From a virus, in IMG/VR virus record IMGVR_UViG_3300045738_002037, positions 64,001 to 128,000 of that record: a stretch of DNA of 64,000 nucleotides; one strand, given 5' to 3'. A program made the position numbers and the translations under genes. Positions 1-64,000 of this stretch are shown here, in pieces (within the stretch, counting starts at the first letter, position 1; the number at the start of each line of letters is the position of its first letter). Under the pieces are notes generated by a model that was not told where the DNA came from, did no database searches, and saw nothing but the letters and a program-made list of their open reading frames with translations.

Positions 1-3
1 CTA

Positions 4-756
4 ATGGTAACATATTTCAGGCCAAACAGCCTAAAAACCTGTGTTGATTCTATCTTATCTAACACTAAATTACCGTTTAAATTATATATAATTGATAATT
101 CACATGGCGGGATAGACAGCACATTAAAACTATACGAAAAAAATAAAAACATTCTTATATACAAAAACTCTACAAACATGGGAAAAGGCGCAGCATTCAT
201 GCGCTATTACAATAGTATTATTAAAAAATATGACACTACATGTTTTATATCAATAGATCCAGATATTAAAGTGAGTGCCGGATGGTTATCAAAAATGCTC
301 ACGATAAAAAACAGAATCAGAAGAAAACTTTATCCAAAAATGCACATGTCACATTTAAAAAAACATAACATGGCCAAAAGATCTGATTTTGGGCTATTAG
401 CACCGATATTGTTAAAAGAAAAAAGCAAATTTGATATTAATAATGTCACAATGCACACAATAAACAATGATACCGAAGAAATTGTAAGTGGCATATATCG
501 CAATAGATACACCGCTGGCCCGTTGTTGCTAATCAATAAAAATTTTTTTGAAGCTGTAAATGGATATCCGACAGGTCAATTTTACGGTAACGAAGATGGT
601 TATCTATGCAAAAAGGCAAATCATAGAAATTTATTCACAGGATTCACAACGTCAGTTATTGTAAATCATTTAGACATTGATGATGATGAAGAATATATTA
701 AATGGAAGAAACAGAACGTCCATGGCAATATAGATCATAAAGGTCGCTGGGACTAA
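4..756 (+). CDS. Glycosyltransferase family 2 (possibly 5'-truncated)
   Basis: GT-A motifs: TYFRP, IIDNS, NMGKGAA, DxD (IDPD), GY...YGNED. Confidence 0.85.
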   Translation: MVTYFRPNSLKTCVDSILSNTKLPFKLYIIDNSHGGIDSTLKLYEKNKNILIYKNSTNMGKGAAFMRYYNSIIKKYDTTCFISIDPDIKVSAGWLSKMLTIKNRIRRKLYPKMHMSHLKKHNMAKRSDFGLLAPILLKEKSKFDINNVTMHTINNDTEEIVSGIYRNRYTAGPLLLINKNFFEAVNGYPTGQFYGNEDGYLCKKANHRNLFTGFTTSVIVNHLDIDDDEEYIKWKKQNVHGNIDHKGRWD

Positions 757-1360
757 AACGACTATAATATTTGTCTATAGCATCAACTTCAACTTCCAAC
801 ACTTCGTCTATCAACTTTTTAGAATAAATTGCGAACTCTCTAGACGGCATGTCATTAATATTTGAATCATTTACTTTCTCAGTAGATCTGATTATATCTT
901 CATCAAAATCTTCACCAGCATTACCTAATGCATACAATAAATCATTAACTAACGATTCTTGTTTACCAACAAAATTCACCGTTCCTGGAAGATTTTCAAT
1001 AAAAGATGCATATTCCCAAGATACCCAGCCAGACGGTTTATATCTTATACAATTTCTGACAAATTCATGAAAATCATTAGAAGCACAATTATAGTCTAAT
1101 GGGTGTGACATACGCCATCCATGCTTCATTCTAAATGACCATCTAGACTGATACCACGACAATGGATGACGCACAAAAGTAAAAATATATTTCTTATTAT
1201 AGAATACTTTATCTCTGTACCTAAGCAATTCTGGAAAATGCGAATGTTGCTTGCCGTATTCGAACGTCTCAATTTGCGCTCTAGCTATTGCATTTCTAAC
1301 CCAAACCCCACCTGTTTTAGGAATATGTAAAAATACTGATTTTGGAAGTATTAATGACAT
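698..1360 (-). CDS. Sulfotransferase family protein
   Basis: FLHIPKTGG 5'-PAPS motif; FVRHPLSWYQS 3'-PAPS motif. Confidence 0.85.
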   Translation of the reverse strand: MSLILPKSVFLHIPKTGGVWVRNAIARAQIETFEYGKQHSHFPELLRYRDKVFYNKKYIFTFVRHPLSWYQSRWSFRMKHGWRMSHPLDYNCASNDFHEFVRNCIRYKPSGWVSWEYASFIENLPGTVNFVGKQESLVNDLLYALGNAGEDFDEDIIRSTEKVNDSNINDMPSREFAIYSKKLIDEVLEVEVDAIDKYYSRFSPSDLYDLYCHGRSVSSI

Positions 1361-2311
1361 TTATTGTAACATTTCTTTTGCTTCTTTATTAAACCCCAAA
1401 TTGTCCAATAAAATTGAAAGCCTATGATGATAAGTATGGTTATTTAAAACTTCTAGTTGTTGCCGCGCGGCCAACGCTAATCTTTCGCTATCATTTTCTG
1501 GGCTATTATAATACTTGCATAAATCTATGTAATGTTCCGCACTATTAGCAATAATTACTGATGCAAACAGATTTTTTAAAGTAGGCACGGGATCATGTAT
1601 AACTAATGTCCCCGACAATGCCACTTTAAACACTCTTTCTGGTATATCAATTCCATACTGATGCGTATGTATTTCTGATATACATGGCCCAATTTTACCA
1701 CTGTTCAAAAAGTCACCGGCAGAATCTTCCGCAAGCACTCCAGAACAAATTCCGTCAGGCCAATCGCCCCATCCATGCACTTTACAATGAAACTCGTTGG
1801 ATTGTAAAATTGGTAATAAAAATTTATCAATAGTTTTAGCTTTGTAATCCCATCTTCCACCAAGATAAACTACGTCATATTGCTTATTATTTAATTCACT
1901 ACGATAAAACAATGTCTTGTCAGCAGCAGTCGGCATTGGAACCCAAGGAATACCATATCGTTCTGGCCAATGACTCCATAAATTTTTATCATTTTCTTGC
2001 CCATATCCAAACACAACATCAGGATTTTTATCAACAACCCAATTAATATTGCTCGACAATTCATTTATCGGACCCAAATCAACAGGGCCACAAGGATTTA
2101 CATGAATTGCAGTTTTTGTTGAATTATCATCTGGCATAGGTTGCTTATGACCCGAACAACCTATATAAAGATCCGGTTCAAACAAAAACCATGAATCTGT
2201 GTTGCCATCCCACCGTTGAATTTCATGGCCTTTAGATCTAAAGGCATTTATGAAGCCATCGGTAATGTACCCCCACGCACCACCGGGCCTATGGCAAATT
2301 AATATTTTCAT
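1361..2311 (-). CDS. CgeB/YkvP-like glycosyltransferase (GT-B)
   Basis: PTAAD, YDVVYLGG, ERVFKVALSG pattern of Glyco_trans_1_2-type proteins. Confidence 0.75.
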   Translation of the reverse strand: MKILICHRPGGAWGYITDGFINAFRSKGHEIQRWDGNTDSWFLFEPDLYIGCSGHKQPMPDDNSTKTAIHVNPCGPVDLGPINELSSNINWVVDKNPDVVFGYGQENDKNLWSHWPERYGIPWVPMPTAADKTLFYRSELNNKQYDVVYLGGRWDYKAKTIDKFLLPILQSNEFHCKVHGWGDWPDGICSGVLAEDSAGDFLNSGKIGPCISEIHTHQYGIDIPERVFKVALSGTLVIHDPVPTLKNLFASVIIANSAEHYIDLCKYYNSPENDSERLALAARQQLEVLNNHTYHHRLSILLDNLGFNKEAKEMLQ

Positions 2312-2916
2312 TCTTCTTCTTTTATAATCGACATTCCATAATAATCAAAATCTAAACTATATACATGCTTAAAAAAATCGAATTGTTTACGTGTTAATTT
2401 AAAATTACTCTTATTGGATTTATTTATAGCAATGTCAACAATTGCAGTGTTTGATATTTTTTCTATAATGTTTTTAAATTTTGTATTAATAAGACTTATG
2501 TCAAAAATATGGTCATAATAATTAGCATTAACACCTATAAAAGTTACTTGTGTTTGCGAATGTTTTCTTATATCTGGACACGCATGCAAGGGCCAAAAAT
2601 TACGAAAAAAGTATTCAAAAGAAGTATCATCTAAATTTGGTTTATTTCTCCTTTTAATTCTGTCGCCCCATATACTTTTAATTCGTTTAATTGGGTCACG
2701 CACAATTGCAATTTTAATATCAATTGGAAGTTTCTCCTTATTTTTATAAAAATAAGGAGAAGAATGAACAGAATATGGTTCTAATATTTTCCTAGATTTT
2801 GATTTACTTAAAACCTTGTTGCAAAACGGATACGCTAATATTGACGTTACACTTGTAATCCCACATTTCAACGCCACATTAATTTCCACCATTGTGCCGT
2901 TGTAATTTACTATCAT
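2308..2916 (-). CDS. Sulfotransferase family 2 protein
   Basis: LKCGITS, IVRDPIKRIKS, H-x-x-x-Q, C-terminal YxxDF. Confidence 0.75.
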   Translation of the reverse strand: MIVNYNGTMVEINVALKCGITSVTSILAYPFCNKVLSKSKSRKILEPYSVHSSPYFYKNKEKLPIDIKIAIVRDPIKRIKSIWGDRIKRRNKPNLDDTSFEYFFRNFWPLHACPDIRKHSQTQVTFIGVNANYYDHIFDISLINTKFKNIIEKISNTAIVDIAINKSNKSNFKLTRKQFDFFKHVYSLDFDYYGMSIIKEEE

Positions 2917-3143
2917 TCTTCTTCTTCTATAATCGGTATTTCATTTGATTTTACAACAAGTTCAACATCTTCCAATTTACAATATATGTCATATTCAAAC
3001 CCCGCAACATTAACCGTAAGCATGTTATTGTCAGATGCAAAGGACACAGTCCCCGTAATATCTTTATTATGGCAAAATATTGCCGCTTCCGCTGTCACCC
3101 CAGATTTAAACCTAATGATGTCTCCGCGCGCGATTTTAATCAT
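2913..3143 (-). CDS. Small hypothetical protein (SH3/KOW-like)
   Basis: GDIIRF...GTV...EDVELV pattern; coupled to neighbours. Confidence 0.55.
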   Translation of the reverse strand: MIKIARGDIIRFKSGVTAEAAIFCHNKDITGTVSFASDNNMLTVNVAGFEYDIYCKLEDVELVVKSNEIPIIEEEE

Positions 3144-3147
3144 TAAT

Positions 3148-5241
3148 TTATTCCTTCAATGCATTGTCCAAATCATCGCCATAGCCATTACGCCTTAATT
3201 GTTCATGTTGCACGGCAATTCTTTGTTCTATAGTATTACCGGCCAATTGTTTTTCTATTTTCTTATTTGTTTGGTGATGATCGCCCCATCCTTCGGCCCT
3301 AGGGTGCCATAGATGTAAAAGATCTAATGACCTTTCGCCATAAAATCTATCCACACCTTCCGCCAATCTACTATAAAAATCACAGTCTTCACAACCGTAG
3401 CCCCAAAAATCCTCATTAAACCCGCCAATTTTCCAATATGCACTTAAATTACACGCAAGAGAACCGCCTTCATAATAAGTCACAACTCTATCGCAATGCA
3501 ATTGCTCGTCAACTGTTTTATTTATACTTATTTGAGATGTAGTTTCTTTAGACACATAAAGAACTTTACTGCCAACATGACAGGCGTCATGCCCTTTTAA
3601 CAATGAATATATCATTTTCGTATAATGAGCAGGCACAATCATATCAGCATCATGCAATATAACGCTTTTGGTTTGAACATTCGACATCCCCATATTAAAC
3701 GCAATGGCTTTATTAAACAGAGGATTGTCGCCTCCGTCAGCATGAAAATATTTAGATGGCATTAATGACTGAATATCAATATTGTTTTCGGTATCTTGCT
3801 CTACAACGATAATTTCAATTTGCGGAAATCTTTGCGCTCTAATATTATCTAAAACTGTAATAATTTCATCTTTCCTGTGAAAATTCCTAAGCGGAACAAC
3901 ATATGTTATGACAGGAACAGATGAAGAATCCGATGGCTCTATAAAAACGAGCGATTTTTTGGCTTCATGCACTTTTCTAGCTTCATGCAATAATTCTTGC
4001 CTATTTTCCACAGCTGAATTTTCTGGATGTATTACAAAAAATTGGTTTGCGCCTTCTATGTCAAAAAACCCAGCGGGTTGTAAACCAAACTCAAACGACC
4101 TACTGGACCAATCAACATGTTCCATGCCATACAAACCATAAGATTCATCAAAATAACCACACTCAGATATCATCTTATTACTAAAAGCTAATACGGCCCC
4201 TTGAGGTCTTTTGCCAATCCTTAACAAATTATGGCCGTCAACATTAACAGCGTCAAGCGGTTTGGCGTTGTATACGCCAACTTGATTATACATAAAATGA
4301 TGAAACCCCGTGCGCTTCATCGCGTCTATGTAAAAAGTATCCCATCCTTTTTGCACTATTTCAACATCATCATTTAACACAATACCATAATCAAATCTTT
4401 TAAGACATCTGAGCAATCTATTAGTATTGCCAGCAATGCCCAATCTTTTATCATTTCTCAATATTACAAAATTTGGGCTTTTTTCTAAAGCAGATAAATA
4501 ACTAACAATTTCAGAACCATCGCTGGCATCGTCACTTATGAAGACCGTAGTCTGTTGCAAATTAGTGTAGGAAACAATAGATCTTATTAATCTATGAAGA
4601 ACATCTGGTCTATTATATGACAATATCCCAACGCCTATGCCATTGCTAATTGGGTAATTATTGTTTTTAATATTATCTTGAAGTAATTCATTGGCATCTG
4701 CTCTTGATATTCTTCCAACAACCCGTCTGTTTGGATTATCATCGATATAATTTATATGCGGCCTTTTTATTTGCCTATTCATTTTGGCATTTTTCATAAT
4801 TTTTTGCGTACTATTTTGCACGAATTTCATTTTGTTTGAAGATCCTTGCGTTCTTTGCAATTCTATTTCATGTTCTATTCTAGCTTTTTTTATTTGTCGA
4901 TTTTTTGTAGTTCTTGATTTTGCCAATCTATTTAATTTAGCCTCTCTTTCTGTTTGTTGCTTTTTAGCTTGTATGTCAAAAACAGTCTCAATGTTATCAA
5001 GTGCTTTTTGAGATGCTTGGTTTAATATTGTCCTAGTATCAGACACTCTTTTAATCGGCTCATTATCCTCCACAATAATCTGTTCTTGATGCTCATTGAC
5101 AGATTTTATAAAACCCCTAGCTTTATATCTATCAAAATATTCAGACAAAACAATACGCTGTCCTTTATTAACTCGTATAGTCCTCCCGTCAGGACCCACA
5201 AGATACACGGCATACAAATTTGGATTAATATATTCCGGCAT
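3148..5241 (-). CDS. Tandem two-domain glycosyltransferase (GT2 + GT2/GT7-C) with long basic N-terminal extension
   Basis: Domain 1: SYNRP, DDASD, LNDD, GYFDESYGLYGMEHVDW. Domain 2: VVEQD, FNKA, LHDAD, GGFNEDFWGYGCEDCDF, HLWH. Confidence 0.88.
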   Translation of the reverse strand: MPEYINPNLYAVYLVGPDGRTIRVNKGQRIVLSEYFDRYKARGFIKSVNEHQEQIIVEDNEPIKRVSDTRTILNQASQKALDNIETVFDIQAKKQQTEREAKLNRLAKSRTTKNRQIKKARIEHEIELQRTQGSSNKMKFVQNSTQKIMKNAKMNRQIKRPHINYIDDNPNRRVVGRISRADANELLQDNIKNNNYPISNGIGVGILSYNRPDVLHRLIRSIVSYTNLQQTTVFISDDASDGSEIVSYLSALEKSPNFVILRNDKRLGIAGNTNRLLRCLKRFDYGIVLNDDVEIVQKGWDTFYIDAMKRTGFHHFMYNQVGVYNAKPLDAVNVDGHNLLRIGKRPQGAVLAFSNKMISECGYFDESYGLYGMEHVDWSSRSFEFGLQPAGFFDIEGANQFFVIHPENSAVENRQELLHEARKVHEAKKSLVFIEPSDSSSVPVITYVVPLRNFHRKDEIITVLDNIRAQRFPQIEIIVVEQDTENNIDIQSLMPSKYFHADGGDNPLFNKAIAFNMGMSNVQTKSVILHDADMIVPAHYTKMIYSLLKGHDACHVGSKVLYVSKETTSQISINKTVDEQLHCDRVVTYYEGGSLACNLSAYWKIGGFNEDFWGYGCEDCDFYSRLAEGVDRFYGERSLDLLHLWHPRAEGWGDHHQTNKKIEKQLAGNTIEQRIAVQHEQLRRNGYGDDLDNALKE

Positions 5242-5242
5242 A

Positions 5243-5857
5243 TTATCGTTTTACTTCAACATACAATGGGGTATAAACACCAGTTACTTGATTATGATGT
5301 ACTCTAAACCTACTGGGTTTTATTATTAAATCGCCTTCATAAGACCCAGTGCCTTTATTAATAAATTCAATAGCTCTATCATCGATTATTTCTGTTTTAA
5401 TAATTTCTTGAGTTTTCATAATTTTACCGAATATATCTTTTATCATCCCAGGGCCAGCGAATTTATTTAAAGACAATTGCATGTCAACTAATGTCAGCTC
5501 GTCTTTAGTTGCAAAATAAAATTGAGCTTGTTCTATTTTAATCAACTGCATTGTGTGCAAAAAAGACGCAGCATGATTTTCCAAAAAATCAGCCGCAGCA
5601 TCAAAATATGGATGGTCCGAATTTTCCTCTATTATATCTATTTTATTACCGCGCCAATCGCCACACATTATATAAACATCGTCTTCAGAAGGAATTCGAT
5701 ATATTAACACAGACAAGCCATTGTCGCCATAATGTTTTATAATATAACTAAATATATTATTAATAGACTTAGTATTGTCAAAAGACAAAAAATCAGGATA
5801 CATCAATATACTTGGTAAATCAGATGTACCATACTGTTGCGTTGTGTTGTGCGTCAT
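5243..5857 (-). CDS. Hypothetical protein, possible degenerate RNA-ligase-like nucleotidyltransferase fold
   Basis: C-terminal EGDLIIKP and YVEVK resemble ligase motifs IV/V; no clear KxDG. Confidence 0.35.
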   Translation of the reverse strand: MTHNTTQQYGTSDLPSILMYPDFLSFDNTKSINNIFSYIIKHYGDNGLSVLIYRIPSEDDVYIMCGDWRGNKIDIIEENSDHPYFDAAADFLENHAASFLHTMQLIKIEQAQFYFATKDELTLVDMQLSLNKFAGPGMIKDIFGKIMKTQEIIKTEIIDDRAIEFINKGTGSYEGDLIIKPSRFRVHHNQVTGVYTPLYVEVKR

Positions 5858-6134
5858 GCCTTAAAACAGCCCAACTGCTACGAGTAGAATTTCTAATTTT
5901 ATTTAAATTCTTCTTATAAGTATATTTATCAAACGACGGGTGGTCCAATGTAAACAATAGATACGGAGTGCCTTCAAATATTATGTGAACTTCATTGGTA
6001 TCTACGTCATAATTAGACACAACACCGTGCCAAGTTGAAAACCATTTAGACCACGTTACATAGTCCCCATATTCAGGCGCATAATCTTTAATGCTTTTAT
6101 AAGCGGCCAACGGCGGCAATTCTACATCAGGCAT
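5820..6134 (-). CDS. Hypothetical protein
   Basis: ORF in co-oriented gene run; SH3-like GDYV...GVV. Confidence 0.6.
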   Translation of the reverse strand: MPDVELPPLAAYKSIKDYAPEYGDYVTWSKWFSTWHGVVSNYDVDTNEVHIIFEGTPYLLFTLDHPSFDKYTYKKNLNKIRNSTRSSWAVLRHDAQHNATVWYI

Positions 6135-6618
6135 TTTTAAGTACTCTGGTTAATTTATGGTTGAATATTCTATACCTATACTCATAATCACCAATATCCC
6201 AACATATCAATAAACCTTTCCTGGTTGCCCCCAACCATTGATTTAATAACGGATCAACCCATGTTATAGAATCTTCTGCATTGCCGATCCAAGCTGGCTC
6301 CATTAACTTCCCGTTTACTTCAATCGGAATCGGCGTATTATCGTTCTTCCGGGATTCCATCCTGTTTTTTATAATTGTCAATCCTTCTAATAATATTTCA
6401 CGCTTACTTCTTGATTTTGTGTCAGCATTTACACTATAAGTATCATCATCAATTAAATTGGCCTTAATGTTTATAGTATCATGTTGCTTTTCTCTAGCTG
6501 GATCAAATTCCGCTATTAACCTTTTTATATCATTTACACTGCGAACTTCAACAGGATCAAGAACACTCTCGTCTAAACGCTGAGCATTTCTCTTTCTAAT
6601 TTTCTCCATATTATCCAT
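6127..6618 (-). CDS. Hypothetical protein
   Basis: ORF overlaps neighbours by a few bases. Confidence 0.65.
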   Translation of the reverse strand: MDNMEKIRKRNAQRLDESVLDPVEVRSVNDIKRLIAEFDPAREKQHDTINIKANLIDDDTYSVNADTKSRSKREILLEGLTIIKNRMESRKNDNTPIPIEVNGKLMEPAWIGNAEDSITWVDPLLNQWLGATRKGLLICWDIGDYEYRYRIFNHKLTRVLKNA

Positions 6619-7009
6619 CGTTATCCACCTTAGTCGTTCTCATATCATGTTTTAATAAAATATCATGTGTATTTACTCTACCTCTTTTTATAAGCTCATA
6701 ACTAACATGGTAAAGATTTGCTAGACCATGTAAAGCAAAACCATTAATAATTAACGTCCAATCTCTAGACAAAAACGCAACTGCAAAAATAAATGCGACC
6801 CAAACACTGGTACAATATCCACAATTTATTAATTTATCAAAATATATAAACAGTTTTCTTATAAATGTAACCGGCGGCTCATCATCTTTATACGCCACAT
6901 TTTTAATACACGTCCTAGCAGGCGCAAATATTTCAGATGTAGTTATTATTTCAGTTACTCTTTCTACAGCAATAACCAATAATACATAATGTAATATAGT
7001 TTCAAACAT
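6611..7009 (-). CDS. DUF1360-like membrane protein
   Basis: CGYCTSVWV motif between hydrophobic helices. Confidence 0.6.
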   Translation of the reverse strand: MFETILHYVLLVIAVERVTEIITTSEIFAPARTCIKNVAYKDDEPPVTFIRKLFIYFDKLINCGYCTSVWVAFIFAVAFLSRDWTLIINGFALHGLANLYHVSYELIKRGRVNTHDILLKHDMRTTKVDNDG

Positions 7010-7016
7010 CCCACGC

Positions 7017-7304
7017 CTATTTGGGAATAATATAATTGCAATTGGCGTTTGAACATCTTCTCGCCATTGCTTTATTATTATTTACTATCATAATCGGGTA
7101 TCCGCATTTAGAGCATTTATTAGACGGAGATATCTTTTGTCTTACTACCGATAATTTATTAATAGAGCTATTGCCTAATTGTTTAGTAACTGTGTTTTTA
7201 GGCTTTGAAATATGTTGTACCAACACTGTTTTAGGCGCATTATCTTTAACAATACGCTGTGAACGGACAACCTGTGAACGATTACGACCACCACAACAAG
7301 CCAT
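7017..7304 (-). CDS. Small basic zinc-binding protein
   Basis: MACCGG start; CSKC and CSNANC. Confidence 0.65.
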   Translation of the reverse strand: MACCGGRNRSQVVRSQRIVKDNAPKTVLVQHISKPKNTVTKQLGNSSINKLSVVRQKISPSNKCSKCGYPIMIVNNNKAMARRCSNANCNYIIPK

Positions 7305-7349
7305 TATAATCTATGCCTCTTAGAATCATTAGTAAGTTTATCTTCATAT

Positions 7350-7973
7350 TTATATTTGTGGCATAAAGGTAAAATCTGGATTTACATTTTCTTCAAAATC
7401 ACGCCATCTACACATAAACAATGGATCTAATTCAATTTCAACAATCTTTTTATTCTTGGTATGTGAGACGTCGCCAGGTACGGAACCAACGCGACTATAA
7501 TGATCGAATATTATATGCGGAAACCACAAAGTGTTTGCAGTTAACAATATTTTATCGCATTTTGGTTTTAAAATATTTATAGCTTTAGTTGATACAGCTA
7601 CCCAATCATGAGCAGGATTAGGTTTAAAAAACAACATTGGATAACAGTCTTCGCCACTCGTTTCCGTCCTCAGTCGAGCATCATAATTACACTGATGCCA
7701 CCAACTAGTAAACAAGCATATCTCAGGATTCTTAAATAAAGCATCTAAACTAAATCCAACGCCACATTTTGCTTCTACAGCAAAATAAAAATCTTTTCCA
7801 ACTGGTATAACATCAGAAACGCCTTCGACCATCCTGACGGCCTCATCGCGTCCTTCTACTCTACGTCTTCTAAATTGAGTTCCGGACCATTCAGTTAACA
7901 ATTTGGCGATTCTGCGTTCATGATTTTTGGAACGCCGAACGTTAGACTTGCCAATTTTACTCCAATCCGGCAT
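7350..7973 (-). CDS. Holliday junction resolvase, PD-(D/E)xK family
   Basis: HERRIAKLL, SDV, VEAK, WWHQC, PMLFFK. Confidence 0.75.
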   Translation of the reverse strand: MPDWSKIGKSNVRRSKNHERRIAKLLTEWSGTQFRRRRVEGRDEAVRMVEGVSDVIPVGKDFYFAVEAKCGVGFSLDALFKNPEICLFTSWWHQCNYDARLRTETSGEDCYPMLFFKPNPAHDWVAVSTKAINILKPKCDKILLTANTLWFPHIIFDHYSRVGSVPGDVSHTKNKKIVEIELDPLFMCRWRDFEENVNPDFTFMPQI

Positions 7974-7974
7974 A

Positions 7975-8571
7975 TTATGACGGGCCTCTTGTGAATTTAT
8001 GCGGAGAGTTTTCGGGCGAACCTGAACTTCCTTCTCCTGAATTTAAGTCACACGGAGAATCATCGCCGAGAGCATCGGAATCGGTAATATATTTAACAGT
8101 CAATGTGTCGCTGTCTGTAATTCCAGTTACTTGATAAGTGTAAGTTGACAGGGTATCATCTGAATCCCCCGCTGTATGATGCACTGCTGTAATCCAGTCC
8201 CCGATTTGTGCATTTACCACTGAAGACCCATAGTTTACCGTATAAGATGGTCCAGATCCTGAACAACTACTTACCGCAACAGCAGCATATATTGTTACCA
8301 AATTCATAGCGCCACGGTCATATGTAACAATACTGTATTGATTAATATGCCCTAAGACATAATCGTCCGCAGCTTCCAATTCTAGATACGATTTAATTGT
8401 AGGATAACTAGCAGAATTGGCTACATCGGCATCTGGTATAACCAAGTGTTGAAGTTCAGCACTTTTCATTTGGTTAATTGTGGTCGTGCCGGATTCTTTG
8501 TCAATACGTATTCCGGTACTGGAATCGACAGAGAACAACCCAAGTTTTACAGCATGTTGAGCCACAGCCAT
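7975..8571 (-). CDS. Putative virion protein; long paralog of 8583-8864 with extra C-terminal domain
   Basis: First ~90 aa nearly identical to neighbour; Ser/Thr/Gly/Asp-rich extension. Confidence 0.6.
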   Translation of the reverse strand: MAVAQHAVKLGLFSVDSSTGIRIDKESGTTTINQMKSAELQHLVIPDADVANSASYPTIKSYLELEAADDYVLGHINQYSIVTYDRGAMNLVTIYAAVAVSSCSGSGPSYTVNYGSSVVNAQIGDWITAVHHTAGDSDDTLSTYTYQVTGITDSDTLTVKYITDSDALGDDSPCDLNSGEGSSGSPENSPHKFTRGPS

Positions 8572-8825
8572 TTTTTCAACTCCTACGAAGCATCGTTCAT
8601 AGCACCGCGATCATATGTGACAATCATATATTGATCAAGGTGACCTAGAACAAAATCGTCCACTGCTTCTAATTCTAAATATGATTTTACCGTTGGATAA
8701 CTGGCCGAATTCGCTATACCGGTATCTGGTATAACCAAATGATCATGATTGATGTTTTTCATTTGGTTAATTGTGGTCGTGCCGGATTCTTTGTCAATAC
8801 GTATTCCGGTACTGGAATCGACAGA
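8463..8825. repeat. 70-bp perfect direct repeat (8463-8532 and 8756-8825) within tandem gene duplication
   Basis: ttttcatttggttaattgtggtcgtgccggattctttgtcaatacgtattccggtactggaatcgacaga occurs twice. Confidence 0.92.
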
Positions 8826-8864
8826 AAACAAACCTACTCTTACAACATGTATCCCTATCGCCAT
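8583..8864 (-). CDS. Putative virion protein; short paralog of 7975-8571
   Basis: GLFSVDSSTGIRIDKESGTTTINQMK shared exactly. Confidence 0.6.
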   Translation of the reverse strand: MAIGIHVVRVGLFSVDSSTGIRIDKESGTTTINQMKNINHDHLVIPDTGIANSASYPTVKSYLELEAVDDFVLGHLDQYMIVTYDRGAMNDAS

Positions 8865-8867
8865 TAT

Positions 8868-9725
8868 TCACTCCTTTAAATTACTGAATGGCAAGACTAA
8901 ATCAGCAAAATCTGACATTAGGCCATTGACTTTGTACTTTTGAATGAGTTCCATTATTTTATCTTTGGAGTATGAGGTATTTTCAGCTAATCTTTTTCTT
9001 ATATACAATCTGTTAACAAGCAAAGAAGGACATAAAGACAAATCGATAAGCATTAAATTTAGAACAAATCTTTCTCTACCTTGTATATCTAAAAATTCTT
9101 GAAGACCAGAATGAGATTCTAAAAGAGCCTTACTCTTCTTTGGCCCTATTCCCCTATAGCCATCAACAGTATCTGCTTTATCACCCGTCAATGCTTTTTG
9201 CACTGCCGGATTAACATCAGGAACATCCATTTCTGTATCTTTACTAGGATTGTAAACTTTGCAATTGTTAAACACAAATGGTATTTGGATCATATCACTG
9301 TCTGTTGAAACAATCACAATTTTTTGCGGATGCATCACAGCAGCCGCCGCATATATCATATCGTCCGCTTCCATCTTTTTACGACCATATTGCCTAACAT
9401 TCATACATTTAAAAAATTGCTTAGACATTTCTTGGATTTTAAATAAATCTTCTGATACATCTTCAATATATGCATTGTTATCTCTTCCTTCTTTATAAGT
9501 TTTAAGAATATCCCTACGCCATACTTCCTTTCTGGGTGCATCCCAAAACACATGAACCGAAGATGGTCTGTATTTGTTCATCCAATGCGTATATTGTCGA
9601 AGAAGGGCAACAAAATAATGGCTTTTTATTTGTTTTTTAAAATCATTTCTAACTGCATATACAGCTCTATATAACGCATTTTTGCCATCTATAAAAAGCG
9701 CAATATTGTTCATATAAATCTCCAT
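8868..9725 (-). CDS. 5'-3' exonuclease / flap endonuclease (T4 RNase H-like)
   Basis: IDGKN, FWD, YKEGR, EADD, STDSD, GDKAD, GIGPK. Confidence 0.92.
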   Translation of the reverse strand: MEIYMNNIALFIDGKNALYRAVYAVRNDFKKQIKSHYFVALLRQYTHWMNKYRPSSVHVFWDAPRKEVWRRDILKTYKEGRDNNAYIEDVSEDLFKIQEMSKQFFKCMNVRQYGRKKMEADDMIYAAAAVMHPQKIVIVSTDSDMIQIPFVFNNCKVYNPSKDTEMDVPDVNPAVQKALTGDKADTVDGYRGIGPKKSKALLESHSGLQEFLDIQGRERFVLNLMLIDLSLCPSLLVNRLYIRKRLAENTSYSKDKIMELIQKYKVNGLMSDFADLVLPFSNLKE

Positions 9726-9726
9726 A

Positions 9727-9759
9727 CAAAAACGGCGGGGCCTAAAAAGACCCCGCCGC
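9727..9759 (-). terminator. Rho-independent terminator after the SSB gene
   Basis: Stem cggcgggg (9733-9740) / ccccgccg (9751-9758), followed by a T-tract on the minus strand. Confidence 0.85.
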
Positions 9760-9780
9760 TCGATGCTTTAATGACCAGTC

Positions 9781-10923
9781 CTACTCGTCGTCATCTAACT
9801 GACCCAGAAGATCTTCGATCTCCTTATTAGCATCGATATCGTCATCAGCATCATCATCATCAGATGATTTTTCTTTCGCATCAGAATCGGCACTAGAATC
9901 AGCACTAGAATCGGCACTAGAATCGGCACTAGAATCGGCACTAGAATCGGCACTAGAATCGGCACTAGAATCGGCACTAGAATCAGCATCAAAAGGTGCT
10001 TCTTCTGAAAGAGAATCACTAGAAGAATCTTCCAATTCATCTTCTAAAGAGTCATCGCCAGCATTAGAGTCAGACTTTGCAACATCAGTTGACGCTGCTG
10101 CAGTTTCATCCTCATCAAATCCAGAATCGTCGTCATCATCGCCATTGATCATGACAGAAGCCAATTTACTTATTTTATCCAAATCAGGCTCTTCTATTTT
10201 AGTAAACAAGTCAATTCTTTTAGCAAGAACGTCTTTGATTGCTTCTTCATTTGGAGAGCCATCCTTATTCTTGATAATAGCCGTGGTTTCGCCGCCATTT
10301 GGCAGAAATTTACTGGTCTTATAGCTATTGTTTCTACCAGATTTTAATACTTCTAATTGATAACAAAATGCTTTGCTCTCATCAAAGAACACACCATATG
10401 CTTCCGGATCATCAGAATCACCAGCGTCATCCCGCAATAAACACGTTGTCCATTGATCAAAACATGTTTTAGAAGCATTAAAAAATCTTACTTTCCCGCG
10501 TAAATCATCCGGATTGGTTTTTACATTCGGGAAGTAGACATTAACCATATAATATGATTGTGGCATCCATTGTTGGACAATCAACCGCCTTTTGTCGGGA
10601 TTCTTTTCATCCCGCAACAAATCAAACCCAAATGTGCAAATTGGGCAATCATCGCCGCCAAAAATCCGAGGGCACGGATGCGGGCGATCATTTATCCAAT
10701 GATTCCCGTGTGTTGCAAAAAACTGGTCCATACTCTTTATCGCAGAACCACTTTTTGTATCATCGCCTTTCATTAAAGGCGGCAAAATAAAAAGCCGATA
10801 TTTAATCGCCGTTGTGCCATCCTGAGCTTTTTCAGGCTTAAACATATCAGGATCATTAAACTTACCCGACATCGATTTTTGTAACTTCTTACGAATTGCT
10901 TCTACATCATACGCCATTTTCAT
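9781..10923 (-). CDS. Single-stranded DNA-binding protein, T4 gp32-like
   Basis: RLFILPP, H...CP...CPIC zinc site, very acidic tail, next to UvsY-like gene and exonuclease. Confidence 0.85.
   Translation of the reverse strand: MKMAYDVEAIRKKLQKSMSGKFNDPDMFKPEKAQDGTTAIKYRLFILPPLMKGDDTKSGSAIKSMDQFFATHGNHWINDRPHPCPRIFGGDDCPICTFGFDLLRDEKNPDKRRLIVQQWMPQSYYMVNVYFPNVKTNPDDLRGKVRFFNASKTCFDQWTTCLLRDDAGDSDDPEAYGVFFDESKAFCYQLEVLKSGRNNSYKTSKFLPNGGETTAIIKNKDGSPNEEAIKDVLAKRIDLFTKIEEPDLDKISKLASVMINGDDDDDSGFDEDETAAASTDVAKSDSNAGDDSLEDELEDSSSDSLSEEAPFDADSSADSSADSSADSSADSSADSSADSSADSSADSDAKEKSSDDDDADDDIDANKEIEDLLGQLDDDE
9883..9988. repeat. 12-bp tandem repeat (agaatcggcact, 8 full units plus partial) encoding (SSAD)n
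   Basis: Read directly. Confidence 0.95.
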
Positions 10924-10937
10924 TACTCCTAAATTTT

Positions 10938-11441
10938 TTAACTTTCTAATCTTTCTTGTCTTTTAAATCCGGCTAATGATCTTAACACTTCTGCTTTAAG
11001 CTTTAATGCTTCTACCATGTGCCACATTTTACCAACATGCTTTTGAATTAATGCAAGCTTTACATCTAATTTCTGTAACTCCTTGTCTTTTTCGGCAATT
11101 GATTTAACTTGTTCAACAGATGGCGGCCTTAAGCCCTCCTTCTTAAATGATTCTAATACTTCTTCAATACATTCCCCTTTTCTTGCTTTAACCTTTCTTT
11201 CTGCAACAGCCACCATTGATTTCATTTCTGAATACAACGCAGCCCAATAGGTATATTGCGCCGGAATATCTTGAAGTTGTTGTTCAAGAATATCATAATC
11301 CACATCAATATCCGGAAGCATATTAACTTCCGTTGACAAACCATTCGGCAAAGTCACTCTAAACTTAAATAGCGTCGAATCCGCCAGTTCTGGCGGCAGA
11401 TATTCGCTGATCCATTTAGGAACTTCACCTTTACTATTCAT
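10938..11441 (-). CDS. UvsY-like recombination mediator
   Basis: Helical protein with PAQYTYWAALY and C-terminal LRSLA; next to SSB. Confidence 0.6.
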   Translation of the reverse strand: MNSKGEVPKWISEYLPPELADSTLFKFRVTLPNGLSTEVNMLPDIDVDYDILEQQLQDIPAQYTYWAALYSEMKSMVAVAERKVKARKGECIEEVLESFKKEGLRPPSVEQVKSIAEKDKELQKLDVKLALIQKHVGKMWHMVEALKLKAEVLRSLAGFKRQERLES

Positions 11442-11763
11442 TTATCGGAGGACCCCAAGCTGATTTGTCAAACCCTTCTTTCTTTTTTAATACATTCTGA
11501 CTATTTTCGCTAATTATTGGGGCAGAAGACCCAAAAGCATTCCTATCAAATGTGGGTTTTTGCATTTCATTAATCTGACTTACAATTATTTCTTCACGTA
11601 AAGAAGATCTCTTTTTGAATTTATTCCTCACCATTTCTTTTTTACGTTTTTGCTTTCGTCTTACGGATTTAATCGAATCACGTTGCTTTTTTCTATTCCT
11701 CTTTTTATTCTTAAATGTTACTTTTTTCATTTGTGTTTTCCCAACAACTTCCATTTTTTCCAC
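11434..11763 (-). CDS. Lysine/arginine-rich hypothetical protein
   Basis: ORF fills gap; repeated FD(R/K)xA(F/W)G. Confidence 0.55.
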   Translation of the reverse strand: MEKMEVVGKTQMKKVTFKNKKRNRKKQRDSIKSVRRKQKRKKEMVRNKFKKRSSLREEIIVSQINEMQKPTFDRNAFGSSAPIISENSQNVLKKKEGFDKSAWGPPINE

Positions 11764-12923
11764 TTTTTGCCAATACTTATACTTAACGGAAACTTTGGAT
11801 TCTGCTCTAACACACCTTCAAATGGATTTAACATTATTGGAACTACCGTATCTATTATACATCTAATTTTTTTAGGATCATTTTCTGTCACAATTACAAG
11901 AGAGTCATGCACTTCTGCGATCAGTTTATTATCTAAAATTTCCCATATTTTTCTAATGACTAACTGCATAGCATGAACCACAGATCCCTGCATTGCCCCG
12001 TTTAACACAGCCAATTCATTTTTAGCATACTTTCTTTTAAACTTACGTCCTAAAATAGTTTCTAAAGATCCACCGTCTCTTTCGATTCTATCTTTACAAT
12101 TGGATATCCACTCCCCAAGCATGCAATAAACACCGCTAAGAGCCACACTCCTAAAATTCATAGAATTTATTGCCTTTAATAACATCAATTTACACTCGTC
12201 CCTACTTATCTCGCCAGCATGAGTTATTTTATCGCGCATATAAGCATATGGGTCGGATAATTCAAAAGACGATATCAATTCTGAATCATTTGACAATAAA
12301 GAAGCAACCCTAATATCCGCGCTAACCCAATCAAAATGAATAAACACTGAATTTTCACTCGCGCCTACAGCAGCGATGTGGTCTTTACTAGTCGTGCCTT
12401 GAATATTAAAACCAGTAGTCTTGCTTCTCCCAGAATACGTCTTCAATGACCATTTAGGATATCTATGGACAAATCCATGCAATATGCCGTTGTCCTCCAT
12501 ACTTTGATAAACCACAGACGCATTAGCTAATATTTTATGATATTCCTTAACATTAGCCTTTTGCATTTTATCTAAAACAGATCTAACGATAACATTGTCT
12601 TTAGCTTGACTTTTATCAGGCTTTATATCTGGTAAATGAATATCATAAACATTATATTGAGAACGCAATAAAGGCAACTCAAATTGTTTTATATGTGACT
12701 TAAAATCTGATATTACTATCGATTTTTTATTTTTATTGGCTTCTAATATTATTTTCTTTATTTCTTTTCTTGTATCTGCTATTGCACGATAGGTCTTGCC
12801 AGCGCCAGGACGATATAAATCCTTGACAATAGTTTTAGAGCCAGCCCGAATACCGGTACAGCGTGGCCTACCAGATGCAGGATCAAACAAAGTAAAAATA
12901 TATAAATAACGCATGTTAATCAA
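11727..12923 (-). CDS. Minimal family A DNA polymerase (no intact exonuclease domains); likely ATG at 12914
   Basis: SGR, motif A FDWVSADIR, motif B RDECK, NGAMQGS, motif C VHDSL. Confidence 0.85.
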   Translation of the reverse strand: MINMRYLYIFTLFDPASGRPRCTGIRAGSKTIVKDLYRPGAGKTYRAIADTRKEIKKIILEANKNKKSIVISDFKSHIKQFELPLLRSQYNVYDIHLPDIKPDKSQAKDNVIVRSVLDKMQKANVKEYHKILANASVVYQSMEDNGILHGFVHRYPKWSLKTYSGRSKTTGFNIQGTTSKDHIAAVGASENSVFIHFDWVSADIRVASLLSNDSELISSFELSDPYAYMRDKITHAGEISRDECKLMLLKAINSMNFRSVALSGVYCMLGEWISNCKDRIERDGGSLETILGRKFKRKYAKNELAVLNGAMQGSVVHAMQLVIRKIWEILDNKLIAEVHDSLVIVTENDPKKIRCIIDTVVPIMLNPFEGVLEQNPKFPLSISIGKKWKKWKLLGKHK

Positions 12924-12959
12924 CAGTTTTATTAATTAAGATACGTTTGGATATTTTCG

Positions 12960-13406
12960 CTAATTATTAGAAGATTTAGGCAGCGACTTCGATGACTTTT
13001 TAGGTGACATATCATAATGTTTCGTTGGAGTTCCGTCTTTCCTACCAGCTTTTTTAAATTGTGCTATTTTATCGTCAACTTCTCCAGGCTCTCGCATGGA
13101 AGCATATGGATCGTCATCTTGTAATTTACATATGTTCATATCACGCCTGACACCTTCTTTATCTAAATAGCCGTCGCCACGAACATATCCAGTATAATCA
13201 TTATGGTTAAACGCTTGTCTTGCATTATGATTATTACATCTTGGGCATGTCGTAGCTTTTTTCTTTTCTTCTTCACCAGCATTCATTGAATGGTAAGTTT
13301 CAAATATTACTTCCCACTCTTCATCATACGTAAGTTCTTCACCTTTTATTTTGGTGGCTTCAGCTTCACAGTCTTTGCAGAAATAATAATAGCTAGGCAT
13401 TTTCAT
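12960..13406 (-). CDS. FmdB-like zinc ribbon protein
   Basis: MPSYYYFCKDC ... CPRC. Confidence 0.7.
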   Translation of the reverse strand: MKMPSYYYFCKDCEAEATKIKGEELTYDEEWEVIFETYHSMNAGEEEKKKATTCPRCNNHNARQAFNHNDYTGYVRGDGYLDKEGVRRDMNICKLQDDDPYASMREPGEVDDKIAQFKKAGRKDGTPTKHYDMSPKKSSKSLPKSSNN

Positions 13407-13839
13407 TTACTACTTCATATGGAACAGGCTGAAGTTTGCAAAAAATAGCTCTTTCGGGAATTATTCTAACCGTCTTTCCAGCATAAACACCACTTTGAGA
13501 ATTTATAGTTGTCACAACTTGATTAGGTTGAAATAACACAACATCACCAACTTTTAACTGAGATGGTGTTCTAGCGCCATTTTGAGCTAACCCAGGACCA
13601 ACGCCTACTACCAATCCTTCCGGCTTAAGTTTAGATTCACCCGGAAGTTCAAGACCACCTTCTAAATTAATTTCAAATTGCAAAATTGCAGCAAAATCAT
13701 TATAACATGGAACTTCTCTGATTTTTATTGGCCCATCTGAAAATATTTCAGTTTCCATTATTAATGGGGACGGCGCTTCACGCGGATTTTTTCCTTCTTC
13801 TCTCTGCATCAACGTTTCACTTTTAGCAACATCAGTCAT
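13393..13839 (-). CDS. groES: Co-chaperonin GroES-like
   Basis: GGLELP, GLVVGVGPG, LKVGDVVLF. Confidence 0.8.
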   Translation of the reverse strand: MTDVAKSETLMQREEGKNPREAPSPLIMETEIFSDGPIKIREVPCYNDFAAILQFEINLEGGLELPGESKLKPEGLVVGVGPGLAQNGARTPSQLKVGDVVLFQPNQVVTTINSQSGVYAGKTVRIIPERAIFCKLQPVPYEVVNENA

Positions 13840-14048
13840 TATTTATCTCCTATTGTCAAACAAGCGCAATCTTTTTCAAAATCGCCAGTTAAAAATTTAA
13901 CTCTAGCCCTTCTGCTGGAATTAGCCGACCTCGGAACTTTAATTTGCATCGATGATCCATCAGGACTAATATTAAAACCCGACCTTTGCATTGTTTCCGC
14001 CTGTGCTTTTGTAATATTTGTGTCTATAACTATTCTAATCTTCATCAA
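13839..14048 (-). CDS. Hypothetical protein
   Basis: Coupled to both neighbours. Confidence 0.55.
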   Translation of the reverse strand: MMKIRIVIDTNITKAQAETMQRSGFNISPDGSSMQIKVPRSANSSRRARVKFLTGDFEKDCACLTIGDK

Positions 14049-15379
14049 AGTTGCTCCCTAACTTGCATCTTATTATAATCTATAGTACATGTCACTGTTT
14101 CGTGTTTTGGCCCGTTTCTATTCTTTGCTATAAAGAATCTCAAGCGAGGAGGTTCTGCTTGCCGTTCCTGATCGGTTTGATTTAAACTTATAACATAATC
14201 TAAAGGCATATTTTTACCAAAACTTTCAGCAGTCTTGTTTAAATCAATAAGCTGATCCGTGCCGCTGCCGCTCCTATTAGTTTGAGTAGCAGTGAAAACT
14301 AACACCTGTTCATTTTTGGCAAGCCCACGAACTTCAGTGGCAACATGTTTTTGCCGAGTATAATCATCTTTATTATAATCTTTAATTCTACTAACCATCA
14401 ATTCTAAATAATCCAAAATAATAACGTCCGGCTTCCAACCTTTTGATCTTTTCAAATTATCTACTATAGCATATATGTGATCAACACTACACTCATCGGG
14501 AGGCAACTCATAAATACATAACTGCTTTTTATAGGCATTTTTAGTTTGATTTATTACCCTTTTTGCATAATCTTCATGGCTTTTTACATCATTAATATTA
14601 ACACCGGTCAATGCCCCAACACACCTTAGCGCCGTTTTAATTTTATCCAATTCAAATGTAATCAATAAAACATCCTGCCCAGCTTCGCCATCAGCGCCCA
14701 TACCTTTTATAGACGATATGGCGTTGTTAACAAGCAAAATAGACTTTCCAACATTTGTCGCGGCCATCCAGCAAACGACTTCTCCAGATGACGGCCCACC
14801 ATTGTTCAAAAATTTGTCAAGCTTAGGAAATCCAGTAGTTTTGTGTTCTATAGTATCTTCCATAAATAATATATCAGAATCTTCAAAAAACCACAAACCT
14901 TGATCGCCAACATTTGCTATCTTATGCGCAGAATCAATGATATTTTCAAGTTGAGAATAATCACCGCGATAATATGCGTCTTGCACTTCATCGTGGTATA
15001 TCATCCCATAGGCTTTTCTTTTGGCCCATTTGATCAACGTATCCTTAACAAATGGCACTTCACGCGGATCAGATTTTCTATTGACTACCCTTAATACTTC
15101 TTCAAACGGTTCATCTTCAGTTATCGCTTGCTCTATCTGATCACGTAATATTGGCCTAGTAGGTATTGTATTATGTTTTTCAAACTCATTTAGTATATGA
15201 GCTATTACATATTGAGTTTCAACACGGGTAAACATGGAGGGAGTCATAAATCTCCCCACAGAAGTGAAGAACTCAGGAAAATCCAATGCAAGAGAAACTA
15301 TAGCTTCTTCTTGATATTTCCCAAATTCACCAGATTCGTCGACTTCTTGATTTAAATTATTTAATATACCTGTTACCAT
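14045..15379 (-). CDS. Replicative DNA helicase, DnaB/T4 gp41-like
   Basis: AATNVGKS, ILDYLEL, TATQTNR, AESFGK, KNRNG. Confidence 0.93.
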   Translation of the reverse strand: MVTGILNNLNQEVDESGEFGKYQEEAIVSLALDFPEFFTSVGRFMTPSMFTRVETQYVIAHILNEFEKHNTIPTRPILRDQIEQAITEDEPFEEVLRVVNRKSDPREVPFVKDTLIKWAKRKAYGMIYHDEVQDAYYRGDYSQLENIIDSAHKIANVGDQGLWFFEDSDILFMEDTIEHKTTGFPKLDKFLNNGGPSSGEVVCWMAATNVGKSILLVNNAISSIKGMGADGEAGQDVLLITFELDKIKTALRCVGALTGVNINDVKSHEDYAKRVINQTKNAYKKQLCIYELPPDECSVDHIYAIVDNLKRSKGWKPDVIILDYLELMVSRIKDYNKDDYTRQKHVATEVRGLAKNEQVLVFTATQTNRSGSGTDQLIDLNKTAESFGKNMPLDYVISLNQTDQERQAEPPRLRFFIAKNRNGPKHETVTCTIDYNKMQVREQL

Positions 15380-15400
15380 ATTATGACATGCCGCTAATGC

Positions 15401-15736
15401 CTAGCTGGTCGTATCGCATAGAGAACTTTTCTGCAATTGAATGCTTGCAAGTTGCCTCTTTAAATTCTCTTCAGATAAAGTTAATGCATCACATACTGTA
15501 ATTAATTCGTCTTCAGTAAAATACAAAGTCGATTCTGGCGCTAAACCAATCCTATCGCCAAATTGCGCAGGAACTTGAAGACCAGTGGTTTTAACAGCTA
15601 TACCATATAACCAAGCAGAATCGTCGGAGCTAGATCTAACTTCTCCAATCTTTAAGGCTTCAAGAAACCCTAAAGCTGCAGATTCTCTAAGATAAACTAC
15701 ATCATTAACATTAAATATGGGGTTAGTTGTCGGCAT
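15401..15736 (-). CDS. Hypothetical protein
   Basis: ORF between recA and helicase. Confidence 0.6.
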   Translation of the reverse strand: MPTTNPIFNVNDVVYLRESAALGFLEALKIGEVRSSSDDSAWLYGIAVKTTGLQVPAQFGDRIGLAPESTLYFTEDELITVCDALTLSEENLKRQLASIQLQKSSLCDTTS

Positions 15737-16823
15737 CTATTTCATCCACATATGAGTCAAGGACATCTTCAATTTCACGTTCAGGCAATGGTGCCGGTTT
15801 TTTATGCATCAATTTATCATATATTTTATCTTTTATTTCTATAGCCATAGCCTCATTATTCTCAAGATACTGTAAAGCATTTACTTTACCATTCCCTAAT
15901 TTTACATCGCCAAACGAATAATGCGATCCTTTTACATCAACAATATTTTCGTCGGCAGCGGCATCTAAAATTGCCGCAAACGTATCAATGCCATAAGTTG
16001 GTCGTTCATCTTTGCCAAAACATATTTCGAATTCTGCTTCTTGAAAAGGAGCGGCAACTTTATTTTTAACAATTTTAACCCTAGTCCTGTTCGCAACAGG
16101 CACAGAGTTGATTTTTAAAGTCCCGATTTTTCTGACATCCATTCGAACAGATGCATAAAATTTGAGCGCTCTGCCACCTGGGGTATCTTCAGGACTACCA
16201 AACATTACACCGATTTTCATTCTTATTTGATTAATGAAAATGACAGTGGTGGCAGTTTTAGCACATTTAGCTTTCAACCTATTCATGGCTTTAGACATTA
16301 ACTGAGCTTGAGCGCCAATGGTAGTGGCTCCCAACTCGCCGTCTAACATCTTTTGCGGAATTAAAGCAGCAACAGAATCCACAACAATCAAATCAATCAA
16401 TCCTGATTCTGCCAACGCTTCAACAATGGTTAACGCCTGCTCGCCGTTATCTGGCTGTGATATTAACAAACGCTCCATGTCAACGCCGATTTTATCGGCC
16501 CACTCAGGGTCCAAGGCATGCTCAGCATCAATAAAAGCGCAAGCGCCAGTTCTTTCTTTATTTTTAAAATAAAACTGCTGACAGCTTGCCACAATTTGTA
16601 ATGAAGTTGTTGTTTTGCCACTACTTTCTGGCCCATATAGTTCAATCAACCGGCCTTGAGGTATCCCGCCAACACCAAGAGCAGCATCAACGGTAATAAT
16701 GCCAGTCGGGAATATATCAACATCAACAATGGCACCTCGGCCAAGCATTATAGCACCAGCTCCATGGTCCTTCTCAATCTGATTCTTCAGATCTTCCAAT
16801 GTCACGTTTTCTTTTTTTGCCAT
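15723..16823 (-). CDS. recA: Recombinase RecA
   Basis: GPESSGKTT, DAEHALD, VDSVAAL, FINQIR, GGRALKFYAS. Confidence 0.97.
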   Translation of the reverse strand: MAKKENVTLEDLKNQIEKDHGAGAIMLGRGAIVDVDIFPTGIITVDAALGVGGIPQGRLIELYGPESSGKTTTSLQIVASCQQFYFKNKERTGACAFIDAEHALDPEWADKIGVDMERLLISQPDNGEQALTIVEALAESGLIDLIVVDSVAALIPQKMLDGELGATTIGAQAQLMSKAMNRLKAKCAKTATTVIFINQIRMKIGVMFGSPEDTPGGRALKFYASVRMDVRKIGTLKINSVPVANRTRVKIVKNKVAAPFQEAEFEICFGKDERPTYGIDTFAAILDAAADENIVDVKGSHYSFGDVKLGNGKVNALQYLENNEAMAIEIKDKIYDKLMHKKPAPLPEREIEDVLDSYVDEIDADN

Positions 16824-17076
16824 GTAACAGTCCTTTCATAGCATCATTAATCTTTGTCAAATCATGTTTAACGACAATTTTTACATCTGTGTGAGGAATT
16901 TTTATCGTCGTTTTGTTTTTAACTAACAATAATTCATTATTTCCAACAACCGCCGTGACAGACCAAACACCTTTCGGAGATAATTCAGTTCCAGGAGGGG
17001 CTGATAAATAACTAACATTTTTAGTAGTAAGTAACATAACTTGGTCGAATCTGCCGATGTTACTTTGATCGTCCAT
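16774..17076 (-). CDS. Hypothetical protein
   Basis: ORF directly upstream of recA. Confidence 0.55.
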   Translation of the reverse strand: MDDQSNIGRFDQVMLLTTKNVSYLSAPPGTELSPKGVWSVTAVVGNNELLLVKNKTTIKIPHTDVKIVVKHDLTKINDAMKGLLHGKKRKRDIGRSEESD

Positions 17077-17115
17077 TTTATAAGCAAAATTAAAAAAGGA
17101 AAAAGGAGATTATTA

Positions 17116-17598
17116 ATGCTAAATGACGACGAAAAATTGCTTGTCGAAGCCATCAACACCATGTTACAACATGACGCCAAGCTCGGTTTATCCGTTCATG
17201 ACAATAATAGCCCATCTGGATATCAAAATGGTGATGGGTCAGATCGCGATGGTAAAATCGAAAGAGGATTTCAACATTTACACGGTCACATCACAGAAAT
17301 GTTTGCTTTAAAAGCAGCAGAATCTCCATTTCATGATAGTTTATGTCAAGCATTTGGTAAAGTTCATAATTACAAATACATTGACGACCCTACATTTAGA
17401 ATTGCTATGGAAAAAGAATTGCTTGCTCAAGGAATACCACTGGCAGAAAGGAAGAAAGGATTAGACATAGTTCCGACAATTATAGATGAATTAAAATCTG
17501 ACGAAGAAATATGGTCAGAAGAAAATTTTGGGTTTAACACAGAATTAGATCGTGAATCTATTTTTGGCGACACCACCAACGATTTTAATATCGAATAA
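17116..17598 (+). CDS. Hypothetical acidic protein (start revised to ATG 17116)
   Basis: AAGGAG RBS just upstream of ATG 17116. Confidence 0.7.
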   Translation: MLNDDEKLLVEAINTMLQHDAKLGLSVHDNNSPSGYQNGDGSDRDGKIERGFQHLHGHITEMFALKAAESPFHDSLCQAFGKVHNYKYIDDPTFRIAMEKELLAQGIPLAERKKGLDIVPTIIDELKSDEEIWSEENFGFNTELDRESIFGDTTNDFNIE

Positions 17599-17840
17599 TG
17601 AAATTAAGCATGATTAACGAAAATCTCTTAGAAATATCGTTGAAAAACAAATTCGGCAAAAAATATTTTGGCCGTCCGCTTAACCACACACCACAATCGT
17701 ATGGCTCAAATAGCGGCCATGATTCTGGGTCAAGAGCGGCAGGCAGTACATTTCTGCCAAGTGGCGTGCCGCATCACCCAAGACACAGGCAGTTTTTGGG
17801 GATGTCGCCTAGAAAATTCTCTATCACACTTGGCCGTTAA
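17598..17840 (+). CDS. Small basic protein with MKLxxIxE leader (possible internal head protein)
   Basis: MKLSMINENLLE start; overlaps previous stop. Confidence 0.55.
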   Translation: MKLSMINENLLEISLKNKFGKKYFGRPLNHTPQSYGSNSGHDSGSRAAGSTFLPSGVPHHPRHRQFLGMSPRKFSITLGR

Positions 17841-17859
17841 TATAAAATTGATCTATTTA

Positions 17860-18663
17860 TCAATGAATGATCCCAGTGCCGCCGCACTTTGGACATGAAA
17901 TTTCTTCACCGGCATTCTCTGCAAAACCCGTCCCTTTACATATAGGGCAATCTCTATTTGCAGCCTGATATCCGTGCCGGAAATCAGCATCCTCAGATAT
18001 CGCCGCATTTTTAAATCTCTCTTGCAATGCGCTATCACCGCCAGTATTTATAATATTAATCCTCGTAGTACCGGTGCCATCCACGCGCTTTTTAGGTATA
18101 GCAATGGGTTGACCACCTCTGCCCTCCATCATTTCCATTTTAGCCTTACCATGCCTAACTTCTTCAGGAAGTTTGTCCTCTAACGAACCTAAATCAATGC
18201 TAGAATGACTATCAACCGAATATCCGCCACTCGCGCCGCCAACCGATTGCATACCTTTATTACTGTCGATAACATCCGTCGAAACAACATCGTCGCCCGA
18301 CATATCGTCTATCGGCGTAGTGCCAGGAACAATAACAGTAACTTTCTTTTTAGTATCTTCGGGAATTTGAGATGTCATTTGTTCAGCATAAGCTGGCTGC
18401 ACAGCGTTTGACGCTGCCGTAGGTTTAGACACTACTGGTGGCAATTCTTCTTGCGTGCTAATATGCAAGCCCAATTCTTCGGCCTGTTTTATCAATTCAT
18501 CAATTTTATTTTGTTTATTAATATGAGCATCTTTTACAGCTTGAACAGTAGCATTTACGGCATGGTCGTCACACACATATACTGTTACTTTATCACCGTT
18601 ATCTAACTTAATGGTCATCTCAGTATTTAAATTATCAGATGAACTGCAAAATATACAAGGCAT
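17860..18663 (-). CDS. Protein with N-terminal zinc finger and C-terminal DnaJ-type CxxCxGxG zinc finger
   Basis: CIFC...CDDH; CPICKGTG and CPKCGGTG; ATG 18663 with GGAGGG RBS. Confidence 0.7.
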   Translation of the reverse strand: MPCIFCSSSDNLNTEMTIKLDNGDKVTVYVCDDHAVNATVQAVKDAHINKQNKIDELIKQAEELGLHISTQEELPPVVSKPTAASNAVQPAYAEQMTSQIPEDTKKKVTVIVPGTTPIDDMSGDDVVSTDVIDSNKGMQSVGGASGGYSVDSHSSIDLGSLEDKLPEEVRHGKAKMEMMEGRGGQPIAIPKKRVDGTGTTRINIINTGGDSALQERFKNAAISEDADFRHGYQAANRDCPICKGTGFAENAGEEISCPKCGGTGIIH

Positions 18664-18687
18664 GATTATTCCCTCCGGAGGCCACAA

Positions 18688-19104
18688 ATGCCAACTAAAG
18701 TATCTATCATAGAAGTAGATTTAGGCGAAGATATAGACAAAATCATATCGGAAGACATTGCTAAATTAACACAAGAAGCTAAACAAGAATTAGATAATGT
18801 CATTGAAATTGCCAAAAAAACCCAAGAACTAAAACAACGAAAAGAACGCGAAAAGAAAGAATCCGCAGACCAGATGGGATCACTCCTTGATTCTATATAC
18901 AATAAATTAATTGAATCTGATAAATCCGGAATTCCCGCAAGTGAAATTGTTGAAGAAGTTAAACCACAAATTAAAACCGCCTCTGCGTTCACTTTAAGAA
19001 TGAAAACTTATCTTAGAAACCGTGGCAATGACTATATTATTAAAAGGAAAAACATTAAGAAAATTCCTCATTATATTCTCGAACCATATAATGTTGAAGA
19101 TTAA
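18688..19104 (+). CDS. Hypothetical protein (coiled coil plus possible winged helix)
   Basis: GGAGG RBS; helical composition. Confidence 0.65.
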   Translation: MPTKVSIIEVDLGEDIDKIISEDIAKLTQEAKQELDNVIEIAKKTQELKQRKEREKKESADQMGSLLDSIYNKLIESDKSGIPASEIVEEVKPQIKTASAFTLRMKTYLRNRGNDYIIKRKNIKKIPHYILEPYNVED

Positions 19105-19155
19105 TTTTACGAATTTTTAATATTCTTCCATAGTGCCGATCTCTATCGCAATTAC

Positions 19156-20100
19156 TCACAATGATTTAAATTTATAGTTTGGTTTAAGATGCCTTTGCGC
19201 ATGTCCCAACAATCTAATAATACAAGTTCCTATGTCAATACACCAGTCCCATTCAGCATAACTTCCAACGCAAAATATTCCCTTTTCATGAATATGGCTT
19301 ATATCAGGGATTCGACCAAGAGTTATTGCGTTTTTTATTGATGTTCCGTCGATAATATCAAATTTTGGTATAAAAGCCATAAAATATGCGCCAGGTTGTG
19401 GTATATCTTCATGAGAATAAATTAAATAACGGTTTGGCGCAACATTTGTAACCTTATAAAAACTGAAAAGCGAATCAGAAACTAATACTTGATTGGCCCC
19501 CTCAAAATCTAAATCGTCAGTTTCAATGTGCAAATAATGCACTGGTTTAGATTGTAAATCATGTTGCACTTCCATAAAATCACAAAGAGAATCTAATGGT
19601 ATAGTGCTAATTGCATTGTCAAAATCTACCTTCTCTCCATTTCTTATAAAATAATGGTCGCCAATACTTGTAACTTCTCCTTTAGCTGTCTCTTCTTTCA
19701 ATTCATCCATATGACTATTTAATAATGATTTATATAATTGATTCAATCGCACATCATAAACAGAAAACTGCATTCTAGAAGAATAATAAAGTTCTGCATG
19801 CGGAGGAACCATTGTGCCGAATATTTTATTTAACCAATCTTCGCAAATATCTTTATGATAATCCTTGACTAAATGCCCATTTATTGAAAAAGACTTAAAA
19901 TAAGGATATATATTGGGTTTTTTACCTAATAAGTCTTTAATAAAAGGATCTATTCTGTTATCCGTAATTATAAAATTGTCGTCTAACGCAGGATTAAAAT
20001 TAAAAAATCTTGATTTATAGAATGGGATTATTTTCCATGTCGGAAATATGGTTTTGGCAAGTAATCCTACTAATCCAGACCCGAATACAACATTCATCAA
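19156..20100 (-). CDS. FAD-dependent oxidoreductase-like protein
   Basis: N-terminal VVFGSGLVG, ISTIPL, GSYAEW. Confidence 0.65.
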   Translation of the reverse strand: MMNVVFGSGLVGLLAKTIFPTWKIIPFYKSRFFNFNPALDDNFIITDNRIDPFIKDLLGKKPNIYPYFKSFSINGHLVKDYHKDICEDWLNKIFGTMVPPHAELYYSSRMQFSVYDVRLNQLYKSLLNSHMDELKEETAKGEVTSIGDHYFIRNGEKVDFDNAISTIPLDSLCDFMEVQHDLQSKPVHYLHIETDDLDFEGANQVLVSDSLFSFYKVTNVAPNRYLIYSHEDIPQPGAYFMAFIPKFDIIDGTSIKNAITLGRIPDISHIHEKGIFCVGSYAEWDWCIDIGTCIIRLLGHAQRHLKPNYKFKSL

Positions 20101-20768
20101 TCCACCAAGTCATCGTCATCAAATTCTTCTTCTTGACCAATTCCTTCAGCAGGCTCCAATGGGATTATTCGACCAGTTTCGGCTACAAAATCAACATCCA
20201 TGGTAGCGGCTATAAAACCAGTGACATCCTCCGATATATCTTCCTGGCTTTCCTTTAGTTTCTCTTGAGTTTTAACAGCATTATTAGGCTCAGACGTCGT
20301 TTTAGAAGAAGAACTTTTCTTTGGCTTTGTAGAGGCTTTCTTTTTAATCGTTTTCTTTTTAGCCACTGCCTTCTTTTTAATCCTACTGGCCACAGTCGAT
20401 TCTTCAGACAATTTTTCAACTTTATCCACAGGAATTACGTCCGGATCTAAATCAGCATTTGTGATAATCCCCTTTTCTAAAGGATTTATGAATGGATCTT
20501 CAAATTGTTTAGGTTCTGGATTGCATTCTACACACACAAGCTGAAGAACGCCAAAAGGAGGATCAGACAATTTTACTTCTTCATTTATTAATGCGCCACA
20601 ATCAGGACATGTGGTTTCTATAATTGTAGGAATAACATAATTCCCATCAGAATTCAATAAGGTTAATGGGTCGTCAATTTCGGAATCAAAAGCTACCGCC
20701 CTGGCATACAATTCTTTATTATTGTTAATAATTACCGGAATTAATTCATGTGGATTGTATTCTTCCAT
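20097..20768 (-). CDS. Zinc ribbon protein with Lys-rich and acidic tail
   Basis: CPDC...CVEC; ATG at 20768 with AAGGTG upstream. Confidence 0.6.
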   Translation of the reverse strand: MEEYNPHELIPVIINNNKELYARAVAFDSEIDDPLTLLNSDGNYVIPTIIETTCPDCGALINEEVKLSDPPFGVLQLVCVECNPEPKQFEDPFINPLEKGIITNADLDPDVIPVDKVEKLSEESTVASRIKKKAVAKKKTIKKKASTKPKKSSSSKTTSEPNNAVKTQEKLKESQEDISEDVTGFIAATMDVDFVAETGRIIPLEPAEGIGQEEEFDDDDLVD

Positions 20769-20776
20769 ATTGCACC

Positions 20777-21313
20777 TTAAGTAACAGTCGACCATTGACC
20801 AGCGATTTTTCTAACATTCATTGCTTTATCTACAAATTCATTATATGCTTCTTCACACATATAAATATCAAGATATCTATCATCAACAACTGTGTCAGCG
20901 GGTTTTATAAATTCCTTGTTTCCACAATCCTTACATGGTTCACCCACTACCGCAGCATGCGCCCCGCAATCAACGCAAATATTTGGCTGGCCAGTCATTC
21001 TAACATCGGCCCGCACCACTTGACAAAAGTAAAATTCAAAAGTTCCAGTTAATACTTTTCCAGTTAAATCGCAGCAAACAGAATTTCTAATAGCTTTATA
21101 GTTCTTTTTAACATCTTCTGCCACATTCCCCATACATTTTTCACACACATCTAGCGAAAATATCACATTACTAGACAATATACTGTCAATTGGCGGTCTA
21201 AGATTATCATTTACAGTAACATTTCTTATATCAAAAGAATAATACCTAAAATCAGTTCTATAAGAAGTACCGCATACGTCACACGCAATACCATCACGAT
21301 CTTTAAGTTGCAT
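20777..21313 (-). CDS. Cys-rich protein with internally repeated zinc-finger module
   Basis: ACDVCG..LDVCEKC and CCDLTG..IYMCEEA halves, plus CVDC/CKDC. Confidence 0.7.
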   Translation of the reverse strand: MQLKDRDGIACDVCGTSYRTDFRYYSFDIRNVTVNDNLRPPIDSILSSNVIFSLDVCEKCMGNVAEDVKKNYKAIRNSVCCDLTGKVLTGTFEFYFCQVVRADVRMTGQPNICVDCGAHAAVVGEPCKDCGNKEFIKPADTVVDDRYLDIYMCEEAYNEFVDKAMNVRKIAGQWSTVT

Positions 21314-24006
21314 TATAGTTCTCTTTTTATTAACCTTAATATAACTTCGCCTCTGGCAAGAGAAAAACTCCTACGCTGCTCATCGTATTCTATTGGAGCA
21401 GATATCCCAACACCTTCTGATAATATATTTTTATCAAAAGTCCGTAAAGCCCGTTCCCACACAATTAACAAAATGTTCTGAACACCATCAGTTATTGTTA
21501 ATTTACACATAGTAGTATCATTTTTAGTTTTGGCATATTCTACATTAGTTATTACCGCTTCAACTATTGAATCTTCTCCCCTTAAATATGCTTTTTTAGT
21601 ACCTTCAATGTTTCTACCTTTAATTGTTTGATATAACTCTAATGGAGAATTAATGTAATAACCAAGAAATTCTTGCTCGAATTCTAATATCTCTGATATG
21701 TGAAAATTATCTTTATATAACGCCATGACCCTGTCTCTAATATCATCAGGAGTCGGTCTAAAATTTAATATCTTATTCGGAATTTTGTTTCTTTTTGGAT
21801 ATATTCTTTTGTATTCTATGATTTGCCGTTTAATTTCATTTTTAACCCATTGCTCTCCTTTTCCATCTGTGTCCAACAATTTTTGTTTTATCTCTTTGCG
21901 CAATTGAGTTATAACAACACCGCTGCAATATTTATATTGATACCACATCCACACTGCTTTATTATTGCCATGCCCCTTCATATCTTTAAACGCACCGAGT
22001 TTTATAAGGCGCTCCATAACTATTTTATTCTTGCCCATTGATTCGACAAATTCATCGACATTTTTAAAATCATGATCGCCAGCAAATTTTCCAGCTGCTT
22101 TCTCACCTATTTTCTTAATACCAATTAAACCTTGCAATACTATATCGCCACTAACAGAAAAGTTAACCGTTAAATTATTGGCGTCTAATGTTCCAAATTC
22201 AGTGCCTTCTGATCTTGCCACCCCCATATAACGTATTAACTTATCGGGATGGCAATCACTCATTACAGCAGCCCACCATTCAGGAGCAAAATGAGCTTTT
22301 AACCACAAACACCTATACGCAACTAAACAATATGCAACAGAGTGTGATTTATTGAAAGCATATCGCCCAAAAGTTTCCATCTTTTCCCACCATTCTTCGG
22401 CGGCATTATTCCCAATCTTTTTAGAGGCCCCCTCCATCCACTTTTGCTGTATGGGTCTTAACTTATGAACCCATTTTTTAGCAACCGCTTTGCGTGCCTC
22501 TTGAGCCTCAGGCGCAGTAAATCCACCTACTTTTTGCCATATTGCTTGCAATTGTTCTTGATAAACAATAACACCATATGTGTCTTCTAATATTGGCAAA
22601 ATATCTTCGTGTAACCTGTTCTTCCATGTGCCTTTTTTATCATCGCGGTTCTTTACAGCTTCTGGTATAGAGGCCATTGGCCCAGGATGACCCATTGCAT
22701 TTAACAACATTAAATCGTGAAAATTCTTAACGCCATTACCAAGAATTCTTTTCGCCAAATCCGTGTCAAACTGAAATATAGCGTCAGTTTTTGCTTCATT
22801 AGCCAATTTCAATGCGCCATGGTCATTAAGCGAAATATAGCGTTTTTTACCATTTTTAAAATAATGGCCAGCTCTATCACTGATAGGATCAATGTCATCC
22901 CATCCACTCATATTTTTACCAAATGATATTCCTCTATTTTGCTCTATTAATTTACAACAAGTAAAAATATATTTCAAATTCTTTAGTCCAAGTATATCCC
23001 ATTTATTATAGCCGAATTTAGATAATTGCGTGTTTCGCCCCTCTGTCCACATGCTAACCCAATAACCATGCCTCGCACTTTTGGCCATAGGAATATTGCC
23101 ATATAATGGCCGATCGGCTATTATAAGTGCCCCAGCGTGCATTCCCATTGTTCTAATTCGACCAACTAACCTAACAGCATAGGCTATAACATCGGGATAT
23201 TTAGTTTCAAATGCTGATAAATCATCAAATTCTGCAAGCAACTTGCCTATGGTTGGGCCTTCAGTTTCTTCACCGCCACATTCCGGACACACAGCACATG
23301 CATGTATATGGCCACATTCGTTTTCTTCATTGGTTTGTGAATCTATGATAATATGTTTACAAGTCGAAGCACCGCCATCTTTAAGATCATCAACATCATC
23401 CGGTAAATTGGTGGTTAAATCATATGCTTCTGATTTATCAACTATATTAGTCGCCCTAGCTACATCTATGATAGCAGACCGTAATTTATACGTTTGCCAC
23501 GTGCCAACACTACAAACAGAACCGTATTCATCATTACAATCTGAACCATAAACTTTAGCCGCATGGCTCTTGATCGGGTCTCTAGCTTCAGGAATGCAAT
23601 CTAAATCAATATCCGGCATATCTTGATCTTTAATTATATAGCTAGGTATTGACCCAATTTTATCAGAATATTCTTTAATTTTATCGAATTTAGCTGTGCA
23701 TAATATATCATTCTGCCCATCTAAAGGATCATCATCAACTACGCCAAGCAACCATGGCAGAACTAATTTGTTGGGGTTTTCTTTAAATTTCTTTTCTTCA
23801 TTTAAAATATTTTCCCAATACCCAAATGCACCTTGTTTATCAATTTCAGATAATTCAAATTCTAATCTATCCTTATAAACTCCAGGTAGTTCTGGTTTCA
23901 AATCAAGAGCTTGACGGGCCGCTTGAATAATGCTCTCTCTGGTATAAACAGTAACAATGGACATATTTGTCAATCTTCTAACAAATTGGATACTCAACCG
24001 ATACAA
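21313..24006 (-). CDS. dnaE: DNA polymerase III alpha subunit (DnaE), lacking PHP domain; alternative start 23964
   Basis: PDIDLD, HAGALII, KWDILGL, IFQF, YQEQ, YAFNKSHSVAY, C-terminal OB fold. Confidence 0.93.
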   Translation of the reverse strand: MYRLSIQFVRRLTNMSIVTVYTRESIIQAARQALDLKPELPGVYKDRLEFELSEIDKQGAFGYWENILNEEKKFKENPNKLVLPWLLGVVDDDPLDGQNDILCTAKFDKIKEYSDKIGSIPSYIIKDQDMPDIDLDCIPEARDPIKSHAAKVYGSDCNDEYGSVCSVGTWQTYKLRSAIIDVARATNIVDKSEAYDLTTNLPDDVDDLKDGGASTCKHIIIDSQTNEENECGHIHACAVCPECGGEETEGPTIGKLLAEFDDLSAFETKYPDVIAYAVRLVGRIRTMGMHAGALIIADRPLYGNIPMAKSARHGYWVSMWTEGRNTQLSKFGYNKWDILGLKNLKYIFTCCKLIEQNRGISFGKNMSGWDDIDPISDRAGHYFKNGKKRYISLNDHGALKLANEAKTDAIFQFDTDLAKRILGNGVKNFHDLMLLNAMGHPGPMASIPEAVKNRDDKKGTWKNRLHEDILPILEDTYGVIVYQEQLQAIWQKVGGFTAPEAQEARKAVAKKWVHKLRPIQQKWMEGASKKIGNNAAEEWWEKMETFGRYAFNKSHSVAYCLVAYRCLWLKAHFAPEWWAAVMSDCHPDKLIRYMGVARSEGTEFGTLDANNLTVNFSVSGDIVLQGLIGIKKIGEKAAGKFAGDHDFKNVDEFVESMGKNKIVMERLIKLGAFKDMKGHGNNKAVWMWYQYKYCSGVVITQLRKEIKQKLLDTDGKGEQWVKNEIKRQIIEYKRIYPKRNKIPNKILNFRPTPDDIRDRVMALYKDNFHISEILEFEQEFLGYYINSPLELYQTIKGRNIEGTKKAYLRGEDSIVEAVITNVEYAKTKNDTTMCKLTITDGVQNILLIVWERALRTFDKNILSEGVGISAPIEYDEQRRSFSLARGEVILRLIKREL

Positions 24007-24009
24007 TAA

Positions 24010-24531
24010 TCAAATACTGTTTACAACATTTGTGCCTGTGTCAGTATTTTTTTGATCATCGGCAGCTGACTTAGCCAAAACGCTGGCAGAAGCCATCAAT
24101 TCGTGGCTATTGGATATTTTATGGATAAGTAAACTAGCAAAAAACCCATCCCACCGTCGAAGTTCAGCAGCATGCGAAGCATATTTTATAGGTGGATTAT
24201 TGGCATAATCTGGCCCCCCAAGTTTAAACTTGGGCTTAGGCTTTTTATCTAGCATGTCAATAACAGCATCTTCAGCAATATAAAAATTAACAACATCAGC
24301 ATTAGCAGCAGATACGGCCATCAATGCTAATTTAGCAGACTGTAATTCTGCCATATATCCATCAGAATTTCCTAAGCCATAACTAAGGCGTCTTTCCCAA
24401 GACATACTTTTATTTGAATAAATTCCTTCAACTATATGTTTAGCAATAAGAATAATGCCACAGCCAGCCATTTGAGTAGGGCCGTCAGGGTCATTACAAT
24501 GAGTAGCAGAATACATATTTAGTTCCATCAT
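24010..24531 (-). CDS. RNase HI-fold protein, probably catalytically degenerate
   Basis: GCGIIL, MAELQSA, C-terminal xVLAKxA; Asp ligands replaced. Confidence 0.6.
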   Translation of the reverse strand: MMELNMYSATHCNDPDGPTQMAGCGIILIAKHIVEGIYSNKSMSWERRLSYGLGNSDGYMAELQSAKLALMAVSAANADVVNFYIAEDAVIDMLDKKPKPKFKLGGPDYANNPPIKYASHAAELRRWDGFFASLLIHKISNSHELMASASVLAKSAADDQKNTDTGTNVVNSI

Positions 24532-25019
24532 AATTTATTACCATCGCTATCAGTTATTGAAGGATATTTTATATCAGTATGATCACTTAAATTTTGAAGT
24601 GCAACGCTAATTTGTGATAATAAAAGATTTTTATAATCAATTTGCCGAGCGGGTAACATATCAAAATCCTGCTTAATTGATTCTGACAAAACTAAACCAG
24701 CCTTAATAATTTCTTCCGACAATTGGTTTTCAGACGCGTATTTATCAATAGTATCTGTTACATTTTCGGCAATCGATTTAACGATTTCACTAGCAATTAA
24801 CATCATTTCTTCATCTGCTTTACTAATTGCATTATCGGCCATGTTGTCTATAATATCAACACTTTTTAACATATACATACATAAACCGGCAGATGGGCCA
24901 CCCGCCATGGCTAAATGAAACTTAACAGAATGCTTTAATTCTTTAATAGATTGCCGCAATGAACTAATGTTAAAATCACTCGTTGATGATCTATTCGCCA
25001 TCGCTGTCGTCCATTTCAT
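24528..25019 (-). CDS. Hypothetical helical protein
   Basis: ORF in gene run. Confidence 0.6.
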   Translation of the reverse strand: MKWTTAMANRSSTSDFNISSLRQSIKELKHSVKFHLAMAGGPSAGLCMYMLKSVDIIDNMADNAISKADEEMMLIASEIVKSIAENVTDTIDKYASENQLSEEIIKAGLVLSESIKQDFDMLPARQIDYKNLLLSQISVALQNLSDHTDIKYPSITDSDGNKL

Positions 25020-25341
25020 TTAATTGCTGTTTATATTTATCTCTCTCTTGTTTTGTAGCATGCAAATCAAAATCCATATAAGACATGTCAAGCTGTAAAT
25101 CTCTTAATTCTTTCAAAATATTATCACGTAACCCCAAACGTTCATTTTCCAAAGCTTGCATGGTTTTATTAAATTGTTCTAATATAGGGACCGACATTTT
25201 GTCTGGTAAAGCCATTATCATGCTATATAATATTTTAAGTTCTTCTTTAGATTTCATATTTATAAACCAATCGCCCTGTTTCTTTTGAAACAAGGCGATC
25301 ATTACAAATGCGTTGTTGTTAAAAACAACACTATAGTCCAT
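24991..25341 (-). CDS. Coiled-coil protein resembling a small Planctomycete-type protein; alternative start 25257
   Basis: LQLDMSYMDFDLHATKQERDKYK resembles the LRLDMKYLxFDLEATRRERD motif recalled from Planctomycetota. Confidence 0.6.
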   Translation of the reverse strand: MDYSVVFNNNAFVMIALFQKKQGDWFINMKSKEELKILYSMIMALPDKMSVPILEQFNKTMQALENERLGLRDNILKELRDLQLDMSYMDFDLHATKQERDKYKQQLNEMDDSDGE

Positions 25342-25343
25342 TC

Positions 25344-25550
25344 TTACACGGAATCATTTTTATCTTCAATAATTCCAAGGGAGGAAGGGACGTCGCACGT
25401 TGGTTGTAGCGACGGCAAACGTTTAATATTAACTTTTTTAGGGGCGTCAATTCCAATCTTAACCCTGTCATTGTTGATACTACAAACAACGATTGTTATA
25501 TCTTCACCTATTTGTATTGCTTCTTTTCTTTTCCTGCTTAACACTAACAT
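25344..25550 (-). CDS. csrA: Carbon storage regulator CsrA
   Basis: MLVLSRK..E.I.IG..I...[13 protein letters not shown]; AGGAGG RBS. Confidence 0.9.
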
Positions 25551-25573
25551 GAATAAGGTACCTCCTTGACCTA

Positions 25574-26497
25574 TTAAACACGTTCATATCCATCTTTAGA
25601 AAGCTTCTGACGTTGTTTATCCACATTCTTAACATGGAACCATAACCTCTTGCCTTCAGGCATTTCATCGTTTTGAAATGCTTCTATCGGCAAGCTATTG
25701 CCTCTTTTGCCAAGTGTCCCATTGTATGTGTTAAAACATAACTTTCTTGGATTACCATCAACAATTAATAAAACATGCGCTTTAACATCCATATCAGGAT
25801 GATTGAATCTTAACTGCTTTCTTGTATAAAGCTCGCCCAACGATTTCAAATGATCAACATCAACTATTGCGGCGACGTCAGGTAAACTGGGCGCAGCCTC
25901 TTGTTCGTCAGCCTCTTGTTCGTCAGCCTCTTGTTCGCCAACCTCTTGTTCGTCAGCCTCTTGTTCGTCAGCCTCTTGTTCGCCAACCTCTTGTTCGCCA
26001 ACCTCTTGTTCGTCAGCCTCTTGTTCGTCAGCCTCTTGCGTTTCTTCTGTCGATTCTTGCACAACATTTTCTTGTGCTTCTTGCGCTTCTTGTGCTTCTT
26101 GATTTTCCTGATCTATTGTGTTTTCATTATCATTCATGTTTTGTACCTTATTAATTGCTTCGATCACTGGCTTAGCGCTCAACCAATGAAGATCAAATAC
26201 ATTATCGCATTCCTGACAGGCAAAACTGTCTATATTATTTACAATGCCAATCGCAGTGCATGTCGGACACACTACTTTGTATTTATCTCCAGATTCAATC
26301 ACCACTGCCTTACCGCCAATCGCAATGGGCAAGACACGTCGTTGAGTGACCCACCCAACACTTTTATTAGAACCTTTCAAAAGTAACTTATATTGTCCTT
26401 TGCGATTGTCCTGTTCTTCTACAATATATACTTCTTTTGAAATTTTGCCGTCAAAATCAAGAATTCGAGTCTCCGTACCTTCTTTTATGTTGTTCAT
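25574..26497 (-). CDS. Hypothetical protein: zinc ribbon, acidic pentapeptide-repeat linker, C-terminal domain
   Basis: CPTC/CQEC; ([10 protein letters not shown])n; AGGAG RBS. Confidence 0.75.
25894..26038. repeat. 15-bp tandem repeat, about 10 units, two variants
   Basis: cagcctcttgttcgt / caacctcttgttcgc-type units read directly. Confidence 0.95.
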
Positions 26498-26599
26498 TCC
26501 ATTGCTCCTGTGTTATCCTTATATATCAACTCCTAAATGTGTGGCGCAACAAACGTGCTCGTTAACTTTAAATACTTTTCATATAAAAAAGAACAATTA

Positions 26600-26857
26600 T
26601 TATGATAACCGCAGGCCATCTTTAAGTAATTTATCAAACCTATCCGGAGTCACCACTTCGGCTCTTTCAATATCACGCATATTTTTAGATATAGTAGACA
26701 CAGAAGCTTCAATTTGTTCTTGAATCATAGCCAATTGAGTAGGGCTAAGACTATTAAGACTTAAAATATCTATAATAAAACAGGACCTGTAAAATCCGCC
26801 CAATTTATCAACATGACGATAATTAGGGGCATATCCTGGATATGGTCTTTTACTCAT
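26600..26857 (-). CDS. Hypothetical protein
   Basis: Coupled to HNH gene. Confidence 0.55.
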   Translation of the reverse strand: MSKRPYPGYAPNYRHVDKLGGFYRSCFIIDILSLNSLSPTQLAMIQEQIEASVSTISKNMRDIERAEVVTPDRFDKLLKDGLRLS

Positions 26858-27257
26858 CTAAATTATCTGGTGTTTCTATAATTCCAGTTGCCATTCTAAT
26901 ATGATCTTTCATCAAATTCCCATCTTTTCTATTGAGAATCTCTTTTACCATTTTTATATACTTCTTCTTGCCAATGTATTTACGCGAAAACATCCATACT
27001 AAATCATTATTTTTCTTTTTATTCTTACAATCTCTACAGCACGGCAATACATTGGCCGGAACATTAGCAGCGCCATCCTTTAACGGAAAAGCATGGTCTA
27101 ACATTTCTATCAACGATTCGCTGCAATATGCACAATTGCCTTCAAGTTCCTCAATGATTTCAATGATGTCTTCAATTTCTAATTGACTGTATATAGAGTA
27201 CTTCTTGGCTCTGTAACGAGCTTGTCGCACCCAACTGCTAATTGATTTATTATCCAT
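26850..27257 (-). CDS. HNH endonuclease
   Basis: CAYC, DHAFPL, N..PCCRDC. Confidence 0.8.
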   Translation of the reverse strand: MDNKSISSWVRQARYRAKKYSIYSQLEIEDIIEIIEELEGNCAYCSESLIEMLDHAFPLKDGAANVPANVLPCCRDCKNKKKNNDLVWMFSRKYIGKKKYIKMVKEILNRKDGNLMKDHIRMATGIIETPDNLDE

Positions 27258-27285
27258 TTAAAACCCCTAGCACTGGAAGTAAAAA

Positions 27286-28353
27286 ATGTTCCAGCCCAGG
27301 ACGCTAAGCAATTCTTTAGGATTGTGTTTATCACGTGATGTGTCTGCTGCCCCATTTAATCACTGTTCTTCAGTCTGTGCTGTCAGCAACGGAGCGATGA
27401 TCGCCTGGTATGCTGGTTCGGGTGAATGTAAAAATGATCAAAGTGTCTATTTTATTTTTATTGACAAATATGGTTTGTCAGATATAATTAGATTGGGAGA
27501 TAAGACAGGTAATCCTATATTATGGAAACACGGTAATACAATTATTGCTCTTTGGTCATATTTTGAAAACGATGACGATATAGTTAATTTAGTAGATCGT
27601 TGGAAATATTGTAGCTTATGGATGCAAGAATGTTCAATAGGAGTGAACAACAAAGGCAATAAAACAATATTGTTTCACGGTAAACCGCAATTGTTGGCCG
27701 ATAAAAATGAACACTTATTAGCCAGATGCAATCCATTATTTTTAGATAATGGAAACACATTATTGCCGTTATATGACGAATTAAATAGGCAAGGAATAAT
27801 TTATGGCGGTAAAGGAATGGATTTAGAAGAAATCAGCAAAATTGGAGATAAAGATAATATTATACAACCAACATTATGGTTAGAAAGACAAGATGATTTA
27901 TCAACTAAAATATGTGCATTGTTTCGAAATATGAATAGAAGCGAAAATAAAGCAAAATATTCAGAATCTTTGGATTTTGGAAATACGTGGAACGATGTCA
28001 CACCCACCAGCATATTCAATAAAAATAATTCTGCGCATGTCGTACGCCACATGAATGATAATATAATAATATGGAACAATTCAGCATATGGAAGGGACAA
28101 TTTAACACTTGGAACATTACAACATAATACCCACGCAACACCGATTCAAGTGTTAGATCATTTACACGGATCTTATCCGTCAATATCAACTAGCATTGAC
28201 AAAATTCACTTCACTTACACAACAAATAAAAGGACAATATCATATAATGTGTGGGACAGACAATACTTCGAATCCACAACAAGAAGAAGAAATCCCATTA
28301 GACAATTTAGAAGAAAAACCAATAAAGGAGAAAACTCCGCCAATATATTATGA
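27286..28353 (+). CDS. Exo-alpha-sialidase/BNR-repeat beta-propeller
   Basis: HCSS, AWYAGSGE, NPIL, IQPT, Asp-box SLDFGNTW, SYPS. Confidence 0.8.
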   Translation: MFQPRTLSNSLGLCLSRDVSAAPFNHCSSVCAVSNGAMIAWYAGSGECKNDQSVYFIFIDKYGLSDIIRLGDKTGNPILWKHGNTIIALWSYFENDDDIVNLVDRWKYCSLWMQECSIGVNNKGNKTILFHGKPQLLADKNEHLLARCNPLFLDNGNTLLPLYDELNRQGIIYGGKGMDLEEISKIGDKDNIIQPTLWLERQDDLSTKICALFRNMNRSENKAKYSESLDFGNTWNDVTPTSIFNKNNSAHVVRHMNDNIIIWNNSAYGRDNLTLGTLQHNTHATPIQVLDHLHGSYPSISTSIDKIHFTYTTNKRTISYNVWDRQYFESTTRRRNPIRQFRRKTNKGENSANIL

Positions 28354-28466
28354 AAACGACGACAACTATAAATCTTTTGACACCGCATAAAACATTTTAC
28401 ATTGGGTAAATGTGTGGCGGTTGATAATCGTCATCTTCATTATTGCTAAATAACCCACGCAACCAG

Positions 28467-29360
28467 CTAAAAGGAATAGATAGCAGCATTATAATTCTTA
28501 TTATTGGATACTTCCACCATTTCATAATTATCATCCAATTGATTGATCGCCGTTTTCAATAAATAAGCAGTAGCTCTATGCCTCTCAATTCTGGGATGGC
28601 CAGTGTTATCTTCGGTTAATTCGCTAAACTTTGTAACCACTAACTTACTTTTCCCAATATATTCACATCTAGATTTAACAAATTCTATATCATACCCCGC
28701 ATGCGCATACCATGAATACGGATAACGTTGATTATTGATCATATAAATAAATTTACATTTTAATCCATCATACAACATTTTTATATAAGCCCAATCAGAA
28801 TCAATTATTTTCCTTATAACTGCTTTAGGGGCGTCCCATGTCTTTCTATGATTTTCAAACCATATTGGGATATATGGAGGAGGCGGAGCATTACTATGCC
28901 ACGCAAATTCATTTTCATCATTGCCACAAGATTGGCGGAATATTTCTTCTGGCAAAAACACAGAAGGAGTCCTGTTTGGCTCCATTATTTGCAATATTAC
29001 AATATCGGGTTTAGCTTTTATATAATCAGATAATCTATACTTATAGTGAACATATGTTCCCCCGCCGCAAAGCCCACAATTCCATACATCATCATTCGGC
29101 AATAAAGATCCCAAAATAGATGGATACGCATGTTGCGGCCTTGCTATCTCAGGATTATCAGTTGATGCGGCGCGGCCCACGTCGGCAGTTGTAAATGAAC
29201 AACCAATGCATAATATTCTTCTTTCTTTTCTATTTGGAGGCTTTGGATTTTTTATTAATTTAACAAACAAGTCCCCGGATTTTACGTGGGACGGGCCAGA
29301 GAATTTAGAGCCAGGGTTAAAGTCTGGCATTATCAACGGATAATAGCAAGAATCATTCAT
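28467..29360 (-). CDS. SGNH/GDSL hydrolase-like protein
   Basis: CIGCSFT, NCGLCG, PDIVIL, DNTGHP. Confidence 0.7.
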   Translation of the reverse strand: MNDSCYYPLIMPDFNPGSKFSGPSHVKSGDLFVKLIKNPKPPNRKERRILCIGCSFTTADVGRAASTDNPEIARPQHAYPSILGSLLPNDDVWNCGLCGGGTYVHYKYRLSDYIKAKPDIVILQIMEPNRTPSVFLPEEIFRQSCGNDENEFAWHSNAPPPPYIPIWFENHRKTWDAPKAVIRKIIDSDWAYIKMLYDGLKCKFIYMINNQRYPYSWYAHAGYDIEFVKSRCEYIGKSKLVVTKFSELTEDNTGHPRIERHRATAYLLKTAINQLDDNYEMVEVSNNKNYNAAIYSF

Positions 29361-29718
29361 CCTCTTCGCACAGCCCTTTTATAATATCGTTTATATCAGC
29401 ATATTCTATATCATCATCATTCATAACTTCGCTGGGCAACGCCGGGTCTATTAAAACGTCTGTAACACCGCCCAATAAACTAATTGCTTCCAACACTTCA
29501 ACCGCTTTACTGGCCTCCGCACAAACTAATAAACTTAGCGTTCTAGATTCACCAAAATTTTCTCTCAAAAGGACATTCATCTGAGTTTGCCATAACCCAG
29601 CTTTTTCGGCATTTGTAAATATCGGCAATATAGCAACGCCATCTTTTTCATACGAAAACAATTTCTGATTCTTCACGAAATTGCCGTATCCAAAGACAAT
29701 CATCGGCATATTTAACAT
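29353..29718 (-). CDS. Hypothetical protein (SseB-like)
   Basis: LPIFTN...VLIDP pattern. Confidence 0.5.
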   Translation of the reverse strand: MLNMPMIVFGYGNFVKNQKLFSYEKDGVAILPIFTNAEKAGLWQTQMNVLLRENFGESRTLSLLVCAEASKAVEVLEAISLLGGVTDVLIDPALPSEVMNDDDIEYADINDIIKGLCEEDE

Positions 29719-29758
29719 GATGCACCTTAATTAATGCCAAATAACAAAATTGCATAAT

Positions 29759-30184
29759 TTATCTACAATCATCCTGCAAAGCAATAATGCTTACAGAATA
29801 ATCTGATACTAACAATACGCCCTGTTGAGTCACCAAAGTCAATTGGCCTTGCACGCCGTTTCTCTTTGTGAATATTAACGGAATACCATAGCGTTCCAGA
29901 TCACATTCATGGACTATCTTCCCAGGACCATAAGACACAGCGCCGGTTAACGTAATTCTCTTAAACGGTATGCATCCCGGAACATTTACAGGATATCTCT
30001 TATGAATAACGATTTTAACATTATAGATATTTGTTATTATTAATTTGTTTCTATGTATAAATGCAAAAGTAAAATCTTCTAAAATATTAGGAACTCCATG
30101 CTTCTCATATTCTTCTGGAGTAATAATTTTAACATCACTAAACGACTGCCCGTCTGTCAACGAAATTAATGCGGCTTTATACAT
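29759..30184 (-). CDS. Hypothetical protein with two internal repeat halves
   Basis: EKHGVP / ERYGIP. Confidence 0.6.
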   Translation of the reverse strand: MYKAALISLTDGQSFSDVKIITPEEYEKHGVPNILEDFTFAFIHRNKLIITNIYNVKIVIHKRYPVNVPGCIPFKRITLTGAVSYGPGKIVHECDLERYGIPLIFTKRNGVQGQLTLVTQQGVLLVSDYSVSIIALQDDCR

Positions 30185-30273
30185 ATTATATCTCGAAAAT
30201 TGATTTTAATAACTTTATATTATTTTTATAACAGTAGTTGAAGGCGATTTAGCCAACAAATAAAACGGCAACA

Positions 30274-30954
30274 TTACTCATTAAGCCCTTCTTGAGCTTT
30301 TTCTTCCACATAATCCTTAAAATATTTATGCAATATTGTGTTTAATTCATCAAAATCAACAGCAACAATATCAAATATGCTATGTTTTTCGGCGATACCG
30401 GCGGGAATCGTCCCGTCCCGCACGGGGCGATTTGTGCCATCTCGCGGAAGACCTGCCAGAGGACCATTTTTCGCATATAATGGTTCATAATTTATGGCTG
30501 TTACTTTACAGTCAGTTAATTCATTATAATCAGGCGATCCTGGGTAATCATAAGTCGAAGGTTCGCCAGGCTGATGATCCCAGTCCAATTCATACTCTAG
30601 ATGATAAATAGCATCGCTAGCGTATTCATCTTCTATATTATCTAACGGGTTAGTCTTATCTTGCTGTGTCTTATCTTGCTGTGTTTTTCTTTTTAAAGGC
30701 ACAGGCACAGCAGGATACTCCGGCACATATCCAATTTCTTCAATATCAATAGTATTAGAAGGACGCGTCCAGCCACTTTGTTCGTCTCGACCAGCATCTT
30801 CGTCTCGATCACCATATTCGTCTCGATCAGACCTCGAAACCGCGAACTCGTCAGCGTCTTCAAGATCTTTATATTCAGAATTAAACTTATCCGGATCTTC
30901 CGTAATGAACATAGCAAGTTGATCGATAGTCTTCTTATCTATTTTCTTATTCAT
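30274..30954 (-). CDS. Acidic protein with ITEDP leader
   Basis: IDQLAMFITEDPDKFN; internal NPLDNIED. Confidence 0.7.
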   Translation of the reverse strand: MNKKIDKKTIDQLAMFITEDPDKFNSEYKDLEDADEFAVSRSDRDEYGDRDEDAGRDEQSGWTRPSNTIDIEEIGYVPEYPAVPVPLKRKTQQDKTQQDKTNPLDNIEDEYASDAIYHLEYELDWDHQPGEPSTYDYPGSPDYNELTDCKVTAINYEPLYAKNGPLAGLPRDGTNRPVRDGTIPAGIAEKHSIFDIVAVDFDELNTILHKYFKDYVEEKAQEGLNE

Positions 30955-30984
30955 TTTATGAAAGCCTCAATAAACACAGCTTCA

Positions 30985-31668
30985 TTAAATTTCCTGAGCT
31001 ATAATGTCCCCTTCATATCCCCTATTAATACTTCTACCGGGACGTCCTTCTTTACCTGGCCTCTTAGCACCCTTCGAATAATATGTAGGCTTTAAGCCTT
31101 TTGATCTATGATAAAGTTCATTAGACAAAGCTCTTAAAAGTTTTGCGTAGTCATTGTCCTCGCCATACATCCATGAAGGTTTGTTTCCTAAAGCCTTTTT
31201 TTCTGGGTCCGACAATCTTTTAAGAAGGGCAACTGTCCAATCGTAAACAACTTCGTATTTCTCTTCCCAGTCTCGTTGTTTATCTGTAGTTTCGGGGTGA
31301 TGACCCCATTTACCTTGCGTATCAGCAGCAGACATCGTAGCGGGCACATCGTCTTGCGCATCAGCAGCAGACATCGCATCAGCTACTTCTTCAGAATCGC
31401 CGCTCGGTTCTGCCTCTGCCTCTTTATCCTTTTTACCCCAACCTAACTTTTTCTTTGCCCAGTCTAACGGCCCTTCATTGATCAATGCGTCAGTGTCTTC
31501 AGATAAAACACGAACCACACCTACCATATTATGCCATGCGACGGCCTCAGCAAGCTCGTCAATAGAATCAGAATATTTTACAAGAGTGCACTGAAGATGA
31601 TTAAACTTTGCGGGTTCATCGCTAATCATAGACGCGATAAGACTAGGATCAATCTTTCTGTTTTGCAT
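30985..31668 (-). CDS. Protein with ITEDP-like leader
   Basis: KIDPSLIASMISDEP; internal LINEGPLD. Confidence 0.7.
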   Translation of the reverse strand: MQNRKIDPSLIASMISDEPAKFNHLQCTLVKYSDSIDELAEAVAWHNMVGVVRVLSEDTDALINEGPLDWAKKKLGWGKKDKEAEAEPSGDSEEVADAMSAADAQDDVPATMSAADTQGKWGHHPETTDKQRDWEEKYEVVYDWTVALLKRLSDPEKKALGNKPSWMYGEDNDYAKLLRALSNELYHRSKGLKPTYYSKGAKRPGKEGRPGRSINRGYEGDIIAQEI

Positions 31669-31837
31669 TTTTCTTTTCCTTTTTATTGCTTAAACCCATC
31701 TTTTTAATGTATTCGTCCCTTTGTTTAGGGTCCACCAAAAAAGATAAGCGTTCATCATCTCCTTCATCACCAACAATGCTGTTGGGATAATTAGCTATTA
31801 CTTTCCAATGACCTTCCAAAATACGATTTAATTTCAT
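31649..31837 (-). CDS. Small protein with MKLxxILE leader
   Basis: MKLNRILEG. Confidence 0.55.
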   Translation of the reverse strand: MKLNRILEGHWKVIANYPNSIVGDEGDDERLSFLVDPKQRDEYIKKMGLSNKKEKKNAKQKD

Positions 31838-32220
31838 TACGATGTAGACAAAGAAACAACTGGGTCAACAGCATGATTGGCGTACCCCGCAGAGCCAACC
31901 TGTAACAGCCCTGGCAATCGTAACCATTCTTGTTGACCATGATTCCAACCAGTTTGCTGGCCGGAACCACTTTCGAGTCGAGTTACAGACTCACCGGTTA
32001 AAGCTGCCTGAGCTTCTGCCGTTGTAACCCTGGCTTTATCATCTTTAACTACAGTAATGTTCGATGGATATGCTATTTTGCCTTCTTTGTTTGGCGGCAC
32101 TTGCACAAAACCATTAATAATTGGAAAATCCCTGTATATGTAAATATTAGCCATATTATTTTTCCCTATGTGTTTAAACATCTCCCCATGTGATTCATAA
32201 TTTATGTTTGGTCGGGCCAA
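31837..32220 (-). CDS. Hypothetical (putative virion) protein
   Basis: Directly downstream of the giant ORF. Confidence 0.6.
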   Translation of the reverse strand: MARPNINYESHGEMFKHIGKNNMANIYIYRDFPIINGFVQVPPNKEGKIAYPSNITVVKDDKARVTTAEAQAALTGESVTRLESGSGQQTGWNHGQQEWLRLPGLLQVGSAGYANHAVDPVVSLSTS

Positions 32221-35200
32221 CGCATACGATCTGGAAGTATTTCTCTAGATGTTATACGGTCCAAAATTAAGCCCTCTCTTCTACTAACATCCATAGACTT
32301 ATCGACCAAAATAATGCTCATGCCCGTGGCCACTACAGTATCATATGATGTAGCCCGTAACCTATTACCTACCCTTAAATAAGGAGCATACTTATTCACG
32401 TCATATCCTTTAGCCCTGGTTAATAATTTAACTGTTGCAAGTGACCCTTCATATGTTCTATTTGGATCAAACAAATCCCTTTCTAACTCCAACCGTACGC
32501 TTTTATTGGCGGTTAGAACTAACGCACAGGGTTCTACAATAACTTCTTCAAAATCTTTAGGATCAGGCACATATTTCTCGGGATAATCATAAGGCGGAGG
32601 CGGAACAAAATCCAAGCAAATTTCCGTCTGCAATGCCTCTGGTAAACAAGAACTCCCAAACCCAGACCCAGAAATATTACCTAATATAACACCTCCATCA
32701 GAAGCATTAGTGGATATATCTGGCTCTTCGGTAGTCGTGGATGAAGTAGTTGTCGTATGAGGAACAATCTCATCGCATATTTCTAATTCTAATTCTAAAG
32801 ACATAGACAACAATTTCGTGCCATTATATCTAGGCGCTGAGTCTTGCGCCTCCGGATTATCTTCACAATCCGGATAATTAGGACAAACAATACCGCCTAA
32901 AAGTAATGGACGAGCATTGCCATTATTGAAATCAATGGGCACAATCCCACCGTAAAAAACTGTTGAAATTTTATCACAAAGTCTTATTGACCTACCGGCA
33001 AGATCATTCGCATCATATGGGTCAATACCGTCAATAATTGGATGGCCACTTATGGGTCTAGCTTGCCACGTGCCAGCATTTGTAACTCTGTCTTGCGGGT
33101 CTGGCCGCATCTTGGTACCCAATGCTTCCAATATAGCACGTGCGCGGCTAGTGTCAGCAACCTCGTATTCATATACCACAACCACTCTGCGACCTTCACC
33201 TAACAGCATCCAATTTTTAATATTCTGAACATCATCTGGGCTAAGCACTGTAAGTGGATCTATCATGACAAGTTTGGCAAAAGCCAAATCTCTGCCATTC
33301 GAATCAGTGCCAGATATCGGGCCAACATGCCCGCCTTTAACATACAAACCTTGAGCAGCTGGAAATAAATTCCGTGACCCAAAAACCCGCAGCATATTAA
33401 TCGGATAATTTCTGTCATTTTCAGCAAATGATTTATACCCCACAACATTAACAACACTGGCGCTTGCTCCTACTGTTGGATTGCATTCCGGATAGAGATT
33501 GACCATAAATTGTTGGTTTTCTCGATTATTTGCAAGTCCCGAAAGCCCCGTTTGGCCGCCGCGACTAAAAGATTCATACATCAAAAAGGTAGTATCCGCT
33601 ATAAGAACCACTTCGCCTAAAATATCACCGCCGTCAGACAGCGGTATTGTTTCTACTGCCGCAATAATATTATTGGCCCCGCCAACAGATGCCCTACTCC
33701 AAGATAGCCTTCTAATTCCAACAAATAAACCATTCAACCTATCGCAGCTACCATCAAAAACTTCCGGGCAGACATCTATTTTGTTGTCGTGCGTCACGCG
33801 GACATCGCGATCTTCCGCCCATGTCGACGGCAATTGTCGCGGGTTAATATCAGAACTTCTTGATATAGTTCTTCTAAAATGTTCAGCCGCAAAGAAGCTG
33901 TGATTTGGGTTTCTACATGGCGATGGATACACTTTGCTAATTTCAAACTGATCTATTGCACACGGCTCCCCATATGGGCTATAATTATGTATATCCTTAT
34001 ACAATGTTATTTCTGTGCCTATGCCATCGGACGGCAACAAATCAAATTGTTGTTGTTGAATATTGTCAAATTTCAATGTTAATGTTGCTTTGTTAATAGC
34101 AATAACTTCATTCCAATTCACATCAACATGTGGTCCGGAATTATCTCCAGGATTCATGTCAACACCATTGAAACCAATTATCAATTCACGTTCTGCAAAA
34201 ATTTGGCCCCAACTTTGCACAAATTTACCATCATCAGGGTCAATAATATTTGGATAAAACGGACCGATGCCATTATTAACCACTGTGCCATTAGACAGTG
34301 TATTATATCCACTAAGCCCAGACCAGACTAATCCCGGAACTGTCATTCTTTCATCATTATTATGATCAGCAGCACTTCCAGTCGTGACAATTGGATTTAT
34401 TAAACAACTACCAGCGGGGCTGCATGTTTCAGTGGGCGAATCCCTAAAGAAATCAGCATGCGGTTTAAGAATTACATTGACTACCTCACACACGAAAGGT
34501 AAATAATCACCTTGTCCGCTAAACTCCGCAACTGGCGTTTCTAATACACCAATGCCGTTTCGTGAATTAGAATCAGGAGGCATTGTGGTAGTGGTAGTAG
34601 TAGTACCATCAACCGGGCCAACTAATTGAGCTTCAACCAAATCAATAAGTAAATGGTATCCGGGAACATACGGGCCATAAGGAGCATTTACGTGTGTCCC
34701 GCCTTCTCCGGTCCATGTAGAATTATAAACTAATTTAGTTCCATCTGACGAAACAATTAAATTCGGCTTAGCATAAAACGGATCCGCAAAACTATCGGTA
34801 GAAGGATCATATCCGTCCTTACCAACTATATGATTCCCATTAGGCCCAATCGGTACTGGATCTAATGTACTGGGATCATATATTCTGCTGACCAAATCAT
34901 AAGTTGGGTATCCGCCAACAGCATCTTCCCAGCCTGCTTTTGTTTCACTTCCTTGCTCGAGACCCAACAGTATTCCGCCAGTTAGGTTTAATAATTCATT
35001 TTTAATTCTATCATCAATGCTGTCGCCGCCACTATAAGCTACGCCATTAAATGATGACCTAGAAGTATTGGCACCAACATCATTTAGCAAAATAGAATAG
35101 TTATCAACTTTAAGCACCGCTGATGTTATTAAATCTAAATCCGTATCTTTATTTAACCAATCATTTAACCCGGTCGCCGCATAACTGTTTACAAAAGATG

Positions 35201-38200
35201 TTACCGGCGTTCCCGAAATTCCGTTCCAAGGAGGATCACTCCTACGAGCATCAATTGACACATCATAATCAAACCCACCATCTCCTGTCAGATGTGCATT
35301 TTTAATCAACTCATTATCATTTAAATAGATAGCAATCGTTTCAGCCGACTGGCTTCTTACATACAATAAACCTGTAAAATCTGTACCGTCATGGCTATAC
35401 TCGTTGCCGCCTTCTAAATTAGATAATCTATTTTTCCTATAAGCCTTCGTGAAAAGACCAGGAACAACTATATTTCCAAGCATGGCAAGTTGTGGTCCAG
35501 ACAAGCCTGCGCCAGAAACCGATGCCGCATGGAACTGCGGATTATAAATAATAGAATTAACACATATTGCGCTATTGGCCATTTGACCCTGCGCACGGGC
35601 TGACGTATTATCGAATGGCCCAGCGACTCCAATGTGGGCATACAAACACCTTTTAACCAATATATGATTTGACCCAGTTTCCGCGTCCGCTGCTGACATT
35701 AATAAACCCGGTGCCCCGGTCGGGGAACTCAATCCTTCAGAAATTATGCAATTCTGGAACGTTATATAACGACATGTTGAACCCGCAACGGTCGAAGGCT
35801 GTATTTTAGCACAAGCTTGAAGGCCCCATGACAGTGAACAATGGTCAATCAAAATATTTTCTATAGTAGGGTCTGGGCCATGAGCAATAACCCCCAACGC
35901 TACGCCTTGGCCGGTGGCTTCAATCCCAGTAGATGCTTTATCATGGTCCCCGTGCCTAATATAAATATTTCTAATTAAAACATTAGATGCTCTAACAAGC
36001 AGCGCAGTTCCAATTATCGTAATGCCGGGGTCTGGAGCAGTTTCACCGGCGACAACACAATTTGGAATGTCAATATTGATCGGCAGGATTACGTCCCTGC
36101 CCGCACTTTCTCCTTGTAATTCATCGGCATTCCTAAAATCAATGACGCCGCCAACTTCAAACACAATTATTCTTGGCCCTTGAGTCGTTAATGCTTCATA
36201 TAGCGATCCCGGCCCTGTTGGCGATAAGGTAGTCACTTTCAGAACATTAACATCGCTGACATCAGAAAATTCAGTTGAAATATTACCTTCGGGTTCAGGC
36301 AATACCACTGCTGGTTTACCACCTGACCCAGGAACCCCCTTGGTCCACGCATTCGTTCTAGTGTGCGTTAACCGCACCATGCCGACATTCGGATCTTCTA
36401 CATTGTAAGCAACAATTTCATCTCTATATAAACCACCAGTTATGTTAATAGTGTTGTCGGCATTATATTCTCTATCCGGGCCATAGGCTACAAACGCATA
36501 CGCGGCGTGAAGTGTGCTAAAATCTCTCCTACCGCCAGACCGCAGTCTAATCGGATTTTGCAAACCGGTTATATCGTAAATTTTAGCTTCGTATTGTTGA
36601 GACTCAAATTTAACACTCGTTGGATTAGACAATGCCGCCCAATTGTCGGGACAACTCCAAAAACCTTTCCTTGGATTTATTTCATAGCTAACGCGATCTT
36701 CAAATTCACTACTTTTAGTACAATTAAGAACAACTATACGACCAATTCTACCATTAGGATAAATATCATCTTTGCTATCATATAATGGTATAACACCGCC
36801 AGCAATATGGCGTAAAAGATCAGCATCTTGCAATTGGACATCAAAAGCTGGCATCACAACTTTAGCTAATGCCACACCCGTGGCTGTGGCCGGTGGGCAT
36901 ACTTGTAACGATAAGATCACGCTGCCATCGCCGCCAAAACCAAATCGCTGGATATGATCCCCTTTGGCTATATCGGCAGTCCTTTCATAGGCCATGTGGT
37001 TAGCAACATAAACATACTGATTGTCTAAATCTAAAATAATATCATTGGGTGATTGTGGGCCAAGGCTATAATGATAATTAAATAGAACCCCGCGAGGAAG
37101 ACGAGAACCTACCGTAGAGACATCAGACCCATCAAAGTCTAATTTTAATATTTTCGCAGTTCCATGTTCAGGGTACCGATTGTCGTTGGTTCGCGGCGGA
37201 ATTGTCTCTACGGTACTAAGATAAATATGTTGATTTTTAACATCCAGATCAATGCCTCTTACATTATCGATCCCAGTTAAACCATCACGCAATATGACCT
37301 TGCTGCTTCCACTAAGATTAGCACGGCGCAATCGGCCAGGATAAGGACCATCGGCATCAGCTGTGGCGTATTCAGTCCAATACATATGCCCATTTTCAAG
37401 ATCCAGAGCAAGCCTCGATGGGCGATATAGTCCCAAATGCTCAAGCCGACTGGCACCACCATCAACTAACGGATGACCACTAGATCGCTTTGCCCGCCAG
37501 TTGCTGCTCGCTCCTACGTGGACATTTTTCACCGTTATACCAACATCTAATTGTTGAACTAAATCATGGTATGCGCTTCCAGTCTTATGGTTGGCAAAGT
37601 CAGAGTGATGGCCGCCAAGTATTACCAATCTTTTATGGCCCAGTGCCAGCCAATCCTTAAGACCACTTATATGATCTGAAGATAACGGAGTATTACCCCA
37701 TGGGTCTATGAACAACAAATCAATGCTGGCCGGAATTGGCCAAGAGAACACTTTTGTTTGACTGCCCGTCATATTCGGGGCAAATGAGTGAGATTTTCTA
37801 TATGCCTCGTACCCAGGGTCACCATAAGAATAATCGAATACCCCAGGACCGTCTTTTACAGGGTCACGTGCAACAGGTGCACCAAAATATCTTAATATGG
37901 TTCCTTCATAAACATCATGCTTCCTAGTTTCTCCAGAAGCTGTATCGGCGGACGTGTAAGGAGGGTAGGGGACCCGGTCAACGACGCCTATGCTGTCATA
38001 TGCCGGAGCATCATGGGGACGACGCTCACAAACAGGATGTAAATTACGTAAGAATTTTTGGTTGTCAATGTCAAAACCAAAATATCCAGAATCTGCGATA
38101 TATTTATCAAGAGCATGATTATTATTAAAACTGCAAGGTGATTGTGACGGATAATAATATTGCCCATTCCGGATGCACCGGTTTTGGCAATCTCGCTTAT

Positions 38201-41200
38201 AAGTGCGGAAAGCGGCGGCGGTCATCTGCCTTTTGGCGATCGCGAGTGCCGCATCACTGCAGTAGCCTTTATATATGTGATAACGTAAGCGCGTATTGTA
38301 TTGACCGATCACTGGACTTCGGGGAGGGCGATATATGTCTTGAACCAACCATTGCCTATCAAGCATCACCACTACTTCAGACACTTTATTAACGGGCATC
38401 CAAGATTGTTTACCAACTAGTTGTGACCCAGTAGAATCCTGTATTCCATAAAACAATGATTCAACGGCAGCAAAATGGTAATTGGGTTCAGGCTTGAATG
38501 GAAAAAAGGTAGTTTTTGTCGCAGTATATGTGTATCCCAACGGAGAAAGTTGAGTACCCGTAGAAAATAGCGCCTTAGGACCGGACTGCACATTTTCAAC
38601 TAAAATATTAGTAAGATCGACAGAAGCTGGGAAAGTTAATTTTGCAGAACCCCGCGATCCCGTTATCAATCGCAATGCACCGCTATAAACAATGCTTTCT
38701 ATTGATGAGCCAAGATTATAAGTTTTAATATCTGATATGATGTTATCAGTTGGGGCCGACTTAGAAGTAAAATAATTCGGAACCTCTTCAAGCGTCAACG
38801 ACTTTGATGATTGTAAAGGAGGATCAGTAGTAGTTAAAAGCTGCTCGCCGGAACCATCTAAATTGGCTCTTCTCACTTCCCCGCGTGCAGCGGAGTCATC
38901 CACATGATCTTCAAGCCAATACATCTTACCACGGACAACATCTAATGCTATGCCGTGAGGATTTATGCTTCTTCCTCCCGGCGGCGTTATATCTTCCACA
39001 TTTGTGCCGTCCAAGTCAGCACGCATTATCTTGCCAACAGACGGAACAGCACCTGCGGGATTAGGAATTGAAGAATTCTGAACCGACGTAGCAATTGTCC
39101 AATACATCTTTTGATTGATGTTGTCAATTGCTATATCCGTGGCACCATCTTGATCGCTCACTAATATTTCATCGTTTGGAGCATCAAGCCACTTATTCTT
39201 GCCCAATTCTAATCGTTCCGGGGGCCAACGACGTATAGTGTTGGGTAATCCGTTATTATCCGAGTTAGAAACATAGTAAAGTTTCTGAACTGTAATGTCC
39301 GGAACAGCAGTGGTAGTGGTAGTGGTAGTAGTCCGAACCAATCCCGTACAATCATAAGAATCCGCTATTGTAACATCGGCCCAACTGTCAGAAGCTATCG
39401 CTAAAAATTGATCTGGAGCAGCAGTCGTTATGTCTAAAAATTTCTGGCCATATGCAAATGATAAAGCACTAATCTGATTTAACGGTATAACACCTCTGGT
39501 AGCACCTCTGTCTGTTAACAAATGCCCGCCTTGATCAGTGCCTCTGCCATCCAACAGCCCAGTGTCTAAATAAGAAAAATTATGGGGTCTAATTCCATAA
39601 TCTTTATAATCTGCCACAGCATTTCCGCTAGTGCCGGGTCTATAAATAGGACCCACAAGGTTATCAACTACAGTTACTCCAGCGACAACAGCAGCAACGA
39701 GCGGTATGAGTGTACGGCGAGGTTGACCCGGCTCGCAGTTGTAACCAAAGGCTTTACTCTCAGCGCGATTTAACCATATGTGGGGATTGCAGTATGTCCC
39801 TTCTTGAATAATTTCAACTCTCCCCGTGGGTTCCATGTAGCGTGCGGGACGCGAACCGAAAACTGTTCGCAATCTATCATATGCTGCCAAATAATGAATA
39901 ATTTGATTTGTACCAGCAGGCGGTGTATTACCCTTTGTGCCGCTCCACTCAACATCGAAAACTACAGTATACACATCTGGACGACCAGGCCATCCACGCT
40001 CAACGATCTTGCTGCCAACCGACCGGCGGTAGGTTTCTGGCTTTCCCCGCGCTTTCACGTTGCTAACAAATCGAACCACGCATGCGTCCGGGTTCTCTGC
40101 CCACACACGATTACCATCAGTTGTGCTCCTATGGTAATTCAGCCCAGCTGGCGAGTAATTGTTAAACTGGCGCTCCATGTATTTTTCAAACTTGCTACTG
40201 GAATAATTATTTTGCCTGTCGTTGCCAGTCAAACCGCCAGCGCTACGAAACACGCTAGCTGGTATTATAGCAGTGCGGTCTGGATGATTTTTGTAACGTT
40301 TAAAAATCCTAAATGACGCATTCGAAGTATTCGACCAGCTAACTGTAAATCGCTGTATCTCATTTTGACCTACTAGAACGTTCGGTTTGCGGTCAACGCT
40401 CGGTTTGCGGCTATCATCCGCAAATGGCCGGGACCAAGAAGGATTCGTTGCTTTATAAGCAAAATCACCAACATCAAACATCCGCCATATGTCTCTACTT
40501 TTACCCTGAACATCAACGCCAGCATATTTTACAAGAACGTGCCTGCCATCTTGTGAAAATTGTAAAGATTCTTCATCCGGGCCGACGAAATAATTTGTTC
40601 CATCAACAGTGACAATATCCTGTCTGACATGAATCGTGCCGGGGTCTGATACTGACGCAAAAAGCTCAGTAGGCCAAAGCCCAGTATCTTGGCCGCCAAT
40701 TCCTGTAATGAATGATGTAGCGAAAGCAGGATGGTTATAATAGCTCTCGTATATTTCTCTTTCATTTACTCCTGACAAATTAAACGCAGCAATAACTTCT
40801 TCACCATAATCACTTGTTGTAGATTCTAGAATTGAATTAAGATTAATAATATAAAGCCATAGATCGCCGTTATATGCGCCATGTGCTGTAACAGGACGAT
40901 TTGTAACATTGTCCGTCCATGTGTCATTGCTGCCAGTGCTGCCCCCAGCAGCATCGCATCGAAGCCCACCGACAGTATCGCACGACCCATATGGCGTTCC
41001 TATAACCGCCATATATGATCTTTCTACACTCTCGCCATTGTCAAGAACCACAGTTTTGTGAACAGGAACACTGCTCGCGCAATTTAAAATATAAAAAGGA
41101 AATCTTTTTCTCTTTTTAACTGGCGTTTCACCATCAGTGTCAAGTTTAATAACTTTTAATATTCTTCTGTCATTTGCATCTATCCCAACAGTAAGATTCT

Positions 41201-44200
41201 GACCATCAATATAGTCTTCTGAAATTCCCTGTATCCGTGAATGCCCATAATTATCAATAACACAGAAATCACTTGGCATCCATTTAATAGATTTAGGATC
41301 TAAATCATGGCCAGTCAGAAATCCATCTGAACCATCAACATCGTGCTGAAATGCAGCTTCAAGTGCTAAAAGCGGTTCATAATCAAACACTGTGCCGTCA
41401 ATGTCGCCGGAATACGCTCCCGGCGGAAGGTTATCTTCAAGAGATCTAACCAATAAACCTTTGGTGTTAGTGTTATCCTTGCCAGGTCCAGAGCCTTCTT
41501 CTATCTTTTTAACTGCTTTTTGCGGGCCAGCGCCATCATAAACAATAACCCCGCCCTCAGCAGTATCATCGGCAAGATAAGCTCGGAATTTTAAATCGTA
41601 TGGAAATATGCCGTCTTGCGTCGACGTTGATTCTTCTTTAAAGCTAATTTTTAATTCTGGGGACCATGGGCTATTTCCCATAGTGTTATAAACTATACTA
41701 GCTAAATCGCTAATATATTCATTGTCTGGATCATCAGCAAGATTAAACGGCGAAGTACCGTCAAAATGCTGATGTAACGACGGAGGCACGCCGTTAACGC
41801 TACCCCATTCCGTATCCGTCCGACTGGGTTGCCGTTTCCTTGCATCAGGGTTAGTATAATGGTCTTTGCCCCATCCCATACTATGGAACGATTTTGAATT
41901 ATAAAAACCTGGAGTAAGCAGAGCCTGGTTTCCTGCCGCTTGATCGATCCAAAATAAATTAAAATAATGTAAATTATTCGAATATTTTGATGCCAATTCT
42001 TTTATCAACGAAGTAACATTAACTTTCACACGTTTTAGGGCATACAGATGGCTCCCCTCGTATTCTTCTCCATCATAGCCATGATGATCTTCATCACTTT
42101 TTCCAATAACAAATTCAGTAGTACGTTCTCTTTTAGAAATTAATTTGCTGTCATCGCCGGGTTCAACTATAATTCTAAGCCTGGGCGCAAAATCTTCACC
42201 TTTAAGCGAGTGTCGAGAGCCTACAATTGTCCTAAACGCAGCATCTCCATTTAATGTTTCTTCATCTGGCACCCACATATATGACAGAATGGATTTGCCA
42301 TCGTCAAGTATTTCTTGAGTGACTTCAGTGACATCGCATTCAAAATTTCGAAATGCTCTTTCAGACCCTGTAAAATTAAAAGTCTTGTAAGCAGTTGTTC
42401 TATTTCTACTGAGAACCGAAACCTCATCGCTCAACGAAGATTCATAAGTGTCAACAAACGGATACGCTTTCACATTAGACCCACTACTCAATTCGCCATA
42501 TAATTTGCCATATACATTTTGGTCGCCGCCCTCTATGAATGTTTCATGGTCAGGATCGTAGTCATCTGCGCCATTTAATATTAAAACAGCACTTTTAATC
42601 TTTTTGCCGACCAAATCATCAGAGATTTCTGAACCATGAAACATAAAACCAACTGCTCGCGTTACTAACTGGCCAGAGAAAGCCGTTGGAATTGGGATCC
42701 CGGAAGCACTAGCGCCTCCATGGGAAGTTACATCAGGATATTTTCCAAATCGCAGTTGCCCATTATCGCCTGGAAAATCCCCAACTTCAATCAACCCATT
42801 GCCAACGCCGTCCATGCGCTGCTCGGCGTCCTGTTTACCAGTGGCTGACTGGTCCAATATTGGATCGACAAAACGAACTTTAAACTCATAGAGATAAGCG
42901 TTCTCTTCCGACCATTCATCAGGTTCATTTGAATCTTCTGCGTACCATTTGCCGTCAAAATCAACCTGCCCAGCATTATTAAGATGAGTATCAATTGAAC
43001 CTTGCGTACTATTTTCGGCCAATCGATCAGGCGGCATATACATTATTAATTCTGCAGATTCAATCTCCCTACCGCCGATATCAAATTCGCTATGGAATCT
43101 AAGACCGACATGTCTGTGTCCACCCATTACACGGGCAACTGAGCCTGATAGCTGTGGGTCCCTAGCCAAAGCATGTTCGTCGTAACCTTTATTGCCATGC
43201 CCAAATTCTATTGCATCGTTTCTTACAGTAACGATTCCTCGCTGCTGGAAGCCCATGGCAATGGGGATATCGTGCTCGTTCGCTTGCCAATAATTTTGTG
43301 TATAGTAAATAATTTCTTCGGCTGCGTCCTCGGCACGATTCACTTTACATCTAGAGATTGTGTTATTATAACCCTTGCCGGGCAGATGCTCAAAACCATG
43401 ATCGTCAAATGACGCATCTTTAGGAAGCAACACTTCAATATCAGCAACAATTTCTGCCGCGTTAGGATAATACGTATTAACTGTTCGCCAAATTCTATCG
43501 CCATGGTTTATGATCGCAGAATAACGACGGCCCGAAAGTATGTCGGTCGGATCATATTTGCCTAAAATTTCTGGCCATTCCGATGTACCATTGCCGACAT
43601 TTCCATATGGCGAATTAGCGGTGGCAATACAAAACGGCGATATGGTATTTGTTTGTTCCTGAGTGCGAGCAAGCAAAGAAGTTTTTAAGGTATTCGCGTC
43701 TGGAAATAAAAAATTTCTCGTCGAATGTAAAATAACTGAAACTGTTTGCCCCGCAGCAACAGGAACACCCTTGGGATATAAAGTATTGATTAGATCTAAT
43801 GAAACCCATTGGCCATCGCCGGTCACATTCACGTCGATATGGAAAGAAGCTAAACTCGCCCCAGCCGCAGATAGATCATCGCCGTCGATTATCTCCACAG
43901 ACATTGTGCCCGACAGCGATTGCTCGCACGTGGGATCCCATCCAGCGGACCTCGACGTCCCACGCTGCCATAACGAACCTACGTCGGACGCGTGATCAGT
44001 AGAAATACGTATTGCGTCTGCAAAAACCGGAACTCTCATCTCCGTTTCAGGAAAGACCACCAATCCTTCATGCTGGTACATTATTACTTCAATTGACTGA
44101 CCTTCTTCTACAGTAAGGATACCGTCCGGATTTGGGGTAGAAGCTAAAATTTCCCATGTAGCACTTGTTATCAAAACAAGACCAGGTGGTGGCACACTCC

Positions 44201-47200
44201 ACGGATTGGCGGTTTCATTTAGAGCGGGGTCGTACTCGGATACGGTCTTACCAGATGGCGCTCGAGCTTTAAATGAATTGGGACTGACACTTTGATCGAC
44301 GTATGCATCATAACGACTGCCCACCGGAACATCGTCAGCACTTAGCAATTGATAAGTGAATTTCACGTTGTCATGGCCAGGGACGCTGCCAAGCTGGTTT
44401 CCGTAGCCGCTGCCGCCTCCAGGCATCACAATCGACGGCCATGTGGCAGATATTTGATAATCACCAGCTGGCAGATCACGAAATTTCCAAGTCGCTGTTA
44501 ATAGGTCTGGCCCATGTATCGATGGCATATCCTCTGAAGAAAAAGCAATCTCATAGGACCCACCCCAGACTGAGTTTGGATTGCCGCCTTTTCTCCAATC
44601 GACGTCGTCATGCATAATATAGCTCTGATAGCCCCCGCCGTGGGGCATCCTGAGAAATTCTGTCTTCTTTCCTGCGATCCGGGAAGTATAATTCTCGTCG
44701 TAATTGTCAATTATATATGTGTTAACTGTAGGAAGGCGACGCGGGTCAGGGCTTTTTCCATACAAATAAACTTCAAACTTTGAAAAATATCCACTATTGT
44801 CAAATCTTATTGTCTGACCTATTCTATCCGCGAACCGGCCCGGTAGTGTCGGTTGTGCTACGGAGCTAAAAATAGGAGAATCATTTTGAAGATATGGAGG
44901 ATATATTGTCGCTAATGTAGTGTCAGTGTTAAGTTCACTATTCCAAATAATTTGCGGGCTGGACATAGCCCCATAAGGATGCGTTTGTTCCTCAATAAGC
45001 TGCTTTTGATCTATCACAGAAGTTGAAATATTATCTAATAAGGTTAATTCAAGCGGTATGTGCTCACATAATAACAATGTGCCGTTCGAATTAAATGAAC
45101 TATAAACCGACGTCTTGTGGGTATTATATTGTTTAAACGCTAATTTAGCTTTTGGTATATCGTTATCATCATGAACTCTTACTCCAGTCCCAGAATTCTT
45201 GCTGATTCTTTTAACTGGAACTTTAGTAACAGGGTCTAAACCGGATTCTAAAAAATCACCTGAATATTTGACATCCGGCAGATCCATACTAGGAATCGTA
45301 CCAACATAGTCATATACTGCGCTTTTTAATTGTTTTGGAACAGTCCACTTAGAAGCAGGGCCACCACTAGGAGGGTCATCTGAATCTCCAGACAACTGAC
45401 CGATAAATAGATCACCGCTTGGCCCAAGTGGAATTGGCAACAATGTTTCAGAATCATACGTTCTTGACGTTCCACTATATGACGGATAAGTCACAAGCAC
45501 GTCAGACGTCGCTGACAAAGTTTGACCATTTTGATCACGTCTATATCCAACTTCAAATCGTTTTACATATCCTGTTCCATTTACTATATCATTTTTAATG
45601 CGGTCATCATCCGTATCGCCACTAGAATAAGTTTTAGACGATGTATTAAACGACGATCTGGACGAATTCATTCCGACATTATCTAAAATGGTTCTATAAT
45701 CATTAGACTTCATCGCCGTAGAACTGATTAAATCTAAATCACTTTTAACAACCCAATTTGCCGCATCATCATAAGATGTTACAAACGATGCGCCAGTTAT
45801 ATTAAATGGTCCAGACCCATTGCCGTCATCCCAAATATGAGCATCAAAACTTACATCTGCGTCATATCCGCCACTAGAATCCGGTACAGGAGAACCGGGG
45901 CGCGGAACAAGATAATCATTTGAAATTAATTCATTGTCTTCTAAATAAACCGCCACTCCATCTTTAGCGCCAGCCCCATCTTTCTTATACACAAAAAATA
46001 GCCCAGTAAAATTCGTGTATGGCGGTTGTCCTTGTGTGGAACCAGTAAGAGCAGTCGGCGGTTCATTTTTAGCCCATGGTCTGGTGTTTCGACCAGGGAC
46101 AACAATATTGCCTAACACAGAAACCTTGGGGCCTTCCGTGCCAGCGCCAATCACTTGGAATACTTGTTGCTGAGGATTATAAATGATGGAATTAGTACAT
46201 ATAGCACTATTTTCTTTACCAACATAACCATTGGCAATATTAAAAGGATCTCTTTTATTAAAATGGGCAAATACACATTTTTTAATTTGAACTTTGTTTA
46301 CACCAGAACCCATCGATAAACCAGCAGATTGACCTTGCGCGCCCTCTAAACCTTCCGCAATTATAGAATTTTGAATTGTTACATAGCTAACTTGCCCTTC
46401 TATATTGGCACTATAGTCCTTTGGTTCTATATCAACTATTTCATCAACACCCCACGACAACGAACAATGATCAATCAAAATATTTTTAAGAACATTGCCC
46501 CAAGGCTTATTGTGCCTATACTTAATTTGCAAAGCATCAGAAGATTCACCATTGGTCTTAGTTGACCGATGCCAGCCGGATCTTATAGCAATATGTCTTA
46601 ATAAAACATGGGGCGCTTCAATTGCTATAGACGCGCCGATTACAGTTATTCCAGGTTCAGGTGCAGTCTCGCCAGCAACAACGCAATTTGGTTCCGTAAC
46701 GACCATGTTTAACATACGCTTATAAACGTTAGGCTGAGGATTAATCCTAGTGCTTTTTCTAAGATCAATAATACCGCCTACTTCAAACACAATAATTCTT
46801 TCACCAGGAGTCGATAAGGCATGGTGAAGAGTTATGTCGCCTTCTACATAATCCGGATCAGTATCATCTGCCGCTAGAGAATTAACTTTTATGACTTTAA
46901 CACTATCAGAATCTGAATTATCTGGCGAAAATTCACCGCTAATAACTAGTTCTGCGTCTGAAAAGCGGATTTCATTATCACTAATATTGCCGCCACTGTA
47001 TCCAAATAATAATATATGATGGTCTATTGTGTCCGGCGCACTACCGCTAAATATTACTTTCCCAGGAGCAATAGCAGTCATCAATACGTTAAAAAATTCA
47101 AATTCACTAGGCCCAACTGGCGATAAACCATCCACACCGCCAGCGTGCTCAATGCTTCCTTCTTTAAGATTGCCCGCTTGACCAAAGCCGTCATACGGAC

Positions 47201-48077
47201 TTACATGCCCAATGGTGCCTTTATCTTCTGTTAAATCCTTATTATAAGTGATATTTAAATAGGCAGCGAATATCCCAGATGAATAAGCAGGATTTTGGTC
47301 TTCTCGTAAATCTTGAACAAACGCGCGAATATAATATTCTTCGCCCACGTTTATATTAGATATAGGATTACCACTTGCGTCAGTAGCGGCAATCCTAATC
47401 TGCACTAATTCATGGCCAGACAACGGCGACACCACATTGCCAACAATAGGTACAATGTCTGGCATTGACATTGAAGACGGCACTTCAGGAACAGCGACTG
47501 CTTCAACAACACCAGGGACCAATGGCTGATCCTCTGGAACAAGCTGCACCAACCTCTTTACATTATTATAATATTCTGTGCCAATAATAGAAACTAAATT
47601 GCCGGATAACACAGTCCCAAATGTACCGCCACTACTGTGATCCCATGCAAACAATTCCCCGCCGGGAGTTATATAATAATATTGCCTACCTATATTTCGA
47701 CTATCATAGAACGGCGCTCCAGTAGAATTATATTCTACGAACCAATTGCCGGTTATCCATTTTTCATTTTCGCCACCAAAATTAAGATAATGATTAGCAC
47801 TACCACTTAAAGCAAATTCGAATACAGAAGCATCAAAATCACCCAACACTAATACAGAATTCGCTTGCTTTCCTTGCGGCGAATCAGCTGGAAAAGCTTC
47901 GATCTCTTTTTGCGTAACACTGATTAATTCGACAAACGTGGACTGGCCTATTTCATCATTAAAACCAACATTGTCCCACACAGAATTGTCGGAACTTGGT
48001 TGCGCATTATTGCCGCTCTGACCAACGGCTTTCCGCACTGCATCAAATCCATCAGACATAAATATACCGTCTTTCAA
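32202..48077 (-). CDS. Giant (5,291 aa) mosaic adhesin/polysaccharide depolymerase; probable ATG at 48059
   Basis: Two pectate-lyase-like beta-helices (RIIVFEVGG, VAGETAP, IDHCSLSWG), cohesin-like VQDLR..GIFAAYL, golvesin-like ATWKF..YQISATWP..ADAIRI, YWTD-type repeats, poly-Thr linkers. Confidence 0.85.
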   Translation of the reverse strand: MKDGIFMSDGFDAVRKAVGQSGNNAQPSSDNSVWDNVGFNDEIGQSTFVELISVTQKEIEAFPADSPQGKQANSVLVLGDFDASVFEFALSGSANHYLNFGGENEKWITGNWFVEYNSTGAPFYDSRNIGRQYYYITPGGELFAWDHSSGGTFGTVLSGNLVSIIGTEYYNNVKRLVQLVPEDQPLVPGVVEAVAVPEVPSSMSMPDIVPIVGNVVSPLSGHELVQIRIAATDASGNPISNINVGEEYYIRAFVQDLREDQNPAYSSGIFAAYLNITYNKDLTEDKGTIGHVSPYDGFGQAGNLKEGSIEHAGGVDGLSPVGPSEFEFFNVLMTAIAPGKVIFSGSAPDTIDHHILLFGYSGGNISDNEIRFSDAELVISGEFSPDNSDSDSVKVIKVNSLAADDTDPDYVEGDITLHHALSTPGERIIVFEVGGIIDLRKSTRINPQPNVYKRMLNMVVTEPNCVVAGETAPEPGITVIGASIAIEAPHVLLRHIAIRSGWHRSTKTNGESSDALQIKYRHNKPWGNVLKNILIDHCSLSWGVDEIVDIEPKDYSANIEGQVSYVTIQNSIIAEGLEGAQGQSAGLSMGSGVNKVQIKKCVFAHFNKRDPFNIANGYVGKENSAICTNSIIYNPQQQVFQVIGAGTEGPKVSVLGNIVVPGRNTRPWAKNEPPTALTGSTQGQPPYTNFTGLFFVYKKDGAGAKDGVAVYLEDNELISNDYLVPRPGSPVPDSSGGYDADVSFDAHIWDDGNGSGPFNITGASFVTSYDDAANWVVKSDLDLISSTAMKSNDYRTILDNVGMNSSRSSFNTSSKTYSSGDTDDDRIKNDIVNGTGYVKRFEVGYRRDQNGQTLSATSDVLVTYPSYSGTSRTYDSETLLPIPLGPSGDLFIGQLSGDSDDPPSGGPASKWTVPKQLKSAVYDYVGTIPSMDLPDVKYSGDFLESGLDPVTKVPVKRISKNSGTGVRVHDDNDIPKAKLAFKQYNTHKTSVYSSFNSNGTLLLCEHIPLELTLLDNISTSVIDQKQLIEEQTHPYGAMSSPQIIWNSELNTDTTLATIYPPYLQNDSPIFSSVAQPTLPGRFADRIGQTIRFDNSGYFSKFEVYLYGKSPDPRRLPTVNTYIIDNYDENYTSRIAGKKTEFLRMPHGGGYQSYIMHDDVDWRKGGNPNSVWGGSYEIAFSSEDMPSIHGPDLLTATWKFRDLPAGDYQISATWPSIVMPGGGSGYGNQLGSVPGHDNVKFTYQLLSADDVPVGSRYDAYVDQSVSPNSFKARAPSGKTVSEYDPALNETANPWSVPPPGLVLITSATWEILASTPNPDGILTVEEGQSIEVIMYQHEGLVVFPETEMRVPVFADAIRISTDHASDVGSLWQRGTSRSAGWDPTCEQSLSGTMSVEIIDGDDLSAAGASLASFHIDVNVTGDGQWVSLDLINTLYPKGVPVAAGQTVSVILHSTRNFLFPDANTLKTSLLARTQEQTNTISPFCIATANSPYGNVGNGTSEWPEILGKYDPTDILSGRRYSAIINHGDRIWRTVNTYYPNAAEIVADIEVLLPKDASFDDHGFEHLPGKGYNNTISRCKVNRAEDAAEEIIYYTQNYWQANEHDIPIAMGFQQRGIVTVRNDAIEFGHGNKGYDEHALARDPQLSGSVARVMGGHRHVGLRFHSEFDIGGREIESAELIMYMPPDRLAENSTQGSIDTHLNNAGQVDFDGKWYAEDSNEPDEWSEENAYLYEFKVRFVDPILDQSATGKQDAEQRMDGVGNGLIEVGDFPGDNGQLRFGKYPDVTSHGGASASGIPIPTAFSGQLVTRAVGFMFHGSEISDDLVGKKIKSAVLILNGADDYDPDHETFIEGGDQNVYGKLYGELSSGSNVKAYPFVDTYESSLSDEVSVLSRNRTTAYKTFNFTGSERAFRNFECDVTEVTQEILDDGKSILSYMWVPDEETLNGDAAFRTIVGSRHSLKGEDFAPRLRIIVEPGDDSKLISKRERTTEFVIGKSDEDHHGYDGEEYEGSHLYALKRVKVNVTSLIKELASKYSNNLHYFNLFWIDQAAGNQALLTPGFYNSKSFHSMGWGKDHYTNPDARKRQPSRTDTEWGSVNGVPPSLHQHFDGTSPFNLADDPDNEYISDLASIVYNTMGNSPWSPELKISFKEESTSTQDGIFPYDLKFRAYLADDTAEGGVIVYDGAGPQKAVKKIEEGSGPGKDNTNTKGLLVRSLEDNLPPGAYSGDIDGTVFDYEPLLALEAAFQHDVDGSDGFLTGHDLDPKSIKWMPSDFCVIDNYGHSRIQGISEDYIDGQNLTVGIDANDRRILKVIKLDTDGETPVKKRKRFPFYILNCASSVPVHKTVVLDNGESVERSYMAVIGTPYGSCDTVGGLRCDAAGGSTGSNDTWTDNVTNRPVTAHGAYNGDLWLYIINLNSILESTTSDYGEEVIAAFNLSGVNEREIYESYYNHPAFATSFITGIGGQDTGLWPTELFASVSDPGTIHVRQDIVTVDGTNYFVGPDEESLQFSQDGRHVLVKYAGVDVQGKSRDIWRMFDVGDFAYKATNPSWSRPFADDSRKPSVDRKPNVLVGQNEIQRFTVSWSNTSNASFRIFKRYKNHPDRTAIIPASVFRSAGGLTGNDRQNNYSSSKFEKYMERQFNNYSPAGLNYHRSTTDGNRVWAENPDACVVRFVSNVKARGKPETYRRSVGSKIVERGWPGRPDVYTVVFDVEWSGTKGNTPPAGTNQIIHYLAAYDRLRTVFGSRPARYMEPTGRVEIIQEGTYCNPHIWLNRAESKAFGYNCEPGQPRRTLIPLVAAVVAGVTVVDNLVGPIYRPGTSGNAVADYKDYGIRPHNFSYLDTGLLDGRGTDQGGHLLTDRGATRGVIPLNQISALSFAYGQKFLDITTAAPDQFLAIASDSWADVTIADSYDCTGLVRTTTTTTTTAVPDITVQKLYYVSNSDNNGLPNTIRRWPPERLELGKNKWLDAPNDEILVSDQDGATDIAIDNINQKMYWTIATSVQNSSIPNPAGAVPSVGKIMRADLDGTNVEDITPPGGRSINPHGIALDVVRGKMYWLEDHVDDSAARGEVRRANLDGSGEQLLTTTDPPLQSSKSLTLEEVPNYFTSKSAPTDNIISDIKTYNLGSSIESIVYSGALRLITGSRGSAKLTFPASVDLTNILVENVQSGPKALFSTGTQLSPLGYTYTATKTTFFPFKPEPNYHFAAVESLFYGIQDSTGSQLVGKQSWMPVNKVSEVVVMLDRQWLVQDIYRPPRSPVIGQYNTRLRYHIYKGYCSDAALAIAKRQMTAAAFRTYKRDCQNRCIRNGQYYYPSQSPCSFNNNHALDKYIADSGYFGFDIDNQKFLRNLHPVCERRPHDAPAYDSIGVVDRVPYPPYTSADTASGETRKHDVYEGTILRYFGAPVARDPVKDGPGVFDYSYGDPGYEAYRKSHSFAPNMTGSQTKVFSWPIPASIDLLFIDPWGNTPLSSDHISGLKDWLALGHKRLVILGGHHSDFANHKTGSAYHDLVQQLDVGITVKNVHVGASSNWRAKRSSGHPLVDGGASRLEHLGLYRPSRLALDLENGHMYWTEYATADADGPYPGRLRRANLSGSSKVILRDGLTGIDNVRGIDLDVKNQHIYLSTVETIPPRTNDNRYPEHGTAKILKLDFDGSDVSTVGSRLPRGVLFNYHYSLGPQSPNDIILDLDNQYVYVANHMAYERTADIAKGDHIQRFGFGGDGSVILSLQVCPPATATGVALAKVVMPAFDVQLQDADLLRHIAGGVIPLYDSKDDIYPNGRIGRIVVLNCTKSSEFEDRVSYEINPRKGFWSCPDNWAALSNPTSVKFESQQYEAKIYDITGLQNPIRLRSGGRRDFSTLHAAYAFVAYGPDREYNADNTINITGGLYRDEIVAYNVEDPNVGMVRLTHTRTNAWTKGVPGSGGKPAVVLPEPEGNISTEFSDVSDVNVLKVTTLSPTGPGSLYEALTTQGPRIIVFEVGGVIDFRNADELQGESAGRDVILPINIDIPNCVVAGETAPDPGITIIGTALLVRASNVLIRNIYIRHGDHDKASTGIEATGQGVALGVIAHGPDPTIENILIDHCSLSWGLQACAKIQPSTVAGSTCRYITFQNCIISEGLSSPTGAPGLLMSAADAETGSNHILVKRCLYAHIGVAGPFDNTSARAQGQMANSAICVNSIIYNPQFHAASVSGAGLSGPQLAMLGNIVVPGLFTKAYRKNRLSNLEGGNEYSHDGTDFTGLLYVRSQSAETIAIYLNDNELIKNAHLTGDGGFDYDVSIDARRSDPPWNGISGTPVTSFVNSYAATGLNDWLNKDTDLDLITSAVLKVDNYSILLNDVGANTSRSSFNGVAYSGGDSIDDRIKNELLNLTGGILLGLEQGSETKAGWEDAVGGYPTYDLVSRIYDPSTLDPVPIGPNGNHIVGKDGYDPSTDSFADPFYAKPNLIVSSDGTKLVYNSTWTGEGGTHVNAPYGPYVPGYHLLIDLVEAQLVGPVDGTTTTTTTMPPDSNSRNGIGVLETPVAEFSGQGDYLPFVCEVVNVILKPHADFFRDSPTETCSPAGSCLINPIVTTGSAADHNNDERMTVPGLVWSGLSGYNTLSNGTVVNNGIGPFYPNIIDPDDGKFVQSWGQIFAERELIIGFNGVDMNPGDNSGPHVDVNWNEVIAINKATLTLKFDNIQQQQFDLLPSDGIGTEITLYKDIHNYSPYGEPCAIDQFEISKVYPSPCRNPNHSFFAAEHFRRTISRSSDINPRQLPSTWAEDRDVRVTHDNKIDVCPEVFDGSCDRLNGLFVGIRRLSWSRASVGGANNIIAAVETIPLSDGGDILGEVVLIADTTFLMYESFSRGGQTGLSGLANNRENQQFMVNLYPECNPTVGASASVVNVVGYKSFAENDRNYPINMLRVFGSRNLFPAAQGLYVKGGHVGPISGTDSNGRDLAFAKLVMIDPLTVLSPDDVQNIKNWMLLGEGRRVVVVYEYEVADTSRARAILEALGTKMRPDPQDRVTNAGTWQARPISGHPIIDGIDPYDANDLAGRSIRLCDKISTVFYGGIVPIDFNNGNARPLLLGGIVCPNYPDCEDNPEAQDSAPRYNGTKLLSMSLELELEICDEIVPHTTTTSSTTTEEPDISTNASDGGVILGNISGSGFGSSCLPEALQTEICLDFVPPPPYDYPEKYVPDPKDFEEVIVEPCALVLTANKSVRLELERDLFDPNRTYEGSLATVKLLTRAKGYDVNKYAPYLRVGNRLRATSYDTVVATGMSIILVDKSMDVSRREGLILDRITSREILPDRMRWPDQT

Positions 48078-48112
48078 TAGTTTAAAATATAATGCTACTA
48101 ATAGATTTGAAT

Positions 48113-48517
48113 TTAGAGATCAGACACTTCTGATCTCTTGGAATTTTTAAGGTCCTTGATAACATTCTTAACAAGTTCATTCATACTGTCAGCGCCATCT
48201 TTCATTTTAACCGTGTAAATCTTTTTAAGTTTTTTTTCATTGACACTACTGGCCAATATTGGATCTAATTTCTTCATTGCTGACACTGATTCGGCCAGCC
48301 CAACAATAAATTGGTCGTCATCGTCATCCCATTTTTCACCCAGAAGCGGCATCCCAGTCCTTTTCAAACATTTAAGAAACACTTTATAGGAAATTGTTTC
48401 ATTTATAATTTGTTCCCATTCATTGTCAGACAGTTGACATTGTAGTCCCATAATACTACCTTCAAATTCTCTAATACTGCCTTCAAACACAAAATAAACA
48501 GTGTCAGTGCCTTCCAT
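48113..48517 (-). CDS. Hypothetical protein (possible head-associated)
   Basis: GGAGG RBS; TATAAATA about 33 nt upstream; several I/L/V-x-E motifs. Confidence 0.6.
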   Translation of the reverse strand: MEGTDTVYFVFEGSIREFEGSIMGLQCQLSDNEWEQIINETISYKVFLKCLKRTGMPLLGEKWDDDDDQFIVGLAESVSAMKKLDPILASSVNEKKLKKIYTVKMKDGADSMNELVKNVIKDLKNSKRSEVSDL

Positions 48518-48572
48518 ACTTAACCCTCCAAATTGGTAAGTAATTTAAACTATTTATAGTTAGGAAACCATC

Positions 48573-49403
48573 ATGCTTACATTAAAAATTTCCGACTCAA
48601 TAACTATCGGCAATAATGAATTAGCAATAATAACCGGGCCGTGTGTCATCGAATCTAGAGACATGGTGCTGACAATAGCTGAAAAAATAAAAGAAATCAG
48701 CGAAGAATTGTCTATTCCAATAATATTTAAAGCATCATTTGACAAGGCCAATAGAAGCTCTATAAAATCCTATAGAGGGCCAGGAATAGATGATGGACTA
48801 AAAATATTAGACGAAGTTAAAAGCCAATTCGGTCTATCTGTAACAACTGATATCCACGAGCCATCGCAAGCTGCTAAAACAGCAGAAGTATGTGATATTT
48901 TACAAATACCAGCCTTTTTATGCAGACAAACAGACCTGTTAGCAGCTGCCGCTAGCACTGGCAAAACAATAAATGTTAAAAAAGGTCAATTTATGGCACC
49001 ATGGGATATGAGCAACGTTATTAACAAATTATTAGAATGTAACAATCCTAAAATTATGCTTACAGAAAGAGGCACGACATTCGGATACGGTAGACTAGTA
49101 AATGATATGCGGTCAATACCGTTAATGCGCAAATTTGGATACCCAGTAGTGTTTGACGCAACACATAGCGTACAGCTTCCAGGTACTGGCGGCGATAAAA
49201 CTGAAGGCGAAAGGCATATGGTTCCGACACTTGCTAAAGCAGCTATCGCATGTGGAATTGATGCTTTGTTTCTTGAAACCCACCCAGACCCAGATAATGC
49301 TAAAAGCGATGGACCAAACATGATCGAATTGCACAAACTACGCAATTTACTCACCGATTGCCTAAAAATACATAAAGTAATCAGGGAATGCCGCGAAAGA
49401 TAA
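48573..49403 (+). CDS. kdsA: 3-deoxy-D-manno-octulosonate 8-phosphate synthase
   Basis: GPCVIES, KASFDKANRSS, QIPAFLCRQTDL, KKGQF, ERG, DATHSVQ, SDGPN. Confidence 0.96.
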   Translation: MLTLKISDSITIGNNELAIITGPCVIESRDMVLTIAEKIKEISEELSIPIIFKASFDKANRSSIKSYRGPGIDDGLKILDEVKSQFGLSVTTDIHEPSQAAKTAEVCDILQIPAFLCRQTDLLAAAASTGKTINVKKGQFMAPWDMSNVINKLLECNNPKIMLTERGTTFGYGRLVNDMRSIPLMRKFGYPVVFDATHSVQLPGTGGDKTEGERHMVPTLAKAAIACGIDALFLETHPDPDNAKSDGPNMIELHKLRNLLTDCLKIHKVIRECRER

Positions 49404-49433
49404 ATTAGTGATGACAAATGCGAAGCCGAAATC

Positions 49434-49940
49434 TCAGAATAACAATTTCTTTATTTCCGCCATTCTACTATCCATCCACGCTAATGGATTAGAATATTTA
49501 ACTAGACCAACATTGCTAAGATCAGCAATGTTTATAGATTTAGACCAATCTTCATCATCCATCAACATTGATGCTTCATCACTTTTTATAGAATAATAAA
49601 CAACTCTTGAAATATGATTCGCAGCAATATTTAACATGCATGACGAGCATGGCCTACCAGTAACGTATATCGTGGACCTGCTCAGATCACCATAAGAATG
49701 CCTAATCGCATTGGCTTCGGCATGAACAATATATTTATATTTTGCGGGCCGCGACCAATCTATTTTATCATCTGGTATTTGTTCAGGCGGGCCATTATAA
49801 CCCCACCCTCTGGGCCTATTGTCTCTGTCTATTATAATAGAGCCACATTGTGTATGCGGGTCTTTGCTTTTAGATGCTACCCAAAAAGCAAGCCCCATAT
49901 AAAATGAATCCCTGTCGGGAACCAACCTAAATTCAACCAT
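49434..49940 (-). CDS. dCMP deaminase
   Basis: SKDP, GYNG, HAE, PCSSC. Confidence 0.93.
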   Translation of the reverse strand: MVEFRLVPDRDSFYMGLAFWVASKSKDPHTQCGSIIIDRDNRPRGWGYNGPPEQIPDDKIDWSRPAKYKYIVHAEANAIRHSYGDLSRSTIYVTGRPCSSCMLNIAANHISRVVYYSIKSDEASMLMDDEDWSKSINIADLSNVGLVKYSNPLAWMDSRMAEIKKLLF

Positions 49941-49943
49941 TGC

Positions 49944-50372
49944 TTATTTATCTGCCCACTTTTTAACCATGCGCAATATACGGCCTTGTTCTTTTTTTGC
50001 CGCTGTAGATGAATCGAACAAATAAGATTCCGGCATCCATTCCTCTTCATTGCTAATATAAAAGAATTCACCTGTGTCTTCGCTCCTAGCAACATCGCAA
50101 ATCTCGAACTGTTCTACTTCAAGCTTGGAAGTTAAAAACATAACTATTGCTTGAAAATCTATGTGATTTAATTTAGGCAAATGTGCCCTTGAATTCCATA
50201 CATTTTTAGCTATTCTTCTGTCATAGAAAACTTTAGGATGATGCTCAAGCATCCACTCATCGCCAACAGGCACCATCACATTAGTAGCACCAACCGGTCT
50301 TAATGTTACCCACCAAACCGATTCGCCTACTTTATATCTTGATAATTCTAGTACTGATCTTATCGGGGGCAT
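49944..50372 (-). CDS. Hypothetical protein
   Basis: ORF in gene run; YKVGESVW. Confidence 0.65.
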   Translation of the reverse strand: MPPIRSVLELSRYKVGESVWWVTLRPVGATNVMVPVGDEWMLEHHPKVFYDRRIAKNVWNSRAHLPKLNHIDFQAIVMFLTSKLEVEQFEICDVARSEDTGEFFYISNEEEWMPESYLFDSSTAAKKEQGRILRMVKKWADK

Positions 50373-50384
50373 AATCCTTTGCCC

Positions 50385-50600
50385 TTAGCCGCATATCACC
50401 CTGTTAATAGCTTGATTAATAATGTTTTCAGCTATAGTTTTGGTGACGCCAACAGCTACTGGGATCCATTCTTCGTTTTCTTGAACTTCAATTTGATATT
50501 GACCAGTGTGAATGTTTTGTCCTTCCATCGGCACGGCACGAACCTTACCGGGGCCAGCTTTCTTTATTCTCACAATAGCTTCATTGATATTTACCGCCAT
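50385..50600 (-). CDS. Hypothetical protein
   Basis: GGAG RBS. Confidence 0.65.
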   Translation of the reverse strand: MAVNINEAIVRIKKAGPGKVRAVPMEGQNIHTGQYQIEVQENEEWIPVAVGVTKTIAENIINQAINRVICG

Positions 50601-50649
50601 AATCGCGCTCCATGATGATGATTTGTATTAATTTTGACCCATTACCTAA

Positions 50650-51435
50650 TCATTCTGCTATTTTTAAAAATTGTTCATAACTTTCTTTAAAAATATCCTG
50701 TTTATTCAGTCCATCAGAAATTCTTTTTCCAAGACCAAACTCCATAAAGTACCAACCATTATAGCCAATTCCTTTAGAATCATCAATGGTTTGTTTTATC
50801 ATAGAGTCGCCAACGCCAACAACTTTAAACCCATATCCTATTTTATAGTCCCTAACATCAATCGCTGCGACGAATTTTCTAATATTTTTCCAATATTTAT
50901 CAAAGGGATTTATGTTTCTTTTAGTAATTAATTGCACTGGGTCATATAATAGCCGCCAGTGCCTATTATTGCCCAACAATTCTAATATAATTGGAATATC
51001 ATGGCTATATGGAAAATCATCGGTTATTTCAAACAATGGAATAATACCAGCTTTAGCGCATTCGGAGGCAATCAACGCCATCCAATCATTTATAATGTCT
51101 TTATTTCTACTGGCGTTTTTTATTCCACCGAATATTCTAACATAATTAGCTTTGAAATATCTTGTAATAGATAAAGTTCTATCAATTGTTTCTGAAGATA
51201 TATTTCCTAAATCATTACAATCAATAAGACCGAGGTTAGACGCAACCATCGGGACAGATAAGGAATACTTATCAATTATTCCTTTAAGCTTTTGACACGT
51301 AGAATCGCTAAGATCGCAAATATTGCCGGTCCAAACTTGGCGAATTACAACATGTTTAATATCACATTCCTGCAAAGTTTGACATGCTACATCTGGGGTA
51401 TCGCCTGCGTCATTTAAATAGGCTGCTATTTTCAT
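50650..51435 (-). CDS. Sugar phosphate isomerase/epimerase-like TIM barrel (AP endonuclease 2 superfamily)
   Basis: YVRIF, LFE, LYDP, DVRD, VGVGD, GYNGWYFME; ATGA overlap with purZ. Confidence 0.75.
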   Translation of the reverse strand: MKIAAYLNDAGDTPDVACQTLQECDIKHVVIRQVWTGNICDLSDSTCQKLKGIIDKYSLSVPMVASNLGLIDCNDLGNISSETIDRTLSITRYFKANYVRIFGGIKNASRNKDIINDWMALIASECAKAGIIPLFEITDDFPYSHDIPIILELLGNNRHWRLLYDPVQLITKRNINPFDKYWKNIRKFVAAIDVRDYKIGYGFKVVGVGDSMIKQTIDDSKGIGYNGWYFMEFGLGKRISDGLNKQDIFKESYEQFLKIAE

Positions 51436-52547
51436 AAATACGCCACATGGTCAATTTGTGGCCCAGTGCCCACAATAGTCACTGGCAACAACACCAAATC
51501 TTCGATCATTTCGATGAATTCTTGAACTTTTGCCGGTAATTTTCCGTAATCGTTGGTCCCATAACATGACCAATCAATATAATTAGCAAAATTTAACGCG
51601 ATCTTTGTCGCACCATTTACTACAACAGCTTCTTGTAATTGAATTTTAGAAAGCGAAAACACTCGGCGTAACCTTTTGGTCACTGTGGTAAGTTCACCTT
51701 TCATTACTTCTGGAGGCGCGCCTGCGGTTTCAGCAACTTCGGCCCATGTGATCTCTTGATGGTCATCATAACAATCACCCGAATACCCAACAGTTTCTCC
51801 ATTTTCCACCACATTGCCGACCCTAATGGGATATGGCCTAATTACTAAATATACGTCTCCAACTTTATAAGGCGAAACGCCCATATCGGCTAAATTGTAA
51901 ACAGCAGTTGTGCCTCTGCTAGTACAATGGGGATAGTGGGATCCGTGATTTATATCTAACGAAAACCCCTGCGCGCCTTCATGCAATATCGTGTTGCCAT
52001 CATTCATTAGCTTATTTAAATGTGTTGGCATGTAATAATCTTTAACGTTTGGAACATATGGCAATAATTCTTTATAGTCTCTAGCAAGCTTCAGTCCCGG
52101 TTTTCTCATTGCTTTATCTGCTAAAAAGGCACCACAGCCTTGCATCGTGCTAGCAACACTTTTCGTTCCAGTTTTTAAATTCTCCTCTGCTTCTTTATGC
52201 TCATGCGTGATCACACCGGCTCTGGGGTGTATCACAGTATTTTCAGCCACATCGCATTCATCTATTTCTTTTAGCATCTGGTCAATGGTGAACGCGGCTG
52301 AAGGCCCAACTAGTATAGATGGGCTATATTCTCCATCGGTCCATTTTTTTAAAATGGCAGCGGAGGGCAGCGCTTTAGCCACAAACGCATCGCCGTTGAT
52401 ATTGATCGCCGTATGGCCAGCATTGGCCATGTTCGTGGTAGAAAGGACTTCTGGTTTATACCGGTCAGCCAACGCAGAAGTAATTAAGCCCTTCCCACAG
52501 CTTCCCCATTGCCCATCTGTTATAATATTAAATTTCCCTGCTTGCAT
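51432..52547 (-). CDS. purZ: PurZ-type N6-succino-2-amino-2'-deoxyadenylate synthase (PurA homologue)
   Basis: DGQWGSCGKG (Ser for catalytic Asp), NMANAGHT, EGAQG, YPHCTSR, PIRVGN, ELTTVTKRLRRVF, LNFANY. Confidence 0.82.
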   Translation of the reverse strand: MQAGKFNIITDGQWGSCGKGLITSALADRYKPEVLSTTNMANAGHTAININGDAFVAKALPSAAILKKWTDGEYSPSILVGPSAAFTIDQMLKEIDECDVAENTVIHPRAGVITHEHKEAEENLKTGTKSVASTMQGCGAFLADKAMRKPGLKLARDYKELLPYVPNVKDYYMPTHLNKLMNDGNTILHEGAQGFSLDINHGSHYPHCTSRGTTAVYNLADMGVSPYKVGDVYLVIRPYPIRVGNVVENGETVGYSGDCYDDHQEITWAEVAETAGAPPEVMKGELTTVTKRLRRVFSLSKIQLQEAVVVNGATKIALNFANYIDWSCYGTNDYGKLPAKVQEFIEMIEDLVLLPVTIVGTGPQIDHVAYL

Positions 52548-52580
52548 TATATAGTCTCCATAAATAAATCAGCATAAATT

Positions 52581-52586
52581 AAATAC
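52581..52586 (-). promoter_or_regulatory. Candidate phage promoter element GTATTT upstream of purZ (one of about 8 similar sites)
   Basis: Same hexamer, on the strand of the downstream gene, in several intergenic gaps. Confidence 0.35.
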
Positions 52587-52608
52587 GCACTAAATATTAT
52601 AAATAGCG

Positions 52609-52977
52609 TTATCTAAGAGAAGAAGAAACTTGGACATCATATCCATCGTCTTCCCAATTTTTATGTTGCGCTTCTTTATTTAATTTGCCAACTGAAGACG
52701 TAGATTTGTCCAATTGACTAATAGCGTCGGGCAAAGGCATAACTTTGACCACTGCGTCAATTACATCATCTTCTTCCATTTCAATAATAGCCACAAGATT
52801 TTTCTCTTGTAACTTAATTTTATATTTTTGGGCTATTAATATAGCACCTAATTCATCAGCTAATTTAGACATTTGTACTGAGATATAGCGACGTTGCGAA
52901 TCAAGCCATTCATCAGATCTGGTTAAAAGATCGGCATCTTCGCCTATTTCATGAATCATGCTTAATATGTTCATCAA
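52609..52977 (-). CDS. Hypothetical protein
   Basis: ORF in gene run. Confidence 0.55.
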   Translation of the reverse strand: MMNILSMIHEIGEDADLLTRSDEWLDSQRRYISVQMSKLADELGAILIAQKYKIKLQEKNLVAIIEMEEDDVIDAVVKVMPLPDAISQLDKSTSSVGKLNKEAQHKNWEDDGYDVQVSSSLR

Positions 52978-53275
52978 TTTTTACCCAAGTGTCAGGAACC
53001 CAAGTCATCATCCCATGAAGTTCAATTCTAACTAGTTTGTGCTTCCTATCACGAACTATCGCAATTTCATCATGCCAAGGATGTTCTTTATTATTTATTT
53101 TTACAATTGTGCCCTCTTCTATTTCTGGAATTTCTACTTTTAAATGTTTTGAACCACCTATTTCCACATGTTCAATAATTATATTTACTAATTCTCCACA
53201 AATTTTGCATCTATTGGCATCATCTTTATTTATTATGTTACTTGTTCCACATTTCTGGCAAGTTATAGTATTCAA
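52949..53275 (-). CDS. Zinc ribbon plus KOW/SH3-like protein
   Basis: CQKC/CKIC; GTIVKI..HPW. Confidence 0.6.
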   Translation of the reverse strand: MNTITCQKCGTSNIINKDDANRCKICGELVNIIIEHVEIGGSKHLKVEIPEIEEGTIVKINNKEHPWHDEIAIVRDRKHKLVRIELHGMMTWVPDTWVKIDEHIKHDS

Positions 53276-53961
53276 CTTAAAATCTCTTTTAATTGATCAG
53301 GCTGTCTTTGCACTTCTTTAATTATGTTTTTAATCTGAGCTAAACTAACAGCATATTTATAAGCATCTTTACATAACATTATAGATTTTACATCTTTTAT
53401 ATTACCACTAACTTTTATCGGCACACTTATAATTTCTTTTATTTTGCTAATCATCTCATTGTGTATATCTGGATTAGCTTTACTAACTTGCAATTTTAAT
53501 TGATGATTTGTTCGTAAACAACTTGGAGACGGCACAAATTTCATTGCTTCGCAGATATCTGTAATATTTTCATCAGAATGGTGCATGCCAAGAACAAATC
53601 TTATCTCAACAGTTGGCGAAATATGGTTTCTAACAAAATCAGTTAAAACAGACATTTCGTTTTGACAATCCGCTTGAGACCTGCCCCCGGATAATAAAAA
53701 CTCAAATCCATCACAACTTAAAGAATCTATGGTCAATCCTCGTAATTTAGTATCACCATAGCATTCCCCTTTAGGCCAGTCAACCGGAGTCAATATTTTA
53801 AATTTACCCTGCCATTTGATCCTTTGCAACAAAGCATCAGCAGATATTTCTGGGTGAACAATTATAGACGGAATCGCATATTTCACGGCTAACTCTGCAA
53901 CATCCGCTAATTCATTAGACTGCATAACATCTATTTCAATATTATTGAACAAAGCATTCAT
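53272..53961 (-). CDS. DeoC (deoxyribose-phosphate aldolase)-fold protein, degenerate active site
   Basis: IIVHP, VDWPKG, IKVSGNIK; KTSTG Schiff-base motif appears as RTNHQ. Confidence 0.6.
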   Translation of the reverse strand: MNALFNNIEIDVMQSNELADVAELAVKYAIPSIIVHPEISADALLQRIKWQGKFKILTPVDWPKGECYGDTKLRGLTIDSLSCDGFEFLLSGGRSQADCQNEMSVLTDFVRNHISPTVEIRFVLGMHHSDENITDICEAMKFVPSPSCLRTNHQLKLQVSKANPDIHNEMISKIKEIISVPIKVSGNIKDVKSIMLCKDAYKYAVSLAQIKNIIKEVQRQPDQLKEILS

Positions 53962-53975
53962 GTTACACCTTTATA

Positions 53976-54371
53976 TCACTTAGAAGATAATTCTATAACT
54001 TTTTTGATAGCTTCGGAACTATCACAAGTTTTAAATACTATAGGATTATTTTCATCAGTCAAATAATGAAATGATGTGGGTACATAGTCCTCTTCTTCCA
54101 TTAAAATAACTATTGGTATATTTTTAGCATATGCATAGCCAAATTCAAAGTGTGATCCTTTTCTTGCTGGCGTAACCATTAAGATACAGTCAGAATCATC
54201 CACCCCCCTAACCTCTGCCAAAGCGATATTCATCAATTCACTTTCGTCATCACAAAAACCGTGGAGCGTCCAATCATAAGTTATAGTAACGCCATGTTCT
54301 ATTAACTGATCTCTCAGTTGGCGAACTCTATCTTTATTATTAAGGCTAGACGCTATATAAACGTTTTTCAT
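53976..54371 (-). CDS. Nucleoside 2-deoxyribosyltransferase / nucleotide N-glycosidase family
   Basis: VYIAS, SDCIL, GSHFEFGYA with catalytic Glu, NIPI. Confidence 0.82.
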   Translation of the reverse strand: MKNVYIASSLNNKDRVRQLRDQLIEHGVTITYDWTLHGFCDDESELMNIALAEVRGVDDSDCILMVTPARKGSHFEFGYAYAKNIPIVILMEEEDYVPTSFHYLTDENNPIVFKTCDSSEAIKKVIELSSK

Positions 54372-54391
54372 ATTACGTGAAATACGTATCG

Positions 54392-54616
54392 TCAGTTTTT
54401 CTTGCGTACAGCCGGAACTTCAATATTGATTTGCTGGGTATGACCCTGAATCGGTTTTACAATATTAAAAGACCCATTTATGCCATTGTCAATACCAGAA
54501 TTATACTGTAATTGATGGTGTTGATTATTCCCACCATGCGGTCCATCAAAGGTATTGGCACTTTTCGCGCCTTTCATTACATGCGGCTTTTGATTTCCGT
54601 AAGCATTATCGGCCAT
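54392..54616 (-). CDS. Hypothetical protein
   Basis: AGGAG RBS. Confidence 0.6.
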   Translation of the reverse strand: MADNAYGNQKPHVMKGAKSANTFDGPHGGNNQHHQLQYNSGIDNGINGSFNIVKPIQGHTQQINIEVPAVRKKN

Positions 54617-54643
54617 TTTAATTCTCCTGTAATTTTACCCAAT

Positions 54644-55624
54644 TCATTTTTGAACACGATCTATTATCATTGAAATAGCATCTTTATGGCCAACTTTATT
54701 AAATTGACCCACAAAATCCCAATTGTTATAGTCAGAACAGAATGTAAATTTGTTTTTTTCCTCGTCAGTTAAAATTGTTGCGGCATAATCATAATATTCC
54801 GCTTCATTTTTGAATCTTATTTTTCTAATGTCTGGATTCACATCTGGGTTTGTCCCATAAAAATGCAGCCGACCATTTAAACCATCTGGGTCCATATCAC
54901 ACCCAAATATATAAGTGTGCTGATATCCGATCCACATAGCAATTTGCATGCTCGCAAAAACCGTGGATCTGCCAATATGAAATCCTTGTGTTAAGTCTCT
55001 ACTAAAACCCTTGCCGGGTATATTCTTTATCTGAAACGAATTTGATTTATTATGCCTTATCGCAGTGCTGTTTATTATTATGCCATCATATTCTTTCCAA
55101 AGATCTTCATGTCGAGCATATTGTGATGAATCACAAAATGTCCAATAAGTAGTCGGCCATAAACGAGGATCTGGTTTATTTATAGACATAATGTCAATAT
55201 GTTCAACGCCAACTAATTTCTCTAGAGAAACTTCCGTAATAGACGGCCCATTGCCAATAACAACTAATATCCTATTAATGCCGATACCACGAATTTCTAC
55301 TATCTTATTTCGAGATTTTTGCGTTATTTCCGGATCATCAACGTAGTTTACTCTAACTTTCTTCTTAACCTTCTGTGGATGTTTTACAACAACATATTGC
55401 GCGGCTAAATCTTTAGCAGGATTCTCAGAAATAACAGGTGCAGACGGCAATTGTTGAATTTCTCTCACGCCTATTTTATTCAAATTCTGCCGGTTTATTT
55501 CATCTAATTTTACAACTTTTGCTTTTGATGGTTGAATAATTACTTTAGCAGTACTCGGTACTCGAATAGCCTTTGGAAAATTAACAATTTTATGTTGGCG
55601 TATTATTGGATGCTTTTCTGGCAT
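54644..55624 (-). CDS. Maf/MptE-like (DUF115) or GT42-like sugar transferase with N-terminal extension
   Basis: VIGNGPS, STVFASMQIA, IYIFGCD-like TYIFGCD, HFY. Confidence 0.7.
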   Translation of the reverse strand: MPEKHPIIRQHKIVNFPKAIRVPSTAKVIIQPSKAKVVKLDEINRQNLNKIGVREIQQLPSAPVISENPAKDLAAQYVVVKHPQKVKKKVRVNYVDDPEITQKSRNKIVEIRGIGINRILVVIGNGPSITEVSLEKLVGVEHIDIMSINKPDPRLWPTTYWTFCDSSQYARHEDLWKEYDGIIINSTAIRHNKSNSFQIKNIPGKGFSRDLTQGFHIGRSTVFASMQIAMWIGYQHTYIFGCDMDPDGLNGRLHFYGTNPDVNPDIRKIRFKNEAEYYDYAATILTDEEKNKFTFCSDYNNWDFVGQFNKVGHKDAISMIIDRVQK

Positions 55625-55770
55625 AATATAACTTTAACTTTACAATAGCAAGAATGTATTTTTATCTTCGATTAGATAAGGTAAGAAATTTATCTTACTC
55701 TTACTTACAAATCGAAAATACTAAAGCCAAGGGCAGAAAATAAGGGGGGGGGATTGACAAAGAAATCTTT

Positions 55771-56526
55771 TTATGTTCTAATAGTTTTCTTGCCGCCGAG
55801 TACCCTAAGGCTTCTCATTGATTTAGGCAATATACCAGATTGTAAATCAGAAGCCAATTTAAAAATATTTTGCTTCTGTTTATTACGTTTGTTCATAATC
55901 GAGTACATGCACCTATGGATAGTGGTAGTCAATAAATTGAATACCGGTGCCCGACCTGGAGTATAAACCAATTTTCTAGCTATGAGTTTGTTAACAACCT
56001 GCAATAAAGCATCTTCGGCTAAATCTATCTGTTCCTCTTCTGACGGAAGGTTAAATTTAGTAGAAATACCGCGACATATTTTACTGACATCCTCTAACAT
56101 AGCGTGCCAAGTCTTTTCACTAGGCAATTCTTTAATATATCCATTGCTTTCAAGATCAGGAATTATCTTGTCTTGTTGTATAAAAAGATCGCTCAAATCA
56201 TATACTTTAGTGTTAGACTTTAAATCTAATGATTTTCGTATTTTTCCCAGTGACCACTTAACTTTTTTGCCGCCGACAGTGGCACTTAATGTAGCGGCCA
56301 CTTTCCCATTGTAACTGTTGAAATAAAAAGGATTTGGCAAAGCTATACAATGTACTCGAACAGGATGTAACGGGTCGAGATATTTCGGATTATCGTCTAC
56401 TCTACCAATCACTTTGGTCCACAATAATCCACGTTCCCGAAAATCTTCAAGTTCTAGAACAGAAGTAGAAATCAACCAAAGGAACCAATTCCGTTCGAGA
56501 ACTTTACTATCGCAATATTGAGGCAT
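55771..56526 (-). CDS. RNA polymerase sigma factor, T4 gp55-like, with large insertion
   Basis: N-terminal YCDSKVL; region-2-like DLAEDALL...VFNLLTTTIHRCMYSIMNKRNKQK; no region 4. Confidence 0.65.
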   Translation of the reverse strand: MPQYCDSKVLERNWFLWLISTSVLELEDFRERGLLWTKVIGRVDDNPKYLDPLHPVRVHCIALPNPFYFNSYNGKVAATLSATVGGKKVKWSLGKIRKSLDLKSNTKVYDLSDLFIQQDKIIPDLESNGYIKELPSEKTWHAMLEDVSKICRGISTKFNLPSEEEQIDLAEDALLQVVNKLIARKLVYTPGRAPVFNLLTTTIHRCMYSIMNKRNKQKQNIFKLASDLQSGILPKSMRSLRVLGGKKTIRT

Positions 56527-56644
56527 ATTATTTCCTTTGCCACAAAATTTTTTTTAGTATTTGATAAAGAGAGGTTAACTCCCTTTCCCCCTTGAAAGTA
56601 AAATACAGCCTGTAAAGTTTGAAAAGCATGAAGGAGCATGAAAA

Positions 56645-58006
56645 ATGACAATTCTTAGACAAATGCCTAGTTTGCACTTAAGGGGATCATTAGTTAACCA
56701 AACAATGAAAAACCTCACGTCAGAAGAAAAAAAGACCGTAGAAAAACTTTTAGAAAAAATCACAAGGCACCCGGAGCTAGCCCCTCATCGAACAGAATTC
56801 GCAAACACGCTATCACATACGATACGTGGGGATTATTATGACGATTCAAAGGCTGCCGACCAGGAATTCCAAATTTCCATTTTCCGCGCAATAGTAGAAT
56901 TATTATATCACAGAAAATATAGCTATAAATGCAATTCGTGCCAAAGCAGCACATATATTACTCAACGCGGTAAACCAACTCCAATTAATCGGCAAACTGA
57001 TCATTGCCCTAATTGTAATAAAATCGAAGTAGAGAATCCCGGCGACACTGATTGGAAAATTGGCGAATTTGTAGATCAAGATGAATTTCAAGCATCATAT
57101 GCTAATTTCACAGATTTAGATAAGTCACCAAAAGCCAAATCACCAATCTTGGTAATCCCCGGAGAAAAGAAATACTCAGACCCTCAAAAAATTTTAAATG
57201 ATGACAAGCAACTACAAAGATTCTTCAAAGAATTCATCTGGAACTACCATAGACAAATCCTGAATGAAAACAAACGAAAAAAACACAAACAAAAACCAAC
57301 AGAAATCAAAGGACCAGCTGATCTTATTATCATTGAAGAAATACTGTCTGCGATTGAAAAATTAAAAATCGAATGTCTATTTGATAGCAATGAAAAACCT
57401 ACAAACGGCTGGTATATCATAAGAGCGTTATTGTTAAAGACGCCACCAGAATTCAGTATTTCACTTCAAGAAATAGTAAACAAATCCGAAAATTATGGAG
57501 TCCACGCTAAGATAACTCACAATGAGATTTGGATCCAAGCAACTTCAGACGCACCAATCATAAAGGCTACTATTTCAAAACCAGAATACGTGAAATTTCA
57601 GGATGGTAAATCTGATGATGACAGCACAGATGTTGTCAGTCAGATTAGTAAAACACTCACAGGAGGAGTAATCATGTATCCGGAACACCATGTAACCGTC
57701 ATTGATGGACAAGACCAATTCGATGCCGTTAGACAACGATTACCAGAAGGCGATTGTAAAAAGGTATTCGATATTTATGCCGGGCGCGGTAAAATCTACT
57801 ATGAATTTAGCCAGCCAAAAGTCCCAAAAGACGGCATGAATGAAAATGAAAATTATGGATTTGGCGATGGAGACCCTAAAATATCACACATCGCAAGATT
57901 TTTAAAAATTCAACCAAGAGCAGTTAAGAAATATCGAGAAACTATTAAAATCGTAATGATGGCGCTCGGGATGACACCAATCGCGGTCGAATCCGAGTAC
58001 CATTAA
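56645..58006 (+). CDS. Sigma70-like factor with zinc-ribbon insertion and C-terminal HTH; likely start 56705
   Basis: DQEFQISIFRA, FFKEFIWNYHRQIL, RLPEG..KVF, ISHIARFLKIQPRAVKKY; CNSC/CPNC. Confidence 0.55.
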   Translation: MTILRQMPSLHLRGSLVNQTMKNLTSEEKKTVEKLLEKITRHPELAPHRTEFANTLSHTIRGDYYDDSKAADQEFQISIFRAIVELLYHRKYSYKCNSCQSSTYITQRGKPTPINRQTDHCPNCNKIEVENPGDTDWKIGEFVDQDEFQASYANFTDLDKSPKAKSPILVIPGEKKYSDPQKILNDDKQLQRFFKEFIWNYHRQILNENKRKKHKQKPTEIKGPADLIIIEEILSAIEKLKIECLFDSNEKPTNGWYIIRALLLKTPPEFSISLQEIVNKSENYGVHAKITHNEIWIQATSDAPIIKATISKPEYVKFQDGKSDDDSTDVVSQISKTLTGGVIMYPEHHVTVIDGQDQFDAVRQRLPEGDCKKVFDIYAGRGKIYYEFSQPKVPKDGMNENENYGFGDGDPKISHIARFLKIQPRAVKKYRETIKIVMMALGMTPIAVESEYH

Positions 58007-58011
58007 CTTGA

Positions 58012-58428
58012 TCACACTTGGTCTAAATTGAATTTCCCGTATATATCCCGCTTAGCATTAAAATCTTCAACATCATGGTATAACTGCGGGTTTTCTTGTT
58101 TTAATTTTTTTAAAACATCTAATCTAAGACCAGCGCCTATCTTGCTTATTTCTATAGCCTTTTCTTCTATAATAATAGGCGTAATAATGTCTGAATATTT
58201 TTCAACTTGAGGCATTGTCTCTTCAAAATTTTCTGTTTCAAAAGGAGTATAATCTTTCCCAATAACAGTTTCTATAACCGGATATCTTCTTTTGTCATTG
58301 CCAACGCCAGCTCTACTTTTTTTTATTTTCGGCGTATTTTCTGAATATAATTCTCGAAGTTTCTCAACTCTATCTTTCATATATCCGGCAATATCAACTT
58401 TATTGTTTTTGCGCAACATCGTTATCAT
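58012..58428 (-). CDS. Hypothetical protein
   Basis: ATGA overlap with upstream gene. Confidence 0.6.
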   Translation of the reverse strand: MITMLRKNNKVDIAGYMKDRVEKLRELYSENTPKIKKSRAGVGNDKRRYPVIETVIGKDYTPFETENFEETMPQVEKYSDIITPIIIEEKAIEISKIGAGLRLDVLKKLKQENPQLYHDVEDFNAKRDIYGKFNLDQV

Positions 58429-58967
58429 GTGCCATAGCCGGATTTAGTAAAGAATTGATTAGCTTGGCCCATCATTAATCCTTTTGCTCTATGCGGGTAT
58501 TCTATATTATTTCCCGTAGAACCAGTTAAATTAACATAGCCATTAATATGGTTAGACAAAACTCTAATTATAAACGCTACAACTCTTCTAGGAGTAGATT
58601 GTCTTCTAGCGCCACCATAACCATGCTGAGGCGATTCTATTATACCATTATTGATTTGCCTAGACAAATCAATTAAATCATCATGATGTGACTCACCAAG
58701 ATACATTCGATGGTTGCTGAGAGCAAATAAATTCCAACCAAGAATTGCCTTGCCAACAGCGGGGTCAAGCTCTACAACATGCGGTTTAATCTCTATTTTA
58801 TTTGCCAATTGAGGAATCATCATTGGCAAATCTTGCATTAAAGAAGGATGTAACATGCGATCGAAACTCTCGCTAAAGCCCTTCTCCATAAAATAATGTA
58901 TTAATAGCCTACGAACAACCTCTGAATTCGTAGCGTGCTTAATATTGTCAACCGTGCGCGAGTCCAT
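58425..58967 (-). CDS. Hypothetical protein
   Basis: AGGAG RBS. Confidence 0.7.
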   Translation of the reverse strand: MDSRTVDNIKHATNSEVVRRLLIHYFMEKGFSESFDRMLHPSLMQDLPMMIPQLANKIEIKPHVVELDPAVGKAILGWNLFALSNHRMYLGESHHDDLIDLSRQINNGIIESPQHGYGGARRQSTPRRVVAFIIRVLSNHINGYVNLTGSTGNNIEYPHRAKGLMMGQANQFFTKSGYGT

Positions 58968-59001
58968 AATTTCTCCTACACTATTTACAATATTTTTGAA
59001 C

Positions 59002-60819
59002 TTATATAGATTCTACCACTGAAAATCTGTTAGATCGTTTTACCAACAATTCTTTCGGAAAGACATCTTGCATCATATTACGATGAGATATAATCAATAT
59101 TGATTCAATCCTACTAGATAAATCATTCTTAATGATATTGATTAATGATTCAATGCCATCATCATCCATCCTACCGTCAACTTCATCTAAAACAAGAACA
59201 TTACACTGACGACCATACATTTGTTCATGAAGGTCAAACATCGCAAGCATAAAAGCTACATCGGTCCTTTTTCTCTCTCCCCCCGATTGAAATTCATAAC
59301 CCCACATGTTACTAGACACACTTAATGATTTAGTCAAACTAATTTGGATGTCCAGCCCAAAAACACCTAAATAATGTTTCAGCCTATCATTAATATAAGG
59401 AATATGCTCTTCAAACACATGGCTTTTAATTTTGTTTCTGTCATTATAAACTCTATAGATGTAATTATAATGAGAATACAATATAGCATTGCGCCCCATG
59501 TCTTTTTTAATTTCCTTTTTTTCTTCCTTTAAATTGTTGATTTGTTCCTGCATCGAATTTATCGTGCTAGTATGGGGATTATCCTCAGATTGAATATCTT
59601 CAAGTTGCTTTTTAAGCCTATTAATCTCTTTATCATGTCGCTCATATTGATCATGTAAAGATTTGGCCTCTATCATATTAGTATCTGGTTTTTTATTTTC
59701 CAACAATTCTTGCGCATTAGATATTGTCTTCTTAAATTTATCGATCTCCACATTAACAGACTTAATGTTCAAATTATAGTCATTTAATTGTTGTCGTAAT
59801 ACAACAATTTTATCATTAGTGTGAGAATGCGGGATTTCTTGTTCACATTCCATACACACATTTCCAGACTTTTCTTCCCATAATTCGATCTTACTATTGA
59901 TAACACCGGCTTCAGCAGCAATGGCCGATAATTCTGCGATTTTAGAATTAACTTGCTCTTGCAATATATTGATCTTATCACTAATCTTAGCGATAAGATC
60001 CCATCTTTTTTGTAACTTATCTAAGTCTAATAAATTGATAGAATCTCTACTTAATATTTCCTGTTTAATTAAATCATTGCAACTATCGATTCGCTGTTTC
60101 CTTTTATCCTCATAGCTTTCTGTTGATTCTTTAATCTTCAAAATTTCTAATTCAAAGCTTTGTATATTATTGTTTATTATTTCCAATTTTTTATTATTAA
60201 CAATAGAATCATTGTCAATAACGGCACATTTATCCTTAGCGATAGCAGCATAGTAGCTAAAACGATCAACATGCAATGTCCGCTCTATAGCCTTTTTCCT
60301 AGTATTATCCGCCATTTCCAACCATGGTCGACCATACTGTGTGAAAAATACTGAACCACAAAATAGCTCCCAATCTAAATTAAACGCCCTCTCTAATTCA
60401 GACTGTTGATTTCTGGCAGTTGATAATGTTGCGCCAATGGTCTGGTTCTCATCGCCATCCTTAACATAAATAAGTTCATTTTTGCCATCTGTATTGCGTG
60501 TGCGAGTGACACTATCACCATTCTTAAATTTCACAGTGACAGCACAATCTTTCCCAGAATAATAATTAACAACCTTATCGCCTGGACTGGCGGAATGCAT
60601 GGTCTTACCGAACAAGCACCATAATATCGCATTGGGTATACATGATTTTCCAGCGCCGTTGGATCTATTCTTGTTAATATCTTCAGCGTATGGAGACTCT
60701 AATTCTTCTTGAATCTCCCCTACTATTAAGCACTGGCCAAGATTAGATAATTCTATGGTGGTCTGGTAATCACCATATGACATAAAATTCTTAAAAGTAA
60801 CTGAGTCTAATTCTATCAT
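59002..60819 (-). CDS. SbcC/Rad50/T4 gp46-like recombination ATPase
   Basis: FKNFMSYG, NGAGKS, CMEC zinc hook, SGGE, LDE, IISH. Confidence 0.93.
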   Translation of the reverse strand: MIELDSVTFKNFMSYGDYQTTIELSNLGQCLIVGEIQEELESPYAEDINKNRSNGAGKSCIPNAILWCLFGKTMHSASPGDKVVNYYSGKDCAVTVKFKNGDSVTRTRNTDGKNELIYVKDGDENQTIGATLSTARNQQSELERAFNLDWELFCGSVFFTQYGRPWLEMADNTRKKAIERTLHVDRFSYYAAIAKDKCAVIDNDSIVNNKKLEIINNNIQSFELEILKIKESTESYEDKRKQRIDSCNDLIKQEILSRDSINLLDLDKLQKRWDLIAKISDKINILQEQVNSKIAELSAIAAEAGVINSKIELWEEKSGNVCMECEQEIPHSHTNDKIVVLRQQLNDYNLNIKSVNVEIDKFKKTISNAQELLENKKPDTNMIEAKSLHDQYERHDKEINRLKKQLEDIQSEDNPHTSTINSMQEQINNLKEEKKEIKKDMGRNAILYSHYNYIYRVYNDRNKIKSHVFEEHIPYINDRLKHYLGVFGLDIQISLTKSLSVSSNMWGYEFQSGGERKRTDVAFMLAMFDLHEQMYGRQCNVLVLDEVDGRMDDDGIESLINIIKNDLSSRIESILIISHRNMMQDVFPKELLVKRSNRFSVVESI

Positions 60820-60917
60820 TATTATTCATACATGAATGTGCTAGCTAATATTTTATAAAATACAACCAACTATTGAAATTAAAGATATTATAAAAGAATA
60901 CTCTATGGGACAACATA

Positions 60918-61325
60918 ATGCCATATATAAAAAACGAAGATAGAAAAGAATTAAACGATAAAATTTACGCATTAGTCGATTCTATAAATGATACCTCTGA
61001 AGACAATATTGAAGGTGTTCTCAATTACGTAATAACAACCTTACTGACAAGCTCTGTACGGCCAAATGATAAAAAATGGAGATATAAAATCTTTAACAGG
61101 GCTATCGGGATCCTCGAATGCGCAAAACTAGAATTTTATCGTCGATTAATTAGTCAATATGAAGAAAAATGCATCGATGACAATGGTGATGTCAAAGCAT
61201 ACAAAGAATGCTTGAAAGATATTAAATCACAAAAAAGAGAAACAAATGTGCCAGAAGAAGGCGGGATATGGGTAGCATACGGCGAATTTGGATACCCAAA
61301 ATTCCAAAATAACCATGAAAATTGA
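60918..61325 (+). CDS. Conserved phage protein (DUF6899-like)
   Basis: MPYIK, LNYVIT, GILECAKLEFYRR, NGDV; family name recalled, not searched. Confidence 0.7.
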   Translation: MPYIKNEDRKELNDKIYALVDSINDTSEDNIEGVLNYVITTLLTSSVRPNDKKWRYKIFNRAIGILECAKLEFYRRLISQYEEKCIDDNGDVKAYKECLKDIKSQKRETNVPEEGGIWVAYGEFGYPKFQNNHEN

Positions 61326-61695
61326 CCCTAAACAAATCGCTAAGATGATAACGGAAGACCCGGATGAGGTTAATCCGTTAGACAATATAATAGACACATT
61401 TGAAAAAGGTCTAGGCGAGCACGACAGGGACGTTGGCTCTGATGAAATGCATGCTTTCGGTGAAATTATAACAGATCATCTTAATTATAATCATCATTCT
61501 CCAGCAGACTTCAGAGATTTTGAATTTATGACAATACGCGGAGGCCCAGATGACGCAATGTGGAGTGTCGGCAATCAAAATTTTAGCTATGGCCACCCCG
61601 AGGAAACATTTGCAGAATTTATGGGAGTTGTTTATTACGACGATGACCGCATATGGAAATATGAATGGCATGATCGATCCCAAACAAATCGCTAG
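61315..61695 (+). CDS. ITEDP-leader protein 1 (start revised to 61315)
   Basis: MKIDPKQIAKMITEDPDEVNPLD plus acidic module. Confidence 0.75.
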   Translation: MKIDPKQIAKMITEDPDEVNPLDNIIDTFEKGLGEHDRDVGSDEMHAFGEIITDHLNYNHHSPADFRDFEFMTIRGGPDDAMWSVGNQNFSYGHPEETFAEFMGVVYYDDDRIWKYEWHDRSQTNR

Positions 61696-62041
61696 AATGA
61701 TAACGGAAGATCCGGATGAGATCAATCCGTTAGATGATATAGAAGATACGTACTTTCCCTCCCAAGATAATCCAGACGAACATGCCCCGATGAATGTTGC
61801 CTTTGATGAAATGCACGCCTTTGGTGAAATTATAGCAGATTATCTTAATTATAACCATCATTCTCCAGCAGACTTCACAGATTTTGAAGATATGACAATA
61901 CACGGAGGCCCAGATGACGCAATGTGGAGTGTTGATAATCAAAATTTTAGCTATGGCCACCCCGTGTATCAAGAATTTATGGGAGCTGTTTATTACGACG
62001 ATGACCGCATATGGAAATATGAATGGCAAGACCACGCATGA
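61670..62041 (+). CDS. ITEDP-leader protein 2 (start revised to 61670)
   Basis: MIDPKQIARMITEDPDEINPLD plus near-identical acidic module. Confidence 0.75.
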   Translation: MIDPKQIARMITEDPDEINPLDDIEDTYFPSQDNPDEHAPMNVAFDEMHAFGEIIADYLNYNHHSPADFTDFEDMTIHGGPDDAMWSVDNQNFSYGHPVYQEFMGAVYYDDDRIWKYEWQDHA

Positions 62042-62397
62042 AAATTGATCCCAAACAAATAGCCAAGATGATAACGGAAGATCCGAATGAGATCAATCCG
62101 TTAGATGATATAGAAGATATGTACTTTCCCTCCCAGCAAGGAATTCGTTTCGTGCTTTGTCCCGAATGCGGTAGGGAAATCACAGACGAAGACGACATGG
62201 CATATTGTGATGCTGGCCATTTTCCGGACCCTGTCACAGGCACATATTGCCATAATAAAATTTGCAAAATTTCCTGTTTAGATGTTCACAAGACAGGAAT
62301 GTCGCCATCTGGGTGGTTTACAGATGTTGACATGGGTGAATGGTACTGCCCCGATCATGCTGCAGAAGCTCAACAAGAAAGATTCGACCGGGGTTAA
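62038..62397 (+). CDS. ITEDP-leader protein 3 with Cys/His zinc-finger cargo (start revised to 62038)
   Basis: MKIDPKQIAKMITEDPNEINPLD; CPEC, CxxxC, WYCPDH; ATGA overlap. Confidence 0.75.
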   Translation: MKIDPKQIAKMITEDPNEINPLDDIEDMYFPSQQGIRFVLCPECGREITDEDDMAYCDAGHFPDPVTGTYCHNKICKISCLDVHKTGMSPSGWFTDVDMGEWYCPDHAAEAQQERFDRG

Positions 62398-62416
62398 TCA
62401 AACTTTACGTCGGCTC

Positions 62417-64000
62417 TTAACCTTCGTCTATTAAGGCTTCTTTAAACCAATCCGGAAGCATCTTATCGGCATCTCGCAAAAATTTGTATATCGCCTCGTC
62501 AATAATATAAGTCTTCGCCCAATCGTCAACACTTCTGACGCTACGGCCATATGATTGCACAAGCTTTAAAGCCGTCAACCATACGTAATATTTTCTATCA
62601 ACTTCAACCCTAGCAGCAAGTTGCTTATCATCAAAGCAATTAGCATATGGAATTTTACAAATAATCTGAAATCTACTTAAATCATCATATAAATCCACAC
62701 CTTCATGCATGGCTGGCGCTATAATAACACCATTGTGACTTTTAGCATGCTCTTCTAACATATACTTCTTGTTGTTATAGTAATCACGCTGAAAGAAAAA
62801 TCGATTTCTAATATACGGATCGCATTTTTCCTTCAACAAGTTCGCTATTGCAAAATTGTGAGTGTGAACTATGCCGCGCTCCTCACTGTGTTCTGCCATT
62901 ATGTCATTTACTGCGGCTACTAATTTGTCTCCCCATTCGCTATGCATCTTCTTTACACCACCAACCATTCTCGCAGCGGGCCTAATAAAAATCGGCCTAT
63001 TTTCAACAGGAAATCTGTTCTTCATCCGGTAAGCAGCTATTTCATCCCTGTTCAATCCTAAAGACTTACACATCACACCGACATCAAGAACAGTAGCGCT
63101 CATCATGAGTATTCTATCAGCATACTTAAACAACAAACTATCAGCATAATTCTGAATGAAAATCGGTTTTAATGTTACTGACTTATGAGAAGGTTGGCCA
63201 TATTCGCCGCCGGTTTCCTTATATTCCACTATCCAGTTGCTACCCGACTCTTCAACGTGATCTACAAACATTTGAAACTTATGGTGAAGCCTCTTAATTT
63301 CATCTTCAAGAGCAGTATCTTCTGATTCACGAGCTTGCATGATAATCTGATTTAAGACATTTGGAATATCACAATCAGCATACCATTCGGCATACTTATA
63401 GGCATTATCATACTCTGGAATTTCAACACCATGTTTTTGCAATTGAACGTCGTTCAATGTTACTGACACAAAATCCAATAATTGCGGTTCTACATTATGA
63501 CATTCATCAATAATCAGCATGCCTCTTGGCTCATCAAACCTTTTCGTCATTTGAGTTTGATATAAAAAGCTTGAAAAATTCATAACCACATTGTGATTAT
63601 TAATAGCTTGATAAACCTGTTCATAATAAGGGCATGCGCTATATTGAGACCCAGCAGGTAATACTTCCAAATATCCCGCTACTGGCCCGCTTGGAGTAAA
63701 ACAATCAAGACATTTATAACCTTGTTTCCGTTTTCTACAAAATCCGGCATCACAACTTGATCTTTCAGATAGTGCTTTAGATAATGACTTCTTAGTCATC
63801 AATTTTCTATCAATAAGCTTATCGCCCATTCTCTCATAAAACGTGCATGGATAAGCATTGCGGCCTTTTAATTCGGTAACATCGTCAAAGTCGCTAGCCA
63901 ACTGATCTTGCAATATTTTAGTGATGGTTAAATAGTAAGCGTTTCTGGAAAGATTGGCCATCGCCATCCCTATAGGCGACTTGCCGCTGCCAGTCGGGCA
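62417..64000 (-). CDS. DinG/XPD-family SF2 helicase with Fe-S-type Cys region (5' end beyond window)
   Basis: Last bases translate CPTGSGKS on the minus strand; KGRNAYPC, CPYY, IDECHN, MSAT, EGVD, QSYGRSVR. Confidence 0.92.
   Translation of the reverse strand, partial: CPTGSGKSPIGMAMANLSRNAYYLTITKILQDQLASDFDDVTELKGRNAYPCTFYERMGDKLIDRKLMTKKSLSKALSERSSCDAGFCRKRKQGYKCLDCFTPSGPVAGYLEVLPAGSQYSACPYYEQVYQAINNHNVVMNFSSFLYQTQMTKRFDEPRGMLIIDECHNVEPQLLDFVSVTLNDVQLQKHGVEIPEYDNAYKYAEWYADCDIPNVLNQIIMQARESEDTALEDEIKRLHHKFQMFVDHVEESGSNWIVEYKETGGEYGQPSHKSVTLKPIFIQNYADSLLFKYADRILMMSATVLDVGVMCKSLGLNRDEIAAYRMKNRFPVENRPIFIRPAARMVGGVKKMHSEWGDKLVAAVNDIMAEHSEERGIVHTHNFAIANLLKEKCDPYIRNRFFFQRDYYNNKKYMLEEHAKSHNGVIIAPAMHEGVDLYDDLSRFQIICKIPYANCFDDKQLAARVEVDRKYYVWLTALKLVQSYGRSVRSVDDWAKTYIIDEAIYKFLRDADKMLPDWFKEALIDEG

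Follow-up and report, generated by a model that had tools for sequence, protein, structure and literature searches.

A candidate nucleotide-pool module around purZ in an uncultured jumbo-phage clade with no detected DatZ or MazZ homologs

PurZ is the first enzyme in the synthesis of DNA that contains 2-aminoadenine (Z). The gene for this enzyme occurs in an uncultured jumbo phage that lacks the usual dATP-destroying helpers. The window analyzed here, a stretch of 64,000 nucleotides from viral record IMGVR_UViG_3300045738_002037, encodes a dCMP deaminase, a predicted TIM barrel (TIM261), PurZ, g229 (229 residues), and NDT131 (NDT fold) on its minus strand at positions 49434–54371. All five genes are present and co-oriented, as described in the initial annotation of this DNA.

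The purZ gene (51432..52547, minus strand; 371 aa) matches PF00709 (8e-40) and phrog_1211 (5e-63), and its product is predicted to be a 2-aminoadenylosuccinate (dSMP) synthetase acting on dGMP. Identity to PurZ of S-2L, phiVC8-like, and Bacillus phages is 33–37% over the full length. Ser16 of the motif GQWGSCGKG is found at the place of the catalytic Asp13 of PurA, while T287, F320, and Y323 are equivalents of T262, F295, and Y298 of phiVC8. The Ser substitution and these three residues are shared with the canonical PurZ-DatZ-MazZ/DUF550 (plus DpoZ) systems of cyanophage S-2L and of phiVC8-like vibriophages. To judge from its residues, the product is a real, residue-perfect PurZ, encoded in a family of genomes without DatZ or MazZ.

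The record itself is 156.7 kb in length and 43% complete, and two relatives, G001 (408 kb, 100% complete) and G002 (354 kb, 98% complete), were included in the searches. No match to PF01966, PF12917, PF13023, PF03819, PF04447, or PF18909 was obtained in the window, the record, G001, or G002, such that the HD/YfbR/HD_3, MazG, DUF550, and DUF5664 families were found neither in the partial record nor in its near-complete and complete relatives. The DatZ and MazZ proteins of S-2L, which match the searched families and served as positive controls, also yielded no homologs when used as queries in tblastn and protein searches. The initial annotation had recognized neither gene in the window, and the same is now found for the 43%-complete record and both relatives. 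The window does encode a divergent PolA-like protein (11727–12923) and a Pol III alpha subunit (21313–24006), neither of which figured in the initial annotation. The jumbo clade thus differs from the S-2L and phiVC8-like clusters in having no HD-type dATPase, no MazG/DUF550 pyrophosphatase, and, as its sole family-A polymerase, a short and divergent protein. Purine exclusion in this clade must work otherwise than in those clusters. No Dut or NUDIX gene was identified in the 43%-complete record; the complete relatives each encode two dUTPase-family proteins and one NUDIX protein, which could supply dAMP. PurB (PF00206) was not found in either complete relative; known Z phages use the PurB of their host.

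The putative glycosidase NDT131 (53976..54371, minus strand; 131 aa) belongs to the NDT superfamily (PF05014, 38.1 bits against a cut-off of 28.8). The catalytic Tyr and Glu reported for it initially proved invariant across 19 relatives, as Tyr5 and Glu76. The Ser reported after the first strand, as in monophosphate-binding members, holds in the broader form of Ser or Thr at position 8. Invariant residues comprise Y5, N12, D33-W34-T35, E53, P68, G72, H74, E76, and F101, of which Tyr5, Glu53, and Glu76 form the triad. Nucleoside NDTs hold the 5'-OH with an Asp at Glu-6, a position occupied by Arg or Gly in NDT131. The AF2 model (pLDDT 91.8) has DNPH1, MilB, and BcmB as its best Foldseek matches, and the family profile detects BlsM (4e-6), BcmB (3e-5), and MilB (7.5e-5) in the PDB, with nucleoside NDTs trailing at 8e-4. 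The profile is linked to BlsM, BcmB, and MilB by the catalytic motif P-x-x-x-G-[ST]-H-x-E-x-G-x-A. By profile and predicted fold, the nearest solved relatives of NDT131 are thus the NMP N-glycosidases BlsM, BcmB, MilB, and DNPH1. Nevertheless, identity to these enzymes is just 13–19%, their Asp is replaced by Glu53, and their substrates are CMP/hmCMP or hmdUMP and various dNMPs, whereas NDT131 is found in a context of phage purine modification.

Its partner, g229 (53272..53961, minus strand; 229 aa), had no Pfam match (including PF01791) and no PHROG match. All top Foldseek matches of its AF2 model (pLDDT 89.8) were DERA (TM 0.70–0.76), six DERA entries scored Z of 18.3–20.3 in VIA-align with other folds at or below 16, and its Atlas neighbors were DeoC clusters. 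The initial call of a DeoC fold was therefore right. HMMER searches over 1.84 billion proteins did not link the g229 family to DERA, and none of the 219 cluster representatives of the family was a DERA. An hhalign comparison with an alignment of DERA sequences (probability 92.6%) aligned E87 with D102, R150 with K167, and K183 with K201, and identifies g229 as a remote homolog, a DERA-derived TIM barrel. It keeps the equivalents of D102 and K201 and the strand-7 Gly of the DERA phosphate loop. It cannot be read as an ordinary DeoC, since 251 of 257 members (98%) carry Arg, and the other six Lys, at position 150, the counterpart of the Schiff-base Lys167; moreover, K137 of DERA has no Lys equivalent. 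Because all six K150 members lack the Lys equivalent to K183, the Schiff-base lysine appears to have moved, and this covariation points to a requirement for one lysine in the active site. In four members, neither position is occupied by Lys. R121 and K72 show almost no variation.

The two genes are closely associated across relatives. In 15 of the 18 close contigs and 6 of the 7 distant ones (g229 identity 22–28%), g229 has an NDT gene immediately upstream, often with an overlap, and purZ is found within 2–4 kb in all 18 close contigs and in 5 of the 7 distant ones. Among 13 records of the clade, nine, including both complete genomes, carry NDT together with purZ, and the records without NDT are fragments. 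Adjacency alone is weak evidence because all of the contigs represent one collinear lineage in which g180, g453, g251, and g326 are equally syntenic. However, the NDT/g229 overlap is retained where most other neighbors differ, and the genes around the pair in distant relatives encode the nucleotide enzymes ThyA, DHFR, DCD, and NUDIX. Of the two genes, NDT accompanies g229 more tightly than purZ does, as seen in contig L173. Exceptions include L009 and L010, where g229 adjoins purZ and not an NDT gene, and L076, which has g229 and neither NDT nor purZ within its 14 kb. As judged by sequence comparison, the conserved, often overlapping pair is an undescribed element that persists to about 25% identity, far past the close relatives of this phage.

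The initial annotation regarded the locus as an undescribed way to exclude adenine, a claim that is superseded by recent work. DmtZ, an NDT-fold dAMP hydrolase that also passes the deoxyribose 5-phosphate (dR5P) of dAMP to Z, was published in 2026 and works with DutZ in PurZ0 actinophages that lack DatZ and MazZ (PMC12884076). An association of NDT genes with dZ contigs, in which the NDT prefers dA, was reported in 2025 (bioRxiv 10.1101/2025.10.22.683976). As in the DmtZ system, the jumbo clade combines a PurZ-type synthetase without DatZ or MazZ, an NDT-fold protein in the purZ neighborhood, and, in its complete genomes, Dut-family genes. NDT131 likewise has a Tyr/(Asp, Asn or Glu)/Glu triad, its Tyr5 corresponds to the residue linked to exclusion of ribo-substrates in DmtZ, and DNPH1 and MilB are the nearest structures of both proteins (PMC12884076). 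NDT131 also has in common with DmtZ of phage Ghobes the motif W-T-x-H-G and a ‘lid’ position that is aromatic. Nonetheless, the lineages are distinct, with NDT131 closest to MilB, BlsM, BcmB, and DNPH1. No link to DmtZ was found by tblastn, hhalign gave a probability of 40%, and PF05014 scores differ (38 bits for NDT131, 18 bits for DmtZ). Asp12 and Pro57 of DmtZ are not conserved; Asp12, which is needed for activity, has no clear equivalent: the residue at Tyr+6 varies, and Asn12, which is invariant, is one position on. The jumbo genomes are also much larger (~350–410 kb versus ~45 kb for the DmtZ actinophages) and encode Pol III alpha, their PurZ keeps the F295/Y298 equivalents as in phiVC8- and S-2L-type PurZ whereas Gln takes the place of Y298 in PurZ0 of Ghobes, the module has no dut gene next to it or fused with it, and neither Ghobes nor Wayne has a counterpart of the DERA-like partner gene. 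NDT131 is probably a dNMP N-glycosidase and a functional analog of DmtZ.

We therefore propose that NDT131, g229, and PurZ constitute a nucleotide-pool module of a jumbo-phage clade that probably makes Z DNA, a proposal for which we consider the chances to be evenly balanced. PurZ would condense dGMP with aspartate, with host PurB and host kinases completing dZTP. NDT131, acting like MilB or DNPH1, would convert dAMP to adenine and dR5P, and may also move dR5P onto free Z as DmtZ does. Removal of adenine at the level of dAMP would be common to both systems. The dAMP would come from breakdown of host DNA and from the Dut-family or NUDIX dNTP pyrophosphatases that complete relatives encode elsewhere. 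The dR5P would pass to g229, which would most likely cleave it by Schiff-base chemistry with the lysine shifted from strand 6 to strand 7, pulling the glycosidase reaction forward and returning carbon to glycolysis. The substrates and reactions of all module members are inferred. Points against the proposed module include the activity of MilB, BlsM, and BcmB, the closest sequence relatives of NDT131, on cytosine nucleotides, the distance of NDT131 from DmtZ and its want of a clear Asp12 equivalent, the Arg at the Schiff-base position of g229 and the four members with no Lys at either site, the collinearity of the contigs, the failure to find Dut or NUDIX genes in the 43%-complete record, and the contigs L009, L010, and L076, which depart from the pairing.

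NDT131 might instead be a pyrimidine or general dNMP ‘sanitizing’ N-glycosidase, as are MilB and BlsM on (hm)CMP and DNPH1 on hmdUMP, recycling sugar phosphate with g229 while the polymerase or Dut/NUDIX proteins exclude adenine. Its best PDB sequence matches and the shared PxxxG[ST]HxE motif are those of cytosine-nucleotide glycosidases, the cluster often includes a dCMP deaminase or DCD gene, Asp12 of DmtZ lacks a clear equivalent, and the 14 kb of L076 contains g229 and neither purZ nor NDT. However, NDT and purZ occur together in most clade records, Tyr5 corresponds to the residue of ribo-substrate exclusion, and the few Z-phage NDTs that have been tested experimentally prefer adenine substrates (PMC12884076; 10.1101/2025.10.22.683976), which renders this reading unlikely.

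A different role for g229 alone, as a re-tooled barrel rather than an aldolase, would have Arg121, Arg150, and Lys72 form a pocket for a carboxylate- or phosphate-rich ligand, so that it might act on dSMP as a substitute for PurB or on another phosphosugar. The near-invariance of these residues, the lack of a PurB match in both complete relatives, and the position of g229 beside purZ even without NDT (L009, L010) fit such a role. Nevertheless, known Z phages rely on the PurB of their host, the K150/K183 swap hints at retention of lysine chemistry, g229 still has the phosphate loop of strand 7 as in DERA, and its tightest partner is the NDT gene; we consider this role improbable. The grouping could also reflect collinearity of the lineage only, with NDT131, g229, and the TIM barrel serving sugar or glycan metabolism alongside the MptE-like g326, KdsA, CMP-sugar synthetase, and glycosyltransferases, and with no functional link to PurZ. 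Consistent with this, synteny is as strong for g180, g453, g251, and g326 as for the nucleotide genes, a KdsA gene adjoins the cluster, the window contains GT2, GT1, and BNR genes, CMP-sugar synthetase genes (PF02348) occur in 8 of 11 relatives, and the TIM barrel resembles sugar-phosphate isomerases. Yet KdsA is present in only 2 of 11 records and is otherwise moved or missing, NDT-fold enzymes act on nucleosides and nucleotides rather than free sugars, and the NDT/g229 overlap outlasts most other neighbors amid nucleotide enzymes in distant relatives; such an explanation is quite unlikely.

Two genes that the initial annotation listed in the cluster, the TIM barrel and the dCMP deaminase, are better regarded, together with KdsA, as accessory. 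TIM261 (50650..51435, minus strand; 261 aa), whose start overlaps the stop of purZ in an ATGA, is indeed translationally coupled to purZ, but its isomerase likeness is weak (PF01261, 26.3 bits, below the cut-off of 31.1). Its homologs bear PF01261 in precomputed annotation, and its best PDB profile match is the 3-dehydroshikimate dehydratase AsbF (E 0.005), PF01261 barrels also including sugar-phosphate epimerases. By our reading of the alignment, its invariant acids (E136, D165, D193, D196, E232) show a spacing similar to that of the metal and catalytic tetrad in PF01261, although no His is invariant. The gene occurs in 15 of the 18 close contigs and in none of the 7 distant ones and may represent a clade-specific, xylose-isomerase-like accessory. 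The predicted dCMP deaminase (49434..49940, minus strand; 168 aa; PF00383, 54.7 bits; phrog_174, 4e-31), with visible HAE and PCxxC zinc motifs, would supply dUMP for dTMP and is not a constant member of the module, since relatives encode it at other sites or have a DCD-type gene instead.

Just upstream of the cluster, g326 (54644..55624, minus strand) encodes a putative CMP-sugar glycosyltransferase of the MptE-like/DUF115 type with a GNGPS motif; its orthologs have weak PF01973 and faint WaaZ_KDO_III matches. It is syntenic but probably functions in glycan metabolism rather than in a Z pathway. Small open reading frames occupy the remaining intervals. Between g229 and purZ, g122 and the zinc-ribbon g108 (52609..53275, minus strand) have only weak zinc-ribbon Pfam matches and are kept in most close relatives, g108 also in L046 and L173. 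The conserved g142 and g71 (49944..50600, minus strand), which separate the TIM barrel from the deaminase, had no match in Pfam and PHROG searches and only unnamed viral clusters in Atlas; the proximity of g71 to purZ extends to the distant contigs L044, L046, and L075.

The gene at 51432-52547 (-) codes for a protein of the adenylosuccinate-synthetase fold and family (PF00709, 8e-40; phrog_1211, 5e-63). All 214 tblastn matches of this protein in GenBank phages were PurZ-type genes, with identities of 33-37% among the matches listed, S-2L and phiVC8-like phages included. Its P-loop (GQWGSCGKG) carries Ser16, which corresponds to S14 of phiVC8 PurZ and to the site of the catalytic Asp13 of Escherichia coli PurA, and Ser takes the place of this Asp in PurZ of 11 of 11 aligned relatives. 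Residues W14, T287, F320, and Y323 occupy the positions of phiVC8 PurZ F12, T262, F295, and Y298, of which F12 and T262 form the dGMP 2-amino pocket and F295/Y298 belong to the NTP site (10.1101/2025.10.22.683976); in the alignment, the T262, F295, and Y298 positions are taken by G, K, and V in E. coli PurA. A small PurZ tree with long branches gave no resolution of the clade relative to PurZ versus PurZ0, and since it was too poorly resolved we relied on the PurZ residues instead. Among these, the Y298 position is Gln in the PurZ0 of phage Ghobes, whereas Tyr is retained in the window protein. Judged by its sequence, the window protein is a genuine PurZ, a 2-aminoadenylosuccinate synthetase, and would as such convert dGMP and Asp to dSMP.

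Two observations on relatives concern this gene. In L015, a stretch of record IMGVR_UViG_3300045256_000294, the purZ frame (L015:6869-10507, +) runs to 1,212 codons, of which only the end matches PurZ residues 208-371, and the orthologue of g326, an MptE-like/DUF115 protein, is 682 aa long (L015:2656-4704, +); these long frames look like the product of inteins or other large in-frame insertions. The closest relative, G006 (PurZ 70% identical), codes for a Lyase_1 family protein (PF00206, 3.5e-34; L073:1288-2337, -) that is possibly a PurB of its own, and no Lyase_1 protein was detected in the clade's other records, among them the two complete genomes.

DatZ and MazZ are the canonical dATP and dGTP hydrolases of phages with 2-aminoadenine DNA, and the initial annotation had noted that neither was in view. 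S-2L DatZ matches PF12917, PF13023, and PF01966 and S-2L MazZ matches PF04447, which validates these families as probes. With PF03819 and PF18909 added, the probes cover HD, YfbR-like, and HD_3 proteins as well as MazG, DUF550, and DUF5664 proteins. No family of this set matched in the 156,696-bp record that holds the window as its bases 64001-128000 (43% complete by CheckV) or in the related records G001 (408 kb, 100% complete) and G002 (354 kb, 98%), and the S-2L DatZ and MazZ proteins gave no match as direct queries. The absence noted earlier thus holds for all three records at the level of family probes. G004, a distant relative, has an HD protein that was ruled out as DatZ, as its HD domain is of the CCA-adding-enzyme type.

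Two dUTPase-family genes and one NUDIX gene were identified in each of G001 and G002, and neither family was detected in the 156.7-kb record (43% complete). The dUTPase-family loci of relatives are L021:1246-1821, L022:1492-2046, L019:1498-2085, and L020:1429-2178, together with L017:1219-1896 and L018:1495-2598. One copy in G001 and G002 is divergent, with an insertion, and adjoins a ThyX-like gene in G002 and at the loci in L020 and L022; the other has a zinc-finger N-terminal extension of 90-240 aa. Either could be an analogue of DutZ. In G001, G002, G003, and G005, the distance between purZ and a Dut-family gene is 20-33 kb, and a DCD-type gene lies within the cluster only in the related stretches L044 and L076. 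The polymerases in the window are a short, divergent family-A polymerase domain (11727-12923, -; 398 aa; PF00476 at 33.4 bits, slightly below the cut-off) and a Pol III alpha-like subunit (21313-24006, -; 897 aa), and nearby genes code for a gp32-like SSB, DnaB helicase, RecA, a 5'-3' exonuclease, and a Cpn10 homologue.

The 131-aa NDT-fold protein, NDT131 (53976-54371, -), matched PF05014 at 38.1 bits against a cut-off of 28.8. Its AF2 model (pLDDT 91.8) was placed by Foldseek with DNPH1, MilB, BcmB (closest) and NDT at a TM of about 0.7. Across 19 sequences of the family, Y5, N12, D33-W34-T35, E53, P68, G72, H74, E76, and F101 are invariant. The catalytic triad of NDTs is present as Y5, E53, and E76, with Glu as its third residue in place of Asp or Asn; E53 aligns with an Asp of MilB and E76 with the Glu of GTHVE. 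The family profile matched BlsM (4e-6), BcmB (2.9e-5), and MilB (7.5e-5) ahead of nucleoside NDTs (8e-4), over a span of only about 50-68 residues, and these top three matches are all nucleoside-5'-monophosphate N-glycosidases. The link to them is formed by the segment PARKGSHFEFGYA, aligned to PASPGTHVEIGWA, with the catalytic segment P-x-x-x-G-T-H-x-E-I-G-W-A. Nucleoside NDTs have an Asp at position Glu-6 that holds the 5'-OH; the NDT131 alignment has Arg or Gly there.

The initial annotation had proposed that an NDT-fold enzyme removing dAMP would represent an undescribed way of excluding adenine. Poubanne et al. (NAR 2026, PMC12884076) described PurZ0 actinophages without DatZ and MazZ, in which DutZ converts dATP and dGTP to dNMPs and the NDT-fold enzyme DmtZ hydrolyzes dAMP to adenine and dR5P and also acts as a dR5P transferase, with Z as the acceptor. 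Yang et al. found PF05014 to be enriched on dZ-modified aquatic contigs and characterized a dA-preferring NDT (bioRxiv 10.1101/2025.10.22.683976). Given these two reports, the central idea of the annotation had already been published in kind. Jumbo phages are mentioned in neither PMC12884076 nor 10.1101/2025.10.22.683976, and nor is an aldolase-like or TIM-barrel partner in phages.

NDT131 was compared with DmtZ, which forms a monophyletic group in PurZ0 phages. The DmtZ of Ghobes (L023:17693-18178), which was identified by its published residues, scores only 18 bits on PF05014, and hhalign aligned it with NDT131 at a probability of 40% over 59 columns, among them those of the WTxHG motif and of the catalytic Glu. 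Besides this motif, the two proteins have in common that the position of the Trp124 lid is aromatic (F101 in NDT131). Residue counting from the catalytic Tyr indicates that DmtZ Asp12, which is essential and is the proposed adenine N6 contact, is not conserved, since Tyr+6 is variable in the NDT131 family and the invariant Asn12 is Tyr+7; by the same count, the equivalent of DmtZ Pro57 is Ile30. DmtZ has an adjacent or fused DutZ, whereas no dUTPase-family gene was detected in the 156.7-kb record. A tblastn search of NDT131 against 50,697 GenBank phage records returned marginal matches to unrelated phage NDTs only and did not reach Ghobes or Wayne. Collectively, the profile and fold matches and the comparison with DmtZ make it plausible that NDT131 is a dNMP glycosidase of a lineage other than DmtZ.

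The adjacent gene, g229 (53272-53961, -), codes for a 229-aa protein to which the initial annotation had attributed a DeoC fold. Structural comparisons bear this out: in Foldseek searches with the AF2 model (pLDDT 89.8) DERA ranked first (TM 0.70-0.76), VIA Z values were 18.3-20.3 for six DERA entries versus 16 or less for other folds, and the Atlas neighbours were DeoC clusters (TM 0.77). Profile alignment agrees, as hhalign of the broad g229 family with a 17-sequence DERA alignment gave a probability of 92.6% (E 4.5e-7, 176 columns); significance was reached only with this alignment, and a single DeoC sequence was uninformative. In other searches, g229 had no Pfam match at E 0.01, PF01791 included, and no PHROG match, and its HMMER profiles had no match in PDB. 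HMMER delimited the family to 219 cluster representatives, all metagenomic and with no DERA among them. The modelled barrel is that of DERA, but the residue at its Schiff-base site is not, and PF01791 is absent.

Specifically, hhalign paired g229 E87, R150, K183, and G186 with D102, K167, K201, and G204 of E. coli DERA, and MAFFT profile addition agreed. Position 150, the equivalent of the Schiff-base Lys on strand 6 (K167), is Arg in 251 of 257 members and Lys in the other six. As for the DERA proton-relay residues, position 183 (K201) is Lys in 245 of 257 and position 87 (D102) is Glu or Asp in 256 of 257; K72 is invariant among the 257, and G186 retains the glycine of the DERA strand-7 Gly-Gly phosphate loop. 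None of the six members with K150 has K183, having V, I, I, T, I, or A instead, and residue 121 of these six is Cys or Ile. In four members, residues other than Lys occupy both 150 and 183. This pattern of exchange suggests a requirement for one active-site lysine, which most members would supply from the K201 position, with Arg150 beside it.

Searches beyond the clade returned little. Neither tblastn of g229 and of TIM261, a putative xylose-isomerase-like TIM barrel of 261 aa, nor blastn of the region matched in the 50,697 GenBank phage records, and a g229 pattern scan of 185,579 prokaryote genomes had no match. A scan of IMG/VR with the single g229 protein also gave no match, and a scan with an alignment (A1) did give matches. 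Eighteen close IMG/VR contigs contain g229, and purZ is at most 2 kb away in all 18. The NDT gene is immediately upstream of g229 in 15 of these and 13 kb away in one more. In seven distant contigs, where g229 is 22-28% identical, an NDT-superfamily gene is immediately upstream of g229 in six, mostly overlapping it, and purZ is within 4 kb in five. The other neighbours in distant contigs include genes of the RNase T-like, DCD, ThyA, DHFR, NUDIX, and glutamine-synthetase-like kinds. The exception, L076, has g229 and a DCD gene and no NDT gene or purZ in the 14 kb of its sequence covered. The co-occurrence that the initial annotation had looked to holds in most contigs for purZ, NDT, and g229, but not for the TIM barrel, which is present in 15 of 18 close contigs and 0 of 7 distant ones, or for dCMP deaminase, the position of which varies. 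Since all contigs represent a single collinear lineage, and synteny extends just as much to g180, g453, g251, and g326, adjacency is suggestive only. A complex prediction for NDT131 and g229 gave a score of 0.00, which speaks neither for nor against binding.

The best-supported model, which combines the observed gene identities, folds, residue patterns, and pairing with substrates that we infer throughout, is that these jumbo phages follow a variant of the DmtZ-type strategy. PurZ would make the Z precursor; dAMP would arise from the breakdown of host DNA and from Dut or NUDIX action; NDT131 would destroy this dAMP; and the DERA-derived g229 would dispose of the dR5P. A more specific version seems to us rather unlikely, if worth stating: that NDT131 and g229 form a new two-enzyme unit for dAMP destruction, in which a MilB-like glycosidase splits dAMP and a DERA descendant, with its Schiff-base lysine moved from strand 6 to strand 7 as the K150/K183 covariation might reflect, cleaves the dR5P. 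Adenine would thereby be irreversibly excluded at the monophosphate level, without a dATPase, in a large clade of uncultured Z-DNA jumbo phages.

Z-DNA phages serve as a model for rewriting the chemical alphabet of a genome and provide enzymes for synthetic biology. Two ways of keeping adenine out are known, namely DatZ/MazZ and DutZ/DmtZ. With this clade, the DutZ/DmtZ solution would reach jumbo phages, whose synthetase is of the PurZ type, via an independently recruited NDT lineage, and a partner enzyme not described in PMC12884076 or 10.1101/2025.10.22.683976 would be added. The g229 family would also constitute a natural experiment in how a class I aldolase can relocate its catalytic lysine, with relevance to enzyme evolution and DERA engineering. 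The value added by the window lies mainly in the analysis of g229 residues and in sorting out the accessory neighbours.

Among these neighbours, TIM261 (50650-51435, -) overlaps the purZ stop with its 5' end as ATGA. Its match to PF01261 is weak (26.3 bits versus a cut-off of 31.1); 11 of 19 homologues have PF01261 in precomputed annotation, and AsbF matched at E 0.005 in a profile search. The metal site of Endo IV relies on His ligands, and a role as an Endo IV-like AP endonuclease was rejected because TIM261 has no invariant His. The dCMP deaminase (49434-49940, -; PF00383 at 54.7 bits versus a cut-off of 25; phrog_174, 4e-31) has the zinc-binding domain of cytidine/deoxycytidylate deaminases, with HAE and PCSSC motifs; in relatives its position shifts or a DCD gene takes its place. 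Two small ORFs, g108 and g122 (-), lie between g229 and purZ, and two others, g71 and g142 (-), between TIM261 and the deaminase. Atlas look-ups of g142 and g71 returned unnamed viral clusters only. The 71-aa g71 (50385-50600, -), which is without a known family, is near purZ even in the clade's most distant contigs (L044:11757-11960, L046:3535-3735, L075:9462-9722) and may be a further conserved component. A glutamine-synthetase-like gene (PF03951/PF00120) recurs in the distant relatives, in L048 (13360-14424), L075 (8325-9437), and L076 (12472-13521), where a few kb separate it from purZ or g229, and a DUF6378 gene directly follows purZ in L075.

Kdo-8-phosphate synthase, KdsA (48573-49403, +; PF00793, 1.7e-75), is encoded in the opposite orientation, with the deaminase and g134 on either side. 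Only 2 of 11 related records have this gene, and it was therefore rejected as a module component; its neighbour in G007 is a CMP-sugar synthetase. At the other end, g326 (54644-55624, -) is a putative CMP-sugar transferase of the MptE-like/DUF115 type, and since most relatives also have a CMP-sugar synthetase, a separate glycan function is indicated. The glycan-related genes of the window (1361-5241, -; 27286-28353, +; 54644-55624, -) comprise GT1-like, 697-aa double GT2, BNR (sialidase-like), and g326 genes, which suggests a system for modifying virion or host glycans. A scan of promoters and terminators performed no better than on shuffled sequence. Just downstream of the module is a single ORF that starts with TTG and spans 5,291 codons (32202-48077, -), in a region where G+C is 0.41-0.45 versus about 0.35 elsewhere, and the giant gene is also present in the Logan copy of this phage.

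Follow-up and report, generated by a model that had tools for sequence, protein, structure and literature searches.

Genomic setting of the locus

The window, i.e., the whole stretch of 64,000 nucleotides analysed here, lies on a 157-kb contig, a piece of a tailed-phage genome with a CheckV completeness of 43%. Two relatives, 354 and 408 kb long, have completeness ratings of 98-100%, and the source is taken to be an uncultured jumbo tailed phage of about 360 kb, one of a lineage with genomes of some 350-410 kb. On the contig are genes for the major head protein, the portal and the baseplate, and for RecA, a polymerase resembling DnaE, a helicase resembling DnaB (in the role of gp41) and proteins like gp32 and SbcC/gp46, in agreement with an earlier note on this DNA that had described a jumbo genome with DnaE and gp32/gp41/gp46-like genes. 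The AT-richness claimed in the same note holds for the window (37.9% GC) and the contig (38.5% GC) but not for the clade, given that the 17-kb loci of the relatives range from 38 to 56% GC. Several glycosyltransferases are also encoded within the window. The features relevant to this work, all on the minus strand, are:

11727..12923, minus strand, gene for a small, 398-aa polymerase-like protein of the PolA family (PF00476, 33.4 bits against a cut-off of 34.3)
21313..24006, minus strand, DnaE-like DNA polymerase III alpha, candidate replicase (PF17657 1e-28, PF07733 7e-18)
49434..49940, minus strand, dCMP/cytidine deaminase-family gene (PF00383 1e-14)
49944..50372, minus strand, conserved 142-aa protein downstream of the TIM barrel, no family match
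50650..51435, minus strand, 261-aa TIM barrel with a sugar-phosphate isomerase/epimerase fold (PF01261, sub-threshold at 26.3 bits)
51432..52547, minus strand, homologue of PurZ-type (ATP-type) succino-aminodeoxyadenylate synthetase, 371 aa (PF00709, PHROG 1211, PDB matches, residues, trees)
52609..52977, minus strand, conserved 122-aa protein between the DERA-fold gene and PurZ, no Pfam or PHROG match
52949..53275, minus strand, conserved 108-aa Cys-rich protein, weak PHROG matches only, found in 7 relatives
53272..53961, minus strand, DERA-fold (deoxyribose-phosphate-aldolase-like) barrel, 229 aa (AF2 model, Foldseek)
53976..54371, minus strand, NDT-family protein (nucleoside/nucleotide 2-deoxyribosyl transferase or N-glycosidase), 131 aa (PF05014, PHROG 7995)

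The PurZ gene is an intact adenylosuccinate-synthetase homologue that starts with ATG, with a GGAG sequence 9 nt upstream, and whose TGA stop overlaps the ATG of the TIM-barrel gene as ATGA; this gives it a ribosome-binding site and couples its translation to that of the following gene.

A synthetase of the PurZ type

PurZ initiates the synthesis of 2-aminoadenine (Z), the base that stands in for adenine in the DNA of certain phages. Homology to the adenylosuccinate synthetase family extends over the full length of the protein (PF00709, 137 bits, 8e-40). PHROG 1211, labeled "2-aminooxy adenylosuccinate synthetase", matches it at 5e-63, and a PDB search recovered the PurZ enzymes of phiVC8 (5e-41) and S-2L (1e-39). 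The lowest E-value (1e-45) was nevertheless that of the short archaeal PurA from Pyrococcus horikoshii (PDB 5K7X), which resembles the window protein in length (~340-370 aa) and gives the best overall score, including the C-terminal domain. The protein passes neither the curated NCBI PurZ model NF038379 (220 bits, cut-off 300) nor the NCBIfam archaeal PurA model NF003295 (228 bits, cut-off 368), the former result indicating a diverged lineage, sister to the sequences behind the PurZ model.

The three motifs quoted in the earlier note are all present in this gene: the P-loop GSCGKG (G15-S16-C17-G18-K19-G20), the substrate loop E285-LTTVTKRLRRVF-297 and the nucleotide-specificity segment L317-NFANY-322. 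One of its assignments, a Leu at the position of PurA Arg303, was off by one residue. Since TTVTKRLRR aligns gap-free to GATTGRRRR, Leu293 corresponds to Arg304 of Escherichia coli PurA, and position 303 is occupied by Arg292, as in PurA, whereas characterised PurZ enzymes carry K or L. A preference for deoxyribose over ribose is therefore not assured.

In the alignment to E. coli PurA, Ser16 corresponds to Asp13, Phe319 to Lys331, Asn321 to Asp333 and Tyr322 to Val334, that is, the PurZ-specific changes D13S, K331F, D333N and V334Y, while the family catalytic residues K16, N38, H41, T129, R143, Q224 and R305 are kept. The change of Asp13 to Ser is shared by 12/12 relatives, and among the top library representatives Ser occupies this position in all 129 whose P-loop could be detected. 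The base pocket (N318-F319-A320-N321-Y322) is of the ATP type, having lost Lys331 and Asp333, and counterparts of phiVC8 Phe295 and Tyr298, residues with described roles in the phiVC8 PurZ pocket, are present (bioRxiv 10.1101/2025.10.22.683976). Furthermore, 10 of the 12 phiVC8 PurZ positions that separate dZ contigs from dA contigs by metaGPA (bioRxiv 10.1101/2025.10.22.683976) are identical or conservative in the window protein. Neither GDEGKG with its catalytic Asp nor the (T/S)KxD guanine motif of PurA is found in it, and it differs from PurZ0 in having Asn321 for Asp333, which both PurA and PurZ0 retain, and GSCGKG for the GSEAKG P-loop.

Two trees were built, one with FastTree (157 rows) and the other with IQ-TREE under LG+C20 with quick PMSF (80 rows, SH-aLRT support), the latter including eight short archaeal PurA located by a 16S primer pattern and a genome search. 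In both, the window protein falls inside the PurZ-proper clade (SH-aLRT 100), outside of which lie PurZ0 (a clade of its own, 100), the short archaeal PurA and the long PurA; the eight archaeal sequences, all with GDEGKG, branch outside the Ser clade (SH-aLRT 99). The jumbo-phage sequences fall in a 27-row subclade (SH-aLRT 98), sister to the characterised PurZ. In the phylogeny with PurA, PurZ and PurZ0 that the earlier note had suggested, the protein is thus not grouped with PurA, and residues, PHROG 1211 and both trees support the note's view of an ATP-type PurZ distinct from PurA and PurZ0. With the characterised ATP-type enzymes it has in common the fold, the set of catalytic residues, a Ser in place of Asp13, the ELTTVTK loop, NF(A/C)(N/Q)Y in place of TKLD, an ATP-type pocket and the clade itself; unlike them, it is a member of the sister subclade, 33-37% identical to them, with Arg at 303.

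The same subclade contains a PurZ-like protein of Flavobacterium phage MaF61 (PQ858689), a cultured myovirus of 168 kb, with GSSGKG and NFVNY. Unlike the window protein, it has 447 aa and a long branch, and the identity is 31% over 65% of the query; the paper describing MaF61 mentions neither the gene nor a base modification (PMC13269007).

The lineage is represented by 13 related viral contigs of up to 408 kb and by at least 120 related protein clusters in metagenomes at 58% identity or above. Inteins interrupt several of the homologues, and the retention of PurZ across such a large clade in spite of them argues for an important role. When the 13 kb around PurZ were compared with 50,697 phage records by megablast, nothing matched, and the search for related loci in prokaryote genomes returned a single Bacillota PurA. 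In line with the earlier remark that known Z-type genomes are small, all the other Ser-type matches in that phage collection reside in genomes of 38-67 kb, bar one 168-kb isolate. True PurA (GDEGKG) is encoded by other huge phages, namely the 735-kb LR756501 and the 207-kb MD-2021a.

Conserved partners beside the synthetase

PurZ is surrounded by a conserved co-oriented block encoding the NDT-family enzyme, the DERA-fold protein and the barrel with a sugar-phosphate-epimerase fold. These three partners were not part of the earlier note's finding.

The NDT-like protein belongs to its family by score (PF05014, 38.1 bits, cut-off 28.8), and its catalytic triad Tyr5, Asp61 and Glu76, as well as a DWTxHG motif, are invariant among seven homologues; the gene is present in 9 of 11 relatives, mostly 1.3-2.5 kb from PurZ. 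Enzymes of this family have been tied experimentally to Z pathways in the 2025-2026 literature and deplete dA or dAMP in other Z phages (PMC12884076; a preprint). One of them is DmtZ (2026), the NDT-family enzyme of the PurZ0 phages and a component of the PurZ0-DutZ-DmtZ system described for Gordonia phage Ghobes and Arthrobacter phage Wayne (PMC12884076). The locus resembles this system in associating a PurZ-group synthetase with an NDT-family enzyme in place of DatZ, and the window's NDT-like protein keeps the Tyr/Asp/Glu triad positions and has a WTLHG motif in common with Ghobes gp53, which is identified as DmtZ by the published DmtZ residue numbers. The direct hhalign comparison of both proteins is weak (E 0.0019, probability 14%); it pairs WTLHG with WTLHG and Glu76 with Glu103. 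Ghobes gp51 showed no similarity to the NDT-like protein. In contrast to the PurZ0 system, the window has no adjacent or fused dutZ, and the DERA-fold and TIM-barrel partners are additional.

The AF2 model of the 229-aa protein (pLDDT 86) predicts a (beta/alpha)8 barrel of the DERA fold: the top Foldseek PDB matches are all DERA (6d33, TMq 0.74, E 7e-10), and the TM against the DeoC family is 0.81 (Atlas). It is the modelled fold that links it to DeoC; at the sequence level no match to DeoC appeared in Pfam, PHROGs, NCBIfam or a PDB profile search, nor did hhalign find a link to E. coli DeoC or to a 15-sequence DeoC-family alignment. In the model, strand 6 reads C148-L-R-T151, with Arg150 invariant; of the invariant lysines, the closest lie in a low-confidence loop (K156) and on strand 7 (K183), and the protein seems to be devoid of the Schiff-base lysine. 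A homologue is found in 10 of 13 related loci. In turn, the 261-aa barrel (AF2 pLDDT 83) has as best PDB match the L-xylulose-5-P 3-epimerase UlaE (TMq 0.75-0.78) and is conserved beside PurZ in eight relatives.

Among the smaller genes, the one for the 122-aa protein has homologues at the same position in eight relatives, and the 142-aa protein recurs in 10 of the related loci, L008 and L009 among them. The dCMP/cytidine deaminase-family gene has no homologue in any of the 13 related loci and lies outside the conserved module.

Z-pathway helpers and polymerases

Z phages with chemically analysed DNA combine PurZ with DatZ/MazZ or with DutZ/DmtZ, usually together with a dedicated PolA or PrimPol. 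The search for datZ, mazZ and DUF550 that the earlier note had proposed for the full genome was run on the phage's own contig (43% complete) and on two relatives rated 98-100% complete, and none was found: no HD, HD_3 or YfbR domain of the DatZ type, and no MazG, MazG-like, PRA-PH, DUF550 or DUF5664 protein, was detected in these three genomes. As a positive control, the DUF550 search detects S-2L, PMBT28 and Barton. Of the canonical Z cluster, which joins PurZ to DatZ and MazZ/DUF550 and often to DpoZ, the HD dATP triphosphohydrolase and the dGTP/dATP pyrophosphohydrolase are accordingly missing from the contig and from the relatives rated 100% and 98% complete.

Regarding polymerases, tblastn with DpoZ of the phiVC8 type gave nothing on the contig, and the small PolA-like gene is not similar to it. 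This small gene is present in 5/5 relatives tested, with 400-450 aa, and a PolA family search in these five relatives found it alone, with no full-length PolA of the DpoZ type. The phage has DnaE-like and small PolA-like polymerases in place of the DpoZ or PrimPol of the characterised PurZ phages, from which it also differs in its ~8x larger genome and in having no adjacent datZ or mazZ. With neither DatZ, MazZ, DUF550 and DUF5664 nor a DpoZ-type PolA in view, a full A-to-Z replacement is no more than a tentative inference.

The relatives carry two dUTPase-family genes of ordinary appearance, one of which adjoins ThyX. This second gene was considered as a DutZ analogue; its location 20-43 kb from PurZ, beside ThyX, makes an ordinary Dut/Dcd role more likely.

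A probable route to Z nucleotides and its alternatives

We consider it likely, overall, that this 350-410 kb DnaE lineage has an active PurZ accompanied by NDT, DERA-fold and barrel partners instead of DatZ, MazZ and DUF550. The enzyme very probably makes dZ nucleotides. As in phiVC8 and S-2L, it would condense dGMP and aspartate, with ATP, to produce N6-succino-2-amino-2'-deoxyadenylate, which an adenylosuccinate lyase, either from the host or encoded by the phage, as with the purB-like lyase of the closest relative, G001 (TIGR00928, 275 bits), would convert to dZMP, and kinases would then take dZMP to dZTP. Possible substrates of the partners are nucleosides or nucleotides of deoxyadenosine, along with the deoxyribose phosphate that is released; the dA pool would thereby shrink, as it does through DmtZ in PurZ0 phages. 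We lean towards the presence of Z in virion DNA, whereas complete replacement of A, though conceivable, is rather doubtful; Z is read as A in sequence reads. More speculative is a scheme in which a DnaE-type polymerase would replicate the lineage's DNA in a largely Z-substituted form, adenine being excluded by a third, dATPase-free route: the NDT-type glycosidase or transferase would act on dA or dAMP, and the disposal or recycling of deoxyribose phosphate would fall to a re-tooled DERA-fold protein and the epimerase-like barrel.

A true PurZ could also operate in a phage where A is replaced partly or never, the dZ pool serving a transient pool change, a partial anti-restriction modification or a dGMP sink, with A not excluded and no dATPase. 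This is a possibility to be taken seriously, albeit not the one that we would expect. The missing DatZ, MazZ, DUF550 and full-length DpoZ-type PolA fit it well, as do the ordinary-looking dUTPase-family genes of the relatives; work by Czernecki and colleagues from 2021 is said to credit DatZ with adenine exclusion in S-2L. Against it speak the NDT-family gene kept beside PurZ, as a member of a family with dA- or dAMP-depleting enzymes in other Z phages, and the persistence of PurZ, inteins included, throughout the clade.

Other proposals concern the reaction itself. That the enzyme acts on GMP or another 2-amino purine nucleotide, yielding for instance 2-aminoadenosine nucleotides or a precursor for DNA hypermodification, is suggested by the Arg at position 303, which in PurA contacts the 2'-OH, and by the adjoining sugar-phosphate-type barrels and the glycosyltransferases of the window. 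However, position 303 is likewise Arg in Burkholderia phage Bm1, which belongs to the characterised PurZ clade, and the other dGMP-pocket positions from the literature (F12, S14 and T262, phiVC8 numbering) are conserved or conservative, making this proposal improbable. Even less credible is a short archaeal-type PurA acting as an auxiliary metabolic gene, which would convert IMP to adenylosuccinate and supply more AMP during infection: the best PDB match, the archaeal model score and the occurrence of true PurA in huge phages would be in its favor, but that model's cut-off is not reached, Asp13 is Ser, Phe and Asn stand in for K331 and D333, which specify guanine, and the archaeal enzymes with GDEGKG stay outside the Ser clade.

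Returning to the reading of an active PurZ with its own set of partners, the presence of Z in this DNA would extend Z biology to a DnaE replication machinery and to ~8x larger genomes. To our knowledge, the chemically analysed Z-genome phages are all small sipho- or podoviruses of about 38-67 kb, and our literature search returned no paper tying jumbo phages to PurZ or aminoadenine beyond incidental mention. A jumbo PurZ deprived of the known helpers raises the question of how, if at all, adenine is excluded, and the three uncharacterised partner proteins are candidates for new nucleotide-pool enzymes. Moreover, should aquatic viromes be rich in this lineage, methods based on sequencing or restriction could be biased by Z-DNA. 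MaF61, which is in culture and comes from the same PurZ subclade, offers a direct experimental entry point.

An ATP-type PurZ pocket in a divergent synthetase

The gene under study would encode the enzyme that starts 2-aminoadenine (Z) synthesis:

Window 51432-52547 (-): PurZ-type synthetase, intact ORF, 371 aa

Its ATG is preceded by GGAG at 9 nt, and its TGA stop and the start codon of the following gene share the bases ATGA. The three motifs quoted in the earlier note are indeed present in the protein, namely GSCGKG at residues 15-20, ELTTVTKRLRRVF at 285-297 and LNFANY at 317-322. The sequence matches Pfam Adenylsucc_synt (8e-40) and PHROG 1211, "2-aminooxy adenylosuccinate synthetase" (5e-63); among proteins in the PDB, it matches PurA of P. 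horikoshii (1e-45), PurZ of phiVC8 (5e-41) and of S-2L (1e-39), PurA of E. coli (1e-19) and PurZ0 of phage Archimedes (8e-19). It scores 220 bits against the NCBI curated PurZ model, under the cut-off of 300, and so is a divergent sister lineage rather than a member of the narrowly defined PurZ set; the archaeal-type PurA model gives 228 bits, also under its cut-off (368).

The diagnostic residues were compared in an alignment of 22 sequences (PurA of E. coli and of one phage, three PurZ0, five PurZ of the characterised type, ten jumbo-phage homologues and two other phage proteins), in which the window synthetase retains the family-wide residues K16, N38, H41, T129, R143, Q224 and R305.

Pocket residues that separate PurA, PurZ0 and PurZ, by E. 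coli PurA position
Asp13: PurA D; PurZ0 S; characterised PurZ S; window Ser16
Lys331: PurA K; PurZ0 M/F; characterised PurZ F; window Phe319
Asp333: PurA D; PurZ0 D; characterised PurZ N/Q; window Asn321
Val334: PurA V; PurZ0 Q; characterised PurZ Y; window Tyr322

Since Asp333 is kept by PurZ0 but is Asn321 here, the pocket is of the ATP type found in phiVC8 and S-2L, and not that of PurZ0 or PurA, in agreement with what had been claimed from the sequence alone. The placing of a Leu at PurA Arg303 has to be corrected: aligned without gaps, TTVTKRLRR against GATTGRRRR puts this Leu at Arg304, and position 303 is Arg in the window, in PurA and in phage Bm1 PurZ, whereas phiVC8-type PurZ has K there and S-2L has L. 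Twelve positions of phiVC8 PurZ have been described as telling dZ contigs from dA contigs (metaGPA, bioRxiv 10.1101/2025.10.22.683976); the window protein keeps ten of them or changes them conservatively (Trp for F12; S14, P144, P233, Y244, W252, T262, S273, F295 and Y298), and I34 and G256 differ. On the cofactor, the NAR paper contradicts itself, one sentence assigning "ATP and GTP, respectively" to PurZ0 and PurZ and the Introduction stating that PurZ uses ATP; we follow the Introduction together with the residue evidence.

Phylogenetic position

An exhaustive HMMER search (E<=1e-30) yielded 444 representatives; among the top 150, all 129 with a detectable P-loop carry the P-loop Ser. In a FastTree phylogeny of 157 rows with bacterial-type PurA as outgroup, PurZ0 (support 100) is sister to all the rest, and the window falls in a jumbo-phage clade of 12 rows, nested in a clade of 63 rows (96) to which the characterised PurZ clade belongs as well. 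Eight short archaeal PurA sequences, all of them with GDEGKG, were included in an 80-row IQ-TREE analysis (LG+C20+F+G4 PMSF, SH-aLRT support), where they branch below a Ser-containing clade (99). Within this tree PurZ0 forms a clade of its own (100), and a 57-row "PurZ-proper" clade (100) unites the characterised PurZ clade with a Bacillus-phage clade and with a clade of 27 rows (98), in which the window sits together with its relatives and Flavobacterium phage MaF61. The comparison with PurA, PurZ and PurZ0 proposed in the earlier note thus sets the window synthetase apart from PurA.

MaF61 (PQ858689) is a cultured 168-kb myovirus, open to testing, whose 447-aa PurZ-type protein (L020:5983-7326), with GSSGKG and NFVNY, groups with the jumbo-phage genes in one subclade; the paper describing the phage (PMC13269007) makes no mention of this gene.

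The genome and its relatives

The window spans bases 64001-128000 of an IMG/VR contig of 156,696 bp (CheckV 43% complete, GC 38.5%), whose genes include those for a major head protein, a portal, the baseplate wedge and hub and a ribonucleotide reductase. The window itself carries a DnaE-like polymerase, a DnaB-like helicase, a gp32-like SSB, RecA, an SbcC-like ATPase and the following gene, which accompanies the DnaE-like polymerase and is conserved, with a length of 400-450 aa, in each of the five relatives tested:

Window 11727-12923 (-): small PolA-family polymerase-like gene, 398 aa, just under the Pfam cut-off

The synthetase is 45-70% identical in 13 related viral contigs, of which two, of 408 kb and 354 kb, are rated 100% and 98% complete. 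More than 120 clusters of the protein exist at >=58% identity, many of them on contigs of 100-400 kb. In the phage database the synthetase reaches at best 37% identity and DnaE 32%, so there is no close relative in culture. In that database, all Ser-type matches lie in genomes of 38-67 kb, with the sole exception of MaF61, and phage records of 735 kb and 207 kb have a true PurA with GDEGKG. The GC content is 69% in S-2L and 50.5% in the phiVC8-like phage H3. The contrast drawn earlier with small, mid-to-high-GC Z phages therefore stands; AT-richness as a trait of the clade does not, since the window's relatives span 38-56% GC.

Some synthetase homologues in related phages are split by one or two inteins (L014:4809-8504 (+), P0001 and about 14 other representatives of 730-1200 aa), with matches to Intein_splicing, LAGLIDADG_3 and Hom_end.

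Helper genes

The datZ, mazZ and DUF550 search suggested in the earlier note was run on whole records with eight families (HD, HD_3, YfbR-like, MazG, MazG-like, PRA-PH, DUF550 and DUF5664), and none was found in the window's own contig or in the two near-complete relatives; only a distant relative gave a match, a single HD gene. As a positive control, the DUF550 search gave matches in S-2L, PMBT28 and Barton. Moreover, tblastn of the own contig with S-2L DatZ, S-2L MazZ, phiVC8-type DpoZ and Ghobes DmtZ gave no match. In a more distant 48-kb contig (L011, PurZ 53% identical), L011:4606-5025, which lies some 3 kb upstream of the PurZ gene there, weakly matches Acinetobacter phage Barton gp38 (tblastn, E 3e-4); this lineage may have kept a DatZ-like gene.

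G001, the closest relative, has an adenylosuccinate lyase candidate that was found neither in the own contig nor in the two complete relatives:

L191:1277-2326 (contig G001) (-): purB-like adenylosuccinate lyase, 349 aa; TIGR00928 275 bits, model positions 2-351 of 436

It is consistent with the dSMP-to-dZMP step.

The complete relatives have two dUTPase-family genes, both distant from PurZ; besides the canonical dUTPase, the second, dUTPase/Dcd-like and of ~190 aa, adjoins ThyX (L032:1203-1778; L033:1282-1836 and 1860-2678). The own contig has neither, and carries a dCMP deaminase missing from the relatives' PurZ loci.

A conserved PurZ module

In close relatives, tblastn and blastp delineate a conserved, co-oriented block: 326 aa, NDT-like, 229 aa, 108 aa, 121 aa, PurZ, TIM barrel, 142 aa and 134 aa. 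The NDT-like protein scores above the cut-off of Pfam PF05014, with Tyr5, Asp61 and Glu76 invariant. It shares the WTLHG motif with Ghobes DmtZ (gp53), the NDT-family enzyme of PurZ0 phages, but their profiles align weakly. DmtZ breaks down dAMP by hydrolysis and moves deoxyribose-5-phosphate onto Z (PMC12884076); according to a preprint, an NDT from dZ contigs prefers dA.

The 229-aa protein matches no sequence family and is confidently predicted to fold as a DERA-like barrel (pLDDT 86), its leading PDB matches being DERA structures (TMq 0.74). On strand 6, where DERA has its Schiff-base lysine, the corresponding residue appears to be an invariant Arg150, judging from the strand register of the model. 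The TIM barrel resembles L-xylulose-5-phosphate 3-epimerase and related sugar isomerases.

Altogether, the assignment of the enzyme to PurZ is well supported; since the helper genes are absent, that Z enters the DNA, and to what degree, stays an inference. The most economical mechanism would have three parts, in which PurZ would convert dGMP to dZ nucleotides, the NDT-like enzyme would lower dA or dAMP, and the two barrels, DERA-like and TIM, would handle the pentose phosphate.

Other genes of the window

Just downstream of the PurZ block lies a single ORF of ~5,290 aa (15.9 kb; window 32202-48077 (-)), across which GC rises to 41-44%. A KdsA-like (DAHP_synth_1) gene, several glycosyltransferases and a BNR-repeat protein (window 48573-49403 (+), 1361-5241 (-) and 27286-28353 (+)) are sugar/LPS-type genes that hint at a Gram-negative host or glycan modification. 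A Cpn10 (GroES)-like co-chaperonin gene is found at window 13393-13839 (-) (PF00166, 32 bits).

What the first reader, a model, noticed from the sequence alone, without database searches (positions are those of the whole stretch)
61315..62397. Cassette array of small genes sharing an IDPKQIAKMITEDP leader with exchangeable cargo
Seen: three overlapping genes, whose real starts are hidden inside longer ORF calls, begin with a near-identical ~25-aa leader conserved at DNA level. Two carry duplicate acidic modules; the third carries an unrelated zinc-finger domain. Established: T4 internal proteins use a short N-terminal capsid-targeting sequence cleaved after I/L-x-E by the prohead protease. Inference: the leader (I-T-E site) loads diverse cargo into the head for injection, and the DNA repeat allows cargo swapping by recombination. 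Cargo may be anti-defence effectors.
Basis: partly seen in the sequence, partly recalled or inferred. Interest (0 to 1): 0.75.

Follow-up and report, generated by a model that had tools for sequence, protein, structure and literature searches.

The report
Shared capsid-loading-like tag, swappable cargo genes
Three small overlapping genes of an uncultured marine T4-like phage start with the same short peptide, which resembles the tag phage T4 uses to load proteins into its head, and related phages carry different proteins behind this tag; the loading role has not been tested.

Summary
Genes A (61315-61695), B (61670-62041) and C (62038-62397) each begin with M(K)IDPKQIA(K/R)MITE-DP(D/N)E(V/I)NPLD. 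A and B share a cargo; C carries a Cys/His-rich cargo.

The tag is not limited to these copies. The 156.7-kb genome holds 16 full copies in two classes, MITEDP and FITEDP. A profile search of 1.84 billion proteins found 64 clusters, 60 of them with the tag within the first 10 residues.

The phage has a T4-type major capsid protein and a Peptidase_S77 (gp21-like) prohead protease. The tag's invariant residues are I-x-E, the gp21-type cut motif. Its hydrophobic register (P7, P4, P3, P1) matches the T4 capsid-targeting sequence MKTYQEFIAE.

At syntenic loci, related strains carry other cargo, and one shared cargo carries the other tag class. Leaders are mosaic. The array is present in a second study's contigs, so it is not an assembly artefact.

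Best reading (about 0.6): a T4-CTS-like head-loading and cleavage tag on recombining cassettes. Packaging, cleavage and injection are untested. Cargo function is unknown, and the cargo is acidic, unlike the basic T4 internal proteins.

This scan had already noted the sister FITEDP array in the same genome. Novelty class: new variant of a known kind.

The parts
60918..61325 (+). DUF6899 gene that heads the + strand gene string. Its stop overlaps the start of gene A by 11 nt.
   Evidence: PF21840 E=2.5e-23. The same DUF6899-then-leader-gene arrangement is seen in relatives L009, L026 and L032, at 81% aa identity.
61315..61695 (+). Gene A, 126 aa: tag, acidic linker, and the A/B-type cargo (about 85 aa, unknown fold).
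   Evidence: AF2 pLDDT 53.7. pI 4.47.
61315..61356 (+). Tag of A (MKIDPKQIAKMITE). The proposed cut lies after E14.
61670..62041 (+). Gene B, 123 aa: tag and linker nearly identical to C's, cargo paralogous to A's, so it is a chimera.
   Evidence: linker 98% identical to C, 55% to A; cargo DNA 91-97% identical to A.
61670..61708 (+). Tag of B (MIDPKQIARMITE).
62038..62397 (+). Gene C, 119 aa: tag, linker, and a Cys/His-rich (zinc-finger-like) cargo.
   Evidence: Ortholog P0004 is 65% identical by BLASTP over the whole query; 73% by MAFFT. No Pfam hit above cut-off. AF2 pLDDT 42.9.
62038..62079 (+). Tag of C (MKIDPKQIAKMITE).
30274..30954 (-). Another family member inside the window, of the FITEDP class (MNKKIDKKTIDQLAMFITEDPDKF...EYKDLEDADEF), 226 aa.
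   Evidence: The syntenic relative's homologue (P0013, from the database search; L031 holds the syntenic match) has the same cargo (57% identity, E=1e-73) behind an MITEDP-class tag.
30985..31668 (-). Degenerate family member (MQNRKIDPSLIASMISDEP...), 227 aa.
   Evidence: Weak profile hit, iE=0.083.

Best explanation
The roughly 14-residue N-terminal helix x-(I/V)DPKQIA(K/R)MITE probably works like the capsid-targeting sequence (CTS) of phage T4 internal proteins.

Proposed mechanism:
1. The tag docks the newly made protein onto the scaffolding core of the assembling prohead.
2. The phage's gp21-type (Peptidase_S77) prohead protease then removes it by cutting after the invariant I-x-E.
3. The cargo, still carrying an acidic/aromatic linker (DPDEVNPLDNIEDEY or a lineage variant), stays in the head and would enter the host with the DNA.

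Because many genes begin with nearly the same DNA, copies recombine within the tag. Cargo genes are therefore duplicated, swapped and replaced between loci and between strains.

Shown here: the tag family, its N-terminal position, the protease and capsid type, the motif match, the strain-to-strain exchange and the mosaicism.
Inferred only: docking, cleavage, retention in the virion, injection and what the cargo does.
For: 1. T4-type head machinery is present: Gp23 capsid protein PF07068 E=7e-81, Peptidase_S77 PF03420 E=9.5e-17, plus portal and TerL. The protease matches T4 gp21 (PDB 5JBL) at E=1e-7.

2. In 28 aligned tags of both classes the invariant residues are I12, E14, D15 and P16; T13 is at least 90% conserved. 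This is I-x-E followed by the scissile position.

3. The T4 CTS is MKTYQEFIAE (PMC8442874, passage read). Residues 4 and 7 are needed for targeting, and 8 and 10 for processing (PMC9026906, passages read). Aligned at the Glu, the tags here have I/L at P7, M/F at P4, I at P3 and E at P1, the same register. E14/E15 fits the 10-20-residue length of T4 propeptides (PMC5694885, passages read).

4. The tag starts within the first 10 residues in 60 of 64 clusters found among 1.84e9 proteins.

5. Longer relatives look like polyproteins with [IL]-x-E junctions before each acidic module: P0062 has ITE|DV, LSE|DV and IRE|DT; the 344-aa ORF in L079 has IYE|Q, IEE|S and IAE|S. P0056, P0061 and P0069 carry a copy at both ends, as reported for T4 Alt, which is processed at both termini.

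6. The capsid protein has 5 [IL]xE sites in residues 1-81 and only 1 in residues 82-529. ILE|DQ at residue 81 lies just before the conserved core.

7. Family cargo with linkers removed shows [IL]xE at 0.89 of the shuffle expectation (77 observed vs 86.3). Other proteins of this genome show 1.21, and the control motifs [IL]xD and Ex[IL] are at 1.25-1.28 in the cargo.

8. Six FITEDP-class members exist, five of them in tandem directly downstream of the capsid gene.

9. Exchange between strains:
- L009, L026 and L032 have SbcC (89% aa identity), DUF6899 (81%), then one different leader gene plus a 448-aa gene, then the helicase (98%), where this window has A-B-C.
- Cargo is replaced at the 154.6-kb locus in L023 and L033.
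- The same cargo carries the other tag class in P0013, which matches the syntenic locus L031.
- Helix and linker parts of the tags have different nearest relatives.
Against: - No virion, proteomic or expression data exist.
- Cargo is acidic (pI 4.0-5.2 for 15 of 17 entries scored; genome median 5.98), whereas T4 IPs are described as highly basic (PMC8442874).
- About 15 residues after the proposed cut are also strongly conserved, and they recur inside proteins without a preceding [IL]xE. A simple CTS does not explain this.
- The array sits among recombination and helicase genes. It has no GGAG-type ribosome site like those of the head genes, and no recognisable late promoter.
- In this genome alone, cargo [IL]xE is not depleted against shuffles (24 observed vs 24.8 expected). 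The depletion shows only against the genome background and in relatives, which are not independent of each other.
- AF2 places a helix at residues 5-12, but at pLDDT below 50.
- A more distant 147-kb relative (G001, 41% complete) showed only one tag and no S77 hit. That search's controls also rang nowhere, so it is uninformative.
Confidence: 0.6

Rival explanations
1. The tag is a shared docking or regulatory peptide unrelated to the capsid. For example, it could bring many small acidic or zinc-finger proteins to one host or phage hub (polymerase, replisome, protease adaptor), or act as a degron. The I-x-E match would then be coincidental.
For: - The cargo is acidic and often zinc-finger-like, which is more typical of early host-takeover proteins than of T4 IPs.
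- The window array lies among SbcC and helicase genes, not head genes.
- The conserved acidic/aromatic linker looks like a binding motif and also occurs away from N-termini.
Against: It does not explain several observations:
- the strict N-terminal position (60 of 64);
- invariance of exactly I and E;
- [IL]xE at polyprotein junctions;
- the FITEDP array next to the capsid gene;
- the modest [IL]xE depletion in cargo.
Confidence: 0.22
2. The conservation is mainly at the nucleic-acid level. The leader would be a recombination or homing site, or an mRNA element, and the peptide would be a by-product.
For: - A nucleotide core is invariant beyond what the peptide requires. Thr is ACG in 15 of 15 own copies (genome usage 17%) and in 26 of 26 distinct metagenome copies, although the search pattern allowed ACN.
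- Ile is ATA and Glu is GAA in 26 of 26; Pro is CCG in 23 of 26. CGGAAGA is invariant in 28 of 28.
- Mosaic breakpoints fall around this core.
Against: - Neighbouring codons vary synonymously while the amino acids stay fixed (GAT 15 / GAC 11; GCC 17 / GCT 8; CCC 13 / CCT 11), so the peptide itself is under selection.
- The two classes keep I-T-E-D-P with different flanks.
- RNAalifold finds no structure: 2 pairs, -0.59 kcal/mol, no covariation.
- There is no Rfam match above E=0.06.
- The 8-mer ACGGAAGA occurs 20 times in the genome, 15 of them in leaders and 5 elsewhere, which is about chance.
- The distant relative L054 uses ACC and CCA.
Confidence: 0.08
3. The tag is a RiPP-type or secretion-type leader: a conserved leader with hypervariable Cys-rich cores, as in prochlorosin-like families (this comparison is recalled, not tested).
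For: A conserved leader is followed by very variable, often Cys-rich sequence.
Against: - Cargo is 44-538 residues, mostly above 80, and is domain-like or multi-domain.
- No modifying enzyme or transporter family was found next to the arrays.
- There is no hydrophobic signal segment.
Confidence: 0.03
4. The repeat is an assembly artefact, or the ORFs are not genes.
For: Short-read assemblers break at the leader repeats. Logan contigs end there, and depth peaks 10- to 17-fold at the leaders.
Against: - Zero-mismatch contigs bridge the junctions in runs of two studies.
- Arrays of 2-5 tagged genes occur on independent metagenome contigs.
- An ortholog of C (P0004) and homologues of the A/B cargo (P0018, P0035) exist elsewhere.
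- The peptide shows purifying selection.
Confidence: 0.01

Closest known systems
Capsid-targeting sequence (CTS) of phage T4 internal proteins IPI, IPII, IPIII and Alt, removed by the gp21 prohead protease
   Same: - A short N-terminal tag of 10-20 residues ending in I-x-E.
- The same hydrophobic register (P7, P4, P3, P1).
- A phage with a Gp23-type shell and an S77 protease.
- One tag on otherwise unrelated proteins, with loci that differ between related phages (PMC3012670, PMC9026906, PMC8442874, passages read).
   Different: - No detectable sequence homology to MKTYQEFIAE.
- A second conserved acidic/aromatic module follows the cut site.
- Two tag classes are used interchangeably.
- 16 copies per genome, against a handful in T4.
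- Cargo is acidic and often zinc-finger-like, not basic.
- Polyproteins have internal junctions.
- No experiment has been done.
Propeptide-bearing inner-body and ejection proteins of giant phages phiKZ, 201phi2-1 and SPN3US
   Same: - Many head-internal proteins are processed after Glu by a gp21-related protease.
- Paralogues keep identical N-termini while the rest diverges.
- Multiple cleavage sites occur per protein (PMC5694885, PMC9026906, passages read).
   Different: - Those motifs are A/S/G-x-E.
- Their propeptides are often longer than 100 residues.
- Here the motif is I/L-x-E with a 14-15-residue tag, as in T4.
Phage P1 Dar anti-restriction proteins packaged in the head
   Same: Head-packaged, injected counter-defence proteins whose incorporation is tied to head morphogenesis (PMC9024508 and PMC12810830, search listing and abstracts only).
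   Different: There is no shared short tag family or cassette array in P1. The mechanism is known only from what I recall and from abstracts.
Effector families with a conserved N-terminal trafficking part and variable C-terminal payload (polymorphic toxins, encapsulin cargo-loading peptides)
   Same: The same logic: a constant address with an exchangeable payload that recombines at the address (recalled, not tested here).
   Different: Different machines and different motifs. Encapsulin tags are usually C-terminal.

Membership tests
T4-type CTS-tagged head-internal proteins | Tag at the extreme N-terminus, 10-20 residues long | tested here: met
   Glu at residue 13-15. The tag begins within the first 10 residues in 60 of 64 clusters and at Met1 in 20 of 23 distinct metagenome copies.
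T4-type CTS-tagged head-internal proteins | Tag ends in the gp21-type cleavage motif (I/L)-x-E | tested here: met
   I12 and E14 are invariant in 28 of 28 aligned tags. This is a motif match only; cleavage itself was not tested.
T4-type CTS-tagged head-internal proteins | Phage encodes a gp21-family prohead protease and a Gp23-type shell | tested here: met
   PF03420 E=9.5e-17 and PF07068 E=7e-81. PDB 5JBL E=1e-7.
T4-type CTS-tagged head-internal proteins | gp22-like scaffolding core for the tag to dock on | tested here: inconclusive
   A 241-aa ORF lies between the protease and capsid genes at the expected place, but it has no family hit.
T4-type CTS-tagged head-internal proteins | Sequence homology of the tag to the T4 CTS | tested here: not met
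   Only the hydrophobic register and the I-x-E agree with MKTYQEFIAE. There is no residue-level similarity beyond that.
T4-type CTS-tagged head-internal proteins | Protein present in virions with the tag removed, and injected | not testable with these tools
   The phage is uncultured. No RNA holder was listed and no proteome is available.
T4-type CTS-tagged head-internal proteins | Basic, DNA-associated mature proteins (IPII/IPIII type) | tested here: not met
   Mature pI is 4.05-5.16 for 16 of 17 entries and 6.94 for one.
T4-type CTS-tagged head-internal proteins | Same tag on unrelated cargo, with loci variable between related phages | tested here: met
   101 distinct cargo sequences fall into 41 BLASTP single-linkage clusters. 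Syntenic loci carry different cargo.
phiKZ-like propeptide-bearing ejection proteins | A/S/G-x-E cleavage motif and long propeptides | tested here: not met
   The motif here is I/L-x-E and the tag is 14-15 residues.
RiPP precursor families | Short core peptide and a neighbouring leader-dependent modifying enzyme | tested here: not met
   Cargo is 44-538 residues. No enzyme family was found beside the arrays.

The most novel reading that the evidence does not exclude
These marine T4-like giant phages may run an unusually large injected-effector system.
- A two-part address cassette (a cleavable CTS-like helix plus a retained acidic/aromatic module) has been captured by dozens of unrelated ORFs. 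There are 16 per genome, at least 64 database clusters, and some are polyproteins cut into several domains inside the head.
- The cassette's nucleotide-invariant core may act as the crossover point that shuffles payloads between loci and strains.
- The retained acidic module could be a second signal, for retention, ejection or DNA mimicry, with no T4 counterpart.
Probability: 0.35. Interest if true: 0.75.

Novelty: new variant of a known kind. Interest (0 to 1): 0.55.

Why it matters
If the tag does load proteins into the head, this phage group would deliver a large and rapidly exchangeable set of mostly unknown acidic and zinc-finger proteins into its host together with the DNA. That would be far more than T4's few internal proteins.

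It would provide a catalogue of candidate first-minute host-takeover or counter-defence proteins from uncultured ocean phages, recognisable by one short motif. It would also provide a second, sequence-unrelated packaging tag for comparison with the T4 CTS that is used in phage engineering.

If the tag does something else, a 16-member family with an invariant N-terminal peptide is still one of the largest paralogue sets in the genome and remains unexplained.

Tried and rejected
Cargo function
- Pfam, PHROGs and NCBIfam on A, B and C gave nothing above cut-off.
- Pfam on 66 relatives gave one borderline hit (zf-MYND in P0067, 23.1 vs cut-off 22.7); the other hits were below cut-off. P0036 has a weak HD/HD_4 hit, E about 0.008, below cut-off.
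- AF2 gave pLDDT 53.7 for A and 42.9 for C, too poor for a fold search, so none was run.
- The ESM Atlas returned only sub-threshold leads: LIM or B-box-like for C, nothing usable for A.

Docking of protease and tag

Wider distribution
- blastn of the locus and tblastn of the 29-aa tag against 50,697 phage records: no match.
- MITEDPDE pattern in IMG/VR: 0 matches.
- ITEDPDE pattern in IMG/VR: 37 loci, of which 1 is genuine (L054) and the others lack the tag context.
- Prokaryote genome collection: 7 matches, all chance.
- Metagenomes: 46 matches, 3 of them chance (L011, L013, L021).

RNA element
- No Rfam family with E below 0.06.
- No consensus RNA structure.

Codon supply
- The only tRNA in the genome is Arg(TCT). 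It does not explain the ACG and CCG codon choice.

Promoters and terminators
- Only generic sigma-70-like matches, and no terminator.
- TATAAATA-like strings lie upstream of a few members, but no consistent motif was seen.

Expression
- No RNA holder was listed in the sequencing-run search.

S77 protease in the distant relative G001
- No match, but the control genomes also gave none, so this is uninformative.

Literature
- ITEDPDE, FITEDP and IAKMITE appear in no paper of the library. All MITEDP hits seen in the 10 of 87 listed papers were run-together English words.
Full report
**Observation**

The three genes exist as described. Translating from the internal ATGs gives the following:
- A (61315-61695, 126 aa)
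- B (61670-62041, 123 aa)
- C (62038-62397, 119 aa)

All three begin M(K)IDPKQIA(K/R)MITEDP(D/N)E(V/I)NPLD. The mechanical ORF calls start further upstream. The shorter starts are inferred from relatives, in which the tag begins at Met1 in 20 of 23 distinct copies.

The genes overlap one another and the upstream DUF6899 gene, by 11, 26 and 4 nt. No terminator-like site lies between them, so they probably form one transcription unit.

The leader DNA is present in three copies of 92 nt, 72% and 92% identical to the B copy. The A and B cargo are 91-97% identical over 169 and 60 nt. C has a different, Cys/His-rich cargo.

The back-translated MITEDP[DN]E pattern hits the window 3 times, and it hit 0 times in each of 100 shuffles.

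Contigs from two sequencing studies tile the array with no mismatches and bridge the junctions between cargo and the next leader. The repeat is therefore not an assembly artefact, although one of these runs may be the source sample.

**Setting**

The window is part of a single 156,696-bp virus record with 38.5% G+C. The record encodes:
- a T4-type major capsid protein (Pfam Gp23, E=7e-81);
- a Peptidase_S77 prohead protease (E=9.5e-17; T4 gp21 structure 5JBL, E=1e-7);
- portal, large terminase, sheath, tube and baseplate proteins.

Its capsid protein is at most 39% identical to any record in the phage collection. The best hit is an uncultured 595-kb phage. Reads holding the locus come from seawater and marine metagenomes.

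**Extent of the family**

A six-frame motif scan and a profile built from the leaders find 16 full copies in this genome.
- Ten are of the MITEDP class: genome 57.5 kb; the three of this finding; five at 131.3-134.0 kb, one of them in frame inside a 552-aa ORF; and one at 154.6 kb.
- Six are of a second class, MNKNTIxHLAAFITEDPxEF. Five of these are in tandem at 0.1-2.3 kb, directly downstream of the capsid gene. One is at window 30274-30954.
- There is also a degenerate copy (window 30985-31668) and an internal partial copy.

Earlier notes of this scan (e1-5739891, e1-5739892, e1-5739930) had already described the FITEDP array and a dispersed tag family in this genome and read them as T4-CTS-like. 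I used them as leads and re-derived the points below from my own calls.

Outside this genome:
- The MITEDP[DN]E pattern found 28 metagenome loci with 46 matches, of which 43 are true leaders and 3 are chance. Arrays hold up to five tagged genes in 1.7 kb.
- A 31-position profile of 28 tags, searched against 1.84 billion representative proteins, gave 64 clusters at E<=1e-3 and 24 at E<=1e-10. At least six of these clusters hold this genome's own proteins.
- The tag is absent from 50,697 phage records.
- All 7 matches in 185,579 prokaryote species genomes are chance.
- IMG/VR holds one genuine, more distant copy, L054.

**What the tag looks like**

In the alignment of 28 tags from both classes, the invariant residues are I12, E14, D15 and P16. 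A9, T13 and E18 are at least 90% conserved. The tag starts within the first 10 residues in 60 of 64 clusters. Two of the four exceptions are over-extended gene calls from this genome.

Downstream of E-D-P comes an acidic/aromatic module that differs by lineage:
- NPLDNIEDEY
- VPSDHFDDFEDEY
- HETMNESHDDYLD
- EYxGLEDADEF

This module also recurs inside proteins.

**Why a T4-like head-loading tag is the best reading**

The T4 CTS is MKTYQEFIAE (PMC8442874, passage read). It is the first 10 residues of IPIII. Residues 4 and 7 matter for targeting and residues 8 and 10 for processing, and Asp at position 10 blocks processing (PMC9026906, passages read). T4 head propeptides are 10-20 residues long and are cut after Glu by gp21 (PMC5694885, passages read). 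The (L/I)-x-E consensus itself I quote from general knowledge of T4.

The evidence, point by point:
- **Register.** Aligned at the Glu, the tags here carry I/L at P7, M/F at P4, I at P3 and E at P1. That is the same register as T4, with Glu at residue 13-15.
- **Machinery.** The phage has the matching protease family and shell type.
- **Capsid protein.** It has five [IL]xE sites in its first 81 residues and one in the remaining 448. ILE|DQ at residue 81 lies just before the region that aligns with mature T4 gp23. PDB chains of 456 versus 521 residues confirm that T4 loses 65 residues.
- **Polyproteins.** Longer relatives behave like polyproteins, with [IL]-x-E in front of each acidic module. 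This holds for 3 of 3 junctions in P0062 and 3 of 3 in the 344-aa ORF of L079.
- **Two-ended copies.** Three distant members carry a copy at both ends. This recalls the two-ended processing of T4 Alt.
- **Motif depletion.** If cargo sits in a prohead with an [IL]xE protease, the motif should be avoided in the cargo. With linkers removed, family cargo has 77 [IL]xE against 86.3 expected from shuffles (ratio 0.89; 11% of shuffles are as low). Other proteins of this genome show a ratio of 1.21, and the control motifs [IL]xD and Ex[IL] show 1.25-1.28 in the cargo. The effect is in the predicted direction but modest. In this genome's cargo alone it is absent against shuffles (24 vs 24.8), and the relatives are not independent samples.
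- **The window genes.** B and C have no [IL]xE besides the tag site. A has one more, in its linker.

**Exchangeability**

At the syntenic locus of relatives L009, L026 and L032, the flanking SbcC, DUF6899 and helicase proteins are 89%, 81% and 98% identical. Between them lies a single, different tagged gene (101 aa, CxxC-type cargo) plus a 448-aa gene, instead of A-B-C.

At the 154.6-kb locus, relatives L023 and L033 keep flanks 87-92% identical, but only the leader part of the tagged gene matches, so the cargo differs.

Locus L031 is syntenic with window 30274-30954. P0013, a protein from the database search that begins exactly as the L031 copy does, has a cargo 57% identical to the window gene's (E=1e-73) but carries an MITEDP-class tag where this genome has the FITEDP class. 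The two tag classes are therefore interchangeable on one cargo.

Within the genome the leaders are mosaic:
- B's linker is 98% identical to C's, while its helix part is closest to the copy at 132.3 kb (94%).
- A's helix part is closest to the 57.5-kb copy (94%), and its linker to the 132.3-kb copy (81%).
- The 57.5-kb and 131.7-kb copies share 98% in the helix part but 38% in the linker.

B is thus a chimera of a C-type leader and an A-type cargo.

**An unexplained nucleotide core**

The core ATGATAACGGAAGA(Y)CCG is more conserved than the peptide requires.
- Thr is ACG in 15 of 15 own copies, against 17% usage in the genome, and the single Ser variant is TCG.
- In 26 distinct metagenome leader DNAs, found with a pattern that allowed ATH ACN GAR, the codons are ATA, ACG and GAA in 26 of 26, and CCG in 23 of 26.
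- Adjacent conserved residues vary synonymously.

No RNA structure or Rfam family accounts for this. The 8-mer is not used outside leaders more than chance predicts. The only phage tRNA is Arg(TCT). The distant copy L054 uses ACC and CCA.

I therefore lean towards repeated gene conversion, with crossovers resolving in the most similar stretch, rather than a nucleotide-level function. This remains open.

**Cargo**

Nothing is known about the cargo.
- No family hit rises above cut-off for A, B or C in Pfam, PHROGs or NCBIfam.
- Among 66 relatives there is one borderline zinc-finger hit.
- AF2 models were poor, and Atlas leads were sub-threshold.
- 101 distinct cargo sequences fall into 41 BLASTP single-linkage clusters. 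The largest cluster, of 37, is probably chained through residual linker modules.
- Eight of the 17 entries scored in this genome have four or more Cys in the mature part.
- Mature pI is 4.05-5.16 for 16 of 17 entries, against a genome median of 5.98. This is unlike the 'highly basic' T4 IPs.

The anti-defence idea is untested. Acidity is compatible with DNA mimicry, but that is speculation.

**Rivals**

- A capsid-unrelated docking or regulatory peptide (about 0.22) fits the acidic, zinc-finger, early-gene-like character and the location among recombination genes. It does not explain the invariant I and E, the strict N-terminal position, the junction motifs or the array next to the capsid gene.
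- A purely nucleic-acid element (about 0.08) is contradicted by synonymous variation around fixed amino acids.
- A RiPP-like or secretion leader (about 0.03) fails on cargo size and on the lack of partner enzymes.
- An assembly artefact (about 0.01) is excluded.

**Comparison with what is known, and novelty**

Reviews of T4 already state that internal proteins are a diverse set sharing only a conserved CTS, and that related phages carry other CTS-bearing proteins (PMC3012670; PMC9026906). The principle is therefore known.

What differs here:
- a sequence-unrelated tag in an uncultured marine lineage;
- a second retained acidic module;
- two interchangeable tag classes;
- the scale, with 16 genes per genome;
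- acidic and zinc-finger cargo;
- polyproteins with internal junctions;
- the invariant nucleotide core.

The motif strings were not found in the paper library. I class this as a new variant of a known kind. Interest is about 0.55. Confidence in the head-loading reading is about 0.6.

**Left open**

No expression or proteomic data exist for this phage.

Noticed in passing
window 32202-48077 (-): A single ORF of 5,291 aa, the largest in the genome. A relative (L031) has a 60%-identical homologue of its C-terminal end. It was not examined.
   Followed up: no
window 61351-61362, 61703-61714, 62074-62085, and all other leaders: An invariant nucleotide core ACGGAAGA(Y)CCG within the tag. Thr is always ACG and Pro nearly always CCG, against genome codon usage, while neighbouring codons vary synonymously. 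No RNA structure was found. A distant relative uses other codons.
   Followed up: partly
L006:10558-10631 (genome 154558-154631, +): The only tRNA gene of the record, Arg(TCT), lies immediately upstream of the tagged gene at genome 154648.
   Followed up: no
L004:5489-6556 (-) and relatives L009, L019, L026, L028, L030, L032: A 355-aa protein of no known family has homologues (36-51% identity) lying next to tagged genes on six different metagenome contigs. In L009 it takes the place of genes B/C. It could be a travelling companion of the cassettes.
   Followed up: partly
L005:3381-3941 (-) (genome 129381-129941): A 186-aa protein without the N-terminal tag carries the linker motif NPLDNIEDTF internally. 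The acidic module is therefore a separate, reusable element.
   Followed up: no
L001:9971-11923 (-) portal; L001:5834-6571 (-) protease: The portal ends with IITE|DD ten residues before its C-terminus, and the protease has IAE|T at residue 24. These are possible further processing sites of the same protease.
   Followed up: no
P0036 (relative, 237 aa): A tagged relative combines a zinc-finger-like segment with a weak HD/HD_4 (RelA/SpoT-hydrolase-like) match, E about 0.008 and below cut-off. This is a lead for an enzymatic cargo.
   Followed up: partly
L005:6301-7959 (-) (genome 132301-133959): A 552-aa ORF contains two full tags in frame (residues 1 and about 406), one partial tag (LLSEDPDEVNPLDNIEDEY), and several EYxxLEDADEF modules. 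It is either a polyprotein or two genes read through.
   Followed up: partly
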